A stretch of 60,440 bases of DNA, filler included, from an uncultured virus (IMG/VR IMGVR_UViG_2124908030_000016) (Duplodnaviria > Heunggongvirae > Uroviricota > Caudoviricetes). It is 12 parts of one record of this genome, joined end to end, with 100 filler letters (N's around TTAATTAATTAA, not from the genome) between each part and the next. Parts side by side here need not be neighbours in the genome. Positions count along the whole stretch, not along the records: positions 4,916 to 9,665 come from IMGVR_UViG_2124908030_000016; 11 more parts are not named here. One strand, 5' to 3'. Position numbers and translations under genes: made by a program. Below the pieces are notes generated by a model. The model searched no databases. It saw nothing but the letters and a program-made list of their open reading frames with translations, and was not told where the DNA came from. Positions within the stretch are counted from its first letter, which is position 1. The number at the start of each line of letters is the position of its first letter. Of the stretch, positions 1 through 60,440 are shown piece by piece.

Positions 1-2120
1 GTGCGGGAGCGGTAAACGCCGTCTGTGGGTCGACAGCGTCCCCTCCGATGGCCGTCGCAGGCCAGGCACAGTACACGACCGTGTGTTGGTCGAACGGAAT
101 GCCGTTGACAGATGACGTGACTGTATCTGTGTAGTCGAACTGGAAGCCCGAGCCGTTGAACTGGAATTCACCAAATTCGCGCCCAACTGAGTTGGCGTTC
201 TGGAGAACGTAATGATCCTCGAACTGGGGCTGGTCGCTCGAGACAACAGCGTGCGTGTTTGTAGACCTCGAGTTGACGAAGTAGCCTAGCGCTTGTGCTG
301 ATGAGCGCTCGAACAGACCGTAGTTCCATCCGAACGGGTTATTCCTTTGATTGAATTCCCCGCTACGGTTCACACCGATCAAGCTGATGGCATCGACGAG
401 TGCGGGTTGCTCACCGATATCTACAGAGACGGTGTCGTTCTCGAGTGGGGAGTTGAGGATCCCGAGTTCAGGCTGTTGACCGTCGGTGTCGATAGCAACG
501 TAGCTGACGAACTTCGTGTCGACCGTCCCACGGTTCGCAGTACCGGTGAATGCCTCGAGGACGTCGAACTCGAACTGACCGTCACCCAAGCTGATAGCGT
601 CGACGACAGTGTCTCCCGCGACACTTCCACCGTTTTGATACCGGAGTTGAAGAGCGACGTCTTCACGAAGTGCAAAGCTGTTGTTGTTTATATTCGTTGG
701 GTCAGTTGCCTGTGCAATGGTCAGCTCCTGAGTAATCGACCCCGTTTCATCAGATGTGACCCAACCGTGACTGAGCCCGTGCGTATCAACGTTATTGATA
801 TCGGTGTTTTGAGCCTCAGCGTTAACAGCCGTGGTCAGGTCGATATAGTCGGCATCACAATCTATTGGAACCGAGGTTACACCGGTTGTCGCGGGAAGTG
901 TGAACGAGCCGACGTCGACCGCACTCAGATCGTTGATCTTGTACGCCTGATACCCGACGATGACCTGGTCACTGTACCGTCTTCCACCAGGATTGACAGT
1001 CGTGAACTCGACATCGAACGACCCAGAGCTTGTTCCGGTAACCTTGCCCGTGATCTCCCCTGCAATTCCGTCATCGTGGAAAATGGTGTGAATCGCCTGG
1101 TCCTCCACAGAGCCAGACCCAGTGTTCGTACTGTGCGAGTCAGTTGCTACAGCGACAGCTCGTTGGTCGANNNNNNNNNNNNNNNNNNNNTTCGTCGTAG
1201 CGACCGACGAACTGGTTGCCAGAGATGTCGCCGTCGCCTTCGGTGTTACCAGCGAGAACTATCGGACGTTGCGATCCACCAGTGCCGTTGTCGGGGGTGT
1301 ACGACGTTGTCTCGTAGACGATGTCACCGTTGACCTGGAGGTAGGCAATACCACTTGCTTCGTCCCAGGAAGCCAACAGGTGGTTCCAACTAAACGCCTC
1401 AACCGATGTAACACCCCCTGGGTTTGGGCCTTGGAAGAACATCCTGATTCTCTGTGTTCCCGACTGATTCTGCTTCAATAGAATCGATGGGAACTCACTG
1501 GCGTCGCGGGAGATGATCCGTTCTCCACCATTACCAGACTCGGATTCAGAGCGGAACCAGAGTGAGTATGCCCCACTCAACGTCGTTGGGTCGGCGAGGC
1601 TATCCTCGAGGAGCTGAACACCGTTTGTCGCACCCCCCTCGTCGGTGGTCTTCAGTGCCTGCCCGTTGAGCCCACTCTCGAAGCTGATCGAGCCGGAGAT
1701 TGTTGTTTCACCGGAGGACTGAACCGATTCTGTCGTTCCATCGAAGGTGTAGTATCGATATGCGTCAACGAGCGGTTCCTTATCCACGCTGGTGAGTGCG
1801 TCGGTTGTATCTCCTCGACGAGTCGAGGTCGAGACAGACGCCGTCTTCGACGTCGTCGTCGACGCGGTCCGTGTCTGCTGTGACAGTGTCGCTGTGATCC
1901 CAGAGGCCGTCCCAATCGACGCCGACGCTGGTGTCGACTGAACCTCTGCCGTTTTGTCGACCACGGCTGTGACTACCTTTGGTGTCCCTGTTGCAGACAC
2001 CACCGATCCTATTGCTGTCACGCCCACCCCAACGTCGGCTACGACAGGAGGTGTCTCAGCCCCTGTTGTCGTAACTGCTACTTGAATAGCACCAAGTTGG
2101 TCAGAGTCTGATTGTGCCAC
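1..2120 (-). CDS. Large virion structural / tail-fibre-like protein with a LamG (concanavalin A-like) domain; runs off the window start, interrupted by the N-gap at 1171-1190
   Basis: ORF 1140..2120 shows the LamG pattern (GLNGQAL...YSLWFR...RIISR...WNHLLASWD...LQVNG...FVGRYDE). Beyond the gap an open, acidic, beta-rich minus-strand frame continues to base 1. Confidence 0.7.
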
Positions 2121-4042
2121 TTATGTGATCCTCCGAACTGTGTAGTAGTACAGCTGATTCTCCGAAATCGTGGTATCGGTATAACTCGTCGTTGATGCAC
2201 TGAGCCCACTTTTGACCGCGGTCCCGAGCGATCCTGCTGTTGTCGATCTGAAGACTGACCACGACCCCGTACCGTTGTTATCGTTTTTAACCCAGCTAAC
2301 AGTTATTTCACCATTGACTGACGCGTCAAGGTTGATACTTCCGGGTGGGAGAATCGTCGTCACTTGTCCGACCGAACTGTCTTGAGTGGCTATGGACTGG
2401 GCACTCCCATTTCGGTATTGGTCAATCTCCGTACGAATTTTCACATCGTGAATTTCGCCGTCGATAAGGCCCGACTGCGTGAACGAGCTAACGGTCGGGC
2501 CGGAGAGAGGCTCGATATTGTACGACGTTGCCTCGTTATTCTTTATCAGAACTCCTGACGCTCACCGAACGTGGCGTTGACCGTCCACGCTCCGTTGATC
2601 TCGCCCTGAGTTGGTGTTGAAAGCGAGAGACNNNNNNNNNNNNNNNNNNNNTTGTATTCATAGCCGAGTGTTCGGAGATTACTCCACGCGGTTCCGTCGT
2701 ACCATTCAAGATCTGCGAATTCCGTAGAATTGTCCATTGAGCCAGCAGCCATTGCACAGCTCACAATGACATCAGACTCGCTGGAGAGGTCACCAAGGTT
2801 CTTTTCGATGCGCCCAGATCCGTCGAGCTGGGCGTAATATGTCCCCTGATTAGCCCCCGAAATACCGGCATCGGTCAGCCCACTCGATGAGATCAGCGCG
2901 TCCTGCTCAACAAAGTCCCACTCGGCGAAGTCCTGATCTTCAAAATCGTCCGAGAAATAGACGTTGCCCTCGTTACCGTAGTCAGCATACACGTATGGTG
3001 ACTGTTGAAGAGACGATTCCTGGTTGTGGAAATGTGCGACTCGTAGCTGATAGCGAGCGTCTTGCCCGAGGAATGCGTTTGTACTGGCCGTGTACGAGCG
3101 TGTCGTTGTCGTTCCCTTCGACGCGCCCGAGATCGTCTCGATGGAAGTCCACGCTCCGTATCCAGTTCCTGTATCTTCTCGATATTGGATATCCACATTA
3201 GCTACCGACCCCATATCCGAATCGTGTGTGAACGTCAGGTCGATTGCGTCACTGCTAGGGCGACTCACACTCGGCTCAGTTGGTGGAACTGGGGTTGTGT
3301 AATGCGTATTCGAGCTTGTATATCCAGACGTCCCGGCTGAGTTCACAGCGCGAACCCGGAATACAAACGACGAGTCGATCCCAACGACACTGGAGACCGA
3401 ATTGTCACTGTTCGGGCCGTAGTTGTAGCTCTGCGTCGACGTCGACCCACCCGGACTTGATGGACCACCACTCGGAGCAACGAAGGATGCCCCGTCACGG
3501 CTCATCTGGACGTCGTACGAGCCAACATCTCCACCCCAATCGTTCGGAGATCCGACAGTTACGCCGATGTTGTCGTTGTCGTTGACAGATAATGAGACAG
3601 ACGAGGGAGATGAAGGAGATGTAAGATCAGGGTACGTCGTTATCGATGCCCACATATAGTTGATATCGAATTCAAATATAGCAAGCCCCTCACTTGCGCC
3701 GGATGTAACGTCGGCGTGACTATTACTACTCGGGAATCCCGGGCTATTATTCTGTGCCCGGGTATAATCTGCCCCTTTGGAGTCCACCATCAGGTAGTAG
3801 GCATTCCCCGGGCTTAGATTACTCGGAGGAGTGATAGTTCCCCCTTCACCAAAACTGAATTGTTTCTCCTTCAGTATATTTCCGTCAATATCAAGTATAT
3901 ACGCGTGATTTCCACCAGCAGGGCCGTAGAGGGTAAAATCGAGTTTCTTTATTGGGGTCTTCGGCTCTATTTTGATCCCGAGTTTGGACGAGACCTGAGT
4001 CCCGGAGCTGCGGTGTGGCGGGAGATTAAGAAACTCGCTCAT
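2121..4042 (-). CDS. Fibronectin type III repeat virion protein (gap at 2632-2652; apparent 1-nt frameshift near 2548)
   Basis: FN3 motifs FRVRAVNSAGTS, YQLRVAH and TSYTDTT..YYYTVR. ORFs 2546..4042 and 2121..2444 join if GAGTTCTGATAAAG lacks one C. Confidence 0.7.
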
Positions 4043-4266
4043 TTTAGACTACCTTGGGAATAGCGCTGCCTTCAGCTACGACAATCCACTCCTTCTTGAC
4101 GGCCGAGATTGAGCTGTGGTCACCGGGTTCATCGAAGACAGTGGTGTACCACATTTGCGACAAAATGATTCGAACGTACTCTAGTCCGAGTCTGACTCGT
4201 CAGATGCGTCGTCTGCGTAGACGACCTCAGCCTCGGCCTCGAGTGGTTCGAACAGATCAGCCAGGC

Positions 4267-4713
4267 TCACGTCAGTGTCAGGCCTGCGCCCGACAGCGTG
4301 AACTGGTCGATGTCAGAAAGATTGTACGACTGATTGAGCGAGCCGGTGAACAGCAGATGGTCGGTCGCTGACGTGTCGCCAGTGTCATCAGCAGTGAAGC
4401 TGATGAGCACCGCGTACGCGTCGACACTCTGGCTCGAGTCAGACGTATCGAACGTCTGGTCCGCAATGATGGCTTCGTGGTCGCCACCGTTGTCCTGGAC
4501 CGTGAAGCCCCCCGTCCCAAAGCTCGCGCTCTGGCGAGCGAAGAGACTCCCCGATGGCTCGCTCCCGATCGACCCGATGTCACTCGAGTCATTCAGTGCA
4601 TCTGTAGCGTCCGAAAACAGCGTCACATTGACACTGGCCGGCTTCGAGAGGCTCTCCTCGAAGAAGTCGTCGAGAATTGCCTCTTCTCCGGTATCGTGAA
4701 GTTGTGTTGTCAA
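4267..4713 (-). CDS. Putative tail/virion protein (148 aa)
   Basis: Acidic, beta-rich protein upstream of the FN3 and LamG genes; resembles small phage tail-associated proteins. Confidence 0.55.
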   Translation of the reverse strand: MTTQLHDTGEEAILDDFFEESLSKPASVNVTLFSDATDALNDSSDIGSIGSEPSGSLFARQSASFGTGGFTVQDNGGDHEAIIADQTFDTSDSSQSVDAYAVLISFTADDTGDTSATDHLLFTGSLNQSYNLSDIDQFTLSGAGLTLT

Positions 4714-4859
4714 CTTTGGAACACCTAGTGGCTATTTGTTTGCGTCCCACCAGAGACCGCCACAGCGGGGGACCCAGGTGGTCGACAAACGTCACAGCGA
4801 CAGAGATCCTACGTCNNNNNNNNNNNNNNNNNNNNNNNNNNNNNNNNNNNNNNNNNNNN

Positions 4860-4871
4860 TTAATTAATTAA
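4860..4871. other. Artificial six-frame-stop gap linker TTAATTAATTAA (also at 9710, 19023, 25853, 27241, 34473, 40027, 42257, 44971, 48726, 57849)
   Basis: Identical 12-mer flanked by about 44 N on each side, 11 times. Confidence 0.97.
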
Positions 4872-4915
4872 NNNNNNNNNNNNNNNNNNNNNNNNNNNNN
4901 NNNNNNNNNNNNNNN

Positions 4916-5159
4916 CACACTGTGCGCAGGTGACAGACATCGTCGCGGAGCGGTCTTCTCGATCAGTCTGCCAGCTCGTGTAGCAGTTGCGTGAGCAGAA
5001 CTGCTGATCGCGACGGTTTTGTTCGCTTGCGGGGCGTCCGAACTCAGTGTCACATTCAGCGCAGGTTGCCGTCGAGAGCGACCCGTCGTGAGTGTGGCCG
5101 TAGTGGACAGCCAGCCCGTGTGTGGTATCGGCGTGAAAGTCACATTCAGGGCAGTTCAT
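4916..5159 (-). CDS. Zinc-finger protein, probably the N-terminus of an HNH endonuclease (3' end truncated)
   Basis: C2H2 finger CPEC..HYGHTH followed by a CAEC...FCSRNC treble-clef-like motif. Confidence 0.6.
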
Positions 5160-5446
5160 ACCTCAAGATAATCGAGTGCGCTGCCATCGCTCACGAGGAA
5201 CTCTTCCAGCGGAGGCCCCTCAGTGACGAGGTCTTCGTACACAGTCGTGGGCACGCGGAGCTCGTCAAATGGAACGGCTCCATCGGTGGTTGCACGGACT
5301 GTGACGCCGTTCTCGACGGTTCGGAGTGATGGTTCGTAGCTCCCGACCAGATGGCCCAGTGCGTCGCTCGTTGTCGGGACGATGACGTCGCCTTCGACGA
5401 CCCAGAGTTCGGCGATATCGTATGAGTCAGAAAACGAAATCATCAC
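5156..5446 (-). CDS. Hypothetical protein
   Basis: Acidic 96-aa ORF overlapping its neighbours by 4 nt. Confidence 0.6.
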   Translation of the reverse strand: MMISFSDSYDIAELWVVEGDVIVPTTSDALGHLVGSYEPSLRTVENGVTVRATTDGAVPFDELRVPTTVYEDLVTEGPPLEEFLVSDGSALDYLEV

Positions 5447-5712
5447 AGCATCTTGATGGACCCGTTCTGAACACGAAGGTGATACTCGTCGTCAAGCTCG
5501 AAGCGGATCGATGGGCTCAGCGTGATCTCGTCGGATTCGTCGTCTGGATTTTCCCACGTCCACGTGGGGTCTGGATACGGGCTGTCTCTCCCATCGACGT
5601 GAAACGGGAACGACCCCAGGAGTTGACCATCGCCGAGATGGACGTAGCCACCCGTCTCATCGTCGTTCATCCCCACGCCGATCACTCGGATCTCCTCAGT
5701 CATCGGAGCCAC
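5443..5712 (-). CDS. Hypothetical protein
   Basis: Acidic ORF with a WTW...ITLSPSI motif, in an operon. Confidence 0.55.
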   Translation of the reverse strand: MAPMTEEIRVIGVGMNDDETGGYVHLGDGQLLGSFPFHVDGRDSPYPDPTWTWENPDDESDEITLSPSIRFELDDEYHLRVQNGSIKML

Positions 5713-5932
5713 TCAGTGCTTCGGCGAGAGACTTTGTCGCGTCTGCCTTTTCACTCTCAGGATCGTCGTAGATCCCGAGTTCTTTGAGGCGCTTCGAGAC
5801 GTCACGATCGAGACGCGACAGTGGGAGGTTGACCGGATGTTCGTCGACCGTCATCTGTGGTTCTCCGTGCTCGCCGTAGTCGGTCACCTGTTCTTTGATC
5901 ATCCCTTCGAACTCCCCGTTGTCGTCGACGAG
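5696..5932 (-). CDS. Putative terminase small subunit, C-terminal part (5' end in gap)
   Basis: EHPVNLPLSRLDRDVSKRLKELGIYDDPESEKADA resembles the C-termini of haloviral small terminases; it heads the virion operon. Confidence 0.55.
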   Translation of the reverse strand, partial: LVDDNGEFEGMIKEQVTDYGEHGEPQMTVDEHPVNLPLSRLDRDVSKRLKELGIYDDPESEKADATKSLAEALSGSDD

Positions 5933-6043
5933 NNNNNNNNNNNNNNNNNNNNAAAACCCCCTAGGGGATGAGGGCAGAGTAGAGGACGATTGGCAGAGGA
6001 GAACCCCCTACCACTATATCAGTAATGGTTCCTCTTACTTCAA

Positions 6044-6658
6044 TCAGAACACCAACTCTGCGTACTTCTTCCGGATGTGTCGTCTAACCGACATTATATC
6101 GTTCGTATCGAGGTCGAGGTCGTCGAGCAGGCGTTGTGCGTTCTCGCGGTTGAGTGTCCTGTGTTCGATATGCCCAGGCTCGTACATTGGAGAGCGTGCG
6201 CGTTCGTAGACTGTTTGATCTATCAGCAGAGACAACACCGCGAAGACGTACGCTTCTTGTGGGTACTGGCCCGCTCGTGCGTCGATCAAGTCGACGATAC
6301 GTGTGGTCTCTTCGATCAGATATGAACTCGCATCGAGCTGGGTGCCGAAGATCTCGGCCCATCGAGCTTTGTCTGCCCAGGAGTTCTGGCGCCAGCGATC
6401 TGGCTCACCGACGCCGTCGTTCCAACTCGCGAGATCACTCCACGAACGACGGTCTTCTGGCGCTCGATGTTTCTGGGGCGGTGTTACCGAATCGACATCA
6501 TCTGGATAGAATGTCGTTCTCGTGTTCGACCGGCCGTCGTTCGGATGACGTCGTGCGTTCGCCCGGATCCATCCATCAGTGCGGTCGCCCTCAGCGTGCC
6601 CAGGGCGGTCGTCGAGGAACTTCGCAATCGCGCCTTCTGGAAGTGGCTCGTCGTCCAT
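6044..6658 (-). CDS. TFIIB cyclin-fold-like / haloarchaeal 'RNAP epsilon'-like protein
   Basis: Helical pattern WSDLASWNDG...DKARWAEIFGTQLDAS..IEETTRIV.......PQEAYVFAVLSLLID. Confidence 0.4.
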   Translation of the reverse strand: MDDEPLPEGAIAKFLDDRPGHAEGDRTDGWIRANARRHPNDGRSNTRTTFYPDDVDSVTPPQKHRAPEDRRSWSDLASWNDGVGEPDRWRQNSWADKARWAEIFGTQLDASSYLIEETTRIVDLIDARAGQYPQEAYVFAVLSLLIDQTVYERARSPMYEPGHIEHRTLNRENAQRLLDDLDLDTNDIMSVRRHIRKKYAELVF

Positions 6659-6823
6659 CAGCGACCGAGGCGACAGAATGTATAAAACGTACACGGTCGA
6701 GTTACTTTATTCTTTCGGGTGTGGGCGTTGGTGTTGCGCAAAACGCCGGAATTCTGGGAGCAGAATCGGGTCGATTTTCGCGAACGTGTACAGCGGTTGT
6801 GTAACAGCACGACGTTTCGCCCT

Positions 6824-6833
6824 ATTTAAAAAC
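6824..6833 (+). promoter_or_regulatory. Strong TATA box
   Basis: TATTTAAAAA in GC-rich context, ahead of about 370 nt of structured non-coding sequence. Confidence 0.55.
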
Positions 6834-7210
6834 TGTATCCGCCGGTGGACAGCTAGGCCGTGCCGTGTGCGGGAGTGACCTCATCACGATACGGACGGGA
6901 CCGCGTCGCAACCTGCTATGGACTATCCTATTCGTGGACCGGGTCGGCCGTCGTGGCCCCTTGCATCGGTGCGTTCACATCTCCCGCAACGGTGGACCGG
7001 GTCGGCTGATACGAAAGACGACGGTCGACGGTGGGCCACCCAGGGGTCCCGCGCGTGCTCGAACACCCGCAACACACCGCACTCGCCCGCGCGGGACAGC
7101 ACATTGCGCGCGCCAACAGTCTGGCCTTCCGCCATCGCCCTTGAAGGCCTCCACCGGCGCAAACCGCGCGCCGGTGTAACCTCCAAGGGGATGCCGGATA
7201 CCAGGCCTGT

Positions 7211-7444
7211 ATGGCGCACAAGAGCCATAGCGACGAGTCGAAGCGCTACGAATTAATCAAGTGCAAGCAGTGTGGTAGCGTCACCGAGGAGAGCACAGTC
7301 GAGTGGCTGGAGCCCCCCATAGTCCCCAAGCGACATCGGGGCCCCGGTTCGTACGACCCGACTCCTGACTCGATTGCGATGCCCTGTTGTGGTCACGTTC
7401 AGCACTGCGCAAAGAAAATCCAAGAGCGCATCGAAGGGACGTAG
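7211..7444 (+). CDS. Small zinc-ribbon protein
   Basis: CKQC...CCGH motifs; followed by a T-tract. Confidence 0.6.
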   Translation: MAHKSHSDESKRYELIKCKQCGSVTEESTVEWLEPPIVPKRHRGPGSYDPTPDSIAMPCCGHVQHCAKKIQERIEGT

Positions 7445-7452
7445 GCACAGGC

Positions 7453-7467
7453 GCTCTCTTTTTTATT
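7453..7467 (+). terminator. Archaeal oligo-T terminator
   Basis: CTCTCTTTTTTATT directly after the stop at 7444. Confidence 0.5.
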
Positions 7468-7568
7468 GCTTACGACAAGGAGCGGTCCTTCGGACGCTCC
7501 ACTCTCGCGAGCAAGCTCGCTCGAGTCCCGGTGGACAGTCGGGGTCGTCGTCGAGCTCGCGAGCCCGA

Positions 7569-7675
7569 TGGACGTCGACTCGATCAGCCTGACCGACGTC
7601 GTTGCCCTCGAGTTCGTGACCGGCTTGGACGTCGACTCGATCCGCCTGGACGTCGACTCGATCCGCCTGGACGTC
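7569..7675. repeat. 21-bp tandem repeat TGGACGTCGACTCGATCCGCC
   Basis: Exact copies at 7626-7646 and 7647-7667, a partial copy at 7668-7675 and a near copy at 7569-7591. Confidence 0.85.
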
Positions 7676-8800
7676 CTCGAGCTCGTCATCGGGAGAGACA
7701 CGGTCGTCGATCGCGGGACTCGCGCCGGGGCGTCGACGTCGAGCTAGATCAGTCGTGTCGGCGGGACTCGTGCCGACGTCGGCCCCGACGGGACTTGATT
7801 CGACGAACCAGACACTAGTTCGAACAGCTATGAAGCCCCGAGACGCTCGCGGTCGCTCGGCGACATATCGACCCGACCGGGTCACTGTCGGTCGGGCCCA
7901 CGCGGGGGCGAACGTGACTCCTCGTCAGAGGCGCTTCGCGCTCGCACCGTGCGGATTAGCCACGTTGGGCCGTGTCGGGGCGGACGACGATACTCGGGCC
8001 CGGTCGGGCCGATAGGGCACGACCGAGCGACAGCGTCGCGAGCGGCACTCCCCTTGATCCCCCTCTCGGTGGGTCAGTTTGCCCTCCACGCTCAAACGGC
8101 TGATGTCCGAGGCTCATCCCCGCGCCTTGCCGAGCTGACGCACCCGAAACACGGCGAATTCGGCTCGGCGAGCCGAAGTTCGCCCGCATCGACCGGCTCA
8201 GCGAGCTGACCCGGCCGATTTCGGGCGCCTCAGCTGTCAAGTCACGCGGACTCCCTGCGCGCGCTCAATCACCACAAAGCACCGCACTCGCGCGCTCGGT
8301 CGGGGTCTATCCGACCTTCGCTTCCTCCACTCCTCGTCTCCTGCGCCCGCTCGAGAGCGGTCGCTTCGAACGGTCTGAAACGCTGAGATACCCGCTCTCG
8401 GCGGACCCTACCCGCTCGGTTACCGCACAGACCGCACTCGCGGGTCCCTTCCACCGACATCGCGCATCTCAGCATCCAGACCGTCCGAATCGGAACAGAT
8501 TCGCGCACGTCTCGAAACGCTGAACCACACCGCGATTCCGGCCGGTTCAGTCTAAGCTGAACCGGCACCGTCGGAATCGGGCGGTTCAGCATTCGAGACC
8601 CACGCCAATCTGGCCGTCTGGAGACGGCCTCGTCGGAACATTAATTTCTTCCAACTTGACCCTTCGGCTCATACGGCTCGGGCGACCAGCAGGGCACGTC
8701 GCGCACGCGCGGAACGCGCGCACGGAAATAGAATAGCGTCGCCCGAGCCGAACAGGGTCGCGTCCTGACGGCCAATGACGTGGTTGCCGATTCGCGGAAC

Positions 8801-9123
8801 TGCGGGCCCTGACCACCGACGGCCGATTCGGTCTCCGCAAAGCACCGCACGAATCGGCCGGCTCAGCGCTCCTCGCCCTCCACGAATCGACAATCTGTGC
8901 AGTGCACAGACCGTCAGAACCCGACAGGCGCTCCTGCGGGCCCTGACCACCGACGACCGATTTCCGGTGGAAATCGGCCGGCTCAGGGCTCCTCGAGGAG
9001 CGCGCCTGCCGAAGAGTCAAGTATGGAACCACGAGCGCCGGTCTGCTTGTTGCGGGCGCTGACCACCGACGGCCGATTCGAACTCCGCAAAGACCGCACG
9101 AATCGGCCGGCTCAGCGCTCCTC
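8801..9123. repeat. Array of three hairpin-forming repeats (60-74 bp) with unique spacers
   Basis: TGCGGGC(C/G)CTGACCACCGACG(G/A)CCGATT...AATCGGCCGGCTCAG(C/G)GCTCCTC at 8801-8874, 8935-8994 and 9051-9123. Confidence 0.9.
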
Positions 9124-9164
9124 ACGGCGCGGACGGCGCTCGTTGAAATCATACCTTCGTGTGT

Positions 9165-9665
9165 ATGTCCGAACAGGACAGCCCAGGCAGTGCGGTGGAT
9201 TGTGCGGATACTAACAGCAGCGGTGGCGAGGTCGCTCGGCAGACGTCGATTACCATCATCGCGGATGAAGACCTTGCGGAGGATTCGAACTCAGGCGGGA
9301 AGCGTCGAAAAGACGCACTGAAGACGGTCCGGAGTTGCGTCGAACGGATTGCTAACCTCGACGACCAGCTCGCAATTGGCTTCTGTCGTCAACTCGGTGG
9401 GGACGTCGCAGCAGGATTCAACAAGTGGCAGGTCGTCTTCGAGGACCGTGCGTGGGGTCGAACGCGCGAATTCGAGGCAGATTGGGAATCGCACGGATGC
9501 GAGGCGTGGAACGACCCCCGCGTCGAACACAATCACCGGACGTGCCAGCGGTGCCACGTCGTGGACGCCCCGAAGGCTCGTGACCAGCGAATTGCGCTCT
9601 GGTCCGACATCCTCCTTGTGCTCGGTGAGCAGGACTACCTCGATAGACTGATTGAGACCGCGCGT
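9165..9665 (+). CDS. SLOG/YspA (DUF2493)-like protein, 3' truncated
   Basis: GGD..A...FEADWESHG...ARDQRIALWSDILLVLG matches the SLOG pattern ADW..HG...RN..M...D. Confidence 0.45.
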
Positions 9666-9765
9666 NNNNNNNNNNNNNNNNNNNNNNNNNNNNNNNNNNN
9701 NNNNNNNNNTTAATTAATTAANNNNNNNNNNNNNNNNNNNNNNNNNNNNNNNNNNNNNNNNNNNN

Positions 9766-10318
9766 CCCCGCAGGCTGGCGGGGTGTTGCGGTAACAGCTC
9801 CAGGTCATACCGAACGGGACGTCGAGATCGTGGCCGGTGTCGACGATCCGTGTTTTCGAGTAGTCGAGAAACGGTGTCTGGAGAGAGATCGAGGTGCCGG
9901 GGGCTGTCCCAGTGATTATCGTTTCCTGGAAGGCGCAGAGAAACTCATACGCGCAGTCGGGGTACTGACTTTCGTGAATGCCCGTCCAGATAGCCGAACA
10001 GTTGTTGGCCTCGGCGTAGGCCGTCGCCATCGACAGGAGCGTGGCGTTTCGGAACGGCACGTATGTCTCGACGATCTCTCCGTCGATGGCTTCACCATCG
10101 GTCAGCGCTGAGCCCTGGAGGTCAGTCGTGTCGATGGTGTGGACGTTCGCGACGTCGTAGTGCTCACACAGCTCCAGGACAGCCTGGTGTTCGGCCTGAG
10201 CGGTTTCTTGGCCGTACGAACAGTGGACGACGTGTGTCTCACCATCGACCTGACAGGCCAGTCCAAGAGCTGTTGCACTGTCGAGGCCACCCGAAAGGAG
10301 GACCACATTGGATCTCAT
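9766..10318 (-). CDS. queC: 7-cyano-7-deazaguanine (preQ0) synthase QueC, 3' truncated
   Basis: SGGLDS PP-loop, YGQ, TYVPFRNA, YPDC, TPF...SK, TWSCY...CG. Confidence 0.95.
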
Positions 10319-10349
10319 TGCGACGGACCGCAGTCGTCAGAGACGAGAT

Positions 10350-11030
10350 CTAGACGTCTGCCGTCGGAGTCGGCTCGTTCGTGTCTGCCAGTCGCCGGAT
10401 CACGTAGAACGCCGGCGTGTCCAGCACCGCGACAGCCAGCTTGACCACGTACTGGCCCACGATCAGCTCGGGCAGGACGGCCAGGGGGGTCGTCGTCCCT
10501 CCGAGGAATACCGGGAGCACGGCGAAGGCCAGAACGATGAACAGCGCGGTGTCGACGATCTGACTGACGCCGGTCGAGCCGATGTTACGGATCCACGCGT
10601 GATCACCGTTGGTTGCCTCACCGAGGAACGCGAACACGGAGACGTCGATATTCTGACTGACGAGTGTGGTCGCGATCGACGCGAGGACGATGGTCCCACC
10701 GGCACCGAGGGTGGTCGCGTAGGCCTCGTTGGCCTCGAAGAACGGCGCAGCGGGCATCGAGATGGCCACGTAGATCAGTCCCCACGCAACGGTGAGGGCG
10801 ACGACGGTCGCGTTGACAGCTCGTCGAGCGGTCGGTGCGCCGTAGAGCTCGCCCAAGAGGTCGGTACAGAGGAACGCCACGCCGATCCCGACGAACCCGG
10901 CTGGGACGGCCACACCGCCCAGGAACGGGATGTCGAAGAACGCGAGCTTGGCTGCGGAGACGTTTGCGATAGCGATACTGACACCGAACATCACGGTGAG
11001 TGCGGTCGCAGTGAAGTTGTTGTTAGTCAT
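10350..11030 (-). CDS. yhhQ: Queuosine-precursor transporter, VUT/YhhQ family
   Basis: IANVSAAK, FLCTDLLGELYG, SQNIDV, WIRNIGST.VSQIVDT, K..VAVLDTP; multi-TM. Confidence 0.92.
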   Translation of the reverse strand: MTNNNFTATALTVMFGVSIAIANVSAAKLAFFDIPFLGGVAVPAGFVGIGVAFLCTDLLGELYGAPTARRAVNATVVALTVAWGLIYVAISMPAAPFFEANEAYATTLGAGGTIVLASIATTLVSQNIDVSVFAFLGEATNGDHAWIRNIGSTGVSQIVDTALFIVLAFAVLPVFLGGTTTPLAVLPELIVGQYVVKLAVAVLDTPAFYVIRRLADTNEPTPTADV

Positions 11031-11825
11031 CTGCGGGTACGAAGATAGAGGTGTTCTGCGTGCTGTGCTGGTCGAGGATCTGTTCGATCTCCGGAGAAAG
11101 TGGTTCCGTCGGGACGTCCGACTCGCGAACGTCTGGCCCCAGATAGTAGGTCAACTGGTAGAGGACGTACTCCTGGATCATCGCCGACAGAACCGAGGAG
11201 TTCGTCCCCCGTGGGTGGCCCCACTTGACGTACTCGAACTCCGGAGTCAGCATCTTGTTGCTGGTGACGGTGTTTGCGACACTCGACATATCGATGGAGT
11301 CGACGAGGTCGGGGGCCTCACGGAGCGTAGTTATCCACTGGGGTGATGCGCCGAACCCCAGGCCGTGGAGGTGGACACCGGGGGCGATGGCCTCTCTGAC
11401 TTCGACGAGTGCGCGAAGCTGACCCTCCATAGACCAGTCTTTCACGCCACCAACAGCGAGCCACTCGTCGTCGACGTCAAGGCCCTGGTCGGCGAACGCC
11501 TGTGTGAGCTGGTAGTAGTGCTCGGAGTGTGTCCCCACCTCACCATCGTCAGGCTGAAGCGGGATCATCACGGTCGGTCTGTTCTCACCGAGCTTCGCTA
11601 CCAGATCTAGGACTCGTTCGGTCGTCGCCTCCTGGTCGTGCCAGACGTCGGCTGGAACGACGACATCCGGGTCGATGTCACTGGTTCGCTTGATGACACG
11701 GTCGTTGCCGACATCGTCGTTTCCAATCGTGGAGTCGAGGATGTACGTGTCTGCTTGCTCAGAGAGCGTTGGTGACGCGTACTCGGTGTTGCCCAACAGA
11801 TGTGGGTACTCGAGCATCGCGAGTG
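11023..11825 (-). CDS. TGT-fold 7-deazaguanine transglycosylase-like protein (DpdA-like #1; 5' end may lie in the gap)
   Basis: ILDS, VPADV, IPLQ, LAVGGV, HLHGLGFG and DSIDMSS TGT-barrel motifs; coupled to yhhQ-queC. Confidence 0.75.
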
Positions 11826-12236
11826 NNNNNNNNNNNNNNNNNNNNGGTCAACGGGACAGACGACTGGGGTGCGAAAAACATCGTCAAGCACCACGTCGCA
11901 GATCAGCTCCACGTCGATGGTGACCAGGTCTCGGTCAGCATCGTCGAGGGGGGATCAACTAAACCCCACGGTGTGCCGGACCTCTCCCTCGAACGACAGA
12001 CACCACATTAGAGCAACCCGAATGGATCGAGACTGGAACCAGCATCTAAGACTGTGGAGAGTGGGGAACACCCGGACTCGACATCATCGTACTATAGGAG
12101 GGGACGGAGGCCGAGGTGGTGTGGCTGACCCGTCCTCCCCACGTACGCTCCACGTCGGTAACCGCGAATGACACAAGGGAGCGAGCCAACCGTGCTCACG
12201 CTCGGTCCCCCTCGTCCCTCGCTCGTCCGGGTGAAT

Positions 12237-12269
12237 CTACGAATAGCGTATCATATAGTGAAGGGAATG
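12237..12269. repeat. 33-bp AT-rich element with an inverted copy at 32326-32358
   Basis: CTACGAATAGCGTATCATATAGTGAAGGGAATG versus reverse complement CTACGAATAGCGTATTGTATAGTGAGGGGAATG: 30/33 identical. Confidence 0.85.
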
Positions 12270-12352
12270 CGGAGAGCCAGTCGCCGAGAATCGATGATTC
12301 CCACGGGGGGTGGGTTCAATAACCGCGAGCGACCGAAGGGAGCGAGCGCGTC

Positions 12353-12976
12353 CTACCCAATCACGTCGGAGAGGTCGAGACCGCCACTGTCCCCGTTCTC
12401 GTCTTCGACTTCGACTTCACGCTCGACCAGAGGGGCAGTCCGGTCGAGCTCGAGAAGCCCGTACTCTTCCAGGACGTCGTCGTCGATCCCGAGCTCCTGT
12501 GGGTCGGGGACACCCGAGAACGAGTCCGCGCCGACGGCGAACTCCTGGTTGGCGCGCTGGCAGAGCTCTTCGAGCATCGCGAGTGCCTCCAGTACGAACG
12601 TCGCACGGTGGCGCTCGTCGAGTTCTGGCTGACGAGCCACCCGAATAGTCTCCGTGAGCTCGGCGTGGAGAGAGCGTGAGCCAGCCCGGTTGTAGGCGAC
12701 GTGAGGCTGGTAAGGCTCACCCGAGACGTCGGTAAGGTCGACCTCGTCTACACCGGAGAGAGGCTGATCGCGAAGGCCCTCGAGTCGGTCGCGAGCATCT
12801 GCGAGGCAAGTGATCGAGTCGTCGACGTCGTCGTGACTGACGTACCAGTCGCTGTCCTCTGGGTATCCCCGTGGGTCGACGGCGTCCTGGGGAAGGTGCT
12901 GATGACGGACCTGAGCCGGGAGCAAATTGACACAGACGCCGTCGGTTCCGACCTCCTCGAGGTACTCACGTCGCAC
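12353..12976 (-). CDS. Hypothetical acidic protein
   Basis: Halophilic composition; GTG start at 12976. Confidence 0.65.
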   Translation of the reverse strand: MRREYLEEVGTDGVCVNLLPAQVRHQHLPQDAVDPRGYPEDSDWYVSHDDVDDSITCLADARDRLEGLRDQPLSGVDEVDLTDVSGEPYQPHVAYNRAGSRSLHAELTETIRVARQPELDERHRATFVLEALAMLEELCQRANQEFAVGADSFSGVPDPQELGIDDDVLEEYGLLELDRTAPLVEREVEVEDENGDSGGLDLSDVIG

Positions 12977-13116
12977 GCTTGACCCCCAGGAATGCGAACA
13001 CGAGTGCAAACAGCACCAGTGCAATTGCGGACAGCATTAGCGCTCGTCCCTCTCGTCGGAGTCGACCCAGTATCTGAAATAGACGACAAATCGTTCTGGC
13101 AGCACTGCAATGGTCA

Positions 13117-13335
13117 CTACTCTCCCCTCGGATGCGCCTCTCGGGTGTTGAACCGGATTGTGGACAGCTTACCGATCATCACGACCAGGCCGGCGAGCAC
13201 CGCGACCTGAAACGTCGACAGATCCTGGGCAAGGAGGAACCAGACTGCGAACCCGAGAAAGGCAACGGCGGTGAGGAACTCGAGGAAAGCGCCCAGGAAC
13301 GTAACGAGTGCCGATAGCGCTGAAAGGCTATCCAT
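13117..13335 (-). CDS. Small two-TM membrane protein
   Basis: MDSLSALSALVTFLGAF... with two hydrophobic helices. Confidence 0.6.
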   Translation of the reverse strand: MDSLSALSALVTFLGAFLEFLTAVAFLGFAVWFLLAQDLSTFQVAVLAGLVVMIGKLSTIRFNTREAHPRGE

Positions 13336-13504
13336 CGGCCCGGACATCCTCGAGCGAGAGCGGAAGCACGTCCACCGTGACGATCGCCTGGGCGAGCGAG
13401 AGCCACTCCCCATCGGGCGTCCGTATCTGATAGCCATCTCGACGTGCCAACACCCAGTCACCCGAGCGGTCCAGGACTTCAACGTCTGCGACGTGTGCGC
13501 TCAC
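13328..13504 (-). CDS. Small hypothetical protein
   Basis: GTG start 24 nt after the promoter dyad at 13528. Confidence 0.55.
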   Translation of the reverse strand: MSAHVADVEVLDRSGDWVLARRDGYQIRTPDGEWLSLAQAIVTVDVLPLSLEDVRADG

Positions 13505-14346
13505 AACCTCCGTACGTGAGTAACGCACTAAAGTCCACCGAAAACGACTTATCACTCCGGCGTGAAGGGTTGTTGATGTCACGAGACAGGCGAGGGAGCT
13601 CCTGGGACTACGAGATGACCGACTGGGGGGCTCACGCACGAGCTCGAGCTGTACCCGTCGAGTACGACTACGACGGCTGGGAGGGGTTCGTCTGGGAGTA
13701 GTAAACACACAAGTATAAAGTGCGTCGAGCTGTGTAAGGAGACAAGGTCTGGTTCTTCCCCACGGGTTTTCTTGAGGTCGAATTTATATCGTACAGTACA
13801 TTGTTGTCTGGACGTCGTGTTGTCACAGTAGGGGGGGAATACACGAGACGTGTCTCTTGATAGAGACAGGCCGGGTCGATCAACGCAGGAGCTGTCTCGA
13901 CGGACACCTCGTCGATCAAGACAGAACCATCACAACAGTACGCGTGTTATGCAAGTATCATCTCTGTCGTCGAGACAGTCGTGACCTAGGCCGATGGAGC
14001 CGATCCACGCTCGGGAGGGAGCCGTCTCGCAAGACGTCTGTAACCGCGAGCGACCGAAGGGAGTGAGCGGACGTCCATCGTGACACGCTCGTTTCGTCGG
14101 TAACCGCGAGCGACCGGAGGGAGCGAGCAACTCAGTTCGAGGGTTCCGTAACCGCGAGCGACCGGAGGGAGCGAGCAGGCGTCCAGTGGGCCAGAGTCTG
14201 TCGCTGTTGGTGTCGAGCTAATACTCGTGTGTGGGACAGTGAATAGTGTGGGCCCGCTCTCCGCGTCGCTCGTGTCCGTCTGTGCCGATTCGAGTGTGGT
14301 CGACACGACCATACTGTTGTTCTGAGNNNNNNNNNNNNNNNNNNNN

Positions 14347-15094
14347 AGTCTTCGTCTTTGATACGGAGGTCGATACCGTGGTGGATCAGCTGGTGTTCGT
14401 CCTCGGGAACGACGGAGATGTTCTCGGGTCGGTTGTCGATCTCGAGGTGGTTCTCGTGATGCACGTTGGTATCGTCGCTGAAGACCTCGGAGACCGAGTT
14501 CTCCTCGAGAGCACGGAGTTGGTGGAGACGGAGGGAACACTCTTCTATCGAGAACTTGGCGTATCCGTGAGCTCGGTCGTACTCGTAGTAGAGAGATGGA
14601 GCTGGTGTCGAGGATGCTATCTCCGCTGGGTAGGGGTCGTCTTTCACGATCCCGTGGGTGGAGCACGCTCGACTGATTCCACTTTGATCTGTTTCGGTTA
14701 GCAGTGAGACCTTTGCTTGTGTGAGATCGTCTGTAATGTACTTCCGACGAAGCCAGGCTGCACTGTGGTGAAGTTTCTGGACACCATATTCGTGGTGTTC
14801 GTCCGAGAGGCCGAACTCGTCACACCAGTTGTCGATTGTATCGGTGGAGACACCACAACACTCGGCGATTTCGGTTTTCTCGACTCCGTCGTCGATGTAT
14901 ATCTCGCGAAGCCACGGCTCCTGTTGGTGGCGAACCGTGAGATCGTATTCTCGACACCAACGACCGATGGTCGACCCGGTGACCCCACACAGTCGGCCAA
15001 TTTCCCTCTGAGTGAGATTCTCTGCAACGTACTTCTCACGGAGCCATTGTTTGCGACGATATCGAACGTCGGCCGAAGACTCGGTTTTCGACAC
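14347..15094 (-). CDS. HNH homing endonuclease with three N-terminal HTH repeats
   Basis: Three WLR.kY repeats; VHHENHLEIDNRPENI....HQLIH HNH motif. Confidence 0.85.
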
Positions 15095-15124
15095 AGTTAG
15101 CGTTTATTCTCCACGCAGGTAATT

Positions 15125-15247
15125 CTATCGGCTTCTTCGACGTGGCAAGAACATATAGCCGAGAACGAACAGACCGATTGAGAGGCAGGATGCGACAAAC
15201 CCGCCGACAAATGCCCACATCATCCATATCACCCACTGAACGCCCAT
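15125..15247 (-). CDS. 40-aa single-TM peptide (not in ORF track)
   Basis: MGVQWVIWMMWAFVGGFVASCLSIGLFVLGYMFLPRRRSR, downstream of the promoter dyad at 15269-15253. Confidence 0.5.
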   Translation of the reverse strand: MGVQWVIWMMWAFVGGFVASCLSIGLFVLGYMFLPRRRSR

Positions 15248-15387
15248 CTCGTGTATATTCACTTTACACGTAATTAATTCTTTTGGGTGTCACTCGTATT
15301 CGGCTGGCTGAGAAAGCGGAGGGGTAATCGGGTGACGGTGCCCCACCGAAGTCACTGGCGTTCCAGCCAGTGCCTCGGAGGGTGTGT

Positions 15388-15861
15388 TCAAAAGGAGAAT
15401 TCGGTTTTGATCTCGTCCCAGGCATCCTCGAGGTTGAGGATCAGCTCGTCGTTGACATTCTCACCCATCGGAATGGACGTCGTGAGCAGTCCCGACATCA
15501 CACGCTCGATCTCACGGCGCTGGTTATTGTTGTGGATATCACATTCGCGGAGCGTCTGGGCCCACTCCGTGGAGGGGAGCTCGCGAAGGGTGTCTTCCCA
15601 CATCTGAACAGCTGACTCCCTGGCGGTGGGTACGCGCTCGGCGTAGTAGACCTCACCTACGAGATCCTCTACATCATCACCGGTCAGGTCGGTCGTGTCG
15701 AACAGCGCATTCAGCACTTCGCGGGCGAACTGGTCATCATCGGCCTCATCAGGACGCGAACGCTGGGTGCTCGTGTGTGTATCTCCCTGTTTGATACCGA
15801 CCGCGAGGAAGAGATCGGAGCCGAAGGCGACTGTGGTTGGAGCTTGGGTATGCTCTGTCAC
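15388..15861 (-). CDS. Hypothetical protein
   Basis: Acidic 157-aa ORF with a promoter-motif variant upstream and a T-tract downstream. Confidence 0.65.
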   Translation of the reverse strand: MTEHTQAPTTVAFGSDLFLAVGIKQGDTHTSTQRSRPDEADDDQFAREVLNALFDTTDLTGDDVEDLVGEVYYAERVPTARESAVQMWEDTLRELPSTEWAQTLRECDIHNNNQRREIERVMSGLLTTSIPMGENVNDELILNLEDAWDEIKTEFSF

Positions 15862-16022
15862 ATTTGTCGTACGCGTTTGAAGAACTTTACACTATCGTTT
15901 GTACTACTCGGGGTATCGCTAACTGTCGTTCGGGCTCGACGACCGCGAAGATATCGTCGAGGCGATCACTACCGTCGAGCGTCGTGAGTGTAGGTGAGTT
16001 TCGATGAACCCGAATCGGCCTA

Positions 16023-16796
16023 TCAGAGTGTATCGGTCTGGAGTGCGGTCTTGGGAACGTACGAGTGGAGTACGTTGAGGAGCGCCCAGGTCGCCCTGAT
16101 GTCGTCGCGGTTGTGTTCGACGACAGCGGAGAGGTCGTGCCTGGAGAGTGCGTTCGGGATGTCTGCACCGCCGAGGGGGCTGGTTGGCTCGAACTCAGTC
16201 AGGAGTTTGGCCATTCCGTCGAGCGAGCGCTGACTCGAAGTCGGGACGTCCCGGTCTTGTTGATCGATGAACGCGGAGAGTTCAGCCGGCTGGGGATCTC
16301 GCTGTTCGATGGCCTCAGCGATATCGCTCTTGTAGGCATCGCTGGGGTAGTCCACCTCGAGGTAGTCGGCGAACTCGCCGAGTGGGCGTTTGTTGAGCCC
16401 GCCCCAGTCCGGGGTTGTCAGATTGAAGAACGTCTCGAGCTCGTCTTTGATTTCGAGGATCTCGGCATCGACGAGTGGCCAGTCGACGTCGAGCTGAGCA
16501 CATCGCGAGCGGAGCATCGGGATGTCGAACGAAGAAGACCCGTAGCGCTGTTCTGCGTTGAAACCGACGAGTTTCGTGGTCAGGAGGCTGTGCTCGTCGC
16601 ACAGTGCCGGCAGACCCTTCGCGAGAAGGTTTGCTTCGCAGCTGTATTCCTCGATGGTTCCGTTCTCGATGTCGGGGGGGCCGTATTTTCCGTTGAGGTA
16701 GAACGTCACCTCGTCTCCGGTTCCGACACCGATGACGGCGACCTCGCTGTCGGCGGTCAGTCCCGTTGTCTCGATATCGAATGCGACGTAGTTCAT
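16023..16796 (-). CDS. DEDD / RNase H-like 3'-5' exonuclease with an inserted HeH/Rho-N-like helical motif
   Basis: AFDIETTG, VGFN...FDIPML, SLD, HNRDDI; insert LGEFADYLEVDYPSDAYKSDIAEAI. Confidence 0.8.
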   Translation of the reverse strand: MNYVAFDIETTGLTADSEVAVIGVGTGDEVTFYLNGKYGPPDIENGTIEEYSCEANLLAKGLPALCDEHSLLTTKLVGFNAEQRYGSSSFDIPMLRSRCAQLDVDWPLVDAEILEIKDELETFFNLTTPDWGGLNKRPLGEFADYLEVDYPSDAYKSDIAEAIEQRDPQPAELSAFIDQQDRDVPTSSQRSLDGMAKLLTEFEPTSPLGGADIPNALSRHDLSAVVEHNRDDIRATWALLNVLHSYVPKTALQTDTL

Positions 16797-16826
16797 CGTA
16801 CGCGCAATTGTATTCACGTTAAGAAG

Positions 16827-17276
16827 TTATAACTGTCGACTTGGAGTATGGAGTGCAATATCGTCGGGGTTGAACGCCACATCGTGGTTGTTGCAGACGG
16901 TAACGATGGTGTCGATGCCATCGTCGAGGTCGCTCCGGAGACTGGTGGCGGGGTATTCTGCCCAGACGCTGACAGGATCTGGGGAGTCCCAGACGATAAA
17001 ACACACAGGACGGTGGATGATGTCTCCCAGGAAGCACTCCACGGGTGTCCCCCAGGTTGGTTCTCCGGCGTAGTGGACCAGCAGGCCGTCGGCCTGACCG
17101 ACTCGACTGAGGTCGTTCGCGATCAGCTCGTCGGCCGGGGGGAGCGCGTCCGGTTCGTAGTCGTCCAGTGGGTTCAGTGTCGAGACACGGCTGTCTCGCT
17201 CGACTCGTTCACGCCAGGACCGGCCGGCATTCTGCGCCTTCCTGACGGGCCCAGCGAGGTAGATGAGTGGGTTCAT
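16827..17276 (-). CDS. Nucleoside 2'-deoxyribosyltransferase / dNMP N-glycosidase-like protein
   Basis: IYLAGP, WR, LNP, DL..V..ADGLLV, GTPVE. Confidence 0.8.
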   Translation of the reverse strand: MNPLIYLAGPVRKAQNAGRSWRERVERDSRVSTLNPLDDYEPDALPPADELIANDLSRVGQADGLLVHYAGEPTWGTPVECFLGDIIHRPVCFIVWDSPDPVSVWAEYPATSLRSDLDDGIDTIVTVCNNHDVAFNPDDIALHTPSRQL

Positions 17277-17296
17277 NNNNNNNNNNNNNNNNNNNN

Positions 17297-17545
17297 CGAT
17301 GCCCACGAGCTACGCTCGATATCGCTGAAGTCGTGAAGCGTCGTGTCGTACGGGTCGATTCGGTCGTCGAGCTCGAGGAGCCCGTACTCTGCGCTCACGA
17401 TGTAGGGGTCGCCGAGGTAGGTCCCAGTCGTGAGTTTCGTCTCGAAGTACGTCGAGTCGTACATCGCGTAGGCTGGCAGACGCTCGTCACGCTTCGACGA
17501 GCCACAACCGACCAGTATAGCGCGACGTCCTGTATCGCAGTCCAC
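17297..17545 (-). CDS. DUF6884-like protein (3' end in gap)
   Basis: LVGCGSSK....A..MY.S.YF......IVSAEYGLL.....I.PYD.TL. Confidence 0.7.
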
Positions 17546-17586
17546 GACGTTTTGTATACGTTTGACGAACTTAATCGTTGTGTATA

Positions 17587-18534
17587 CTATGAGTAGATGT
17601 CGGCGAAGATCTGCTGGGCTTCTTTATCGCTCGAGGCGTTGACTGCCGGACTTTCGTAGTCGACTGCGGACTCGCCCTGTTGGAGCCGGGTGACGTAGGA
17701 GTAGTAGCTCTTGAACGACTCGACCTTGCGCGCTTTCAGGTTTCCAGGAATGTTGAAGCGGGCGAGTCTGTTGCCGATATCGACACTGACGTACTCGTTC
17801 ATTGCTGGGTAGAGCCAGGCCTGGGTGTCCGCCGACTCGAACTCAGAGCCGTACTGAAACGCCTCGATCTTCACGCCGAACCCGTGGATGATTTCGGGGT
17901 CGATCCGTGAGCGGACGGCCTGTTCGTAGTCGACGATCTCCGGGTCATTGGAGATGCCCGTGATAGAGCCCAACCCGACGTGGTCAGTTGGCAGACCGTG
18001 GTCCTCAAGCCGTTCATAAAATGCAACGTGCTCGTCCGGTGTCGTGCCCTGAAGTACGGGGAGAAGTTGGTAGTCGGCCGACGAGTCTTCGAGGCGTTCG
18101 TACTGGCGGAGTGTATTCTGGAAGGTCGTCTCGATACGATCGTCGGACGACCAGAGACCGTCGAAAAGTTCTGAACACGCATAGTCCATCGCAGACGCCC
18201 AGGTTACTTCGTCGTCGTAGTCGGCGAGCCACTGGTGGTAGTCCTCGACTGTCCAGGGGTAGAACGGAGATGGCGTACAGAGTTCTTTGACGATGTCGTC
18301 TCCGGTGATGTCTGCATCGAGCTCACCATCTCGGGTGACGAACGTCGACTGGACATTGTAGCCCCCGGCGTCGATTGCGTGGGGACAGTCGTACGTCCAC
18401 ATATGGAGGAGGCGTTCCTGGGCGTCAGAGTATCGATGGAGAGCGTTCGACAACAACGGGACATCGTTTGCTTCTGCCCACGGGGCGATTATGTCCGGGT
18501 ATGACCGGGCGTAGGTCATAAAGAATGTGCCCAC
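17587..18534 (-). CDS. dpdA: Phage-type deazaguanine DNA transglycosylase (DpdA-like #2)
   Basis: IDAGGY, Y..W, AMDYAC, LLPVLQG, VGLGSI, IHGFGVK, SADTQAW. Confidence 0.8.
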   Translation of the reverse strand: MGTFFMTYARSYPDIIAPWAEANDVPLLSNALHRYSDAQERLLHMWTYDCPHAIDAGGYNVQSTFVTRDGELDADITGDDIVKELCTPSPFYPWTVEDYHQWLADYDDEVTWASAMDYACSELFDGLWSSDDRIETTFQNTLRQYERLEDSSADYQLLPVLQGTTPDEHVAFYERLEDHGLPTDHVGLGSITGISNDPEIVDYEQAVRSRIDPEIIHGFGVKIEAFQYGSEFESADTQAWLYPAMNEYVSVDIGNRLARFNIPGNLKARKVESFKSYYSYVTRLQQGESAVDYESPAVNASSDKEAQQIFADIYS

Positions 18535-18610
18535 GATACACTACAGGGTATCACGCACTTAATTATTGCTGTTGCTGATCGGCTTCGAAAAGAGAAGTGT
18601 GGGTTCGGCG

Positions 18611-18978
18611 TTACGAGTCGAGCTGGTCCTGGATCTTTTCCGGGACCTCGACTCCCTGCTGACGGCAGGCGGTGGCGATCGTCTCAGCATCTGGTCGGTG
18701 CCACTCCAGGTAGCCCGTCGAGAGGACCAGTGACTCGTCGGGTTCGAACTCCTCAGTCGGCGAGAGTTCGGTGAACCCGTCACCGTCGCGACTCATTACA
18801 GTCGCCCAGTAGCCGGAGTCGGTGTCGAGCGCGGGTTTGTTCTCTGCACGCTCGAGCACGAAGACGACTTCCTCACCATCGAGGTCGGGCCGGAGCTGCG
18901 TGTCTCGGCTGAACCGTGGGGGCGAGTAGTTGTTGTCGTCGTTGTCCGGGCAGTACTCGATCAGCGAGTTGCTACGCG
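18611..18978 (-). CDS. Hypothetical protein (5' end in gap)
   Basis: Open acidic frame extending to the gap. Confidence 0.5.
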
Positions 18979-19175
18979 NNNNNNNNNNNNNNNNNNNNNN
19001 NNNNNNNNNNNNNNNNNNNNNNTTAATTAATTAANNNNNNNNNNNNNNNNNNNNNNNNNNNNNNNNNNNNNNNNNNNNCCTCATCGGCATACGCCGGGAT
19101 GTCTCATTCACGTGCGGAGCGGGTTGCTAGTGAGCTCGATACGATTCAGGCACTCGTCGAGGTGTACGAGTCGTC

Positions 19176-19409
19176 GTGAGCAAGACCATCTACATCAACG
19201 GTACAGCCTTTGACATCCCAGCAGACACCGAGACAATCGCCGAGGTGCTGGAGTCGACAAACTACAGTCAAACCAACTATCGGCTCTTTCGAGATGTCGG
19301 GAATACGGTTGCTGCCGAAGAGCGTGTCGTGAGTGCAACCCAGATCGGTGATGGGCAGCAACTCATCGCGATCCCACGCGGAGAGACACTGTTCGGGTAC
19401 GATGAGTAA
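19176..19409 (+). CDS. Ubiquitin-like (multi-ubiquitin beta-grasp) protein
   Basis: IYINGTAFDI...TIAEVL......YRLFR.......IGDGQQLIAIP....G pattern. Confidence 0.55.
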   Translation: MSKTIYINGTAFDIPADTETIAEVLESTNYSQTNYRLFRDVGNTVAAEERVVSATQIGDGQQLIAIPRGETLFGYDE

Positions 19410-20190
19410 AATCACCCCCTTTCCCTGGTACGGGTCGAAATACACCCAAGTATCGTGGCTACTGGACATCATTCCGGAGAACAACCGGTACCTGGAGCCG
19501 TTCGGGGGGAGCGGAATCGTCCTCGCCAACCGTGACCCAGTCGAGGTCGAGACGTTCAACGACATTCACGGTGGTGTGGTGAACTTCTTCGAGGTCGTGC
19601 GGAGACAGCCGGGTGAGCTGAAGCGACAGCTCGAGTGGACACCGTACTCTCGGGAGATGTACCAACAGGCAGTCGAACACACGCCAGAAGATGACGTCCA
19701 GCGTGCAGTCTATTTTCTGGTTCGGATCGCACAGTCGTTCGGAGGCGCAGAAGCGAACGGGTGGGGACGCTCGATCACTACCTCTCGTCGAGGCAAGGCA
19801 CAGCGTCCGGCTGCCTGGGAACACCGGCTCGAGCAGATCGAAGAAGTGGCGAAGCGGTTTCGACGAGTCCAGCTCGAGTCGACCGACGCGATCGGGCTGA
19901 TCGAGGACTTCGATGAATCGAAGCTCACCATCTACTGTGATCCACCGTACCCACCATCAGCCCGTGTAGCCAAGAACAAATACGTCCACGAGTTCGATGC
20001 CGACCAGCATCGACAGCTCGCAGAGACGCTTCGTTCGTGTGAGGCTGACGTTGTTGTCTCTGGGTATCGATGTGATCTCCTCGACGACTGCTACGACGGA
20101 TGGAACTGCTATCTCGAGGGCGAAAAGACTCTCGCAGGGGCTGAAACAGGGTCTCGAGAAGAGGTCTGTTACACGAACTTCGATGGCTGA
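19402..20190 (+). CDS. DNA adenine methyltransferase, D12/Dam class
   Basis: PFPWYGSK, EPFGGSG, NDIH, DPPY. Confidence 0.92.
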   Translation: MSKITPFPWYGSKYTQVSWLLDIIPENNRYLEPFGGSGIVLANRDPVEVETFNDIHGGVVNFFEVVRRQPGELKRQLEWTPYSREMYQQAVEHTPEDDVQRAVYFLVRIAQSFGGAEANGWGRSITTSRRGKAQRPAAWEHRLEQIEEVAKRFRRVQLESTDAIGLIEDFDESKLTIYCDPPYPPSARVAKNKYVHEFDADQHRQLAETLRSCEADVVVSGYRCDLLDDCYDGWNCYLEGEKTLAGAETGSREEVCYTNFDG

Positions 20191-20305
20191 ACTACAGGCG
20201 CTACTGCTTACAGCCGGACTATTCGGATTCGTCGTCGCGGGTGTCGTTGAGTTCGTGGCAACGATGATTGTCTTTCACACGCGCTCGGAGGAGCGTCCGC
20301 ACTGA
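20183..20305 (+). CDS. Small membrane peptide
   Basis: MAELQALLLTAGLFGFVVAGVVEFVATMIVF; overlaps the methylase stop. Confidence 0.5.
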   Translation: MAELQALLLTAGLFGFVVAGVVEFVATMIVFHTRSEERPH

Positions 20306-20441
20306 GTCAGATTCCTCACTACCCGTCCTACGTCATTAGGCACACGGATCTCGTGTATCAGGCACGGCTGTTCGCGTTGGTCTGGATTGGGACGACAGCA
20401 ATCACCTTCGTCACCGGACTCGTCGTACTCGGCGCAGGATC

Positions 20442-20807
20442 TCAGTCGATGGTCGGCCTGTCAGGACTGGGCCTCAGATCAGTATCGGCGAACTCGGCTG
20501 CTTGTTCGTTTGGTTCGTAGCCCTCTCGCATCCCGATTACCGTTCCGAGTAGCTCGTACGCATCTGGATTTCCCGTCAGATTCATTTCGTCTTTCGTCTT
20601 GTCGTGGTCGTACGCGAGGTTGTTCTCGGGGTTGACGGCGATGTTGCAGTCGCGTCCGTACATATAGTACTCGACGGTGGCGTCGAGACACGAGGCATAT
20701 CGCCTGCTTGTGTACATCCCCGTTTGGTGAGTGACCTCACCGTCCTCGTCTTCGATCGACAGTGTGACGTTGGTTGTTCGCTCGACGAACGGACTTTGTC
20801 GTCCCAT
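20442..20807 (-). CDS. Hypothetical protein
   Basis: Acidic part of ORF 20442..20987, from ATG 20807. Confidence 0.55.
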   Translation of the reverse strand: MGRQSPFVERTTNVTLSIEDEDGEVTHQTGMYTSRRYASCLDATVEYYMYGRDCNIAVNPENNLAYDHDKTKDEMNLTGNPDAYELLGTVIGMREGYEPNEQAAEFADTDLRPSPDRPTID

Positions 20808-20857
20808 ACCAGCACGTTCGTACCGCACGATCAAAAGTTTATCGCGTGAGGCGAATA

Positions 20858-23677
20858 CTATCGTTGGCTGGGGAACGGTTCGTCGTACTGGTCGGCGAGG
20901 TCGTGGAGCATCTGGATGATGGGAATGCCATCGTCCTCGTCGAGATTGACGATAGCTTTCTTTGACGACTTCACCAGGGAGTTCCATTCCACGGACGAAC
21001 GGTCGAACGTATCCGTCGGGAACAGTGCGTGGAGGAACACAGAGATGAACCGGTCGCGCCAGTTGTCCGAGCTGAACAGTCGTCTGGAGTTATGATTCAT
21101 TGGCTTGTTCCAGCGACGACTTGAGACGAAGTGAAGATCAGGTGCCGTCGACGTCGGTTGAACTGGGGTAGTGCCGGAGAGACAGCACCAGTGTTTGGTG
21201 ATGGATTGTGGATCGGAGATGACAAGGCGGTCGTACGTTTCGAGATCATCGAGTGTATCCCTACTGTCGAACCGCTCGAGGAGATTTGGAAGTGGGTCGT
21301 CGATGAATATGCCATCGCCGTTGACCCACGTATTGAGTCCGTGCGCGACAGGTTCGGTGAACACCCAGTAGAGTGTCTCATCGCCGAGTTTGTTCGCTTC
21401 GACTGATTCTGTCGTGACAGTACGTGGGGGTCCGTCGTCGTACTGGTCGAGTGGGATGGTTTCGACGGGTGAGGTCTCGTGTGCCTCGGCGATGGGGTCG
21501 AACGAGCTGACTGCCCGGTCGTGATCTAACAGGTAGTCTGCGACGTACCGTGGGACAATGGTTCGACGGATACCGAATTGAGAGAGCTTGCTCCCTGCTG
21601 AAACACTCTGGACATCAGGTTGCTCGTACACCAGTAGGAAATCGAACTTGTCGTTGTCGAGTGCTTCGATGGCCTGGTCACAGGTCATCTCTCTGTACGA
21701 GCCTCGGGGAGTATTGGTGCGGATCTTGATCTTCCGGTCACTAGGGTTGTTTGCTGTCCCAGTCGACCTCGAGGACGAATCCGGGGAACCCGAGCTCGAG
21801 CGCTCGTACCTTTCAGCGAGTTCATCGCTCACATTCGGGTGTTTCTCTTTGATATTGTACAGCGAGAGGTCCTTCAGTTTCTTCCAGTCGAACGCACGCT
21901 CGAACATCTCGTACTGGCCAGAGTCTGAGAGAGTGACGATGACGACGTCGTCGTGGATAGCTTCGGCGAGTTTGGCCTTCTGATTGTTTATTGAGACACC
22001 CATATACACCGTTTCGCATTTCCGTTCGATCTTGCCTGCCAGCGAATTGGATCCTCCGCCGATCCCGGAGCAGTCGACGTGCTGGCAGATCTGAGACAGG
22101 ACACGCCCGGTGTCTTCACAGGATAGTGATAGATTGAGTTCGTCGGTGACGTTATTCAGGATTGTTTGGTGCGTTACCCGCCTCGAGCGTGGAGAGCTGA
22201 CGTGTTCGACGAACTCCATCAGGAGTTCCATTTCGGCGCTGTCGAACGCCGAGACAGCAGACACACCGTCTTTGTGGATGTCCATCACCAGCTCTGTGAC
22301 TTGTGAGCGGAGCTGGTCGTACAGTCGATTCGCGACCGATTTGAACACCACGCTGTCGTGATCACGAAGTCGATCGCGGTCGTCGACGGGTTCTGGGAGT
22401 GGGATGTCGCTGGTGTCACACGCAGACTGTTTGACGTAGTACTCGAGATGTGGTTCCGCGCGGGCCCAGAACTCGTCGCGACTGACGACTGGTCTCCCTT
22501 CGTATTCGCCATCGACGACGGTTTTCTGTTGTTCCGTGTCGTCGACGGTCGCCATATGAGGCAGGACTGATTCACAGACGACATCGACTGCCTGGAGTGC
22601 TTCTCGCTCGTAGCGTTCATCACTGATCGGCACAGACCCGGTGTGTGGCCCGGTGAACAGACGACCGTCTTCGAATTTCAGCCTGACGTCGAAGTTCCAC
22701 AGCGACGAGTACGACCCTGTGTAGGTATCCTCGTTTCGGTCGATAGGCATCGACACGAGGAACGTCTCGGTTTCGTTCTCGTCTAGATACGGTGATGAGA
22801 CAGCTTCGATGAACTCATCTTCGTATGTGACTGTACACCGGTCGTCCGGAATCCTGTTGCTGAGTTCCGACGGTGGGTACTCCTCGTTGAGCGTCTCGTT
22901 GCCTGACTCGTCGTACTCGTGATAGATGACGGGGACACGAAGGCCCTTCTGGAACCGTTCGACGGCCTCCTGGATGTCGAGGTCGCGAGCATCTTGTGTG
23001 AATGACGGGAACGTCCAGGTCGTTCCATAGTGCTCACGAGCTCCCTGGAGGTCATTGAACCCGTCAATGCGCATCTGTACGCGATAGTTAGCGTCATCGA
23101 AGAACGACTACGTCGTGAGTCCGAGCCGGCCGTTCTCTCCGACGAAATTGAATCCACTCATCACACCTTGGCCGAACATTCCTGACTCGTCACCCTTGTC
23201 GTGTGACGTCGAGAGACCGATCTTTCGGAGGACACGGAACTCTTCGATGCTGATTCCAACGCCGTTGTCGGCGATAGTGAGGGTCGGTTTATCCGACTCG
23301 TGGTGTGCGTGGTGAACCTCGATGACTGGGAGATACCCAGTGTCGTTTCGCGCGCACTCGATCAGCTCGGTCGGTGAGAGATCAGCAGTCTCTCCCTCGA
23401 GCTCACATCGACAGCGACGAATACCAGCAGTTTCAGCATTAGCGATGTACTCACGAAGTGCTGAGGCAGGGTCCTCGTACCGAAATGCGAATCCTCGGCC
23501 AGCACGTCGCTTGTCGTATTGGAACTCTCTGTGGTCCGAATCACCGAGAGCTTCCTTCAGGTCGTGGTCTGTGTTTGCCCCATCGACCTGTTCGGGGGGT
23601 CTAACGTCCCCCGGTACGTATTGGGACTCGTTGAACGGCTGCTTATGACTCATCGACAACCGGTTCTCAGTACTCAC
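20858..23677 (-). CDS. rIIA-like / MORC-type GHKL ATPase protein with an in-frame TAG at 23108-23110
   Basis: ALREYIANA, IADNGVGI and GMFGQG motifs; ORFs 23108..23677 and 20858..23074 are in the same frame. Confidence 0.75.
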
Positions 23678-23746
23678 AGCACGTAATTCTATCGCAGACG
23701 TGTATATACGACAAACTAAAGTGCTTCTGTGTGTAACACTACTTCG

Positions 23747-24316
23747 ATGGGACGACCCTTAGACGAACGCTTGCGCGCGACTGTACTCAGTCAAGACGAG
23801 ACGAGCTATCTCGTCCAGTACTCCGACGGATCGACGGAGATCGAATCACGGAACACACGGAACAAACTCTGCTTCGAGACAGACGTCTTCGACAGTGCGT
23901 CTGAGGAGTTTACGCTGTCTGGTCGAGGTCACTACGACGGTGATGGCGACGGCTACCACGTCGAGCTGACTTTCACTCTCTTCGGTAGTGAAGATCTGAT
24001 CAGGGTGAGCTTCGACTCTGGAGCCGACGTGCGGGAGGTTCGGAACTTCAGCCAGTCTCAGCGCGATCGACTGCTCTCGATCACTATCGACGTAACTGAG
24101 AACACTGATCGCGACGACGACAAGGATGATTCGCTCTTTTCCCTGAGTCAGTCCAGTGCCGAGGATATCCTCGCAATAGCAAAGACAGCTCGGTCCAACA
24201 GAGTCGACCAGCACTGTCGAGCCGTTCATCGAGCAGTACGGACAGATGTCGTGTGGGATGGAGACAGCTGTATCGTCGAGATGCGTCGTGTGACGAGAGT
24301 CCGAGACTACTTCTGA
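23747..24316 (+). CDS. Hypothetical protein
   Basis: Acidic ORF after a promoter-motif variant at 23721. Confidence 0.6.
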   Translation: MGRPLDERLRATVLSQDETSYLVQYSDGSTEIESRNTRNKLCFETDVFDSASEEFTLSGRGHYDGDGDGYHVELTFTLFGSEDLIRVSFDSGADVREVRNFSQSQRDRLLSITIDVTENTDRDDDKDDSLFSLSQSSAEDILAIAKTARSNRVDQHCRAVHRAVRTDVVWDGDSCIVEMRRVTRVRDYF

Positions 24317-24479
24317 CTCACCCACAGAAGTCGTGGCTGTGAAGTACCGAGCCTCGAGCCAGCGAATCAGGCGCTGAAGCTGTCGTTCCCATCCATCACG
24401 ACACAACAGTGTCAATGCCGGAGATGATGTACAGACACTCAGCAGAGCCGAGGTCGAATTCCTGATCACGGTCGAGATC

Positions 24480-24923
24480 GTGATGTATCCAGATCACTAC
24501 CTCGGTGTGGACGGATACCAACGTCGTGCGGGACTGTCCATCCAGCGGGCGAAAGCGGATGGGTATCGGGATGCACCTGGCATCGATGACTACGCGCGTA
24601 AGACTGAGGTCAGCCGGTTCGTCGACCCAGTGACTGGTCTCGTCCACAACCACGAGCTGAATAAGCACACACTCAGAGCAACATTCGATGTCCAGGGGTG
24701 GGTAATTCACGAGCTCGACCACTCTGAGTTCGACCACGCTGGCGTCAACGAACTCTGGTGGCGTCAGATGGAATTCATCGCTGATGGTCGAGACGTGTTC
24801 TGCGACACCGAAGACGACGATGAGTCTCGGTGGGATGAGATCGAATCGACTGCTGAAAGGGCAATCATTTCGTCCTCTGTCTCAGAGGATCTGCGGGCAA
24901 AGTTCGGATCTCCCCCAGTCTAA
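24480..24923 (+). CDS. Hypothetical protein (may be a frameshifted continuation of the previous gene)
   Basis: Acidic ORF; the frame is open upstream of the annotated start. Confidence 0.55.
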   Translation: MMYPDHYLGVDGYQRRAGLSIQRAKADGYRDAPGIDDYARKTEVSRFVDPVTGLVHNHELNKHTLRATFDVQGWVIHELDHSEFDHAGVNELWWRQMEFIADGRDVFCDTEDDDESRWDEIESTAERAIISSSVSEDLRAKFGSPPV

Positions 24924-24990
24924 ACGCCGGTCTATCCGTTATTTGTTCATCAGGTTTAATTGTGTGTAGTGCATACGAGCGGTTGTAATA

Positions 24991-25248
24991 ATGCAAGAGG
25001 ATCGTGGCGTAGTAGCTGAGGCCAGTGCAACGGCCGATGCTATTGGTGATTACTCGGACGAAGTGTTGGTGGCACTGCTCGGTGCGCACGTCGATGGGGA
25101 TGAGCCCCCCGAGATCGAGGGGACAGGCGGACGGTTCGCGCTCGTATCGCAACTCCGGGAACGGGGCTACGAGATCGAGTGTGGAGACTCCATCGTCGTC
25201 CGAGATCAGAATGGTGTCGAGATCAACTTCAGAGATCAGAATCTATGA
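24991..25248 (+). CDS. Hypothetical protein
   Basis: Acidic ORF with promoter motif. Confidence 0.6.
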   Translation: MQEDRGVVAEASATADAIGDYSDEVLVALLGAHVDGDEPPEIEGTGGRFALVSQLRERGYEIECGDSIVVRDQNGVEINFRDQNL

Positions 25249-25622
25249 TCGAACTCGGAGTCGATGCAGAGTGGTGTAGTGAAGTTCAGTCGTATCTCCG
25301 GAATCTCGATGCTCCTCGGTTTGCCAACCGCATCGAGATCGAACGGGTGAACTATGAGATGTATGACCCGTACCTGGTCAAGTTCACGACCAGTGAGTTT
25401 CGCTCGATTTCGACGGTACTGCTGATCGCACGAACAGTCTTCGAAGAGAACAACGCATACGCTGCTGTCGCCGAGATCGAGTCGCTCGTGATGGAGGTCG
25501 AAGAGCAACTCGCCGACCACAAGATCTGTTTAAACGTCAGCGCGGTCCAGTCACCGACCGGGTCTCAGATATTCCTCCTCGACGCGCTTACTGGAGACCA
25601 GTCCGTCGAACTCATCGAGTAA
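25245..25622 (+). CDS. Hypothetical protein
   Basis: ATGA overlap with the upstream gene. Confidence 0.6.
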   Translation: MIELGVDAEWCSEVQSYLRNLDAPRFANRIEIERVNYEMYDPYLVKFTTSEFRSISTVLLIARTVFEENNAYAAVAEIESLVMEVEEQLADHKICLNVSAVQSPTGSQIFLLDALTGDQSVELIE

Positions 25623-25909
25623 TCGGCACTGTTTTGTGCGTCAGACGCATACAATAGAGCGTCGATGGAGAAACACAGATTCAGAATTCTCGGGATGGTT
25701 CCACCGGGGATAGGGAACACCACATTGGAGGGTGTCGTCCGTGACGGTGGGCGAATCGAGGTTCCAGAGTACGATCTAGATCTCAAGTTGGTAGACAGCG
25801 AGCTCGAANNNNNNNNNNNNNNNNNNNNNNNNNNNNNNNNNNNNNNNNNNNNTTAATTAATTAANNNNNNNNNNNNNNNNNNNNNNNNNNNNNNNNNNNN
25901 NNNNNNNNG

Positions 25910-26264
25910 AGAACAGCCTCCTGAAGAAGGCCCCGCAGAGCGCCTCGAGGATCTCGCTGGGACCTTCGAGCGAAAAAACGAGGAGTACGGCGAGAGCTGG
26001 CGTCTCGCAGGTGAGCTCGTCTCTCAGATCCTCGCAGAACAGGACGTCAATCAACTCGAGACTGATCCACAGACGATGATCTCGCTTGGACTATACTTCC
26101 AGCGTCTCCACAAGATCACCCGTGGAATGACTGGCGAGTTCGCGCTTGAAGAGCTCGCGCACGAGTCCGTCGCCGATTCACACGACGACGAAGCCGTTTA
26201 CGCGACCATTCACGCCCATCACACCGAGGTTAACGACGGAACCGGCCGTTCTGACGTTGACTGA
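25910..26264 (+). CDS. Nucleotide-modification-associated domain 1 (DUF1599/Nmad1, MazG-like) protein, 5' truncated
   Basis: TFERKNEEYGESW...HKITR......ESVADSHDDEAVYA. Confidence 0.7.
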
Positions 26265-26294
26265 CAGGACATCGATGGCGTTTCTCCGATAGAA

Positions 26295-26315
26295 TTAGGT
26301 GCGTCAGGAAAGTAC
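26295..26315 (+). promoter_or_regulatory. Representative copy of the viral promoter motif TTA(G/A)-GTRYGT-N5-(AC)RTAC
   Basis: TTAGGTGCGTCAGGAAAGTAC with ATG at 26323; about 15 copies at the same spacing (see findings). Confidence 0.8.
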
Positions 26316-26322
26316 GGGGTAT

Positions 26323-26538
26323 ATGGACAAGGTAGTTCTAGAAAGTGACAACGAGTATTGTCACGCCTGTACGGAACCACTAGACGTCGAGAGTGGCGTC
26401 TGCACCAAGTGTGGGGCATCTATCGCAGGGGCGAAGTACCGGCCGTGTCTCGATTGTGGGTACACGAACCCGACAGCTCCGGATAGCTGTGCTTCGTGTG
26501 GCAAGTCGATCCTGTTCGAAGATACCTACGTCATCTGA
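26323..26538 (+). CDS. Double zinc-ribbon protein
   Basis: Four CxxC motifs. Confidence 0.75.
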   Translation: MDKVVLESDNEYCHACTEPLDVESGVCTKCGASIAGAKYRPCLDCGYTNPTAPDSCASCGKSILFEDTYVI

Positions 26539-26540
26539 GA

Positions 26541-27131
26541 GTGACTAACGTACAGATCTATCTCGCTGGAGCACGTTCTGCGGGAGACAACCCCTACGAG
26601 TGGCACGAGCGGGCACAGGAGTACGTCCAGGCGCCTGTCGAGGCAGTCAACCCATTCACCATCCACGATGATGATGCGGGGGAAGTTGAGTACTACATCG
26701 GCGACCTCGACGCCATCGAGGAGGCCGACGCGCTGTTGGTACGACGCGCTCCTGAGGTCGAGACCTGTGGGGCGTATATCGAGGCCGGATGGGCTGGTCG
26801 TGGCAACACACCAGTTGTCACCTGGAACGATGGGGACGGAGAGATCCCGGACTTCCTCAAGTGGCACTCGATCCACTACTCTGATGACCTGGAGGAGATC
26901 GTCGAGTTCGCCTGTAGCCTGGCGATGGACGTCACAATGCTCGGAGATGAGCGTAGACTCGAGGATCAACTCGAAGAAGTCCTCCAGGACGTCCATCGCG
27001 AAGGGCAGTACACCTACGAAGATGCCGTCTCGAACAACGCCGGAGATTATCTCCAGGGCCGAGGTGCAGGGATGAAGACCGCGGTGAAGAAGATCGTTCG
27101 CGAGCTCGAGTTGAACGTCGACCTCGGCTAG
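26541..27131 (+). CDS. Second NDT / dNMP N-glycosidase-like protein with a C-terminal extension
   Basis: IYLAG, VNPF, DLDAIEEADALLV, GAYIEAGWA, PVV. Confidence 0.8.
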   Translation: MTNVQIYLAGARSAGDNPYEWHERAQEYVQAPVEAVNPFTIHDDDAGEVEYYIGDLDAIEEADALLVRRAPEVETCGAYIEAGWAGRGNTPVVTWNDGDGEIPDFLKWHSIHYSDDLEEIVEFACSLAMDVTMLGDERRLEDQLEEVLQDVHREGQYTYEDAVSNNAGDYLQGRGAGMKTAVKKIVRELELNVDLG

Positions 27132-27307
27132 CCAGCGACTGTTTGCGAGCACTCCTTGCTAACCAACGCAGACGAGCTTACCCACCGGATGTTGGTNNNN
27201 NNNNNNNNNNNNNNNNNNNNNNNNNNNNNNNNNNNNNNNNTTAATTAATTAANNNNNNNNNNNNNNNNNNNNNNNNNNNNNNNNNNNNNNNNNNNNCTGG
27301 TCGTGGT

Positions 27308-27664
27308 ATGGACCGGCCACGACCACCAGACGAGCTCCCGAAGTATATCGTCGAGGGGTTGGCGAGACAGGACGTCAAGTCACTTCAGCTAGTGGAGGAG
27401 TACGTCGGGTCGATGATCGAGTACAAGATTCAGCAGGCCGAGGACGAGCTCGACGAGCGTGCAACCGGACGTCTCGACGACGACCTGGACGACGACGAGT
27501 TCGAACAGGCGCTCGAGGACGCACGCGAGGACGGCGACGTCCCCTCTGGGGCGACGGTGACGGTGAAGACGATCGACGAGCGCGACTACTACTACTATCA
27601 ATGGCGGGAAGGCTCAGATATCCGTTCAAAGTATATCGCGCCGGTGTCTCCCGCCAATGACTGA
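27308..27664 (+). CDS. Haloarchaeal mobile-element protein (DUF6788-like)
   Basis: LPKYIVEGL.RQD...KTID.RDYYYYQWREG..IRSKYIAPV. Confidence 0.65.
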   Translation: MDRPRPPDELPKYIVEGLARQDVKSLQLVEEYVGSMIEYKIQQAEDELDERATGRLDDDLDDDEFEQALEDAREDGDVPSGATVTVKTIDERDYYYYQWREGSDIRSKYIAPVSPAND

Positions 27665-27974
27665 GGCAGAGGCCCGCTGTCCGGACTGTAGCGCGGATCG
27701 TGTCTGGGTCGAGCGCCCGGAGTCGCCTATCACCGGGTGGGTCTGCATCAACCCGATCTGCCCGTCGAACGACCGCTGATGGATTCGTATAGTCGCATAC
27801 GGTTTATCGCGCCAGTGAGACAGGCCAGCACGAGTTCGTTGTGACGTACCGTTACACTCTGACGTACTATCTCCCACAGTTTCAAGTGACAGGGGTACCT
27901 CCGAGCGAGTAGCCTGTCGTCGGAAAGAAGTCCCGTGCTGGAAACACGGGTCGTCGACGGGCCCACGAGAAATG

Positions 27975-28697
27975 ATGCCCGCGAAAACAGACGGCCCCCA
28001 AGAACAAGATTGTACCGATTTCTCAAGCGACCCGACCAAAGAGGAGCTTGCGACTGCCGTCACGCGACTCTTTGACGAGGTCTCCGAGCTCCGAGAGGAC
28101 AAGGAGGAGCTCCGGGGAGAGAACGAGGAACTTCGGGCTCGTATCGACGAGCTCGAGGACGACACCGATGATCAGGAAAAGCGACTCGAGGCGTTTTCGA
28201 CGGGCCTGTCGACGGCGCACGAGGAGATCGAGGAGTTACAGACAGAGGAGAGCGACGTCGACGGGTGTCACCCCCAGGGTCCAAGCGCCCAGAGTGCAGG
28301 TTCACAGATGGCCATAGAGGCAGAGACGCCTCTCGAGGAGATCATTCGTGTTCCAGAGCACGCTGTCGAGGAGCACCTTCAGGCCAACACGAAGCGCACC
28401 CGTGTCGTCGCAAAAGACATACACGAGTACTCGCGGTCTGCTCCTGCGGGCCGGGTGATTATGTCGAGTGAGATACGTCGCGTGTTGTCGGCACACGAAG
28501 GAGGTGCAACGATACACACTCAGACGGTCAGTCGGGTGATCGACAGACTGGCAGAGATGGGCAAGGACGCGGTGAAGGTCCGCGAGTCCCAGCAGGGCGA
28601 ACGGACGGTGGTGTTCACGGACGACCTGGTCAAGCGGATCGTGTCGTGGCAGAACGCCGGCCACAGCGTTGTGGCCGAGAGAGGGGAGACGGGGTAG
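27975..28697 (+). CDS. Coiled-coil / wHTH-like plasmid-type protein
   Basis: N-terminal heptads; C-terminal EIRRVL...TVSRVIDRL. Confidence 0.65.
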   Translation: MPAKTDGPQEQDCTDFSSDPTKEELATAVTRLFDEVSELREDKEELRGENEELRARIDELEDDTDDQEKRLEAFSTGLSTAHEEIEELQTEESDVDGCHPQGPSAQSAGSQMAIEAETPLEEIIRVPEHAVEEHLQANTKRTRVVAKDIHEYSRSAPAGRVIMSSEIRRVLSAHEGGATIHTQTVSRVIDRLAEMGKDAVKVRESQQGERTVVFTDDLVKRIVSWQNAGHSVVAERGETG

Positions 28698-28922
28698 GCC
28701 GAAGTGTGATTCACCCGCGGAGAGTGCTCGGGTAGGCGATACGAACACCACGGTACGCCCCACAGTATTACTGGAGAGACCGGGCAAACGACCCATCGTA
28801 ACAGTGGTAATGTGACCGTAGGAAACGATTCGAGGCTTGGGGCACCGTGTTGGCGGTCACAACGGTGTGATTCGGTGGCGTCCCAGAACTCGCGATTAAG
28901 CGCCTAATCGGCATCTCTGTGC

Positions 28923-29294
28923 CTACTCGAGCTCGACACCCAACTTCTCGGCCACCATCTCGGGATGCTCGACCAGCACCTCGAACAGCGCCGGGTAGAA
29001 CGCCCTGTTCTTCGGCAGCTCCTCTCCGTACTGCTGGTAGTATCTGAACTCGAGTTGCTTGTACAACTCGTCGATCTCCGCGAGTGTCTCCTCTCCGAGA
29101 TAGAAGGTCCGTCCTGCCGTCTCCCGAACCGTCTGTGCTGGCCCGTCGGTTTCGTCGTTTCCATCGGTGACGTCGGTCCCGTCGTTGAGGTCGTTTCCAT
29201 CGGTGACGTCGGTCCCGTCAGTGTCGTCGGTGTCGTCGGTGTCGTCGTTCTTGTTGTTGAGCCGTTTTCTCATTCGCTCTTCTCTGTCGCTCAT
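28923..29294 (-). CDS. Small ParA partner protein with D/T repeats
   Basis: ATGA overlap with parA; DGTDVTDGND twice; TFYL..E strand. Confidence 0.7.
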   Translation of the reverse strand: MSDREERMRKRLNNKNDDTDDTDDTDGTDVTDGNDLNDGTDVTDGNDETDGPAQTVRETAGRTFYLGEETLAEIDELYKQLEFRYYQQYGEELPKNRAFYPALFEVLVEHPEMVAEKLGVELE

Positions 29295-30667
29295 AGTTCC
29301 TCCAGAGAGCCCGCAATCGAGTGGAAGACCGGCTCCATATCACACGATTCGTCGTGGCTGAAAACCGACACACGCTCCGTATGAGCGCGCTTGAGGACGA
29401 CTCGCTTTCGGACGTTGAATACCGGAATCGCGTCTCCAAATATCTCTTCGAACCAGTCGACCATTCGTTCCGATTCACCGTCGATGTCGATTCTGTTGAC
29501 GACAACACCGGNNNNNNNNNNNNNNNNNNNNNNNNNNNNNNNNNNNNNNNNNNNNNNNNNNNNNNNNNNNNNNNNNNNNNNNNNNNNNNNNNNNNNNNNN
29601 NNNNNNNNNNNNNNNNNNNNNNNNNNNNNNNNNNNNNNNNNNNNNNNNNNNNNNNNNNNNNNNNNNNNNNNNNNNNNNNNNNNNNNNNNNNNNNNNNNNN
29701 NNNNNNNNNNNNNNNNNNNNNNNNNNNNNNNNNNNNNNNNNNNNNNNNNNNNNNNNNNNNNNNNNNNNNNNNNNNNNNNNNNNNNNNNNNNNNNNNNNNN
29801 NNNNNNNNNNNNNNNNNNNNNNNNNNNNNNNNNNNNNNNNNNNNNNNNNNNNNNNNNNNNNNNNNNNNNNNNNNNNNNNNNNNNNNNNNNNNNNNNNNNN
29901 NNNNNNNNNNNNNNNNNNNNNNNNNNNNNNNNNNNNNNNNNNNNNNNNNNNNNNNNNNNNNNNNNNNNNNNNNNNNNNNNNNNNNNNNNNNNNNNNNNNN
30001 NNNNNNNNNNNNNNNNNNNNNNNNNNNNNNNNNNNNNNNNNNNNNNNNNNNNNNNNNNNNNNNNNNNNNNNNNNNNNNNNNNNNNNNNNNNNNNNNNNNN
30101 NNNNNNNNNNNNNNNNNNNNNNNNNNNNNNNNNNNNNNNNNNNNNNNNNNNNNNNNNNNNNNNNNNNNNNNNNNNNNNNNNNNNNNNNNNNNNNNNNNNN
30201 NNNNNNNNNNNNNNNNNNNNNNNNNNNNNNNNNNNNNNNNNNNNNNNNNNNNNNNNNNNNNNNNNNNNNNNNNNNNNNNNNNNNNNNNNNNNNNNNNNNN
30301 NNNNNNNTGTTCCGACGAGCTCGTCGATGGCGTCTGTGAGTCGGAGTCGGCCTCGCATCGCGTTGTACAGGTCCTGCTCTGCGGTGAACAGGTCCATATT
30401 TGACGGAACGACGTCCATCTCGTCGTGTACGAGCACGACGTCGTTGAGGTCGTTGGTTTCGTTGAGTAGCACTGACGGGAAGTTCGGTGGCTCGTTGAGG
30501 TACTCGTCTCTGAACCCGAGTCCCTCGGTTGCGTTTCCCTGCGGGTCGCAATCGACGAAGAGGACGTCGTGTCCCCGCTCGTTCAGCGCACCTGCGACGT
30601 TGATGCTGACCATTGTCTTCCCGACCCCGCCTTTCTGAAGCGAGACAGCGACGTGTGTTGCTGTCAT
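29291..30667 (-). CDS. parA: ParA/Soj partition ATPase (middle in the gap 29512-30307)
   Basis: QKGGVGKT, VDCDPQGNAT, DVVPSN; C-terminal GVVVNR...VRKRV.L.RA. Confidence 0.9.
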   Translation of the reverse strand: MTATHVAVSLQKGGVGKTMVSINVAGALNERGHDVLFVDCDPQGNATEGLGFRDEYLNEPPNFPSVLLNETNDLNDVVLVHDEMDVVPSNMDLFTAEQDLYNAMRGRLRLTDAIDELVGTXXXXXXXXXXXXXXXXXXXXXXXXXXXXXXXXXXXXXXXXXXXXXXXXXXXXXXXXXXXXXXXXXXXXXXXXXXXXXXXXXXXXXXXXXXXXXXXXXXXXXXXXXXXXXXXXXXXXXXXXXXXXXXXXXXXXXXXXXXXXXXXXXXXXXXXXXXXXXXXXXXXXXXXXXXXXXXXXXXXXXXXXXXXXXXXXXXXXXXXXXXXXXXXXXXXXXXXXXXXXXXXXXXXXXXXXXXXXXXXXXXXXXXXXXXXXXXXXXXXXXXXXXXGVVVNRIDIDGESERMVDWFEEIFGDAIPVFNVRKRVVLKRAHTERVSVFSHDESCDMEPVFHSIAGSLEEL

Positions 30668-30953
30668 TGACCTCAACGATATCAACGAAATCACCTAAAT
30701 CTACGTCAGACGCCAGTCTGACTGCCTTTCTAAACTCGTGTAAAAACAACGACTTCAGAACCCTACACGTCGTGAAGACATCTGGCGAAGGTAGGGAATC
30801 TCCACTCCCTCATTCACGATAACCTTCGCTCCCCATTTTTGAGTCAAGGGTCGTTTTTTCCTTGGCTTTAGATGCGTTCGCATATCGACTCGATTCGGAT
30901 ATTAGTTGTACGCAAGCAAACTCTTAATACTGCCGGTTAGCGATATCACCCGT

Positions 30954-31475
30954 ATGGGAGAGATGACGCACCTCGACGTAGATGCGCCCGATGGGTGGGC
31001 TGTCGTCGACGTGGATCCAGACATCCGTCTCGAGAGAGATGATGATGACAGCTGGATCGCGATATCGTCTGGAGAGTTTCAGACGTTTATCCACGGAGGA
31101 TACCAGGTCGAAGATTCCATCAACGGGTACGAGGCGGACGTCGTGATGTCTCGACAAACCGTTGAGACTCAAGCAGAAGCAGAGAACTCTGTCGAGGGGA
31201 TGATGGGCCTCCTCGACGAGAATTCTGTGACGGGGCTCGTTTCTGTCGAGACGCAGATTGGACGGGATTTCCTCACGTTGACAGCAGAGAGTGGTATCGA
31301 CCCTGAATCACTCTCTGAGTCGACGGTTGAAGATCTGTTAGAGACGCTGTACAGTGATGACACCCCGAGTCTCACGAGCAGTCTCGCGTTCGTCGACGAG
31401 AGTGAGACGAGCGGACTGCTCGAGCTCGAGATGTTCGCCGTCACTGAGCCGGGGGTCACGTCGCTAAATGACTGA
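30954..31475 (+). CDS. Hypothetical acidic protein
   Basis: CTTAATA promoter about 30 nt upstream; overlaps the next gene. Confidence 0.65.
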   Translation: MGEMTHLDVDAPDGWAVVDVDPDIRLERDDDDSWIAISSGEFQTFIHGGYQVEDSINGYEADVVMSRQTVETQAEAENSVEGMMGLLDENSVTGLVSVETQIGRDFLTLTAESGIDPESLSESTVEDLLETLYSDDTPSLTSSLAFVDESETSGLLELEMFAVTEPGVTSLND

Positions 31476-32310
31476 ACTAGACTTCGCAGAACGAATCGAC
31501 ACACGGGAACTGTCGTTCAACACGACACAGGAGTTCAAACCTGTTGTCACAGTCGACAGAACACATCTCCCAGTCGCACTTCGTCACGGAATGGAACTGT
31601 ACTGGGACGACTCGTCACCGAAAAAGCGACTTGACGATCGTGGAACCTCTCAGTTCACACGATTCGTCAACGCACGCGTCGAAGGGAAGATCGCCGAGGT
31701 GGCGTTTTCGATTTTCCTGTTCCGGTACTTCGGTATCGACAGTCAGGTTGACTGGCGGATCTACGGGGACTATGAGGTCACCGACGACGGTGATCTCCAG
31801 TACATCGTCGGTGAAGACGGAGAGCAGTACAAGCTCGCGACCGACCTGGACGTCAAGAAGACCAAGCCGTACAATCAGTGGCTCGCGATCCGCGAGGAGA
31901 TCTTCGAGAACAAACTCGATGACGATGCTCCAATAGTCCTGGCAAAACACCAGATCAAAAACGACCTCGATGTCGACGACTGGGCAAATTCCACTGACTG
32001 GAACGACGTCGACGACGATGATGAGTTCCGTGATCGGCTTCTGGAATTCGCCGACGAAGCGTTCCCGGTTCGCGTGACCTTCACCGGAACAGCGTATAAA
32101 GACGAATTCACAGACCGCATCGCACAGGGCGAGCGCCTGTACGACCCAGACGCTGGCTCATCTATCGGCCCACCGATGAAACGGGACAACCGCGGGATCC
32201 ACGTGTCTGACCTCCGAAATACAGTACCCCGCTGGAACCGAATCGTCGAGGACGTCGTCGGTGACAACCCTATCGACTGGCGTCCGATCCCCGTCGTTGA
32301 TAAAGTCTGA
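31468..32310 (+). CDS. PD-(D/E)XK restriction-endonuclease-like protein
   Basis: EGKIAEVAF...TDDGDL...DLDVKKTK...WL. Confidence 0.6.
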   Translation: MTELDFAERIDTRELSFNTTQEFKPVVTVDRTHLPVALRHGMELYWDDSSPKKRLDDRGTSQFTRFVNARVEGKIAEVAFSIFLFRYFGIDSQVDWRIYGDYEVTDDGDLQYIVGEDGEQYKLATDLDVKKTKPYNQWLAIREEIFENKLDDDAPIVLAKHQIKNDLDVDDWANSTDWNDVDDDDEFRDRLLEFADEAFPVRVTFTGTAYKDEFTDRIAQGERLYDPDAGSSIGPPMKRDNRGIHVSDLRNTVPRWNRIVEDVVGDNPIDWRPIPVVDKV

Positions 32311-32434
32311 TAGGTCGGGAAAGCTCATTCCCCTCACTATACAATACGCTATTCGTAGCGAAGACGCTGCTGTCTTTCGTTTAACGAATAAACTTCGCGT
32401 AAGAATTACGTGTGTGTCTCTGGTACAGTAGTTG

Positions 32435-32677
32435 ATGACTAAATACGATGGGAGTTGGGTTCGCGATGAGCTCCCAGCGTTTCTCGATGTCGACCTCGAG
32501 GAGTTTCGAGACGAGGAGGGGAATACGGTCGTTCAGGTCTCCGGGCAACACCGCGGAGAAACGTACTCATTCGAGTACGTTCCGAATATTGACGGTTCTC
32601 TTCCCGAGGAACTCCAGCGAACGGAGCTCAGACGGCTCCTCAGTGAGATGATAAATGCCGTGATGAGGGAGAGCTGA
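32435..32677 (+). CDS. Hypothetical protein
   Basis: Promoter dyad at 32410; TGATG coupling to the next gene. Confidence 0.6.
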   Translation: MTKYDGSWVRDELPAFLDVDLEEFRDEEGNTVVQVSGQHRGETYSFEYVPNIDGSLPEELQRTELRRLLSEMINAVMRES

Positions 32678-34428
32678 TGGCAATCGACTCAGGCCCACCG
32701 GGAAGCGTCTCTGGTGAGGATCCGTATCTCCTTCACGATAACGTAGCCCACGACCTGGTCAACTACGTTCGGTCGAACACCATCAGGAACGAGCAACAGT
32801 TTCTCCTGACGTCACTGGGGTATCTGACGGGCTTCTTCCGTGACCCACATCACTTCGTCTCCGGTGTGTTGATTGGGACGTCGTCTTCGGGGAAGACCCA
32901 CCTCAGCGATCAGATCGAGAACCTGTTCGACCCCGATTGGCTGTATCAGACGACGTCTGGGTCGGCGAAGTCGATGATCTACGACAAAGAGTGGGACACC
33001 TGTGACATCGCCAGTCTGGACGAGCTCCAGAAGCCACCGATGGAGTTGATCGAGTTCCTCAAGTCGGTTCACGGTGGTGACGAGGAGTTCGTCCACAAGG
33101 TCACACAGGGGTCTGTCCGAGACGGCTTCGAGACCGAGGAGATCGTCCGGAAGGCAAAGCCGTACTGGTTCCTCTACGCTCAGTGGGACGCGGACTTCGA
33201 GATGTGGAACCGGCTGCTCAAGATCCCGGTTCACGAATCGGAGTCGAAGAATCGTGCGGTGTTCCGGATGGCCTTCGACGAGGACCACATCAAACTCGAA
33301 GGGGACGAAAACCAGTACGGATTCGACTTTTCCCACGGAGTCGACGCGATCCGTCAGCACTTCGTCGAGATCCGTCAAGACGCTCCAGATACAGTGATTC
33401 TCCCGAACAACACCGACCAGTACGATTTCAAAGTCGGAGACATCGTCGAGCCGATTTTCAATCACTCGCGCTCGGAAGCCAACCGGCTGTACTTTATGGT
33501 GGCCAACCTCATCCGTGCGTCGGCGTTGCTCAACTATCATCATCGAGACACAGTCACGGCCGAGCTCGGGTACGACGATGGTCCCGTCGAGGCGTTGGTC
33601 GCCGAACCACAGGACGTCGCGAACGTCCTGATGTGCCGGCACGCCTTGCTCGCGTCGACTCACGAGATCGATCGAAAGAAACGGATGATCTGTGAAGCAA
33701 TCAAAGACAAGGGGGGCAACGCAAAGGTCGTCGACGGACTCGACCCGATTCTGGATTTCCTCCGTGAAGCCGACGCACCGGTAGTCAAGAAAAACGAACT
33801 CGAGAACATCCTTGAAGACCTCGAACAGAACCACCTGGTCAAGATTCACGACGACGCGGGAACGGACGGTGACGAGTACGAGTTCCTCGAGTGGGACCAG
33901 CTCGGGAAGGCGAATGTCGAAGAGTTCGAGGATCTCTTTGCCGACTGCACCGACCCGTTCACCGACACAGAGTTCATCGACTCCTGGCGCAAAATGCGAG
34001 AAGCGATGGACACGACTGCCCAGGATCTACTGGGGAAAGCGAGTGTCAGTTCCAACAGCGAGTCAAGTGTGTCGACAAATGATGACGGAAATGCAGGCCT
34101 CGGTTCGTTTGGAGCTGGTGGTGCTGGCGAAGACTACGACCTCGACCGCACAGAACGAGAGGTGCTTCGCTACGTCGGCGCCGTGGTCGACGGCGAGCGC
34201 ATCGAGAACCTGGCTGACGTCCCCGTAGAAGCGTTCCTCGGGATCGAACCCCTGGATGGAGAGGGGAAGACACACTCCGCTGATAACACGCTCTTAGACC
34301 CGACACACGAGGTCTGGCAACGACCAGAGTCTCTAATGGTCGATGCGAGCGCAATGCCATCGACTCAAAAGCAAGCGAGACGGAAAATCAAACAGACCAT
34401 CGATAGTCTGATCGAAAAAGGCCTGATC
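32677..34428 (+). CDS. AAA+ ATPase, putative replicative helicase (MCM/primase-associated type), 3' truncated
   Basis: Walker A GTSSSGKT, Walker B ASLDE, EMWNR arginine finger, SEANR. Confidence 0.7.
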
Positions 34429-34529
34429 NNNNNNNNNNNNNNNNNNNNNNNNNNNNNNNNNNNNNNNNNNNNTTAATTAATTAANNNNNNNNNNNNNNNN
34501 NNNNNNNNNNNNNNNNNNNNNNNNNNNNG

Positions 34530-35187
34530 AAACACGACGAGTTCTGCTCTGTATCGACGGTAATGAAGCGTTTCGGCTCGTGACGACGCGAAGCAGGAAG
34601 CTGGTATCGACGAAGACCTCTCGAGTCAGACCGGCCGGAGTCGCCAGTACACCGACGCGCAAATTCTCAGTCAACTTCGAGAGTGCCAGCGTCGCAACGA
34701 CAAGGTCACGGTCAAGACACTGAGTGAGGAAGACGACCTCGTCAGTCCAACGACTGTCGTCGACCGCTTTGGATCCTGGCTATCGGCAAAGCAGGAGGCA
34801 GAGATCGACTCCGACGAGCGCGAGGACAATTCCCGACCGCGGGAGTTCACCGACGAGGAGTACAGAGAGGCACTTCGGGAATGCCACCGTCGTCACGGGA
34901 AGTGTACCCAGCGCCTGTTCGACGAGGAAGATGATCTCCCCTCGAGTGGTGCGATCCGCAAGCGGTTCGACTCCTGGAGCAATGCGAAGGAGAGTGCCGG
35001 GCTCAGTTCTGATCTGATGCAGTACACTGACTACGAGGTCCTCGAGATGCTCCAGAGCTGTGCTGAGAAATACGAGAACTGTACGAGTCGTCGCTTCGCA
35101 TCGGACGACGAGTTCTGCTCACCCGAGACGGTAATCCGGCACTTCGGAAGCTGGAGTGACGCGAAGGAGAAAGCAGGGATCAGCTGA
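34530..35187 (+). CDS. Homing-endonuclease-associated repeat protein, at least four (R/H)F(G/D)SW..AK..A repeats (not in ORF track; frameshift near 34580)
   Basis: Manual translation: RFGSWLSAKQEA, RFDSWSNAKESAG, HFGSWSDAKEKAG; stop at 35185-35187. Confidence 0.8.
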
Positions 35188-35236
35188 ATTTCAGTTCGCG
35201 GAACGCTTTTGTGGCGACGACAATAGTCGTTAGTTA

Positions 35237-35695
35237 ATGGTACGTGAGTCACGTACGAACGCAGTCGTGTTTACTGGACTACAGGGTGCAGGCGTCACGA
35301 CGTGTGCTCGGCTCTGTAGTGAGTTCGCCGATGTCGTGTTTGATCCGGGAGATATCGACCGACTCGTTGAACAACGCGGTATGCTGGCCGTGTCTGATGG
35401 GGCACCAGGTCAATCATTCCTCGACGAGCTCGATGACATCTTCGACGACACCCTGGTAATCCGTGTGACCGCCCCGCAGTCCGAACGACGAGATCGCGTT
35501 ATTCGTCGCGAGCTCGACAACTACGCGGGAACCGTCGACACTGGTGAACTCGAGCAAGTCCGTTCAGAGTTCAAGCAACGCGAACAGCGCGAACAAGACG
35601 AGATCACACACCACGTCACGATCGAGAATCCAAACGACCTTCGGACCGCACAGCTTCAGCAGAAACTCAGTGCGCTTTTGACTGTCATTCAATGA
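35237..35695 (+). CDS. NMP-kinase-like P-loop protein
   Basis: FTGLQGAGVTT and VIRVTAP..ERRDR..RR; upstream of thyX. Confidence 0.6.
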   Translation: MVRESRTNAVVFTGLQGAGVTTCARLCSEFADVVFDPGDIDRLVEQRGMLAVSDGAPGQSFLDELDDIFDDTLVIRVTAPQSERRDRVIRRELDNYAGTVDTGELEQVRSEFKQREQREQDEITHHVTIENPNDLRTAQLQQKLSALLTVIQ

Positions 35696-36489
35696 ACGTC
35701 ACAACAGTTCGAGCAACCCCCGATCCCGACCGACTGGTTGCCCAGTGTGCTCGTGGTGACTACACTGTTGATTTCATCGGTGAGACGCCGTATGATCAGC
35801 TCGTCGAGTCGATAACAATCGACGAAGACGACATCGCCCAGGTCGTCGAGATAGACGAGTTAGACTGGACCGAATCAGACGTCGATGTTCCAGAGGATGC
35901 TCCGGAGGAGCTGTGTCTGGATACGAAGACCCACACACTCCTGGAACGGCTTCTCCGCCGTGGACACTGGGGCCCATTCGAACACAGTCAGATCACACTG
36001 GCCGTCGAGGGGATGAGCCGGTCCTGTATGGCTCAACTCACACGTCACCGTCACGCGAGTTTCGACGTCCAGTCGATGCGGTATGTCGACTTCAGCGAAA
36101 AGGAGGCTCTGTTCGTCGACCCGAAGTCGATCACAGATCCCAATCACGCTACCCGAGGCCACGGTAACATCGATCTCGACGACATCGATACCTGGAACGA
36201 CCGGTACAGTGAGCTGACGAGCGACGCAATGTCGTTCTACGGGGGAGCTGTCGATGCTGGTGTCCCCGAAGAAGACGCCAGGTTCGGGCTTCCAATTGGG
36301 ACGACGGTGAACCTTTCAGTCTCGCTCAACGCACGAGCAATAATGCACGTGCTGAACCTCCGGTCGACCGGTGAGGCGCAGTGGGAGATACGTCAGCTCT
36401 CTAAGAACGTCAGAAACGCATTCGCCGACTGGATGCCAATTACAGCCGAGCTCTGGAGCGAGCACGGCCCTGTGCCCGAGTCTCCTTAG
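35692..36489 (+). CDS. thyX: FAD-dependent thymidylate synthase
   Basis: GHWGPFEH, QLTRHRHASFDVQSMRY, EDARF.LP, AQWEIR. Confidence 0.97.
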   Translation: MNVTTVRATPDPDRLVAQCARGDYTVDFIGETPYDQLVESITIDEDDIAQVVEIDELDWTESDVDVPEDAPEELCLDTKTHTLLERLLRRGHWGPFEHSQITLAVEGMSRSCMAQLTRHRHASFDVQSMRYVDFSEKEALFVDPKSITDPNHATRGHGNIDLDDIDTWNDRYSELTSDAMSFYGGAVDAGVPEEDARFGLPIGTTVNLSVSLNARAIMHVLNLRSTGEAQWEIRQLSKNVRNAFADWMPITAELWSEHGPVPESP

Positions 36490-36806
36490 TCGGAGGCTAG
36501 TTCCGGCTTGTACTCCGACTCGTTCTTTAGCTGCCCGATGGTCACGAAGCGACGGTCCATCGAAACGACACAGGAGACACAGCCGTCCTCTTCGAACAGC
36601 GCCACGACATTGTGGTCGTAGTCGTCACTGCTGGTTTTTTGATCGATGAGATTGAAGTCGAGACTCGGGCTCTTGTACGTCACGAACAGTCCCCCATCTT
36701 CCGCGATTGTCATATCTGCTGACTGAAACTCCTGCTCGCACTCGATAAACCACTCGTAGAACTCGAATTTTGACTTCAGCTGCGTGTTTCCCAACCGGTT
36801 ATCCAT
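36486..36806 (-). CDS. Hypothetical protein
   Basis: Lower-GC ORF on the opposite strand. Confidence 0.55.
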   Translation of the reverse strand: MDNRLGNTQLKSKFEFYEWFIECEQEFQSADMTIAEDGGLFVTYKSPSLDFNLIDQKTSSDDYDHNVVALFEEDGCVSCVVSMDRRFVTIGQLKNESEYKPELASD

Positions 36807-37169
36807 ATGAATACTATTATCGTCTTTGATATAACGCTGTCTGTATCACACCGGTTCACCACCCCCATCAATTTATTTCACTGGTTTGCTTAATCGTATA
36901 CACCGATACTGNNNNNNNNNNNNNNNNNNNNACTTTGGCGCGCGTCGGCCGGTGTTCTTCGCGAGAATCGAATATGATAACACCGATAAAAAGGCGATCT
37001 TGTTTTCCGAGGCAACTGCCATCGATATCAGTATCCTCGAGGGTGGATACTGGGATCAGGTGACAATGTCTGAATCAACGGAGGTGATCGATATCTCTAT
37101 TGAGAGTGACCACATCGATGATGCAGGCAAGATCTGGTGTCCGCGAAGCCTGATTACCATCGTCGAACG

Positions 37170-37490
37170 ATGAGTACACCTGGCATCGACGTGTGTCCGT
37201 CGTGCCATTCTGAGGTTTCTCCGGTCGACCACACCAATCGATACGGCCCAGTGAGCACACTCGAGATGTCGTGCTCGTGTGGTGAGCGGTTCAGTATCGT
37301 CGCGATCGACTATCCGGACTGTGATGTCGAGTTCTTTGGACGTACCGACGGCTCGAAATGTGGGGACAACGACTGTTCAGGTACTGCAAAGTACGTCAGA
37401 AACAGGAGTACCGATCCGACTCCCGTGTTCCGGTGTTCTGAGCACATCCGGTTTGTTGATCTACTCGAGTCGTTTACGGACCGATATTGA
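37170..37490 (+). CDS. Zinc-finger protein
   Basis: CPSC, CSCG, C....C and C..H motifs. Confidence 0.6.
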   Translation: MSTPGIDVCPSCHSEVSPVDHTNRYGPVSTLEMSCSCGERFSIVAIDYPDCDVEFFGRTDGSKCGDNDCSGTAKYVRNRSTDPTPVFRCSEHIRFVDLLESFTDRY

Positions 37491-37764
37491 TGGTGAGGTT
37501 TCCATCGCTGTTTGCGTTGAACAGATAGCCGATGATCCCACCGACGATTGCGTGGAGTAGTAGTGGGGTGGTGTACCCCTTGACCACGATCTCAGCCAGG
37601 ACAGAAACAGCATACAGCCCGAGGAGAATGAATGCCATCAGTGTCCGTGCCTTCCTGGGGTCGAGCGAGTCGATCTGTTCTGCACCAGCCCACCCGACGA
37701 ACGTGCCGATGACGAACGAGATAATCGAAACGATGGCGTAATCAGTGAGTGCCTGGCCTATCAT
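37474..37764 (-). CDS. Small three-TM membrane protein (holin-like candidate)
   Basis: Three hydrophobic segments in 96 aa. Confidence 0.55.
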   Translation of the reverse strand: MIGQALTDYAIVSIISFVIGTFVGWAGAEQIDSLDPRKARTLMAFILLGLYAVSVLAEIVVKGYTTPLLLHAIVGGIIGYLFNANSDGNLTINIGP

Positions 37765-37873
37765 CTACTGTTGATCCGTTGTCTCTCTACACTTGTGGCG
37801 CACACAACGCTTTCTCGGGACATCATCCTATCCAACAAAGCGACAACAGCGGAGAGTGGGTTATCTCAGCTCG

Positions 37874-37978
37874 TCAGACAGAGCACGCGCTAAAGCCACA
37901 CGAGGGGCAGTAGGCGCATCCACCTTCTGGTCGAAGTTCGGTACGGCAGTCAGGACAGAGATTGTGTTCGGTCGTCAT
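37874..37978 (-). CDS. NrdJ-type C-terminal zinc ribbon as a separate 34-aa ORF
   Basis: CPDC...EGGCAYCPSCGFSAC. Confidence 0.65.
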   Translation of the reverse strand: MTTEHNLCPDCRTELRPEGGCAYCPSCGFSACSV

Positions 37979-37988
37979 TGGTCGTTGA

Positions 37989-39982
37989 TCACGCTCGCAG
38001 ATTCGTTTCGGTGGGGAGAGCGTCGCGAAGTTGTTCGCTGGCTTCTCCCTCGAGCTCACCGTCCTCGAGTCGTTCCATCAGCTCGTGGACGAGTTCGTCG
38101 TCAGTCAGTTCTTCGTCGAGGTTGTTGTCGACACGCGTTGTTTTGACCTGCTTGTCGCGGGAGCCGTCTCGATAGACGGTCGCACCCTTGATGCCGAGGT
38201 CCAGTGCGAGACGGATTGCCTCGCCCACCGCGTCGACGTCGATGTCGTTCGGGACGTTCAGCGTCTTCGAGATGCCTGAGTGGCAGTGCTTCTGGAACCC
38301 TGCCTGCTGGCGGATGTGTCCCTCGACGCTGATCTCTGGGTCGTGACGAAGATCTCACCCAGACTGTCGGGGACAGCCTCGAGGTCGTCGACGCCGTCGA
38401 ACTCGTTGTTGGACATCAGCGTCTCAGCTTCGCGCTTGACCTCCTCGACGGCGATTCCGTTTGCCACCAGCGTGCGAAGGAAGTAGTCGTCGAACTCCAC
38501 GAGAGCTTCGTCGCCCTGGACGTCGGTTGAGACGTCCTTGAAGAACGCCACGTTGTACAGGGGCTCACAGCCTCCTGTGGTGTCGCCGATCATCGAAGTC
38601 GTACCAGTCGGGGCGATTGTGGTGACGTTGTGATTCCGCATCTCGTACCCATCGGGGAGGAACTTTGCCTCGGCACCTGGACCGTACTGGCTGAACCAGT
38701 CAGGGTACGACTGTGGGTCGGCCCACTTGGACTCCTCGTACTCGGGGAACACCCCGCGTTCCTGTGCGAGCTCGTGGGAGACCTCGACACCGTTCTCGTT
38801 GATCCGGCGCATTATCTCCTTGCCCACGAGATAGCCCTCCTGGCTCTCGTAGCTGACTCCCATCTGGAACAGCATCTGCGCGTATCCCATCAGCCCGAGG
38901 CCGATCTTTCGCTTATTGCCGACCTCACGCTCGATCTGGTCGAGCGGGAATTTCGACATCGTCACGACGTCGTCGAGGAATCGGGCCCCCATTCGACAGG
39001 TTGCATCGAACAGTTCCTGATCGAGCGCCTCGTCCAGATACCCCTGGACGGCCTCCTTGAGCCAGTCACCAGAGAACTCCGGAAGGTCTGACTCGAGGTA
39101 CTTCCCGAATGTCGGTGCCTCGTCATCGACCATTAGCGAGAGGTTGACGTGGCCGAGGTTGCAGGCCTCGTAGTTCTCCAACGGCTGCTCGGCACAGGGG
39201 TTACTTGCGTGGATATAGTGATCGGAATTTTCCACGACATCGAACGAGTGCTTGTCGTTGACTTCGTCCAGATAGAAGAACCCAGGCTCGCCGTTGTTGT
39301 AGGCACCGTCGACGATCAGCTCGAAGACGAACCGGGCCGGGACCTCCAGTGGGTCACCGACCTCGAGGGACATCCGATCGCGGTAGTCGTCGAACTTCTC
39401 CGGACGGGACATTTTCTCTTGATAGTCACGCCAGAAGTTCTCTTCGACGACCGTCCCGTCGAGTCCCATTCCGGGCCGGTCGAACTTCTCGTTCCAGGCG
39501 TCTTCGAAATCCGGACTGTAGAAGTGTGCAGACTCGGGAACGACCTCGAACGCCTCAGGGTTGTCAGTCGGCTCGAAGCCGACTTCGGGGTCGTACAGCG
39601 TGTAGGTATCGTCGCTCTCGACAGCATCGATGAACTCGTCTGTGAGCGCCACCGAGATGTTGAAGTTCGAGAGGTTATCCTCGCCACGCTTGGCCACGCA
39701 GAAACGCCCTATATCCGGGTGCTGGGCGTGCATTATCCCCATCTGGGCGCCACGACGACGGCCTCCCTGCTTGACCGTTGCACAGGTGACGTCGTAGATC
39801 TGCATAAAGGACATCGGACCAGACGAGACACCGCCCGTCGAAGTGACACGCGCGCCCTTCGGTCGGAGATGATGGAACGGGTAGCCGATTCCACCCCCGC
39901 TGTTGTGTGAGCGGACGGTGTTTGCCACGTACTCGTGCTCGTCACTAACGGTGACGTCGTACACCGTAGCAGTACCTTCGTC
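37989..39982 (-). CDS. nrdJ: Class II (adenosylcobalamin-dependent) ribonucleotide reductase, 5' truncated, frameshift near 38335
   Basis: SGGGIG, QGGRRRGAQMG, NPCAEQ, CNLG, TIAPTGT, ISKTLN, KGATVYRDGSR. Confidence 0.93.
39902..39982 (-). mobile_element. Intein C-terminus in NrdJ
   Basis: VYDVTV..EHEYVAN..SHN|S (blocks F and G). Confidence 0.9.
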
Positions 39983-40225
39983 NNNNNNNNNNNNNNNNNN
40001 NNNNNNNNNNNNNNNNNNNNNNNNNNTTAATTAATTAANNNNNNNNNNNNNNNNNNNNNNNNNNNNNNNNNNNNNNNNNNNNCCACGCGTCACCCATCGT
40101 CTGTCGCCGTCCTACGGTCCCATCGGGGCTATGGTCGGTTATGCACAGCCGGTAATCGGCTGAGCAAGCAGGTCGGAACGGGCCTGTGACCGCTACGGAG
40201 GCGGTTAACCCGCCTCCACGTCGCA

Positions 40226-40363
40226 ATGTCAGCCGAGTTTGAACGCGAGCTCAGTGAACTTGTGCGTGAGCACATCAGCGACGGAGAGCCACGAGAGGAA
40301 GTGGCTGAAGCGTTGTTGCGGTACGCTGACCTGGCTCTCGTTCTTGATCTTCACGAGGCGTGA
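40226..40363 (+). CDS. Small hypothetical protein
   Basis: MSAEFERELSELVREHI...; GTGA overlap with the next gene. Confidence 0.55.
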   Translation: MSAEFERELSELVREHISDGEPREEVAEALLRYADLALVLDLHEA

Positions 40364-40779
40364 ACTTCGAACACGTCCAAGGTCTTCTGTTGACTGACGA
40401 TGATTCAGTAATCGAATCGTTCTGTCGGTCGTTCTATGAGCAACAGCTGGAGAACTCGTCTGAGAAGATCAACTTTTACGTTCACGACGAATTCGATATC
40501 GACACCGACGAACTCACGATGGGGCAATTTCGTGATGTGCCTCTCGAGGACTTTGGGGTCACAGAAGACCCCGCGCATAATGGACCCACGTATCAAGTAT
40601 GGGCTGTTGCGCGAACGTACGAGACAGTGTCATACGAGCGCCCTGACCACGTTCTGGGACCGATGATACCCAGCTCGCGTGACCTGACCACCGCAGAGTT
40701 CGTCATCGAGATGTACGCAACCGTCACACCGGTCTTCTCGGAGTCGTTCGGTGAGATAACAGTACGCCACAGTCGATAA
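40360..40779 (+). CDS. Hypothetical protein
   Basis: Acidic 139-aa ORF. Confidence 0.6.
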   Translation: MNFEHVQGLLLTDDDSVIESFCRSFYEQQLENSSEKINFYVHDEFDIDTDELTMGQFRDVPLEDFGVTEDPAHNGPTYQVWAVARTYETVSYERPDHVLGPMIPSSRDLTTAEFVIEMYATVTPVFSESFGEITVRHSR

Positions 40780-40809
40780 GTCTAACTGCGTGAAGTAAGT
40801 ACAGATTAC

Positions 40810-43800
40810 GTGGACCTCACCAGCGGAGTCCAGACCCACGACCGTAAGCCGTTGTTGCTGACGAACGTCAGCTACGAGATCGAAAGTAGTGGGCATCGGA
40901 CAGATATGCCCATAATCCGGCTCCAAGTTCGCGACGGTGAGGGTCAAGCAGAGGAACTCGTCGTTGAGGGGTTTCGTCCATACTTTGGAATTCCTCACCA
41001 CAACGTCGTCGAGGACCCGACTGGTGTCCTGAACGACCGTCGCGTCCTCGGTGTCGAGTGTGACTGTTCACCATCGGTCTGGAGTGATACACTCGATGTC
41101 GACGAATCAACGACACCACAAGATGTTGCCGACCTCCTCACGACGGAGACCTCTGCTGATGTCTACCACGCAGTTTCTGATCCGGGTCCTGCTGACCCGG
41201 TGTTGTCCACGACGATCGATGGAGAGCCCCTCGCTCGTGTGATCGCGACTGTCCCGGATGATGTCGGTGGATACGGTGGTACTGGTGCGCTTCGCGATCA
41301 CTTCGACTCCACGTTCGAGGCAGACATCCCGTTCACCCGACGGTTTCTGATCTCGTCGGAGATCTACCGTGGACTGACGGCGCCGAAAGGGGCAGACCGC
41401 GTCGTCTACGAGAACTGGCACGGGGAATCAGATGGCTACGACAGGCAACAGGATATCGCCCCCGCAGAGCCTCCAGCTGTGGATGCCAGGGTCTGTATCT
41501 TCGACATCGAGGTCGTCGTCGGTGACCGAATTCCCGACCCTGTTCGAGCACGGAATGCCATCAACGCCATCAGTGCGTACGACAGTTACGACGAGCAGTA
41601 CCGTGTCTGGGGGCTCGCACACAACGACTGGCTTGGAAAACAGGATGAGGTTCGCAAAGCAGTCTCAAAGCGTGTCCGTGACGAACACGGCCTGGACGTC
41701 GAGGTATCACTCTACACCGAGGAAGGAACAATGCTCGATGAGTTTAACGAGTACGTCGTCGAGCGTGACTTCGATATCATCACCGGCTGGAACTCCGATG
41801 GGTTCGATATCCCGTACATCATTCAGCGGTCGTACAATCAACAGGCACTCCAGATCAAAGGCTGGAGCAAACACGGTAAGCCGGGAGTCTGGAAAGAAGA
41901 GTACAACGGCAGGGAGAAAACCGCCTACGCTGTCCAGAACCGATGCACGCTCGACCTTCTGAGTGCGTACCGGAAGACCCAGTTTCGCGAGCTCGACTCG
42001 TACCGCCTCGACGACGTCGCTGAAGCCGAACTCGGTGAGGGTAAAGACGACCTCAGTCCCGACGAGATGAATCAGGTCTGGCGTGAGGACCCAGCTCGGT
42101 TCTTCGTCTACAACGCACGCGACGTCCAGGCTACGGTGGGGATCGAACGGAACGCAGGCCTGGTCAGCCTCTACGAGGATCTCAGGCAGGTTACCGGCGC
42201 GATGTACGAGACNNNNNNNNNNNNNNNNNNNNNNNNNNNNNNNNNNNNNNNNNNNNTTAATTAATTAANNNNNNNNNNNNNNNNNNNNNNNNNNNNNNNN
42301 NNNNNNNNNNNNCGCAAAACGTACGCTCTCGACCCGGACACCTACAGAGAGCAACGTGACAGTCTCGATGAGAAGGTAGAGACCGCCACTGTCTCAAACG
42401 GAGAGGAATATGCCCGTGTTCCTGCCAGCTACAACGGTGACGACATACTACAGCTGATCGGATGGTACGTCACTGAAGGAAACTGCGTTGGGGGTAACAC
42501 TGGATCGGAGATCACACGGATCACACAGTGTTACGACGATGGGCGAAGTGAGATCACATCTCTTCTCGATCGGATGGGGGTCCCGTATTCTGTCTCGTGC
42601 GAGAAGACCGTGAACATCTCCAGCTCGGCACTCAGGACGTTCTTTACCGAGTACTGTGGTGACGGCTCTGACAACAAACGACTTCCTGAGTTCGTTTTCG
42701 ACGTCTCTGAACGTCAGAAAGAACTACTCTTCCGGACTCTGATCAAGGGAGATGGAGAGTGGCGTGAACAGGCTAAGAACTACACCACGAACAGTGATGA
42801 GCTCAGAGACGACGTTCTTCGGCTCGCTACAGAACTGGGATACAATCCCCGGTACGAGTCTCACGTCGGTAGGTCCTGGAGAATTATGTTCTCGGACCAG
42901 AGCAACACACTCCGTGGTTCCTCCCACGCATCCCGTGTCGATGGAGAGGGTGTCTACTGTGTCACAGTCGAAGACAACAACACACTACTCGCAGGCAGAA
43001 ACGGAAAGTTCCAGTTCGTCGGGAACTCAGTATACGGTGTCCTCGGCGACTCTGACTCGGCTGGCGGGAAGGGCTTCCGGCTGTACAACCGGCGTATAGC
43101 AGAAGGCATCACACTCGCTGGCCGAATGGAGATCACGCACACGGCAGAGGAACTCACCTCTTACATCCGTGAGAACCACGACGAAGATGCCTACATCGTC
43201 GGCGGTGACACAGACAGCGCCACTACGAGTATCCCAAATGCGCCCGATCTGATGACGGCCAGAGAGTGGGCTGAGGACGGCGTTGAGCACGTCGAGGCAA
43301 CCTACGACCAGTTCGTCCAGGACCGGTTCGGATTCGACGCAGACGACGAGCACCGGCTTGCAGTCGACCTCGAGACGCTGGCGTCGGACCTGTTCTATAT
43401 GACGTCGGACACGGACGGCGTCTGGCAAGCCGGCACGGGGACGCCGTTCCTCGACGACAAAGAAGGGGTCAAGAAACGCTATGCACAGCTGGTGGTCTGG
43501 GACGAAGACGACGGCTGGATCGACACCGAGGATCCAGACGATGAGGAGGGATACGAGAACGCAGCGGAAGACCCAGAGGATCGCTCGGAGCTGAAGTACC
43601 AGTCCGACATCAGCTACGAGGACTTCACCTCTGGCGTGATGGCCCCGTGGGGTGAGCCAGGCGACTCCGTCTCAATCACGGGCTTCGAGTACGTCAGGTC
43701 GGACTCGGCGATCGTCACTCGAGAGGCACAGGAGCGGATCCTCACCGACCTCCTACTCGCAACAGATCCCCGCAAACGGATCGAGCCGTACCTCCGCGAG

Positions 43801-44331
43801 CTGGTCGACGACATCGAGAGTGGTGAGTACCCACTCGAGAAGATCGCTCGGCCGAGGGGGTCGTCGAAGTCCCTGGACGACTACGGTTGGAAGGAGTTCG
43901 ACGAGCTCAACGAAGCCGACCAGACCGAAGAGGCTGAAGCACACGGTGGTGCCTACACGTCGACGCCTGCGCCGTCGTATCGTGGTGCCAAATACGCAGA
44001 CGACCACTTCGACTGGGAAGATCTCGGAGAAGGCTCGAAGCCCTACCGTGTCTACATCGAGCGTGTACGTGGTGACGAGTATCCGAGTGTCTACCAGTAC
44101 GAGACGTATCCTAAAGATGACCGACCCGACCCACCCGAGATTGACCGGGAGGTCAACGCGGTCGCGATGGAACGCCCCGACCGCCTTCCCGACCAGTTCA
44201 TCGTCAATCACAGCCTGATGATCGAGAAAGAACTGAAAGACACGGTGGCGTCTATCCTGGTAACAGCGGGGATGGAATACGACGACCTGATCGCTGACGG
44301 ACGACAGACAGGACTCGGGCAGTTCGTCTGA
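40810..44331 (+). CDS. polB: Family B DNA polymerase (split by the linker at 42257; contains an intein)
   Basis: FEADIPF, FDIE, GWNSDGFDIPY, SYRLDDVA, YNARDV; N|SVYG, GGDTDS, KKRYA, GFEYVRSD; C-terminal PIP-like QTGLGQF. Confidence 0.93.
42313..43026 (+). mobile_element. LAGLIDADG-containing intein in PolB (motif B site)
   Basis: LIGWYVTEG, LIKGDG, VYCVTVEDNNTLLAGRNGKFQFVGN|S. Confidence 0.9.
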
Positions 44332-44373
44332 CGTACGCAACATACAAACCTTTGGTTAACGAGTACCAGCTGT

Positions 44374-44926
44374 ATGAGGCGCGACGATGGAAGCGACGAC
44401 GACGGGGGACTCTTGGGAGAACTCGGTGGACTTGTGCTAAAGATACTCCGACACGGAGCAACCGTTCTTGCCGGTGGTGGGAAGGTCATCGTGGCTATTA
44501 GCGTCGTGACTGCGATGGTCGGCGGACTGGTCGGTGTACAGACCGTCGATCCGGGAGAGCGCGGTGTCTACGTCCGTAACGGAGAGGTGATGGGAACGGT
44601 CACAAACGGGGTTCATCCGACGATCCCGCTGATCGACCGCGTCCGTGTGTTCAATATGCGGACGACCACGTTTTCCACCACACAAGACGCACTTACGAAT
44701 GACAACATCAATGTCAATGTTTCAGTCACTGTACGGTGGGACATCCGAGATGGAGAACTCGAGCGGGTCTACCGCGATCAGGCAGTCAACCAGGAACAGC
44801 TGATCGAGCTCGCCGTCCGCGACGCAGTAACGAGTGGCATCAAGAATCGCGAAAGTTCGACTCTGACGAGCTGTCGAGCGAGGCGTACAGAGACGCCGTC
44901 CTCAGTCGATCTCTGAGCTGTTCACG
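44374..44926 (+). CDS. SPFH / band-7 / prohibitin membrane protein, truncated, frameshift near 44845
   Basis: TM segment followed by VDPGERGV...G.H..IP.IDRV...TND...V.V.V.VRW. Confidence 0.88.
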
Positions 44927-45059
44927 NNNNNNNNNNNNNNNNNNNNNNNNNNNNNNNNNNNNNNNNNNNNTTAATTAATTAANNNNNNNNNNNNNNNNNN
45001 NNNNNNNNNNNNNNNNNNNNNNNNNNCATCGCCGGAGTGAGAAAGTCGGCTTCGTCGAG

Positions 45060-45272
45060 ATGTCTCAGAGCGCACTCGAACGTGCGATCGAGACAACGGA
45101 CTTCGCAGAAGAGACAGACCCCGGTGATGGCGACACTGTGTGGACTGTCGGTGGGTTCGAGATCAAGCAGAGTGATGCACTCAATGCGGACATCGTACGC
45201 ATCCACAGTGCAGAGACGGATTCGTTCGTGATCGCTGATGGCAACGGCGCTGAGTTCGTCAATATCGGGTAG
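45060..45272 (+). CDS. Hypothetical protein
   Basis: Acidic 70-aa ORF. Confidence 0.5.
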   Translation: MSQSALERAIETTDFAEETDPGDGDTVWTVGGFEIKQSDALNADIVRIHSAETDSFVIADGNGAEFVNIG

Positions 45273-45511
45273 CAGTTGAGTTCGCGAACACGGAGTCTTT
45301 CCTCGATGGGCTGTTCGACACCAGGCGCTCGACGCGCGCGTCGCGGTGCGCGACTGGGCGCTCGCTGTTGACTTTCACCACGACTACAACCGTCTGAGTC
45401 ACTATTTTCGAACACCCAGACCCAGAGTAGTCCCCGGAGTAGTCCACCGACGAAATGAATGATTACAACTCGGGCCGATAAGATTATGTGTGTCTATCGC
45501 CACCACTCTGT

Positions 45512-45739
45512 GTGAAGGACGAGCAAGAGTATCCGTTCCCAGAGGACATCGACGACTTAGAGCAGTCCGGTCGGCCGTGGGTCACTGCGATCGGGTCTAT
45601 ACTTGGAGCCAGTATTGCCGTGATCTACGTTCTGATGCCTGTGATCATCTTCGCGTCTTACACGCTCGGGTGGTTCGGATTCGAGTCGACGACAACTCTT
45701 CTGCTCACAACTATCGGCGTGTACTGTGTCCTGGAATAG
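45512..45739 (+). CDS. Small membrane protein
   Basis: Two TM segments; promoter-motif variant at 45488. Confidence 0.55.
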   Translation: MKDEQEYPFPEDIDDLEQSGRPWVTAIGSILGASIAVIYVLMPVIIFASYTLGWFGFESTTTLLLTTIGVYCVLE

Positions 45740-45757
45740 AATGGACGCTGGGTATTG

Positions 45758-46093
45758 ATGTCGTTCGTCAGGTTCCCAGCAGTCGACATCGAGATTGACA
45801 GTTCTCTCACTGCGTCGATTCTGTTTTCTCTTCCGTCAGGTGAGTTCCAGACCAGAAACCACACGCTCGAGGATCAGCTTACGTTCGGGAGCGGTCTGGG
45901 TTGTGCTGTACAGTCCGACGCCCAAGCCTGGGTCGACGCCGTCCAAGAAACGGCCCCGGAAGGAGAGGACTATCCGTTCGTCGTACAGGTCGACCCTGGT
46001 ACTGATGAGCTCGGTGATATCCGAACACGGAACTATCACGAAGACGTCAAACAGAGCCTGTTCTACACTCTGTACGGATATTCTGTAAAATAG
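45758..46093 (+). CDS. Hypothetical protein
   Basis: Acidic ORF. Confidence 0.55.
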   Translation: MSFVRFPAVDIEIDSSLTASILFSLPSGEFQTRNHTLEDQLTFGSGLGCAVQSDAQAWVDAVQETAPEGEDYPFVVQVDPGTDELGDIRTRNYHEDVKQSLFYTLYGYSVK

Positions 46094-46133
46094 TATAGTT
46101 ACTTATGAGCTAAATCCAGATCCGGCTCTGTGT

Positions 46134-46273
46134 GGACGGAGTGCCGACTGGTCGAGGTAGTCCTGGTAATCGCAGGATGTCGCACACGGAAGGGGGAAGC
46201 TCACGAGGACCAAGATTGGGAAATCGTCGGGTGCCCTGGAACTGTCTTTCGGGTTCGAATCCCGATCCGTCCG
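46134..46273 (+). ncRNA. tRNA-like RNA (140 nt) with an expanded, aberrant central region
   Basis: Acceptor GGACGGA/TCCGTCC; T-arm TCGGG-TTCGAAT-CCCGA; D-loop-like CTGGTC. Confidence 0.7.
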
Positions 46274-46372
46274 TGACCATACCAAAACTTACTTAATTCT
46301 TAAGCTATTGGTTGTGGTGTGAGCGTCGAAGGTTAACCAGGTGCGGGTGGACCCCGCCTGGTTAGATACAAG

Positions 46373-46645
46373 ATGGACGACAACGACGACAAGAAGTACG
46401 TCGACCTCGAGTTCAAGAACACACCGACGACCCGCGAGGAGGCGGTCTTCGGCCCAGACGAAGAGGACACGCTGTTCGATGCCTACCAGATGCTCCGGTG
46501 GGTCGGTGTGCCGAAGCGAAAGCTCGGGGCGATGGCAGTCACAATCGAGCTGATGACGATCTACGACCGCGACGACCTGGAGCAGTACTTCGAGCGTGTG
46601 GCCACCGCATCCCCCACGTTCGAGGACCGGCTCGAAGACGAGTAG
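46373..46645 (+). CDS. Hypothetical protein
   Basis: Acidic 90-aa ORF between the tRNA-like elements. Confidence 0.65.
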   Translation: MDDNDDKKYVDLEFKNTPTTREEAVFGPDEEDTLFDAYQMLRWVGVPKRKLGAMAVTIELMTIYDRDDLEQYFERVATASPTFEDRLEDE

Positions 46646-46666
46646 CGGGCCCAAACGGCGCTCTTT

Positions 46667-46739
46667 GTCGACCAAGTCACAGTGGCGTGACACCCTGCTG
46701 TTGACAGGGACGTGCGAGGTTCGATCCCTCGGGTCGACG
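46667..46739 (+). tRNA. tRNA-Asn(GTT)
   Basis: GTCGACC/GGTCGAC acceptor; GTCA/TGAC D-stem; CCCTG-CTGTTGA-CAGGG; CGAGG-TTCGATC-CCTCG. Confidence 0.92.
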
Positions 46740-46740
46740 T

Positions 46741-46842
46741 ACGACCGAAAGCCTGTCTTCACCACACGGGCGATATCTGGTGGTACCAGGTGCTGTAGGT
46801 GGGGGAAATGCCCCCTGTTAGGTTCGAATCCCAACCGGTCGT
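46741..46842 (+). ncRNA. Atypical tRNA-like cloverleaf
   Basis: ACGACCG/CGGTCGT; GCCTGT/ACGGGC; ATCTGG-TGGTA-CCAGGT; GGGGG/CCCCC arm; GGTTCGAATCC. Confidence 0.6.
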
Positions 46843-46846
46843 CTCT

Positions 46847-46987
46847 GTGGAGAGTCCCTGCATAGACGAGTGTGCATTGGCTGAGGGTGTCTGCATCGGC
46901 TGTGGACGGACGAAGAAGGAAGTCACGTCCTGGGCAACGATGACAGAAGAACAGCAACAGCGCGTTCTTGAGCGCCTCTCTGGCTGA
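46847..46987 (+). CDS. DUF1289 family Cys-rich protein
   Basis: SPCIDEC.....CIGCGRT..E...W..M. Confidence 0.85.
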   Translation: MESPCIDECALAEGVCIGCGRTKKEVTSWATMTEEQQQRVLERLSG

Positions 46988-47072
46988 ACTCCTCTGTATC
47001 TCGGTGCCAACAGTCTTAGGTGTGTCTATCACATACAACGCAGCGTGATCGAAGACCACGAGTGGATCGACA

Positions 47073-47261
47073 ATGGTTGAAGAAACTGGGGTCGACGAAC
47101 CGTATAATATCACCGTGGAGATGGGAGAGCTACTCGTTGATATCACAGGTGCGGACTCAGAGTGGGTCAGCGAAGAGTTCAATCGAGTCTGGGCTGAACG
47201 ACTCGTGGAAGCAGATAAGATGTCGGACGAAGAGCGCAAGCAGTTAGGCCTATATCAATGA
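47073..47261 (+). CDS. Hypothetical protein
   Basis: Acidic ORF in an operon. Confidence 0.6.
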   Translation: MVEETGVDEPYNITVEMGELLVDITGADSEWVSEEFNRVWAERLVEADKMSDEERKQLGLYQ

Positions 47262-47575
47262 CTGACGGCAACGTCTTAAACTCGCGAGCGAACAACCTCG
47301 CCCCTGGAGACGAGGTCTTCGTCAACGAACTCTCGAGACCTCTGGAGGTGACCGGACGACATCGTCAACGAGTCGATATGAGGACACGATCCCGCGACGA
47401 TTACCACTATATCGTCGAGCTCGAGGGGTTCGGCACAGAGTATCATCTGCTCTGGGATCACGGCAGCGGGGTCGCCCCGATGCTCTATCGCAAGTCCGAA
47501 TGGACAGAACGCGACGACGTCTACCTGTTCGACTACACCGGTGGTGAGCGAGTCGGGACGCTCGAAGTAAAGTGA
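47258..47575 (+). CDS. Hypothetical protein
   Basis: 4-nt overlaps with both neighbours. Confidence 0.65.
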   Translation: MTDGNVLNSRANNLAPGDEVFVNELSRPLEVTGRHRQRVDMRTRSRDDYHYIVELEGFGTEYHLLWDHGSGVAPMLYRKSEWTERDDVYLFDYTGGERVGTLEVK

Positions 47576-48474
47576 GTTCACCCTCGTTCGAGCTTTCAGG
47601 ATTGTGGAGCGATGACGACACGCTTCGTCTTGCCGATCACTTCTGTACCCAGACTCACAAGGACCGGCGGGAGGAAGCACGAGACCTCTACCTACACGCT
47701 CATTCTCACGCGCTCGGCCGGGACGATGTCGTGAAGGCACTGCTTCTGGCAGAGGTAAAACTGAGGACGAAGCCCCCCGGCATCGAGAAAGTGATCCTCG
47801 ATACTGAGGGGATCTCGAGTGTGATCCAACAGACGATTCTCGCGTACATCGACGAGATCACCATCGACGGCGTCTTCGAGGAATGGGATGTCGACGATAC
47901 TCGACATCGCCTGGAGCTTCAGCTGACTGAGATGCCTCCGGTCTCTATGGCTGAAGAAACTCCGTATAAGTCCACGTACGAGACCTACAGCGTTGACATC
48001 CAGAAGTACTACTGTCAGATCAAGTTGTTTGGTCTGATGACCCCCGCATCGGAGCCAGCCGGCGCGCTGTTCACGCACTTCTGTGAGACAGCTGGTCGAA
48101 CGTATCTCGATGCGCTCGAATCCAGCATCGAGCGTACAGATGGTGTCTCGCTCACGGAGCCACTCGAGGCCCCAGATGCGATGGACCAGCTGCTGAACTT
48201 CGGCCACCACTCAGGGGCGTTCTACACCGGCTCAGACGAGTTCTCGACAGATTACGAGTGGGACGTCAACCACTGTCCGTACATCCCCGAGGACGCCACG
48301 TTCGTTGTCGCAGACGGTGGCTGTACGGATGCCGTCAGGACCGCGTACGAGTTCCGTGATGGGTCCGGGACGTGGCCGAGATCGCACGAGGTAGATATGG
48401 GTGTACTAACGGAGCGAGCTCAGTTCGCCGACAATCGATGTGTTGTTCCAGTGAATAATGCCAATCTGGACTGA
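47572..48474 (+). CDS. Hypothetical protein (300 aa)
   Basis: Acidic; translationally coupled on both sides. Confidence 0.7.
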   Translation: MSSPSFELSGLWSDDDTLRLADHFCTQTHKDRREEARDLYLHAHSHALGRDDVVKALLLAEVKLRTKPPGIEKVILDTEGISSVIQQTILAYIDEITIDGVFEEWDVDDTRHRLELQLTEMPPVSMAEETPYKSTYETYSVDIQKYYCQIKLFGLMTPASEPAGALFTHFCETAGRTYLDALESSIERTDGVSLTEPLEAPDAMDQLLNFGHHSGAFYTGSDEFSTDYEWDVNHCPYIPEDATFVVADGGCTDAVRTAYEFRDGSGTWPRSHEVDMGVLTERAQFADNRCVVPVNNANLD

Positions 48475-48668
48475 TGTCTGGGGACTCGCGGTCGCAAATC
48501 TCACGCTACTCCAGTTCTATCTCATTCCGCCGGTGCGAGTACGGTGCGTCTGATGAATTCGAACCACAGTGTCTATGTGACGCCACCGAGGTCTACGAGA
48601 TCCTCGGCGACCCGATGTACCTCTGTGCCGAGCACTACAACGAGGTCACACACGAGCGAAAGAATTAG
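48474..48668 (+). CDS. Small zinc-binding protein
   Basis: C..., C.C and LCAEH motifs. Confidence 0.5.
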   Translation: MSGDSRSQISRYSSSISFRRCEYGASDEFEPQCLCDATEVYEILGDPMYLCAEHYNEVTHERKN

Positions 48669-49151
48669 GTGCGTCATATACNNNNNNNNNNNNNNNNNNN
48701 NNNNNNNNNNNNNNNNNNNNNNNNNTTAATTAATTAANNNNNNNNNNNNNNNNNNNNNNNNNNNNNNNNNNNNNNNNNNNNACCGTCGTCGACACTACCG
48801 GTGGGCCGAGGATACGCCAGACGACGACGAAGACGACCCTACGTCGTTACTCCCGAAGACGACAACGACGACAACGACGTCAACAACGACCCAGATCGCC
48901 AGGTCGGCGCCGTCTACGATGTTACCTACGAGTACAACGTGACGTTCCGCGACCGGATCGTGGCGGGCACCGAGGATGGGGCGAAGAGGCAGGCCAAAGA
49001 TCAGATCGAATTCGGAACTGCCGTCGGCGCACACAAAGTTCACACGAACGTCGATACCGTCGCGGAAATCTACGAAAGCGACGACCGCGCTGACGAGCTG
49101 AAGTAGTACCGAACAATAGTGTTTAGTGCGTCTGGTGAATACAGACGTACG

Positions 49152-49898
49152 ATGACAGACGATCCTCGAAAGGCGTCGTCGATGAACGCGTGGTGGCCGA
49201 AGGTCGAGGGACTCGATGTCCTGACGCCGGCAACGCAGGTCATCCCACTTCGGTCCTACGATGACGCAACCGAGATCTACGAGGGGGTCCCGATGTCCAT
49301 TGTCGATCTAGACACTGTCGCAGACGCAATCGATGCGGTCGGTGGGCCCCCGGCATTCCTGCGAACCGATCAGAGCAGCGCCAAACACAAGATGGCGTCT
49401 GCCTCGCGAGTGACGTCGACGGATCCTGAGGAGCTCGAAGACTCCGTGCTCAATCTCCTTCGACACAACGAGCTGAGAGGGTTCGCTGGGCTCCCGTGGA
49501 CGACGCTGTACGTCCGGGAATGGCTCGACCTCAAACACGAGTTCACTGCGTTCGAGGAAACGCCCATCGCGAGTGAGGTACGCTTCTTCATTCACGACGG
49601 ACTCGTCCACGGTTTCGGGTTCTACTGGCCCCAAGAGGCGATCGCAGAGCACCCAGCAACTGGCAACATCCGTGGTGACTGGCGGGTTCTCCTCGACCAG
49701 GTCCGGACACACGCCGAGAGTGAGGCAGTAAACACCGTCTGGCCGATGGCTCGCGAGGTCGCTGATGCCTTCGATGGGTACTGGTCGGTCGACTTCGCCG
49801 AAACCGAGGACGGTGACTGGTACCTGATCGATATGGCTCTCGGCCAGGTCTCCTGGCATCCCGAGGGTGTCGAACGTCCCGAAGAGTTCACGGAATGA
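49152..49898 (+). CDS. ATP-grasp protein (R2K/Cdc123-like)
   Basis: FLRTDQSSAKH, YVREWL, EVRFFI, WSVDFA...DWYLID. Confidence 0.75.
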   Translation: MTDDPRKASSMNAWWPKVEGLDVLTPATQVIPLRSYDDATEIYEGVPMSIVDLDTVADAIDAVGGPPAFLRTDQSSAKHKMASASRVTSTDPEELEDSVLNLLRHNELRGFAGLPWTTLYVREWLDLKHEFTAFEETPIASEVRFFIHDGLVHGFGFYWPQEAIAEHPATGNIRGDWRVLLDQVRTHAESEAVNTVWPMAREVADAFDGYWSVDFAETEDGDWYLIDMALGQVSWHPEGVERPEEFTE

Positions 49899-50077
49899 GG
49901 GGGTACACCAGCCTCAGTAATGTCGTCCTCTGTATGGAGTGCTCCCACATCTCGGTGTACTCCCCGAACGGGAGCCCGTACCGCTGTGAGGCCTGTGAGG
50001 CCGGCTCGAAGTCCCTCGTTCCTGGTGAGACGCTTCGCGACGTCTACTGCGAGCATACCAGCGACTGGGGTGACTAA
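49895..50077 (+). CDS. Small zinc-ribbon protein
   Basis: CMEC...CEAC. Confidence 0.55.
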   Translation: MRGYTSLSNVVLCMECSHISVYSPNGSPYRCEACEAGSKSLVPGETLRDVYCEHTSDWGD

Positions 50078-50079
50078 CG

Positions 50080-50445
50080 ATGGTCGACGAAATCCCAGAT
50101 GGTGAGCCAGACCCCGACGACTTCGCTGGCAAGATCGTACACTTCTCTGAGTCGACGTGGGATCGCATCGACAACCATTACGCGAGTGCTCGGGCCGAAG
50201 AACGAGCTGATGAGTTCGCCTCGGCCACTCGTGAATCGTATCTCCAGGGGTTCACCGACGCCTGTCAAGAAGCAAATACTCTCCGTGTGCTTCGAAGCTG
50301 GGCCGAAGAACAGCGTGATCAGGCTCGGGAAATGTACGACGAGACTGGAGAGCACGAAGATCTCGTCCGGTATCACACATACGTCGAGCTGCTGATCAAG
50401 ATCGCCGAGATGGGCTGTCTCCCCCGTGATGATGATGATCCCTGA
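50080..50445 (+). CDS. Hypothetical protein
   Basis: Acidic 121-aa ORF. Confidence 0.6.
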   Translation: MVDEIPDGEPDPDDFAGKIVHFSESTWDRIDNHYASARAEERADEFASATRESYLQGFTDACQEANTLRVLRSWAEEQRDQAREMYDETGEHEDLVRYHTYVELLIKIAEMGCLPRDDDDP

Positions 50446-50753
50446 TCTCGGCCCGTTCGACCATCACCCAACGCGCCATCACCTCAGAGAGATCGGATCC
50501 CTTTCCTGGACTGGAATTCAGTGTCTCGTCCGTGGCGAGCTCGACGAGGCACTGTGGGCATTCGCTATGGCCCGTGGACACATCAGGACGCTACGTGACT
50601 GACCGCTAGTCGATAGTCTTTAGTACGTTGGTCTGATACGGTCAGTCGCCGTCGTCACCGTGTGTAGTCTGTCGCACGCTCCATTCGACGGCAACCCCCT
50701 TCTGTCGCAATGTTCGACCTTGAGCTAGGCAACCAGCTCCGTGAGGTGCTCGA

Positions 50754-51296
50754 GTGACCGATCGGTCGAAGCGACTGAACAAGTCCCTCGACGATTTGTT
50801 CGGTCCCGGTGACGAGACCTGTCGGGTCTGTGAAGACGACCTGGTCAACTATCGGTGGAGCTACTGCTCGCCTCGGTGTCGACATATTGCCTACGGTGTT
50901 CAGTCGATGTTTCTCTGGGATACAGTCCGCTCGAAGGTCCTCGAGCGTGATGACCACACCTGCCAGCGCTGTGGGCTCTCTGAAGAGATGTGGTGGCGGG
51001 CGTATCATCAGGTCCAGGAGCTGATCAACGACCGAGCTCGGCCTGTTAAGAAGGCCGACGGCGTCGACGCCTGGCGCGAACGAAAGCGAGAGCTCAGAGA
51101 GGCCTACGACGTCGACTCACCGAAAGGTGGGCTTCACATCGATCACATCGAGCCCCTTTCTGAGGAAGGTCATCCACTGGACACAGCAAACCTCCAGACG
51201 CTGTGTAAGTACTGTCACTATGAAAAGACGCACGAAGACGCAGAGCTCGAACAGACCGAGCGAATCCCAATCAGCGAGTTCGTCGACTGGGCCTGA
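50754..51296 (+). CDS. HNH endonuclease
   Basis: VLERDDHTCQRCG...IDHIEPLSEEG...NLQTLCKYCH. Confidence 0.9.
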   Translation: MTDRSKRLNKSLDDLFGPGDETCRVCEDDLVNYRWSYCSPRCRHIAYGVQSMFLWDTVRSKVLERDDHTCQRCGLSEEMWWRAYHQVQELINDRARPVKKADGVDAWRERKRELREAYDVDSPKGGLHIDHIEPLSEEGHPLDTANLQTLCKYCHYEKTHEDAELEQTERIPISEFVDWA

Positions 51297-51398
51297 GCGC
51301 GCTGATACCCTACTGCCGTGAACTTCGGCAACAACAGTGCCGACGTCGAGCCGTTACTCACAAAGATCGAAGAGGCATNNNNNNNNNNNNNNNNNNNN

Positions 51399-51834
51399 TC
51401 AGCAGGCCCTGGACGACTACCGCTGGTTCCGCCAGCAGTACCAGGATATCCAGGCCCAGCGTGAGATCATCGCGAACTCGTACGACGAGCGAGAGCGATT
51501 CTACGAGATCCACGGCAAGGATCCCTCGCAGTGGTCTCGGACGGCCGAGACCAGACACGGACGCATCGAACAGCGAATCACAGGCAACCAGAACCAGCTC
51601 GAAACGATGGTTGCGGATTACAATGCTCGCTCGCAGGACGCCACGAGCTCGGTGTTCAAGTGCAGCCTGCCTTATCAGGTGGATGAAAGATTCGCCGTGA
51701 CGGGCCCACCGGGAAGCGGACCAGCAGAACAGCCGGTGGACAAGACCATCGACGGGGAACCTGTCGAGGGCGAGCCCCCGTCTGCGGAACAGTGTGACGG
51801 CCTCCCAGAGGAAGTGCAGAGAGAAGCTCAGTAG
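51399..51834 (+). CDS. Phage protein partnering the downstream lipoprotein (5' end in gap)
   Basis: Y.WF.QQY.DI...ADYNARS...F...LP. Confidence 0.6.
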
Positions 51835-51839
51835 TAGCA

Positions 51840-52502
51840 ATGAAACGCAATACACTCCTCGTGATCGGACTCGCATCGCTCGTGCTCCTTGCTGGATGTG
51901 GTGGCGGACCTGATTCCAGCGGAGATGACCTCGCAGATGACACCGGTACTGAACTCAGTGGGACGGAACTCGGTGAGAGCTACAAGTACGAGATCAAGTT
52001 GACGGAGAAGAACCAGCAGAATCTCGTTCGGCAACAACCGCCGTTCGAGATGGAGAGTTCACTGGAGCGCAAGAACCTGATCGACCGTTACCAGTATCTA
52101 AACGACCAGAACAACGTCCACCACATCTATCTTCTCGGCAACGACGGCGCTGTCGTGAGCTACTACGTGGCTCAGGGCAAGGTTTCGAGTGTCAACTCGA
52201 AGCTGACCAACGACGAACAGATCGTAGCACGTCAAGACTGCCTGAGGACGACCAATAATGGGGGTGAGGGTGCCTGCTTCAAGACCGTCGAGAGCCCGCA
52301 GATGGACGGCTCCTACGGGACAAACGGTGATGGCATCTTCTTCTTCACGACACAGGGTATCTACGTCGAGACGAACCTGAAGTACGTCGTGGCAGAGGAG
52401 CCCCGTCAGATCCAGACCCAGCCAGTGCTCGTTCAACAGGTCGGTGACGGTCAGCAGAACAGCACCAGTATCAGCAGTGCCGGGGTCACTGCGTCGAGCT
52501 AG
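51840..52502 (+). CDS. Phage lipoprotein
   Basis: Lipobox LLAGC; SLERKNL, GKVSS.NS.LT, DGSYGTNGDGIFFFT. Confidence 0.8.
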   Translation: MKRNTLLVIGLASLVLLAGCGGGPDSSGDDLADDTGTELSGTELGESYKYEIKLTEKNQQNLVRQQPPFEMESSLERKNLIDRYQYLNDQNNVHHIYLLGNDGAVVSYYVAQGKVSSVNSKLTNDEQIVARQDCLRTTNNGGEGACFKTVESPQMDGSYGTNGDGIFFFTTQGIYVETNLKYVVAEEPRQIQTQPVLVQQVGDGQQNSTSISSAGVTASS

Positions 52503-52504
52503 CG

Positions 52505-52972
52505 ATGCTCGACCGCCGAACCTTCTACGTCGCAATCGGGAGTCTCGCTGTTGGAACGTTTGGCACGTCGGCGTGGTGGGTCGTGAACGAGGTCGACCCC
52601 AAGCCCGTGGAAGTCGAGCCATCGTCGACCAACGACGAGGTCCAGAGCGCAGCGGAGTTGTCTGGGGACTACCTACGTGCGCTCGAAGGAACAGTCCGAG
52701 ACCCTCGAGTCTACGTCGGAGACAAAGGGTCGATCCTCGCGACCTACCAGTCGCGCGCTGAGACGCCTGCAAGCGTCAAACAGCAGTTCCACGACCTGGT
52801 GGACCTGTACGTCGAGACTGCATCCGACGGGCACGAGCCACGGACACTGACGCTCCGAACGGCAGGACTACGGGCCATCGTTCCTGTGACTGCTCTGCGG
52901 GCCCATCTGTCCGGTGAGATCGACAGAAACGCACTTCACGAAACGGTCGCGATTTCGGATGTCGGTTCGTAG
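52505..52972 (+). CDS. Tat-signal / membrane-anchored protein
   Basis: MLDRRTFY followed by a hydrophobic stretch. Confidence 0.65.
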   Translation: MLDRRTFYVAIGSLAVGTFGTSAWWVVNEVDPKPVEVEPSSTNDEVQSAAELSGDYLRALEGTVRDPRVYVGDKGSILATYQSRAETPASVKQQFHDLVDLYVETASDGHEPRTLTLRTAGLRAIVPVTALRAHLSGEIDRNALHETVAISDVGS

Positions 52973-52976
52973 TTCA

Positions 52977-53024
52977 GTCATCCTGACTCTGGTGAGTATC
53001 GGGGTTCGATTCCCTGGGGTGACA
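52977..53024 (+). ncRNA. Anticodon-less tRNA-like element (t-element)
   Basis: GTCATCC-TG-ACTC(TGGT)GAGT-AT-CGGGG(TTCGATT)CCCTG-GGGTGAC-A. Confidence 0.75.
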
Positions 53025-53025
53025 T

Positions 53026-53334
53026 ATGGAGTACAGCGAATGCGATGGCCACTGTTTCGAGATGTACCCCAACAGCAAGTTGCTCAATGTCGAGGTCGGT
53101 CACAAACAGAGTGACGGAAGTATGACTGGTGTCGAGAAAGACGAACCAGTTAGCCAGGACTACTGTCCTGAATGTGCGAACACAGAATTCGGCATCGATG
53201 TCTCTGGGGCGACGAACTACGACACGAGCACCCCCATCGTCACTCGCCTGAGCTGGCTCACGCCAGACCTGGTCGTCGGGTTCGTCTTCGGGCTGATCGT
53301 GATGCTGATGTTCTGTTCGTTCTTTACGGTCTGA
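53026..53334 (+). CDS. Zinc-motif protein with a C-terminal TM segment
   Basis: CDGHC...YCPEC; hydrophobic tail. Confidence 0.6.
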   Translation: MEYSECDGHCFEMYPNSKLLNVEVGHKQSDGSMTGVEKDEPVSQDYCPECANTEFGIDVSGATNYDTSTPIVTRLSWLTPDLVVGFVFGLIVMLMFCSFFTV

Positions 53335-53395
53335 TAAACGGTCGACACGGATTCGTTACCGATAGACTTTCGTGCTTCAAAGAGTTAGATGTGCT

Positions 53396-53932
53396 ATGAT
53401 ACTTACAGATGGTGAGATTAGAGGGGCGCTCTCTATGGGCGATATCTCCATCGACCCGCTGAACGACGACCAGATCGGGCCTGCATCGGTCGACCTCAGA
53501 CTCGGAGATACCTTCGCTCAGTTCGACCCAGACGTCCAGGGGGCCATCATCGACAGTCGAAAGAACATCGAGCAGTTCACCGAGACGTTCCAGACTGGTG
53601 AATTGGTACTTGATCCAGACGAGTGTGTGCTTGGTACGACTGTCGAAACCGTCGGTCTGGGCGACCAGACGTTCGGGCAGGTCGAAGGGCGGTCGTCGAT
53701 CGGGCGACTTTTCGTCGAGGTTCACAAGACTGCCGGCGTCATCGATCCTGGGTTCACCGGTGAGATCACTCTGGAGATCCACAATGACTTGGACCATCCG
53801 GTGTCATTGTATTCGGGTCAGCGAGTGTGTCAGATAGTCTTGACTCGACTCAATAACCCGGTCGAGCAGCCGTACGATTCGAAGTACCAGGGGCAGACTG
53901 GCCCGACGCCATCGCGAATCGAGCAGGACTGA
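53396..53932 (+). CDS. dcd: dCTP deaminase
   Basis: PASVDLRLG, EGRSSIGRL, AGVIDPGFTGEITLE, KYQGQ. Confidence 0.96.
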   Translation: MILTDGEIRGALSMGDISIDPLNDDQIGPASVDLRLGDTFAQFDPDVQGAIIDSRKNIEQFTETFQTGELVLDPDECVLGTTVETVGLGDQTFGQVEGRSSIGRLFVEVHKTAGVIDPGFTGEITLEIHNDLDHPVSLYSGQRVCQIVLTRLNNPVEQPYDSKYQGQTGPTPSRIEQD

Positions 53933-53934
53933 CG

Positions 53935-54150
53935 GTGGAGTCCTCATCGAGGCATATCCTGCCTTCCGATCCTGACGACTTCGACGAAGCATACGAGACG
54001 TACATCAAAAACAAGCGTGTGTTCGACGAGATACTTGCCCTCGATACACGAGAGCCAGGTGATCAACGACGAGAGCGTCTGCGGGAGATCTGGGAGAATG
54101 GCAATCTGAAGTTCGTCGCAAACGTGGCGGTGATATCTCCGGATGATTGA
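53935..54150 (+). CDS. Hypothetical protein
   Basis: Follows dcd. Confidence 0.5.
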   Translation: MESSSRHILPSDPDDFDEAYETYIKNKRVFDEILALDTREPGDQRRERLREIWENGNLKFVANVAVISPDD

Positions 54151-54183
54151 TTCGACAGACAGTCCACGGGAGCAGCGGTCTTC

Positions 54184-54363
54184 GTGAGCAGTGACTCTGA
54201 CACCGAGCTGGTCAAAGAGGTCCTGTATTATCACGAGCCCTGTTCCATCGACGAGCTCGAGCACCGCCTCGACGAAGACAGTGATGCTGTTCGGCGTGCT
54301 CTGTCCGATCTCCTCGCTCGGGGGTGGGCAGAGCACACCACTCGTGGGTACCGACTGCTGTGA
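54184..54363 (+). CDS. Small winged-helix DNA-binding protein (not in ORF track)
   Basis: MSSDSDTELVKEVLYYHEPCSIDELEHRLDEDSDAVRRALSDLLARGWAEHTTRGYRLL. Confidence 0.65.
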   Translation: MSSDSDTELVKEVLYYHEPCSIDELEHRLDEDSDAVRRALSDLLARGWAEHTTRGYRLL

Positions 54364-55112
54364 GACGATTTGTCATTAGCGACATTACGACAACTGGCCA
54401 GCTCTGAGGCCGGTGTAACAGAGCACTTCCAGTCGACCAGCTAATCCGTATCTTGGAACAGATTGTCGAGACCTTTTTCTGGCATTGCGTCTTCGGACTG
54501 GAGAACCTGGCTGAAGATACACAACCCCAACTCCTCTGGCACCGCTCGGATGACCTTATAGAATGACGAAACCGATAGCTCGACTGTCACCGCCGGCTCA
54601 GTCTCTGTTTCCGCCTCTGATTTTGCTGTTTGTNNNNNNNNNNNNNNNNNNNNNNNNNNNNNNNNNNNNNNNNNNNNNNNNNNNNNNNNNNNNNNNNNNN
54701 NNNNNNNNNNNNNNNNNNNNNNNNNNNNNNNNNNNNNNNNNNNNNNNNNNNNNNNNNNNNNNNNNNNNNNNNNNNNNNNNNNNNNNNNNNNNNNNNNNNN
54801 NNNNNNNNNNNNNNNNNNNNNNNNNNNNNNNNNNNNNNNNNNNNNNNNNNNNNNNNNNNNNNNNNNNNNNNNNNNNNNNNNNNNNNNNNTGCTGATTTCG
54901 TCGTCACGTTTGTCGTACACAGCCTGCATATCAGCTGTTGTTTGGCTCATTTCCACAACGAACTCCTCTATCTGTCGATATAAAACATCATAGTTGTATT
55001 CTGTGTGATGAAAACAGTGCATCTACCGTCTACTGGATTCGACAGAGGACTTGTATAAGCGCTAGTACACAGGCTCGAAAGTTTTTCGTGCGTCGGTCAC
55101 ATACAAAAAGTC

Positions 55113-56540
55113 GTGACAGTCGAGATAGACGGTGAGTACACAACGGCGAGGGTGATGGGTCTCGAGGAAGACGAAGTCGAGCAAAACGTCATCGACCAGA
55201 TTCAGACCTTCGTCGACGCGCCGGCGTTCCAAGAGTCGGTTCGAGTGATGCCAGATACGCACGTTGGAGCAGGGTGCGCGATCGGGTTCACGATGCCCCT
55301 GAACGAGCGTGTCGTCCCGAACGCGATCGGCGTTGACATCGGCTGTGGAATGGTCGCTGGAGAGATGGGAGTGATCGAGACTGACGACAAAGCTCTCGCG
55401 GAATACGACGAGGCTATCCGTGACACTGTTCCGACTGGACGTTCGGTGCGCTCGAACCCCGACTATCACATTGCTAATGGGTTCCCGTGGGAGAGCTGTG
55501 AAGAGAAGCTCGCGCAGTTCCGCGAGACCATCGGTGATCCTAACTGGTGGGACGAGCCCGACTGGTTCGACGGTTACGATATCGACTACCTGAAAGAGCT
55601 ATGTGGTCGTGTCGAGTACGACCTCAATCGTGTCATCAGCTCGCTCGGGACGCTCGGTGGAGGTAATCACTTCATCGAACTCGGGCAGACTGATGACGAG
55701 CGTGTTTGGGCAGTGATTCACTCTGGGTCGAGGGGAATCGGCTTCTCGATTGCCGAGTACTGGCAGGAGAACGCAACAGAGCGTCGAACAGCTGACTGGA
55801 TACGGTCCGAACTTCGTGACGGACTCGAGCGCTACGTGGTTCCCAGTCTGGACATCGACGATGGTGAACTGGTTCAGTGGTTCCAGGGTGGGCAGGGACA
55901 GAGCTACATCGACTCAGAGGCTATCAAAAGCGCTGTCACCGACAACTACCTCATCGGAATCATCCACGAACTCATCCGCGAGGCACACCCCCAAGAGCGC
56001 CCTGACAACGAGGCACTGGACTATCTTGAGCGTGAAGAAGCAGTCGGCTACTACATCGATATGGTTTTCGCTCAGACCTATGCCGATGAGAGTCGTCGGC
56101 TGATGCTCCGCGAGGTCTGTGACGCAGTCGACAGTCTTCCGGGTACTGTGATCAGTTCCACTCATAATTTCATCGACTTTGACGACGGGGTGATGCGCAA
56201 GGGTGCCTGTCGTTCTCGTGAAGATGAGTGGTTCGTTCTGCCGTTCAATATGGCAGACGGGACCTACCTCTGTCGGGGAACCGGAGCCTCTGACTGGAAT
56301 CACTCGGCTCCCCACGGTGCTGGTCGGGTGATGTCCCGAACGCAGGCGTTCGACGAGCTCGACCTCGCTCAAATGAAGGCAGAGATGACCGACGTGTTCT
56401 CGACCAGTGTCGTTCAGGAGACGCTGGACGAGGCGCCACAGGCATACAAGTCAGCCGAGCTGATCGCGAACGCCATCGAGGGGACAGCCACGGTCGAAGA
56501 ACACCTCGATCCCGTACTCTCGATAAAGGCACTCGAATAG
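55113..56540 (+). CDS. rtcB: RtcB RNA ligase
   Basis: MPDTH.G.G, GVDIGCG, GTLGGGNHFIE, IHSGSRG, HN, RKGA, SAPHGAGR, DEAP.AYK. Confidence 0.97.
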   Translation: MTVEIDGEYTTARVMGLEEDEVEQNVIDQIQTFVDAPAFQESVRVMPDTHVGAGCAIGFTMPLNERVVPNAIGVDIGCGMVAGEMGVIETDDKALAEYDEAIRDTVPTGRSVRSNPDYHIANGFPWESCEEKLAQFRETIGDPNWWDEPDWFDGYDIDYLKELCGRVEYDLNRVISSLGTLGGGNHFIELGQTDDERVWAVIHSGSRGIGFSIAEYWQENATERRTADWIRSELRDGLERYVVPSLDIDDGELVQWFQGGQGQSYIDSEAIKSAVTDNYLIGIIHELIREAHPQERPDNEALDYLEREEAVGYYIDMVFAQTYADESRRLMLREVCDAVDSLPGTVISSTHNFIDFDDGVMRKGACRSREDEWFVLPFNMADGTYLCRGTGASDWNHSAPHGAGRVMSRTQAFDELDLAQMKAEMTDVFSTSVVQETLDEAPQAYKSAELIANAIEGTATVEEHLDPVLSIKALE

Positions 56541-56559
56541 GCGATGAGTAAGCGGTCGT

Positions 56560-56635
56560 GCCAGCCGAGCGTGGGTCTGGTACACGCGCTTCCTTTGTAA
56601 GGAAGAGTTCTCGGGTTCGAATCCTGAGGCTGGCT
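56560..56635 (+). tRNA. tRNA-Thr(TGT)
   Basis: GCCAGCC/GGCTGGC; GCGT/ACGC; CTTCC-TTTGTAA-GGAAG; TCGGG-TTCGAAT-CCTGA. Confidence 0.93.
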
Positions 56636-56675
56636 TCTTCGTAACAATTAGGTGCGTCAACTACGTACGACGAGT

Positions 56676-56837
56676 GTGTCGTACCACATTACCTGCTCGT
56701 GTGGTCTGAGTATGGTGATCGATGGTGAGAAAGCCATCGACGCCGAGTCTGAGGCCCGGATACAAGCGAGCGATCACGAAGATACCTGTGATGCCGGAAA
56801 TACCGACGTCAACCGTGTCACGGAGGAGTACACGTGA
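56676..56837 (+). CDS. Small zinc-binding protein
   Basis: CSCG...H...C; promoter dyad at 56652. Confidence 0.55.
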   Translation: MSYHITCSCGLSMVIDGEKAIDAESEARIQASDHEDTCDAGNTDVNRVTEEYT

Positions 56838-57556
56838 GCGGGTGGAGCACCATCACGCTCGAGCCGAACGCCGACTCCGAGGGCCCTGACGAATACTACG
56901 GGCGTCGGAGCCTCGAAGCAGATCTCCTCGAAGAGCTGAACGAGCGTGAGGTCTACGGCACGGTCGTCAGCCACCAGCGGGGTGCCGTCGCTGAGATCGG
57001 TGGCTACCGCGACTGGAGTGAAGACATCTCGATCCTCGAGAGTCTCGGCGAACGCTGGGAGCGAGCCGTCGTCATTCAGGCCAACGACACCTCGGATGTC
57101 GGCGATGCCAGGTACTTCGAGCACGCTCAAGAGGGCTGGGTCAGCTACGACAGCGGTGAGGTCGCGTGCCTCAACAGCTTCGAGGAGAACGAACTCGTTC
57201 ACGGAAGACCTGTCGGGTCGCTGGCTGCTAGCCAGATGCAGGTCCAGCACGGTATTCCGTGTCTCGCTTCGATAGACACGACCAAACTCCGATTTCGAAA
57301 GACAACTGACATCAAACAGAAGTCTCTCTCAGAGCGTGGACGTCAGGACGACCTCCTGGACAACGACTCCACTGTCGAGAACACCGACACGGATGAGATG
57401 CTCGAGCAAGTCGTTCGAGAACTCGCAGACGACGAAGACCTCTCGACGGCAGTACAGCTAGCTGTTGGCATCTCTGGAAAGTCGTACAGTGTCATCAAAA
57501 CGCTGGTCGATGATGACGAGATCGAGCTCGGCCAGAGTTCGGATGGTGGTGTCTGA
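56834..57556 (+). CDS. Hypothetical protein
   Basis: Acidic 240-aa ORF coupled to the ligase gene. Confidence 0.65.
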   Translation: MSGWSTITLEPNADSEGPDEYYGRRSLEADLLEELNEREVYGTVVSHQRGAVAEIGGYRDWSEDISILESLGERWERAVVIQANDTSDVGDARYFEHAQEGWVSYDSGEVACLNSFEENELVHGRPVGSLAASQMQVQHGIPCLASIDTTKLRFRKTTDIKQKSLSERGRQDDLLDNDSTVENTDTDEMLEQVVRELADDEDLSTAVQLAVGISGKSYSVIKTLVDDDEIELGQSSDGGV

Positions 57557-57804
57557 TGGCGTTCAAAAAGTACCCGAAGATTCGTCGACCGGGCCACCCC
57601 GAAACGAGTGGCCTCCTGGCCGAGCCCGACGACGAACTCGTGATCACCGAGAAACACGACGGGAGTAATTTTCGGTTCTGTCGTGACGAAGACAACATCC
57701 GGTTCGGGAGTCGGAACTGCGACCTCGGAATAAACCTCGAGGAGATCGGCGGACAGTTCGAGGCTGTTTCGGACCACATCAGCAACCGGACGACGTACGA
57801 GGAC
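57556..57804 (+). CDS. ATP-dependent RNA ligase (Rnl2-like), 3' truncated
   Basis: KYPKI, TEKHDGSN (motif I), FGSRN. Confidence 0.82.
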
Positions 57805-58011
57805 NNNNNNNNNNNNNNNNNNNNNNNNNNNNNNNNNNNNNNNNNNNNTTAATTAATTAANNNNNNNNNNNNNNNNNNNNNNNNNNNNNNNNNNNNNNNN
57901 NNNNGTGTATAGCGCACTTACCTATCTTCAGGTCGAGGGTGAGATCGACATCTCTGTCAACGATACCATCGCAACGCGATAGACCTAAATGCGTCACTCA
58001 CATACGGATGT

Positions 58012-58557
58012 TTGGATGCACCGAACTATCATCCAGGAGATGTCGCGATGACCGTGGTTGAACTCGGCGACAAGGTCGAAGACCGCGTGACTGGGTTCAC
58101 GGGGATCGCCATCGGAGTCACCGACGACTTCGCTGGCTGTACCCGAGTCGTCGTCGAAACCGGCGACGAAGGACGAGTGACGCGCGAGCACTTCGACATC
58201 GATGCAATCGAAGTGCTCAAGCGGGGTGTCGTCGACCAGCCCGACTCGGACGACGCAATGGTTCCGGTGGGCGCACACGTTTTCGACCTCGAGTCTGGGT
58301 TCGAAGGAACTGTTGGTCGGACGACGCAATGGCTGTTCCGTGCGAACAACGCACTGGTTCGGCCGAACGTCTCCGATCAGTCCATCGACCGCCCCGACTC
58401 CGAGGTTATCGACATCCCCCAGCTCGACGTCGTTGAGAAGGGCAAGTACAATCGGCAGGGTGAGCGCGACAAGGTACTCAATGAAATCGAAGCTGAGGCC
58501 TCGACCGGCTCCGTTGGTGACAAGGGACTCAAGCGCACCAGCGCCGACAAGTTCTGA
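58012..58557 (+). CDS. Hypothetical protein with two SH3-like repeats
   Basis: LGDKVEDRVTGFTG and VGAHVFDLESGFEG repeats. Confidence 0.65.
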   Translation: MDAPNYHPGDVAMTVVELGDKVEDRVTGFTGIAIGVTDDFAGCTRVVVETGDEGRVTREHFDIDAIEVLKRGVVDQPDSDDAMVPVGAHVFDLESGFEGTVGRTTQWLFRANNALVRPNVSDQSIDRPDSEVIDIPQLDVVEKGKYNRQGERDKVLNEIEAEASTGSVGDKGLKRTSADKF

Positions 58558-58728
58558 TCGCGTCACTGTCGTTGGTCTGTACTGCCCTCTCACCCGAAGA
58601 ACATCCCCGTCACGGTGATAGTGGTACTGAGAATGACGCGCCTGTTTCTGGGGGTTTTTCCGACGCCGACAAACGGTCTGGCACTCTTGCCGTTAGACTT
58701 AGGTGCGTGTAATAACTACACTGTATCG

Positions 58729-59034
58729 ATGCGAGCGACAGGGGACATTCCCGAAAAGGACGAAGTCGAGCCAGTAAACCTCGAAGGCGCTCGGAGTGTC
58801 GACATCATCAAGGAGGTCGTCGAGGGGACCGACGAATCGGGTGGGTCCGGAGAGATCCACGCGTACTTCCCGAATCTCGAGATCGGTGAAGACATCCACA
58901 TCAAAGAACGGCAGAGTCACATCTGGCCCGACGTCCGTGGTGGGAAGGGTCTGATCTACGTACTGAACGGCGACGTCGAGCGGTGGCTGTTCCCGGAAGA
59001 CGTGGTATTCCTCGAGTATCACTACGATGAGTGA
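58729..59034 (+). CDS. Hypothetical protein
   Basis: Promoter motif at 58699. Confidence 0.6.
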   Translation: MRATGDIPEKDEVEPVNLEGARSVDIIKEVVEGTDESGGSGEIHAYFPNLEIGEDIHIKERQSHIWPDVRGGKGLIYVLNGDVERWLFPEDVVFLEYHYDE

Positions 59035-59089
59035 AACAACTGGGTCCTGAAGCCGGTCAGAGGTAGCGAGAGGCCAGCAGATCGTCGCA

Positions 59090-59608
59090 ATGGGAGCATC
59101 GAAGCGCGGGCTAAACTACGAGCACAGAATCGCAAACGGCATCTATCTACGAACGGAAATCCCGGCACTCAGATCCGGGTACAGCGGAAACCAGCTGGTG
59201 CCATCTCCCGACATCGTGATCGACGACGGTGAGAAGCTACACGCAATCGAGCTGAAGACCACAAGTGAGGGTCGGACATCGCTGACGTGGGAGGCCGACG
59301 ACGAGGAGAACGACGACATCTCTGGTCTCCTGGAGTTCACACGGGACTGCCCACGAACGGTCTGCCCGTATCTTGGAGTGAAGTTCAACCACCGTCAACT
59401 CAGTCTCGCGAAGGGGTGGCCGATGGCCGACGACACAGCTGTCCTGCTCGAGACGTTTGCGGGAACAGCACCGACTGACGTCCGACTGACGAACAATCTG
59501 AATCTCTCCTGGCACAAGCCAGACACCGACGAATGGCTATCTCAGCAGAAAGGTGACGACATCAAGTACATCTGCGAGGTCCTGGGACTCGATCAGTCCG
59601 GGGAATAG
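59090..59608 (+). CDS. hjc: Archaeal Holliday junction resolvase
   Basis: G..YEH.IA, RSGYSG, PDIV, AIELKTT. Confidence 0.85.
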   Translation: MGASKRGLNYEHRIANGIYLRTEIPALRSGYSGNQLVPSPDIVIDDGEKLHAIELKTTSEGRTSLTWEADDEENDDISGLLEFTRDCPRTVCPYLGVKFNHRQLSLAKGWPMADDTAVLLETFAGTAPTDVRLTNNLNLSWHKPDTDEWLSQQKGDDIKYICEVLGLDQSGE

Positions 59609-59952
59609 AACGCACGAGGGCGGTCTTCAGAGCTTGAATCCCATTCGTAGGCGTGTGGATACCCGCCTGGAATTCGGGTGATTCCCGAATTATACTGGTC
59701 GCGGTTGTTCCAAAACTCATCCCAGGGGTCATCCAGTGTCACCGACCGTCGCCGTTCGTTCATATCGATGACAACGCCACAGATCCCACAGACGAGTTCT
59801 GTCGAGTCGTACCAACAGAATCCCTCACAGCTGGAATCGGGACACTCTGATAACGTCGAGTTGTAGCCGTGTTCTGACAGCCACGACCCAATTTCGCCAC
59901 TACGCCGAACAACAGGCTCTTCGGCCTCTGTTTGATCGTCCTCAGCAGACAT
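59593..59952 (-). CDS. TFIIB-type zinc-ribbon protein
   Basis: CPDSSC...YD..ELVCGICGVVID. Confidence 0.55.
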   Translation of the reverse strand: MSAEDDQTEAEEPVVRRSGEIGSWLSEHGYNSTLSECPDSSCEGFCWYDSTELVCGICGVVIDMNERRRSVTLDDPWDEFWNNRDQYNSGITRIPGGYPHAYEWDSSSEDRPRAFYSPD

Positions 59953-59971
59953 AAGCGACGAAACCGACGAG

Positions 59972-60440
59972 CTACAGATCGTTCAGTCGAAGCTGCTCGG
60001 TATCGTCCAGTCCTTCAACGAGTGCGTCATCTTCGCGTTCGGCAATCGTTTCACGGAGCTCGTCGAGTCGTTGTTCGACGAGTTGCTCGTGAAGATCACA
60101 GAACTGCGCCCAGAGATCGTCTCGATCCTCGAGCCAGTCGTGACTCGACGAGATCTCCCAGTCCTGGCGATCGGGGTTCATCCGGATGATCTCCAGTCGG
60201 TCGACCGTGATGGGAATTGCGTGTGCATACGCAGTGAGCTGGATGAGATTCTTGTCGTACACTCCCTTTCCTGTCTTGAAGTCAGCGAGAACAGTCTCGT
60301 TGTGTTCTTGATCCTGATACAGAAGGTCGAACTGCCCTGCGTATCCGAGATCCCGGTTGACAACGAATCGCTCGATTTCGATGATATAGTCGAAGTTCGC
60401 GACCCGGTTGATCAGCTTCCACACACCATCGACCCAGTCT
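59972..60440 (-). CDS. PD-(D/E)XK (RecB/Cas4-like) exonuclease, 5' end outside the window
   Basis: IE, YAGQFDL, LADFKTG, QLTAYA. Confidence 0.85.
   Translation of the reverse strand, partial: DWVDGVWKLINRVANFDYIIEIERFVVNRDLGYAGQFDLLYQDQEHNETVLADFKTGKGVYDKNLIQLTAYAHAIPITVDRLEIIRMNPDRQDWEISSSHDWLEDRDDLWAQFCDLHEQLVEQRLDELRETIAEREDDALVEGLDDTEQLRLNDL

Follow-up and report, generated by a model that had tools for sequence, protein, structure and literature searches.

The window, that is, the whole stretch of DNA analysed (60,440 nucleotides, filler included), consists of scaffolds connected end to end through runs of N, and the hairpin array described here lies in the segment 4916-9665. Because of this joining, genes outside the segment are not proven neighbours of the array. 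Judging by its predicted genes (PolB, ribonucleotide reductase, ThyX, QueC, DpdA, RtcB and a terminase small subunit-like protein), the content of the window points to the bin of a tailed halovirus. Genes for 7-deazaguanine modification of DNA, comprising QueC, a Vut_1 transporter, a TGT-like gene and DpdA, lie at 9767-11817 and 17590-18534; they and the array are on different scaffolds and their linkage is unproven. Other scaffolds (30308-30694, 42574-44328 and 55113-57804) carry a ParA-like gene, a PolB gene with a LAGLIDADG-like stretch, RtcB, an RNA ligase and two tRNA genes. In a hypersaline run (X1), one contig covers 6700-9660 uninterrupted, with 15 differences and 3 gaps relative to the window. 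Since X1 may be the source sample, this contig confirms the assembly, not the range of the element.

Between a conserved halovirus gene and a divergent SLOG-like gene lies a non-coding region that folds into long hairpins from about 8120 to 9140 (Table 1). The minus strand of the array folds better than the plus strand (-611.6 versus -502.5 kcal/mol; z -13.3 for the minus strand against 20 shuffles), and the folding strand forms 40 G-U pairs compared with 11 on the other strand. The X1 contig differs from the window by a compensatory pair of changes at 8546 and 8561, a double change for which template switching could be an alternative source. Just outside the array, at 8033-8066, X1 shows 8 substitutions in 34 bases, compared with four in the 1.05 kb of the array itself. 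The TATGATTT box at the array edge does not pair consistently in the folded strand; on the other strand it may serve the divergent gene as a TATA-like element.

Table 1. Features of the array-bearing segment and their coordinates in the window
Feature	Position	Strand	Basis or counterpart
Terminase small subunit-like ORF	5699-5902		
Conserved halovirus gene preceding the small terminase gene; synteny anchor	6047..6694	-	
Separate long hairpin, 0.9 kb past the array	7110..7217	-	z -10.9; same position in L009 (8986-9118) and L078 (975-762)
Whole non-coding hairpin array, ~1.05 kb, seven long hairpins and small ones	8110..9160	-	Folding; homologous arrays
Branched module hairpin, 3' end of array	8116..8251	-	Folding
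Complete family module, symmetric AGGG/AGGG internal loop (8449-8446, 8409-8406)	8362..8492	-	R1 training sequence
Nested module hairpin, CTGA stems twice	8496..8612	-	Folding; X1 compensatory change 8546/8561; R1 E 0.002
A/T-rich box immediately past the long-range helix	8640..8650	-	Same position in L009 and L107
3' arm of long-range helix	8649..8668	-	Folding
Hairpin with perfect 13-bp basal stem, within the long-range domain	8674..8750	-	Folding
Hairpin with copy 1 (8801-8874) as core; basal stem from spacer 1	8784..8893	-	Folding; X1 variant at 8867 restores a pair
Hairpin with copy 2 (8935-8994) as core	8928..9003	-	Folding; weak R1 match, E 0.03
5' arm of long-range helix, within spacer 2	9008..9028	-	15-bp helix; counterpart in L009, L107 and L133
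Hairpin with copy 3 (9051-9123) as core; basal stem from spacer 2	9031..9143	-	Helix list
Conserved TATGATTT box, 5' edge of array	9146..9153	-	Identical 8-mer at the same edge in L009, L078 and L107; variant in L133
SLOG-like gene, divergent, truncated by the scaffold end (267 aa in P0001); HhH domain at the N-terminus in relatives	9165..9665	+	

The sequence-only reading had described three covarying hairpin repeats on the plus strand, separated by unique spacers. All three copies are present, with gaps of 60 and 56 nt; the predicted fold agrees with the stems and the internal loop as described, the 13-mer core of the unit occurs exactly three times in the whole window, and the region 8780-9150 folds better than 100 of 100 shuffles (z -5.05). 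The exchange of CCCTGA/TCAGGG for CGCTGA/TCAGCG between copies is a true double change, and a mismatch in copy 1 is repaired in the X1 contig, which has G at 8867. The difference between ATTTCC/GGAAAT and ATTCG/CGAAT, also cited as compensatory, is weaker evidence of covariation because an indel adjoins the apex. Other parts of the description need revision. The array is not limited to three units, and it is the minus strand that folds better, although one position per unit forms a wobble on the plus strand only, which runs against minus-strand folding. Nor are the spacers free, since 42 of the 60 bases of one and 44 of the 56 of the other find partners beyond the spacer when the minus strand is folded. 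Since they serve as stem arms, the proposed processing into repeat-spacer RNAs is not supported. The internal loop termed invariant is so among these three copies only, as relatives carry other loops there. The three units are a real but derived corner of a larger array, a local triplication of one truncated module in which the two lower module stems are kept and the AGGG loop is absent.

A second contig of a tailed halovirus has a related array at the corresponding position, and further ones occur in one metagenome contig and five haloarchaeal plasmids. Starting from the anchor gene we obtained 12 viral loci, only 5 of which had at least 2.5 kb upstream, and the array was present in one of the 12 (L009). 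There the layout matches that of the window: a divergent HhH gene comes first, then the hairpin array (1.1 kb), a stretch rich in GTCGAC, the solitary long hairpin, the anchor gene and the terminase genes. HATV-2 has the anchor gene and no array. A motif common to the window and L009 led to L078, the one real locus among 17 metagenome matches; its 1.65-kb array is arranged in the same way, and from this arrangement of genes and array the contig is probably viral. In all three virus-type loci a low-complexity GTCGAC-rich stretch follows the array (window 7440-8100, L009 8000-8420, L078 1200-1730), with 6-21 GTCGAC per kb versus 1.7-3.3 overall; the stretch is absent from the plasmid.

Using blastn, we found the array on four haloarchaeal plasmids, two of them with identical arrays. 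A model (R1), built from 16 modules of four replicons, revealed a distant array in Halorientalis marina, one of five other whole plasmids with the OB-fold gene, and no match in pNRC100 and three other plasmids. It also gave one weak module in Halomontanus rarus (E 0.009); the sixth, weak case (L144) lies upstream of a TFIIS gene. Within the replicons searched no dispersed palindrome family is involved; strong R1 matches form one cluster per replicon in all four positive whole records. Exact patterns of the three-copy unit had no match in the viral contigs or genome contigs searched, and none of the 7 matches of a half-unit pattern had a partner arm. Among viral pattern scans the L009 contig was the sole real locus (1/3, 1/53 and 1/11), the genome-contig pattern scan yielded the array in 0 of 12 loci, and host chromosomes were searched with two exact patterns only. 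A blastn search of three arrays against 50,697 phage records gave no meaningful match. We found no description of the array in the literature consulted (mainly open-access texts, and main texts of preprints without supplements); the string 'halo' is absent from the main text of the Minerva preprint. The array is apparently an undescribed element.

Several smaller observations concern these relatives. A 16-base hairpin apex is identical in L009 (7409-7424), L078 and L107 (5311-5326) and absent from the window. In L109 (Natribaculum breve) the triloop GAA has been turned into TTC by a small inversion within the inverted repeat (columns 853-855 of alignment A3). Hairpin-rich non-coding DNA of 0.7-1.3 kb precedes the OB-fold gene in five of six plasmids (L134-L137; for pNRC100, L136 3061-3788). 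Four of these plasmids lack the module and may carry other families of the same kind, one of them in a model organism.

To describe the repeated unit we compared modules across lineages. A full module begins with an outer CTGA stem and continues inward with a CGATTTC/GAAATCG stem, after which two bases usually bulge out; a purine-rich loop, symmetric and with AGGG facing AGGG or AGTG, then leads to a CCCGC/GCGGG stem and a variable apex. The window has one full module (8362-8492); in L078 the triplicated unit is itself a full module. Modules are duplicated lineage by lineage, the three units of the window being one such triplication, and arrays range from 1 to 1.6 kb with up to nine repeated modules. 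In the alignment of 16 copies from four replicons, which are related and were picked by a pattern including part of the stems, pairing holds in 91.4% of cells, and 10 of the 19 pairs show changes in both partners. This covariation was reached by none of 500 shuffles, and slid controls gave 31-49%. On a larger scale, four of five lineages (window, L009, L107 and L133, not L078) form a long-range helix of differing sequence. In the window it has 15 bp with one G-T pair and spans 369 nt; in the other three it spans 313-400 nt and contains TTAA, where the window has TCAA. Between plasmid arrays, broken Watson-Crick pairs became G-T in 36 cases versus A-C in 12 (both directions summed; significant in one only), and the arrays are more similar than the adjacent genes (93.6% versus 86.8% identity). 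Owing to the covariation, array identity above that of the gene, the bias of G-T over A-C and the single cluster per replicon, a strand-specific structure selected in single-stranded form is well supported. The suggestion of such a structure in the sequence-only reading is supported.

Position and orientation of this modular family are conserved as well. In each of the five lineages examined (window, L009, L078, L107/L108/L109 and L133), the adjacent gene has the folding strand as its template. In the viruses this gene encodes HhH and SLOG-like domains, a DprA-like arrangement, and in the plasmids it is annotated as an OB-fold, RPA-like protein. For the window gene, the earlier SLOG-like assignment agrees with the nearest Atlas clusters (SLOG at 0.85); Pfam gave no match, its predicted model is of low confidence (pLDDT 51), the best Foldseek row is a molybdenum-cofactor binding protein (E 0.003), and the evidence is weak overall. 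At the plasmid loci L107, L108, L109 and L133, strand-specific long stem-loops lie upstream of the ssb-like gene on its template strand. Two plasmid types have the array beside VirB4/VirD4-like genes (weak Pfam matches), one of them with a primase-polymerase gene in between. In L107, about 8 copies of a 10-base direct repeat, iteron- or oriT-like, lie between the array and the coupling-protein gene (6135-6480). L111 encodes (14768-22264) a VirD4-like protein of 2498 aa; toward its C-terminus, a His and PD-(D/E)XK-like pattern may mark a fused relaxase. According to a recent review, relaxases of archaeal plasmids are still unknown (PMC12282955).

The reading we favour, at about even odds, is that the array is a single-stranded DNA initiation signal akin to bacterial ssi/Frpo. 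It would then be a cis-acting element of 1-1.6 kb that folds when one particular DNA strand is single-stranded. Its hairpins would remain folded on exposed ssDNA, in plasmids after conjugative entry and in viruses during strand-displacement, rolling-circle or recombination-linked replication, and would offer repeated protein-binding modules. Once bound, the modules would launch the synthesis of a primer or transcript that runs toward the neighbouring gene for a DNA-binding protein. We infer here that the folded molecule is DNA, and likewise its binding partner and what starts from the array. The loop census points in this direction: among the 56 triloops formed by the folding strand 10 are of the C-GNA-G type, compared with 17 among 703 in background DNA (p 7e-6) and 2 on the other strand, the signal coming from L078, L107 and L133 only and repeated modules being non-independent counts. 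No C-GNA-G triloop on a stem of at least 4 occurs in the arrays of the window and L009. GNRA (2 of 41 tetraloops versus 33 of 744 in background) and UNCG (0) are not enriched. Also in favour is a comparable purine-rich loop in a hairpin of two filamentous-phage contigs, located just past gene I. Several points count against a DNA signal. To our knowledge, tailed dsDNA viruses have no obvious long single-stranded phase. Under the simplest placement of oriT, between the array and the coupling-protein gene, it is the non-folding strand that would be transferred. The G-T bias and the long-range helices are equally compatible with RNA, and both the module and the array are sparsely distributed (one of five other OB-fold-gene plasmids and one of 12 anchor-gene virus loci, respectively). 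The TATGATTT box also lacks consistent pairing in the folded strand, and the neighbour in the weak L144 case is a TFIIS gene.

Several known systems come close to the array. Like Frpo/ssi, the array has long imperfect stem-loops, is strand specific and immediately precedes a gene for an ssDNA-binding protein, whose template strand carries it, in the vicinity of transfer genes; Frpo itself is directly upstream of ssb on the transferred strand (10.1101/2023.02.15.528439), and a domain closed by one helix measures 310-400 nt in the array versus 328 bp for Frpo (PMC7690428). In contrast to the bacterial elements, the array is archaeal, measures 1-1.6 kb, repeats a module with a conserved purine-rich loop up to nine times and is also present in tailed viruses; a -10/-35 mimic is neither expected nor seen in it. 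The positional agreement holds at the plasmid loci, whereas the viral neighbour is only SLOG/HhH-like. On this positional match the array may work like Frpo/ssi; it is not classed as a member. C-GNA-G mini-hairpins are described as far more stable as DNA than as RNA and as part of the ssiA, G4 and N4 signals (PMC13037366). As in ssiA, the G4 origin and the N4 vRNAP promoter, C-GNA-G apices cap several modules in L078, L107 and L133, among them the CCGAAGG form named for RSF1010 ssiA (PMC13037366), but those signals are short and single, and the window copies do not have such loops. In prophages, the ncRNA of UG27 reverse transcriptases forms variable arrays whose hairpin units, ~150 nt each, carry conserved motifs in their internal loops (10.64898/2026.09.22.753630). 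The present array is alike in its hairpin units and conserved internal-loop motifs; the UG27 hosts are bacteria, the units here share sequence, and no reverse transcriptase was found among the window or plasmid proteins scanned (ORF subsets). Regular repeats and a similar gap length recall CRISPR, which the earlier reading rightly set aside: the gaps pair with the flanks, units vary from 60 to 74 nt, no cas family was detected among 47 window proteins scanned, and the window gave 0 Rfam matches at the gathering threshold. K-turn, bulge-helix-bulge, hammerhead, HDV-like, SRP loop, loop E and TIGR were rejected upon by-eye comparison with their consensus features.

It is less likely, though possible, that the array instead encodes a large modular ncRNA, made as one or two transcripts of 1-1.6 kb from the folding strand and divergent from the neighbour gene. 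Its repeated purine-rich internal loops would let such an RNA serve as a multivalent sponge or scaffold for protein. The excess of G-U pairs on the folding strand, seen in the window, recurs in other arrays (39/20, 44/23 and 32/16), the bias of G-T over A-C changes fits RNA, and the long-range helix covaries. Transcription is available in viruses and plasmids alike, and the A/T boxes could be promoters. However, GNRA and UNCG loops are not enriched, the window has no Rfam match, and TATGATTT as a sense-strand TATA box would place the start inside the first helix in both the window and L107. Of the two options left by the sequence-only reading, DNA hairpins are somewhat more likely than RNA, given the loop census and the plasmid context.

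We consider it improbable that the folded strand is an ssDNA substrate for a recombinase, nickase or translocase (an attC-like site, an origin of transfer, or a packaging or terminus signal). Viral arrays do lie upstream of the terminase operon, and the module, with its two stems, unpaired central loop, two-base bulge and variable apex, resembles attC in outline. Integron attC sites have GTT/AAC core sites and come with gene cassettes. No conserved GTT/AAC core is present in the module alignment (A4), there are no cassettes or genes between modules, and no integrase or HUH family was found among the 47 window proteins scanned. Two A+T-rich filamentous-phage contigs (L113 2520-2566, L117 2634-2679) carry a module-like hairpin with a purine-rich loop right after gene I, on the coding strand. 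These match R1 with E 1e-4 to 4e-4, a likeness partly forced by the search pattern, and had no match among annotated phages. The hairpin sits where packaging signals lie, which would favour a substrate. Equally doubtful is a REP/MITE-like mosaic of palindromic repeats of haloarchaea, selectively neutral or parasitic, that grew by recombination between inverted repeats and owes its paired changes to template switching: modules are nested, duplicated and shuffled between lineages, the N. breve loop is flipped to its reverse complement and hairpin-rich gaps precede the same gene in other haloarchaeal plasmids, but there is one cluster per replicon in the four positive whole records with dispersed copies not found, array identity exceeds that of the neighbour gene, and strand and position are fixed across lineages.

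Tentatively, the array may represent a new class of element, a kilobase-scale modular platform of folded nucleic acid exchanged between haloarchaeal tailed viruses and conjugative-type plasmids. Its AGGG/AGGG modules would recruit one conserved protein of the host or element, and it would be the first single-strand origin/promoter from archaea or else a large sponge RNA directed against defence. The origin/promoter version, if true, would imply a functional ssDNA phase in tailed dsDNA haloviruses and would show where haloarchaeal plasmids have their leading region. Next to transfer genes, a landmark that is conserved and strand-specific would reveal the direction of transfer and offer a handle on priming. 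Strains that carry the element are cultured and harmless, among them Natronomonas marina ZY43, Natribaculum longum and Halorientalis marina. The presence of the array in tailed viruses is unexpected under a DNA or an RNA reading. Separately, four further loci (L112, L114, L116 and L119, ~3500-4030) contain G+C-rich paired palindromes with the same CCCGC/GCGGG apex, which we take to resemble alphaproteobacterial REP-like repeats.

Follow-up and report, generated by a model that had tools for sequence, protein, structure and literature searches.

The window, that is, the whole stretch of DNA analysed (60,440 nucleotides with its filler, 60 kb out of a 123-kb record), contains two dpdA-like genes within the segment 9766..18534. 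This segment consists of four pieces with three 20-N gaps between them, and the order of the pieces in the draft is wrong. In the corrected order the genes form one same-strand cluster, dpdA–DUF6884–dpdA–yhhQ–queC–NDT–exonuclease, as read from one run and one contig per joint. The first gene (17587..18534, minus strand, read from 18534 to 17587), here termed dpdA-O, codes for a DpdA of the Orion/Bella96 family, PF23859. It is followed by the 5′ part of a DUF6884 gene (17297..17545, minus strand), the remainder of which lies in an unsequenced gap, and by dpdA-H (11023..11825, minus strand), which codes for an HRTV-29-type DpdA-like transglycosylase recognised by tblastn, profiles and a structural model. 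The frame of dpdA-H runs from 11823 to 11023, and about 25-27 N-terminal residues are lost to the gap at 11826. Its stop is overlapped by 8 nt by the start of yhhQ (10350..11030, minus strand), and then come queC (9766..10318, minus strand), a nucleoside 2-deoxyribosyltransferase-like gene (NDT; 16827..17276, minus strand) and, downstream in the same gene run, a gene for an RNase H-like 3′-5′ exonuclease (16023..16817, minus strand). A D12-class adenine methylase gene (19333-20187) is separated from the cluster by a linker, and RtcB and an RNA ligase are also encoded in the window. Pfam searches of 72 ORFs and PHROGs searches of 28 revealed no gene for a capsid, portal or terminase; the host replicon of the cluster is a large haloarchaeal virus or a virus-like plasmid.

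The corrected order comes from the contigs of a public run (X1). In one contig (record 2) 11825 and 17297 are linked across 282 letters, and in another (record 1) 17276 and 9766 are linked across 70; each joint is seen in a single contig, at a depth of about 6, in one run that is possibly the window's own source. Runs X2-X4, which cover parts of the stretch only, showed no joint. The piece 11846..14326, which the draft puts between the two dpdA genes, is skipped by the first joint, and in the run contigs its loose ends at 11846 and 14326 go elsewhere. The two dpdA genes are thus separated by one gene, and the proposal of the earlier note that dpdA-O heads a separate cluster was not confirmed, the separation being an artefact of assembly. 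Both genes lie on a single 4722-nt contig, with 0 mismatching letters across 2810 aligned bases. The presence of two intact DpdA-like transglycosylases, with intact catalytic Asp residues, on one molecule is supported, and by more than the earlier note could draw on. In the close relatives L015 and L013 the DUF6884 gene is 426-468 nt long, of which 249 nt are present in the window; from the relatives, about 250-290 nt (the DUF6884 remainder plus the DpdA-H N-terminus) are expected to be missing between the pieces. The 282-nt gap agrees with this expectation and supports the joint. The order DUF6884–dpdA-H(–yhhQ) is found in L013 and L015, where no Orion-type gene lies directly upstream of the cassette, and dpdA-H–yhhQ in L014.

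The identities proposed earlier for yhhQ and queC were right. YhhQ, a queuosine-precursor (preQ0/preQ1) transporter, scores 126.8 bits with TIGR00697 (cut-off 50.95) and 141.3 bits with PF02592. QueC, the 7-cyano-7-deazaguanine synthase, scores 150 bits with PF06508 and is 34% identical to HVTV-1 QueC (E 2e-30); its last ~20 residues fall in a gap, the cut lying within the C-terminal CxxCxxC. The exonuclease matches PF13482 (31.1 bits, cut-off 22) and the NDT-like product matches PF05014 under the cut-off (E 2e-4). The DUF6884 product, a YaaA/DpdC-like candidate accessory, scores 66.2 bits with PF21818 (cut-off 30) and weakly matches PADLOC DpdC models (E 2e-4 and 4e-4); the ESM Atlas returned no function for it. 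DpdB and DpdD-K had no match among the 7 cluster proteins scanned. DUF6884 was also considered as a general source of dADG in phages and rejected, as 0 of the 5 phages tested carry it.

DpdA-O (~315 residues, three cysteines) scores 34.8 bits with PF23859 (cut-off 27), a family to which all of its listed relatives are also assigned in precomputed annotation. With 103 relatives at 38-56% identity it makes up an acidic clade (pI 4.24). The top structural match of its predicted model (pLDDT 95.7) is the DpdA structure 7ui4 (Z 18.7, rmsd 2.9, 241 residues aligned); a PDB sequence search with the family profile gave a chance match only. The active-site set is D50/D112/Q157/G182-G184/F214/D231, and D50, D112, Q157-G158, H212 and D231 (P0016 numbering) are kept in 90 of 90 aligned family sequences.

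DpdA-H (~290 residues, no cysteine) was linked by tblastn to the 'DpdA' of HRTV-29 (27.8% identity, E 3e-6). The HRTV-29 type has no curated family: PF23859 gives DpdA-H 12.2 bits, under the gathering cut-off of 27, and the ESM Atlas yielded no family name. Profiles of the DpdA-H family, which counts 271 representatives at E <= 0.001, match HRTV-29 gp33 strongly (218-241 bits). The predicted model (pLDDT 85.9) matches the archaeal TGT (aTGT) 1iq8 (Z 16.3, rmsd 4.2, 244 aligned) and 7ui4 (Z 15.4, rmsd 3.7, 218 aligned), which rank as equal under the rule of the tool. A structure search also gave the DpdAs of nt-1 (14% identity) and phiST (12%), which stand for DpdA2 and DpdA3, at a TM of ~0.5. 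The active-site set is D28/D57/Q88/G123-G124/L153/D176, plus H151, and in the family alignment D28 is kept in 137, D57 in 138, Q88 in 136, H151 in 138 and D176 in 135 of 138 sequences. A C-terminal QxxLxx[FWY] motif, which we take to be PCNA-box-like, is present in 27 of 156 family members, where about one would be expected, and in 1 of 104 sequences of the DpdA-O family. One member of the DpdA-H family adjoins Dam and cytosine methylases. The tails and the methylase neighbours are hints of action on DNA.

The two ORFs, and all the motifs quoted for them earlier, are present, and the proteins are as dissimilar as was claimed: BLASTP aligns them only at E values of at least 2.9. Profile-profile comparison relates them with a probability of 95% (E 3.7e-8, 17% identity across 127 columns). 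Recent duplication as the origin of the pair is ruled out by sequence comparison. Both proteins have a TGT-type TIM barrel; the top Foldseek matches are TGTs and 7ui4, and the top five matches in structure searches have a TGT fold (Z 12.9-16.3 for DpdA-H and 13.4-18.7 for DpdA-O), with the next folds at 11.2 and 11.8. Both also keep three active-site Asp residues with Gln/His, a Gly loop and a stacking residue, so that the earlier assignment survives the check on catalytic Asp and fold. The catalytic set of bacterial DpdA is D95/D130/H181/G206-G207/D256 (PMC10164549), and the equivalence to D95/D130/D256 follows motif order and strand position, not residue-level superposition. The loop that contacts the 7-substituent reads GG[VLI]K in the DpdA-H family and G[TS][VI]C in the DpdA-O family, which makes different target motifs or bases plausible. 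As to placement among DpdA1-4 and the TGTs, which the earlier note had asked for, DpdA-O falls in PF23859; DpdA-H falls with neither DpdA1 nor DpdA4 and joins the HRTV-29 type, and neither resembles an aTGT. This placement relies on profile scores, taken to be more dependable than a tree where identity is 10-17%. Neither protein matches DpdA4/DUF6610 (PF20314) at E 0.1 (the control, HVTV1_69, scores 190.8), nor does HRTV-29 carry that domain. Neither has a BLASTP match to the DpdA1-type proteins of 9g or Rosebush at E 0.01, and 9g DpdA scores just 11 bits with profiles built for the two families; in a 2019 table, 9g nevertheless shares its DpdA column with Orion and Bella96 (PMC6884629). The HRTV-29 type appears to be an unclassified subfamily.

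Parts of this arrangement are known from other systems. In HRTV-29 (Dpdavirus) gp32 and gp33 are annotated as 'YaaA' and DpdA (PMC8651126); gp32 is a DUF6884 protein (108.7 bits) encoded directly upstream of DpdA, as in the window. Unlike the window, HRTV-29 has no preQ0 genes (PMC8651126); no Orion-type match came up in it, and it is absent from the DpdA1-4 table. DpdA-O is 31% identical over 170 residues to the singleton DpdA of Bella96 (PF23859; PMC6884629), and Orion DpdA scores 468 bits with PF23859; DpdA-O differs in belonging to the acidic clade and in lying beside queC and yhhQ. The HVTV-1 dPreQ1 system (DpdA4/DUF6610 with FolE, QueD, QueE, QueC as well as QueF; PMC6884629, PMC10516641) likewise combines a DpdA-type insertase with QueC in a haloarchaeal element, and its relative HCTV-1 adds YhhQ; however, the window proteins are not DUF6610, folE, queD, queE and queF are absent from the window, and HVTV-1 is listed with one DpdA. 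In the environmental halophage eHP-6 the accessions of dpdA and yhhQ follow one another (Hutinet 2019, Supplementary Data 1), but this phage is listed with one dpdA and no queC. Bacterial DpdABC (Salmonella Montevideo; 7ui4; PMC10164549) is alike in fold and catalytic set, with DUF6884 weakly like DpdC; the cluster differs in having no DpdB or DpdD-K match, no zinc site and only 10-14% identity. The mycobacteriophages Knocker and Funsized combine two subfamilies in one preQ cluster, as here, namely a DpdA4-type domain (Funsized gene 1, DUF6610, 111.6 bits) and a DpdA1 (gene 3 in Funsized), but they differ in their subfamilies, in a fusion of ParB-like type and in a complete pathway that includes QueF. 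Both window types are adjacent on a Halobaculum plasmid, and a Salinibaculum plasmid carries two of each. With these two plasmids and two mycobacteriophages, pairing recurs. Of 400 Halobacteria genomes, 3 have both types where 0.69 would be expected (P 0.026, uncorrected for kinship and element load), in one of the three adjacently; scans of IMG/VR with the DpdA-O alignment, DpdA-O alone and a close DpdA-H alignment gave no confirmed locus. The arrangement had been called undescribed, which agrees with the text of the papers searched, none of which discusses a two-DpdA system (subscription reviews outside the search may mention one), but not with a published supplementary table, since Data S1 of Cui 2023 has a two-DpdA row for Knocker, a phage absent from the main text of that paper.

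We lean, by a small margin over an even chance, towards the reading that both DpdAs place preQ0 in the DNA of the element itself, at motifs that differ between them. The host would make CDG and preQ0 for its own archaeosine, and QueC, which converts CDG to preQ0, and the importer YhhQ, both encoded by the element, would enlarge the preQ0 pool. Both DpdAs would then remove guanine from the replicated DNA of the element and insert preQ0 through the TGT double-displacement mechanism, each recognising a separate sequence context; we propose that the pair may in this way cover more restriction sites than a single enzyme. DUF6884 would be an accessory of DpdA-H and may mature part of the dPreQ0. The logic would be the same as that of mobile elements gathering several orphan methylases. 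In favour of this reading, haloarchaeal hosts encode the preQ0 pathway, and DpdA motifs vary, CAjan modifying GA and GGC and iggy GA only. Against it, each type is mostly found without the other, DpdA-H itself has no PCNA-box-like tail, the DpdA-O family is practically without it, and near the first Asp of DpdA-H it has Ile and no aromatic residue (Ile in 80 and Phe in 28 of 138 family sequences). The literature searched holds no demonstration of DNA modification by a member of either family; Orion, which carries the one tested PF23859 member, has unmodified DNA, but its host lacks preQ0.

The main rival, to which we give a distinctly smaller chance, is that the cluster installs two bases: the Orion-type enzyme would leave dPreQ0, and the HRTV-29-type enzyme would yield dADG together with DUF6884 as a minimal, DpdC-like hydratase, or insert ADG/CDG directly. 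DpdC converts dPreQ0 to dADG (PMC10164549). A DUF6884 gene lies within 700 nt of an HRTV-29-type gene in 12 of 41 loci (two rows among the 41 being one weak, ambiguous gene) and of an Orion-type gene in 0 of 18, and DUF6884 is fused to HRTV-29-type proteins at either end (P0172, P0188, P0234). Six of six DUF6884 proteins scanned, and that of the window, match PADLOC DpdC models (E 8e-5 to 0.03), and the unlike 7-substituent loops fit this reading as well. Conversely, the DpdC matches are weak and span just 50-100 residues, no DUF6884 is nearby in 29 of the 41 loci, and it is absent from the dADG-bearing phages 7-11, MED16 and HVTV-1. Moreover, DUF6884 occurs in 219 of 401 Halobacteria genomes, with DpdA in the fetched flank of none of the 30 best loci.

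It is less probable still that a DUF6884–dpdA-H–yhhQ cassette recombined beside a resident dpdA-O, both enzymes doing the same job or one being dispensable. The cassette in L013 and L015, the mainly solitary occurrence of both families and an origin other than recent duplication agree with such redundancy; however, both genes are intact, compact and co-oriented, their co-occurrence is seen again on other replicons, and such distant families would be unlikely to have one common motif.

That tRNA is the substrate of one enzyme, be it a minimal aTGT or one that salvages the base from host archaeosine, seems very unlikely. The tie of 1iq8 with 7ui4 as best structural match of DpdA-H, and the RtcB and RNA ligase genes, would fit this suggestion of the earlier note, which found little support otherwise. 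Neither protein matches PF01702, and by what we take to be the TGT zinc ligand pattern, DpdA-H, having no cysteine, has no TGT-type zinc site. At ~290 and ~315 residues, against 577 in 1iq8, there is no room for the aTGT C-terminal tRNA-binding domains, and the DpdA-H family has PCNA-box-like tails. From its sequence, neither protein looks like a tRNA-acting aTGT.

Even less credible is a Cap9/Cap10-like deazaguanylation of protein, with QueC and a TGT-like acceptor, or a heterodimer of the two DpdAs like QTRT1/QTRT2. The cluster does include queC, and Cap10 (9ntn) comes third in one structure search (Z 13.6) and fifth in the other (Z 13.4), but QueC looks canonical (it scores 14 bits with the QatC model, whose cut-off is 280), no CD-NTase or QatB partner was found among the scanned ORFs of the window, YhhQ suggests supply of a free base, and each family is also found without the other and neither copy has lost its catalytic residues. 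Least probable of all is a chimera of two genomes made by the assembler, for which the linker-joined, misordered draft and bridging by a single run might speak, and against which stand the mismatch-free contig, the gap of the expected size, and the absence of CATG from 22 of 22 pieces and of GCSGC from 21 of 22, unlike in 7 comparison loci.

Viral 7-deazaguanine systems are described as having one DpdA per genome, in classes DpdA1-4, and the cluster sets two families of predicted activity beside the same precursor supply. The strategy is already known; the pairing is new as an object of study, and one of the two enzymes falls in the unclassified HRTV-29-type subfamily. It bears on whether Orion-type enzymes are active with preQ0, on the base used by the HRTV-29 type, on multiplexing of motifs versus bases and on the role of DUF6884, and new motif-specific, salt-adapted DNA insertases would be potential labelling tools. 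If both enzymes insert just preQ0, at different motifs, the cluster would add only modestly to an anti-restriction strategy already known. In the most far-reaching reading, to which we give the same smaller chance as to the main rival, two bases would be placed at two motifs, the HRTV-29 type would be a fifth, unclassified viral DpdA subfamily, its members often with a PCNA-binding tail, the loss of CATG and GCSGC would mark restriction sites that neither enzyme shields, and haloarchaeal viruses and plasmids would stockpile DpdAs as they do methylases.

N runs and linkers divide the window, a draft assembly, into 22 pieces, and the stretch considered here covers four of these (9766-11825, 11846-14326, 14347-17276 and 17297-18978). 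Both ORFs, dpdA#1 (11023-11825, minus strand, HRTV-29-type) and dpdA#2 (17587-18534, minus strand, Orion/Bella96-type), and each motif quoted for them in the earlier note were found in the sequence, and profile matches bore out the identities of yhhQ (10350-11030) and queC (9766-10318), also on the minus strand. A DUF6884 gene that the earlier note had not named (17297-17545, cut by a gap) follows dpdA#2. Among related loci, the order is DUF6884, dpdA#1, yhhQ in L015 and likewise in L013, which holds the start of yhhQ; L014 has dpdA#1-yhhQ with just 107 nt of upstream sequence. This order suggested to us that the piece ending in DUF6884 adjoins the piece starting with dpdA#1. Four public sequencing runs were aligned to the stretch, and one of them, X1, provided the joints. 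A 4722-nt contig spans 17297-18978 and 10698-11825 with 0 differing letters and 282 letters in between, as against about 250-290 nt expected to be missing (DUF6884 has 426-468 nt in L015 and L013, of which 249 are present here, plus about 73 nt of dpdA#1). A 1394-nt contig links 9766 to 17276 with 70 letters in between, where about 20 codons of QueC were expected to be missing; each joint is one contig, at a depth of about 6, from one run of four that is possibly the window's own source. The true minus-strand order is dpdA#2, DUF6884, dpdA#1, yhhQ, queC, an NDT-like gene (16827-17276) and an exonuclease gene (16023-16817). Thus, dpdA#2 does not head a separate cluster, as had been proposed; the contigs put it in the same cluster as dpdA#1, the order of the pieces being scrambled. 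The 5' end of dpdA#1 is truncated, as relatives carry 27 extra residues before its first Met. The NDT-like gene shows small indels relative to X1 near 17000 and 17137, where the draft may contain sequencing errors; a second nucleoside 2-deoxyribosyltransferase-like gene lies at 26487-27128. A repeat of about 30-44 nt, possibly regulatory, occurs in several copies in the piece 11846-14326 (12150-12430, 14000-14190) and in single copy in the pieces 17297-18978 and 30308-34428.

BLASTP gave no meaningful alignment between the two proteins; at the profile level, the two families do align (95% probability, E 3.7e-8, 17% identity). AlphaFold models (pLDDT 85.9 for DpdA#1 and 95.7 for DpdA#2) had TGTs and DpdA as their first Foldseek matches. 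In a wide structure search, DpdA#1 matched 1iq8 (Z 16.3, rmsd 4.2, 244 aligned), 7ui4 (15.4) and Cap10 (13.6), and DpdA#2 matched 7ui4 (Z 18.7, rmsd 2.9, 241 aligned), 1iq8 (18.4) and Cap10 (13.4). Both proteins therefore have the TGT fold. The accessible text of PMC10164549 gives the DpdA active site as D95, D130, H181, G206-G207, L236 and D256. Equivalence being assigned by motif order and strand position, the counterparts in DpdA#1 are D28, D57, Q88, G123-G124, L153 and D176. Among 138 proteins of 200-345 aa selected from the collected family, D28 is kept in 137, D57 in 138, Q88 in 136, G123-G124 in 137 and 135, and D176 in 135. For DpdA#2, numbered as in P0016, the counterparts D50, D112, Q157-G158, G182/G184, F214 and D231 are present in 90 of 90 proteins, drawn from 105 collected relatives. 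The catalytic Asp residues are kept in both. None of the outcomes that the earlier note named as refuting its reading (an origin in different genomes, loss of those residues, absence of the TGT fold) was borne out. The loop that reads the 7-substituent is GG[VLI][KA] in the DpdA#1 family versus G[TS][VI]C in the DpdA#2 family (GSIT in the window's own DpdA#2). Neither cleanly matches the GGhsbb or GGhsG rules in the accessible text of PMC10164549, so that the base is not predictable from those rules.

DpdA#2 passes the Pfam model PF23859, which describes the family of Bella96 (586 bits) and Orion (468 bits) and matches none of 9g, Rosebush, 7-11 and MED16 (0/4). Orion and Bella96 are filed under DpdA in Supplementary Data 1 of Hutinet 2019; the part of that study available to us reports no modification of Orion DNA, from a host without preQ0. 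DpdA#1 passes no Pfam model. Its sole relative in the phage collection is HRTV-29 gp33, annotated as DpdA and mentioned as a DpdA homolog in the accessible text of Liu 2021 (PMC8651126); HRTV-29 is not in the supplement of Cui 2023. An assignment to DUF6610/DpdA4 was rejected, since neither DpdA#1 nor the HRTV-29 protein gave such a match. The DpdA#1 family comprises 271 representatives at 50% clustering; among 401 Halobacteria genomes, 24 carry a member at E < 1e-10. Six of its members (P0139, P0148, P0153, P0156, P0162 and P0220) have long N-terminal extensions, five of which share a domain of about 140 aa with no Pfam match; that of P0220 gives the impression of being ParB-like, and Pfam returned no match to it.

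The cluster lies on one molecule and combines two intact, distinct TGT-fold families with precursor import and last-step synthesis. No folE, queD, queE or queF was found in the window with queries that find each other across phages, those for QueD being insensitive; the preQ0 pathway is encoded in Haloarcula genomes. We consider it somewhat probable that QueC and YhhQ would top up a host pool of CDG and preQ0, and that, once the element's DNA has been replicated, both enzymes would replace guanine in it with preQ0, each at a different motif. Different motifs are suggested by the known differences among DpdAs: sources available in part give GA and GGC for CAjan, and GA for iggy.

Alternatively, the two enzymes could install two bases by way of DUF6884, which is possible but unlikely. 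Of 41 loci with a DpdA#1-type gene, 12 have DUF6884 alongside, as against 0 of 18 loci with a DpdA#2-type gene; 13 duplicate loci were removed beforehand, and short contigs were scored as misses. DUF6884 is also fused to DpdA#1-type proteins, at either end; the HRTV-29 'YaaA' is a DUF6884 protein, and the PADLOC DpdC models match DUF6884 weakly but repeatedly. Against a dedicated role, DUF6884 is present in 219 of 401 Halobacteria genomes, no DpdA lies near its best 30 loci, and it was not found in three dADG-bearing phages. That the two enzymes are redundant is doubtful. Action on tRNA is very improbable. Neither protein has a Pfam TGT match, zinc cysteines (DpdA#1 has 0 Cys) or the length of an aTGT. 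Moreover, 27 of 156 scanned DpdA#1-family proteins (P0001-P0015, P0121-P0268), versus about 1 expected, end in QxxLxx[FWY], which we take to be a PCNA-box-like motif; such tails, missing from the window's own DpdA#1 and from the ends of the DpdA#2 family, hint that the DpdA#1 family may act on replicating DNA. Cap10-like or heterodimer chemistry (bioRxiv 10.1101/2025.04.06.647259, as far as its text is available) has a smaller probability still. A chimera of different genomes is the least probable of all, as the 4722-nt contig carries both genes.

Site composition, which is independent of the contig joints, also fits a single genome: CATG is missing from 22 of 22 pieces (0 versus 122 expected), and 21 of the 22 lack GCSGC (1 versus 77), both sites being kept in seven large comparison loci. 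GCWGC (36 versus 97) and CTAG (28 versus 66) are also reduced, and these depletions probably reflect avoidance of host restriction sites. They can also serve as a signature to bin the element's other pieces. GATC is mildly depleted (400 versus 512), and a D12-class adenine methylase (19333-20187), recognised by profile match, lies across a linker from the cluster. The element also encodes PolB, ribonucleotide reductase, ThyX, dCTP deaminase, Hjc, RtcB and ParA, and a scan of the window's ORFs recognised no virion genes. The RtcB and RNA ligase genes lie close together (55059-57804), which suggests tRNA repair against host anticodon nucleases. A HATPase-type protein (phrog_23723) extends over two consecutive ORFs at 20858-23758, split or frameshifted, and short tandem and 74-nt direct repeats (7570-7690 and 8800-9130) lie in a gene-poor stretch that is possibly an origin or terminal region.

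Both types occur together in 3 of 400 genomes versus 0.69 expected (P 0.026, uncorrected). A 149-kb Halobaculum plasmid, which carries thyX and ribonucleotide reductase, has a DpdA#1-type gene followed directly by a PF23859 gene. A Salinibaculum plasmid (NZ_CP129994.1; loci L072 and L112-L116) has two genes of each type within about 115 kb, annotated as hypothetical where seen, one DpdA-like gene standing beside Dam and three cytosine methylases; queC is in neither plasmid. In one further genome (G209), two DpdA#1-type genes lie about 2 kb apart. Among bacterial phages, DpdA1 and DpdA4 of Knocker are tabulated, without comment in the main text, by Cui 2023; in Funsized, gene 1 (L079:1-1299) includes a DUF6610 domain (111.6 bits) and gene 3 encodes a second DpdA. 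Gene 1 of Funsized is annotated as ParB-like despite this DUF6610/DpdA4 domain. The halophage eHP-6 has dpdA beside yhhQ (Hutinet 2019). Our literature search found no described two-DpdA system. The finding is real and better linked than the earlier note reported, and its parts are of known kinds; what is new is the corrected five-gene cluster and the pairing of these two putative DpdA families with precursor supply. On sequence grounds, a case can be made for the DpdA#1 family as a candidate unclassified subfamily with a DUF6884 partner.

Follow-up and report, generated by a model that had tools for sequence, protein, structure and literature searches.

An anticodon-less tRNA-like element between two protein genes of a novel haloarchaeal tailed virus as a possible signal for transcript processing

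Introduction

According to the accessible portions of the published work, both RNase P and tRNase Z cleave the tRNA-like t-elements of Haloferax in vivo (PMC4326828, PMC4946936). At the t-element located before the 5S rRNA, these two enzymes make the ends of the neighbouring RNA (Hoelzle et al. 2008, 2012, as cited in PMC4326828, PMC4946936 and PMC3296008), and the 5S rRNA's 5' end is generated by tRNase Z at a tRNA-like structure (PMC3296008). Concerning plant mitochondria, the available text of PMC1920247 describes t-elements that define the ends of mRNAs. Their ends coincide with mRNA 5' and 3' ends, and cleavage by RNase P and RNase Z has been either inferred or shown.

With respect to the enzymes themselves, excerpts of PMC7479834 report that archaeal RNase Z accepts pre-tRNAs without the anticodon arm and cuts them just after the discriminator, and that an acceptor stem and a mature 5' end are required for a cut at this point. 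A literature search, with most subscription journals outside its range, returned no paper on the punctuation of archaeal virus transcripts by tRNAs or tRNA-like elements.

Here, we describe a 48-nt element found in a stretch of 60,440 nucleotides, filler included, from an uncultured virus of the Caudoviricetes (IMG/VR IMGVR_UViG_2124908030_000016). This whole stretch is called the window in the text, and all positions without another name refer to it.

Genome context

The window belongs to a new haloarchaeal-type tailed virus. Its RtcB protein shares 46% identity with the HCTV-16 protein and 44% with its HGTV-1 equivalent, and the gene content also comprises PolB with a LAGLIDADG insert, an HNH endonuclease, dCTP deaminase, an RNA ligase fragment, Hjc, QueC, YhhQ, DpdA, ThyX, ribonucleotide reductase and Dam. 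Two of these genes are near the element:

55113-56540: RtcB
57556-57852: RNA ligase fragment

Genes for QueC, a transporter of the YhhQ type and a DpdA-like protein lie at 9710-11030 and 17587-18534, on the minus strand in both cases. This gene set suggests that the viral DNA may carry a 7-deazaguanine modification, as annotated in HCTV-16.

The window is a scaffold with 32 runs of N (for example, at 42213-42312, 48682-48781, 29512-30307 and 54634-54889). Eleven linkers of 100 bp each are made of 44 N, TTAATTAATTAA and another 44 N, and they bring stop codons in the six frames. The other runs are eight of 20 N, one of 796 N and one of 256 N. One linker splits PolB, the two halves of which are in order, and the ORFs that cross N runs (such as 51337-51834 and 54441-55022) are unreliable. 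The element is located in unbroken sequence that extends from 51399 to 54633.

Regarding public sequencing data, three DNA runs from one hypersaline-lake study contain parts of the stretch, and no RNA sequencing run with it is listed. A Logan contig from a public DNA run spans 52967-53892 with 0 differences, although it may come from the same sample as the window and is hence not independent. The Logan contigs placed on the stretch present no variant in the element and leave 52625-52966 without coverage.

Anatomy and fold of the element

The element, at 52977-53024 on the plus strand, can be read from the sequence as a tRNA without its anticodon arm. Its parts are the following:

52977-52983 (+): acceptor 5' strand, GTCATCC, from sequence and fold
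52984 (+): T at the U8 position, followed by G9 at 52985, from sequence
52986-52997 (+): D-like hairpin of 4 bp, with ACTC (52986-52989), a TGGT (UGGU) loop and GAGT (52994-52997)
52998-52999 (+): linker A, T, the site of the missing anticodon arm
53000-53016 (+): T arm of 5 bp with one G-U, with CGGGG (53000-53004), a TTCGATT loop and CCCTG (53012-53016)
53003-53013 (+): tRNA consensus of the T arm, GGTTCGATTCC, from sequence
53017-53023 (+): acceptor 3' strand, GGGTGAC, from sequence
53024 (+): discriminator A, followed by T 53025 and ATG 53026

The two acceptor strands form seven pairs, one of them G-U. All of the 16 base pairs of the element are intact and its T loop is the consensus one. 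The MFE fold of a 49-nt stretch has exactly the predicted shape (-20 kcal/mol, z = -1.93, with 7 of 200 shuffles equally good), which is also kept in both the MFE and the centroid folds of a 211-nt context.

In comparison with a canonical tRNA, the element presents the 7-bp acceptor stem, the discriminator, the 5-bp T stem, the TTCRANY loop and the G53-C61 pair, whereas the cloverleaf and the 7-nt anticodon loop are missing, with only A-T separating the T stem from the D-like hairpin. The canonical D loop has 7-11 nt and contains G18 and G19. In the element, a 4-bp stem closes a UGGU loop that does contain a GG but, with 4 nt, is much smaller than usual, and with a loop of this size a normal tRNA elbow is not assured.

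ARAGORN called no tRNA at 52977-53024, and the Rfam search of the element gave no tRNA match at E<=10. The sole Rfam match was mascRNA-menRNA (RF01684), with 17.4 bits and an E value of 0.98. As the gathering cut-off of this family is 42.5, the element is not a member of it. Nevertheless, mascRNA is a released tRNA-like RNA, and this weak likeness is a lead, and a lead only, to an explanation in which the product itself would matter. The 48-nt RNA, with CCA added, could sequester, as a decoy or sponge, a host enzyme of defence or modification that binds tRNA, or serve as a partner of the viral RtcB and RNA ligase repair genes, which are encoded close by. We consider this very improbable, given an Rfam score far under the cut-off and a search that found neither conservation nor a partner. 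Moreover, lacking an anticodon loop, the element cannot imitate what anticodon nucleases usually target.

The origin of the element was assessed by pattern counts. The T-arm 11-mer GGTTCGAWTCC has four exact copies in the window, all on the plus strand. A strict structural scan, in which 7/7 acceptor pairs, 5/5 T-stem pairs and a TTYRANY loop were required, gave four distinct elements in the window versus 0.29 expected per simulated window. When spans of 40-62 nt were considered, there was one match in the window, and 15 of the 400 simulated windows had at least one. The 11-mer count and the excess of the strict scan over the simulation indicate that the element is tRNA-derived, beyond what chance would give. 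Hence, 52977-53024 is a tRNA-derived element without anticodon arm in a novel halovirus. A relaxed scan for degenerate t-elements ahead of start codons returned 232 noisy matches with no other convincing one among them, and the covariance model made from the single sequence of the element found the element itself in the window at 81.5 bits, the next best match being at 12.7.

Two other identities were rejected. An att (integration) site is discarded because both acceptor strands are present and no cellular tRNA with the same 3' half was found, as well as because no integrase was seen among the scanned ORFs. A terminator is discarded because there is no T run 3' of the element.

The gene junction

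The element is flanked by two ORFs:

52505-52972 (+): ORF A, 155 aa, with an N-terminal hydrophobic stretch, orphan, stop codon TAG 52970-52972
53026-53334 (+): ORF B, 102 aa, with two CxxC pairs and a C-terminal hydrophobic helix, orphan

The start of the element is 4 nt past the TAG of ORF A and its end is 1 nt ahead of the ATG of ORF B. The acceptor 3' strand contains a TGA (53020-53022) in the frame of ORF B, so this ORF cannot start before ATG 53026. Both the anatomy described in the initial annotation (7-bp acceptor stem, U8, 4-bp hairpin with a TGGT loop, TTCGATT T arm and no anticodon arm) and the snug position of the element between a stop and a start codon claimed there are borne out, the former by the sequence as well as by the MFE fold.

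The GC content of ORF A by codon position is 0.67/0.47/0.71, and the pattern and acidity of both ORFs resemble those of the known genes of the window. No relatives were found for them. ORF A retrieved itself only in a search of 5.8 billion proteins, the homologue search with ORF B gave no protein but itself, and neither tblastn of both ORFs nor a DNA search with 51800-54000 had a match among phages. IMG/VR scans with the element pattern, ORF A, ORF B and the dCTP deaminase returned nothing close, apart from one 35%-identical match in a 912-kb contig. The pattern made of the T arm and acceptor of the element had 0 matches in IMG/VR, in 185,579 species (one genome each) and in JGI metagenomes. 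RtcB as a lone query had no match in IMG/VR, and a metagenome scan with the Hjc-like protein of the window gave no relative.

ORF A, the element and ORF B belong to a row of plus-strand genes at 51840-53932, where the element fills a gap of 53 nt and the other gaps are 5, 2 and 37 nt. Inspection by eye of the 170 nt upstream of the element revealed no AT-rich TATA-like hexamer. The close packing of these genes on one strand, with no obvious promoter, suggests that the element may be co-transcribed with its neighbours.

The junction holds one more feature:

53016-53022 (+): SD look-alike GGGGTGA, 3 nt ahead of ATG 53026, overlapping the acceptor 3' strand

Due to this look-alike in the acceptor 3' strand, the fold might mask the start of ORF B and couple its translation to that of ORF A. 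The acceptor stem, which adjoins the AUG of ORF B, would hide the GGGGUGA, and a ribosome stopping at TAG 52970-52972 would open it, so that ORF B would be translated only after ORF A. The layout is the one expected for such a mechanism, as the heptamer is within the stem and the TAG is 4 nt ahead of the 5' strand. The duplex of GGGGTGA with the anti-SD (-10.4 kcal/mol) is among the strongest of 27 gene starts, for an anti-SD motif that was not taken from this host. An identical heptamer is located 6 nt ahead of ATG 50080, two of the eight copies in the window are directly before starts, and the stem is stable in the 211-nt context. However, GGGGTGA appears at chance frequency (8 copies versus 7.85 expected in the window) and the spacing after GGUGA is just 3 nt. 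Furthermore, a plain hairpin would suffice for masking, so this mechanism leaves the consensus T arm, the U8 and the discriminator geometry unexplained. We regard it as rather improbable.

A candidate processing signal

The reading that we put forward, with a confidence somewhat short of even, is that the element is a t-element, at which cuts by RNase P and tRNase Z would give a leaderless ORF B message. It would represent a tRNA gene minus the anticodon arm that retains what the end-processing enzymes read, namely the acceptor stem, the T arm and a short D-like hairpin. The element would be transcribed within the plus-strand gene row described above. The host RNase P would then cut at 52976/52977, leaving an ORF A message that ends 4 nt past its stop codon, and the host tRNase Z would be expected to cut between 53024 and 53025, past the discriminator A, on the model of PMC7479834. 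The ORF B message would be left with U-AUG at its 5' end, effectively leaderless and presumably usable by haloarchaeal ribosomes, and a 48-nt tRNA-like RNA would be set free as a by-product.

The ends of the element match the gene borders on both sides, and the enzymatic plausibility claimed in the initial annotation is backed by the available portions of PMC4326828, PMC4946936 and PMC7479834. On the other hand, the cut by tRNase Z would discard the SD look-alike of ORF B, which argues against the processing reading.

The covariance-model scan of haloviruses that had been proposed as a check brought no support. When the complete records of HCTV-16, HCTV-5, HCTV-1, HGTV-1 and VOLN27B were scanned with the model of the element, no analogue was detected. 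The weak matches of the model at 33293-33344 of HGTV-1 and 45015-45063 of VOLN27B are plain hairpins and were rejected as analogues.

tRNA and start codon junctions in HGTV-1 and contig L079

In HGTV-1, a virus of Halogranum, ORFs are interspersed among the tRNAs of the cluster, on a single strand. The junctions between tRNAs and start codons were checked independently of the annotation in this virus (region 41500-52500) and in L079, an IMG/VR contig with 28 tRNAs (region 4183-14939), considering ORFs of at least 40 aa with an ATG within 5 nt of the tRNA end. An ATG-opened ORF of 69-150 aa is no more than 5 nt from the tRNA end in 5 of the 15 tRNA-to-non-tRNA junctions of HGTV-1, and the same pattern is shown by 4 of 16 junctions in L079. 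The control consisted of 118 tRNAs of RtcB-centred IMG/VR loci, and outside L079 an ATG-opened ORF at <=5 nt was present in 2 of 91.

The junctions of tRNA-Ala(agc), tRNA-Val(gac) and tRNA-Ile(gat) of HGTV-1 are A-T-ATG, identical to that of the element. Moreover, the junction tRNA-Arg/TT/ATG can be aligned without indels between HGTV-1 and L079, with differences in the T stem and the anticodon, and the 77-aa ORF that follows it is 62% identical from Met1 in both. Two details of HGTV-1 concern the annotation: CDS 56 is annotated with a TTG start, 12 nt past an in-frame ATG directly after tRNA-Val, and an unannotated ORF of 32 aa follows tRNA-Ile(gat).

Regarding SD complementarity, the anti-SD duplexes are weak in eight of the nine tRNA-abutting ORFs tested in HGTV-1 and L079, with six values from -1.4 to -3.6 kcal/mol and two at -7.0 and -8.6 kcal/mol. 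ORF B is unlike most of them owing to its strong SD look-alike in the acceptor 3' strand. An RtcB gene that starts 10 nt past a tRNA carries GGAGGT, with an anti-SD duplex of -10.7 kcal/mol.

These junctions fit tRNase Z cuts past the discriminator that would leave leaderless messages. The punctuation claimed for the element in the initial annotation is partly supported: tRNAs of HGTV-1 and L079 do abut SD-less starts, which speaks for it indirectly, whereas the GGGGTGA look-alike favours another mechanism.

A broader proposal, which we consider possible though doubtful, is that large haloarchaeal tailed viruses punctuate their polycistrons with tRNAs and stripped-down tRNAs, from which the host RNase P and tRNase Z would release leaderless mRNAs. 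The signature of this punctuation would be discriminator-U-AUG, and the element of the window would be a tRNA past decoding that is still punctuating. If true, mitochondrial tRNA punctuation would have a counterpart carried by a virus.

Should these cuts take place, an archaeal virus would set the exact 5' end of a message through the tRNA-trimming enzymes of its host, and the message would be leaderless without a promoter. This would constitute a new route to leaderless mRNAs and would explain why halovirus tRNA genes are wedged between protein genes. The element would also illustrate how a tRNA gene can shrink to a pure processing signal, and such a signal could be a compact transcript-cutting tool in Haloferax. 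The accessible text of a 2026 paper about the tRNAs of HGTV-1 (PMC13532342) contains no mention of leaderless, RNase P, processing or polycistronic. According to the same excerpts, HGTV-1 is a cultured virus whose host is now available, and its discriminator-T-ATG junctions make the idea directly testable.

Other tRNAs and tRNA-like elements

The window contains two tRNAs and two further tRNA-like elements, one of them ahead of an ORF with a known domain:

46667-46739 (+): tRNA-Asn (GUU), 21 nt past the stop codon of ORF 46373-46645
56560-56635 (+): tRNA-Thr (UGU), 19 nt past the RtcB stop codon, Rfam tRNA score of 26.9 bits with a cut-off of 29
46741-46843 (+): second odd tRNA-like element, starting 1 nt after tRNA-Asn
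46847-46987 (+): DUF1289 ORF, 46 aa, Pfam E value of 7.8e-17, domain from residue 3
46134-46273 (+): long tRNA-like element of about 139-140 nt

Both tRNAs score under the Rfam cut-off. No ORF is found directly after either of them, which counts against the processing reading. The element at 46741-46843 has a 7-bp acceptor stem, a 6-bp T stem with one mismatch and three inner hairpins, without a clear anticodon loop, and scores 21.3 bits (E value of 0.19) with the tRNA-Sec model. Its end (C 46843) is 3 nt ahead of GTG 46847, the likely start of the DUF1289 ORF, for which ATG 46808 and GTG 46799 are alternative in-frame starts. The element at 46134-46273 has a perfect 7-bp acceptor stem and a T arm, with about 70 extra nt past a hairpin with the loop GUAAUCG. 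It was called by neither ARAGORN nor Rfam and could be a tRNA that is degenerate or carries an intron.

Short tRNA-like elements (44-59 nt, with strict acceptor and T arm) were also observed in lower-GC RtcB-centred IMG/VR contigs:

9793-9836: contig L054, 44 nt, following a CCA-ending tRNA in an array
6409-6467: contig L110, 59 nt, with a D-like hairpin and without anticodon arm
6433-6491: contig L089, 59 nt, with a D-like hairpin and without anticodon arm
9387-9445: contig L121
20163-20220: contigs L120 and L123

In VOLN27B (L040), a tRNA-like gene of 72 nt at 56111-56182, on the minus strand, lies beside tRNA-Gly; its acceptor stem and T arm are well formed, whereas a normal anticodon arm is absent. 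This gene may be the counterpart of the tRNA-like attP gene of HF2 described in the available part of PMC8707807.

Such pieces bear on whether the element could be a decaying tRNA gene, which would have lost the anticodon arm by deletion and would have no selected role, being perhaps still cut out incidentally. The element is a singleton without relatives, and it shares the window with the aberrant tRNA-like genes at 46134-46273 and 46741-46843 and with two tRNAs under the Rfam cut-off. Truncated pieces of 44-59 nt are present in other viral contigs, one of them within a phage tRNA array, and tRNA pseudogenes have been reported in HGTV-1 in the accessible text of PMC13532342. Nevertheless, all the pairs of the element are intact, and two separate reductions, a D loop shortened to 4 nt and an anticodon arm removed cleanly, result in a compact structure with a precise fit from stop to start. 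Its A-T-ATG junction is also that of the working tRNA junctions of HGTV-1 and L079. Decay without a role is, in our opinion, unlikely, albeit with an appreciable chance.

Comparison with known systems

The Hafunaviridae carry a mini-tRNA module that resembles the element: it is anticodon-less and intergenic, has an acceptor and a T arm, and occurs in haloarchaeal tailed viruses. This module has 41-43 nt and was found in 41 records, including HF2 and VOLN27B, with two paralogous copies in VOLN27B and in HRTV-9. Copies with their context are the following, with others in L130-L133:

72697-72753: VOLN27B (L128), first copy
73798-73854: VOLN27B (L128), second copy, which precedes an unannotated ORF of about 43 aa
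4375-4415: HF2 (L129)

Among eight sequences of the module (six distinct), 98.6% of the cells pair and double-sided changes affect 6 of 12 pairs, mostly between the two paralogues, plus one in Serpecor1. The differences with the element are clear, as the module has a 6-bp acceptor stem, a 6-bp T stem, the loop TTCGACT and, where the element has its hairpin, an unpaired AGTGGCG linker. It is placed 30 nt ahead of the ATG, with a covarying hairpin and GGGTGA/GAGTGA (SD) between them, whereas the element is 1 nt ahead. The two architectures differ and are not alignable, so the element is not a Hafunaviridae module. The model of the element matched only the T arm of one copy in VOLN27B, at 14.9 bits.

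For HF2, the available part of PMC8707807 gives a primer-extension 5' end at nt 4384, which is inside the module at 4375-4415 and downstream of the 5' acceptor strand. Either the transcript from nt 4384 cannot form the stem, or nt 4384 is not the true start. A 5' end inside the module is a warning that modules of this kind should not all be taken for processing sites.

Concerning eukaryotic RNAs, mascRNA/MEN-beta (RF01684) is like the element in its tRNA-like fold with a reduced anticodon region. These are vertebrate nuclear RNAs that RNase P and RNase Z excise from a longer transcript.

The plant-mitochondrial t-elements (Forner et al. 2007, in the portions of PMC1920247 available) are also non-canonical tRNA-like structures and share the GGTTCRANYCC motif of the T arm. 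However, they are part of an organelle system, while the element belongs to an archaeal virus that would depend on host enzymes, with a start codon only 1 nt from the predicted cut.

The t-element of Haloferax volcanii is similar in being a tRNA-like fold of a haloarchaeal system, and the element of the window would likewise lie within a longer transcript and be read by RNase P and tRNase Z. The known Haloferax cases yield mature rRNA or have been engineered around crRNAs. The element of the window is viral, lies between two protein genes and would yield a leaderless mRNA.

Finally, the junctions of HGTV-1 and L079 present the same order as the element, with the discriminator, 1-5 nt (often a single T) and an ATG in a same-strand gene row. 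In those cases a complete tRNA with its anticodon is upstream and most ORFs are SD-less, whereas the element of the window lacks the anticodon arm and resembles an SD in its acceptor 3' strand.
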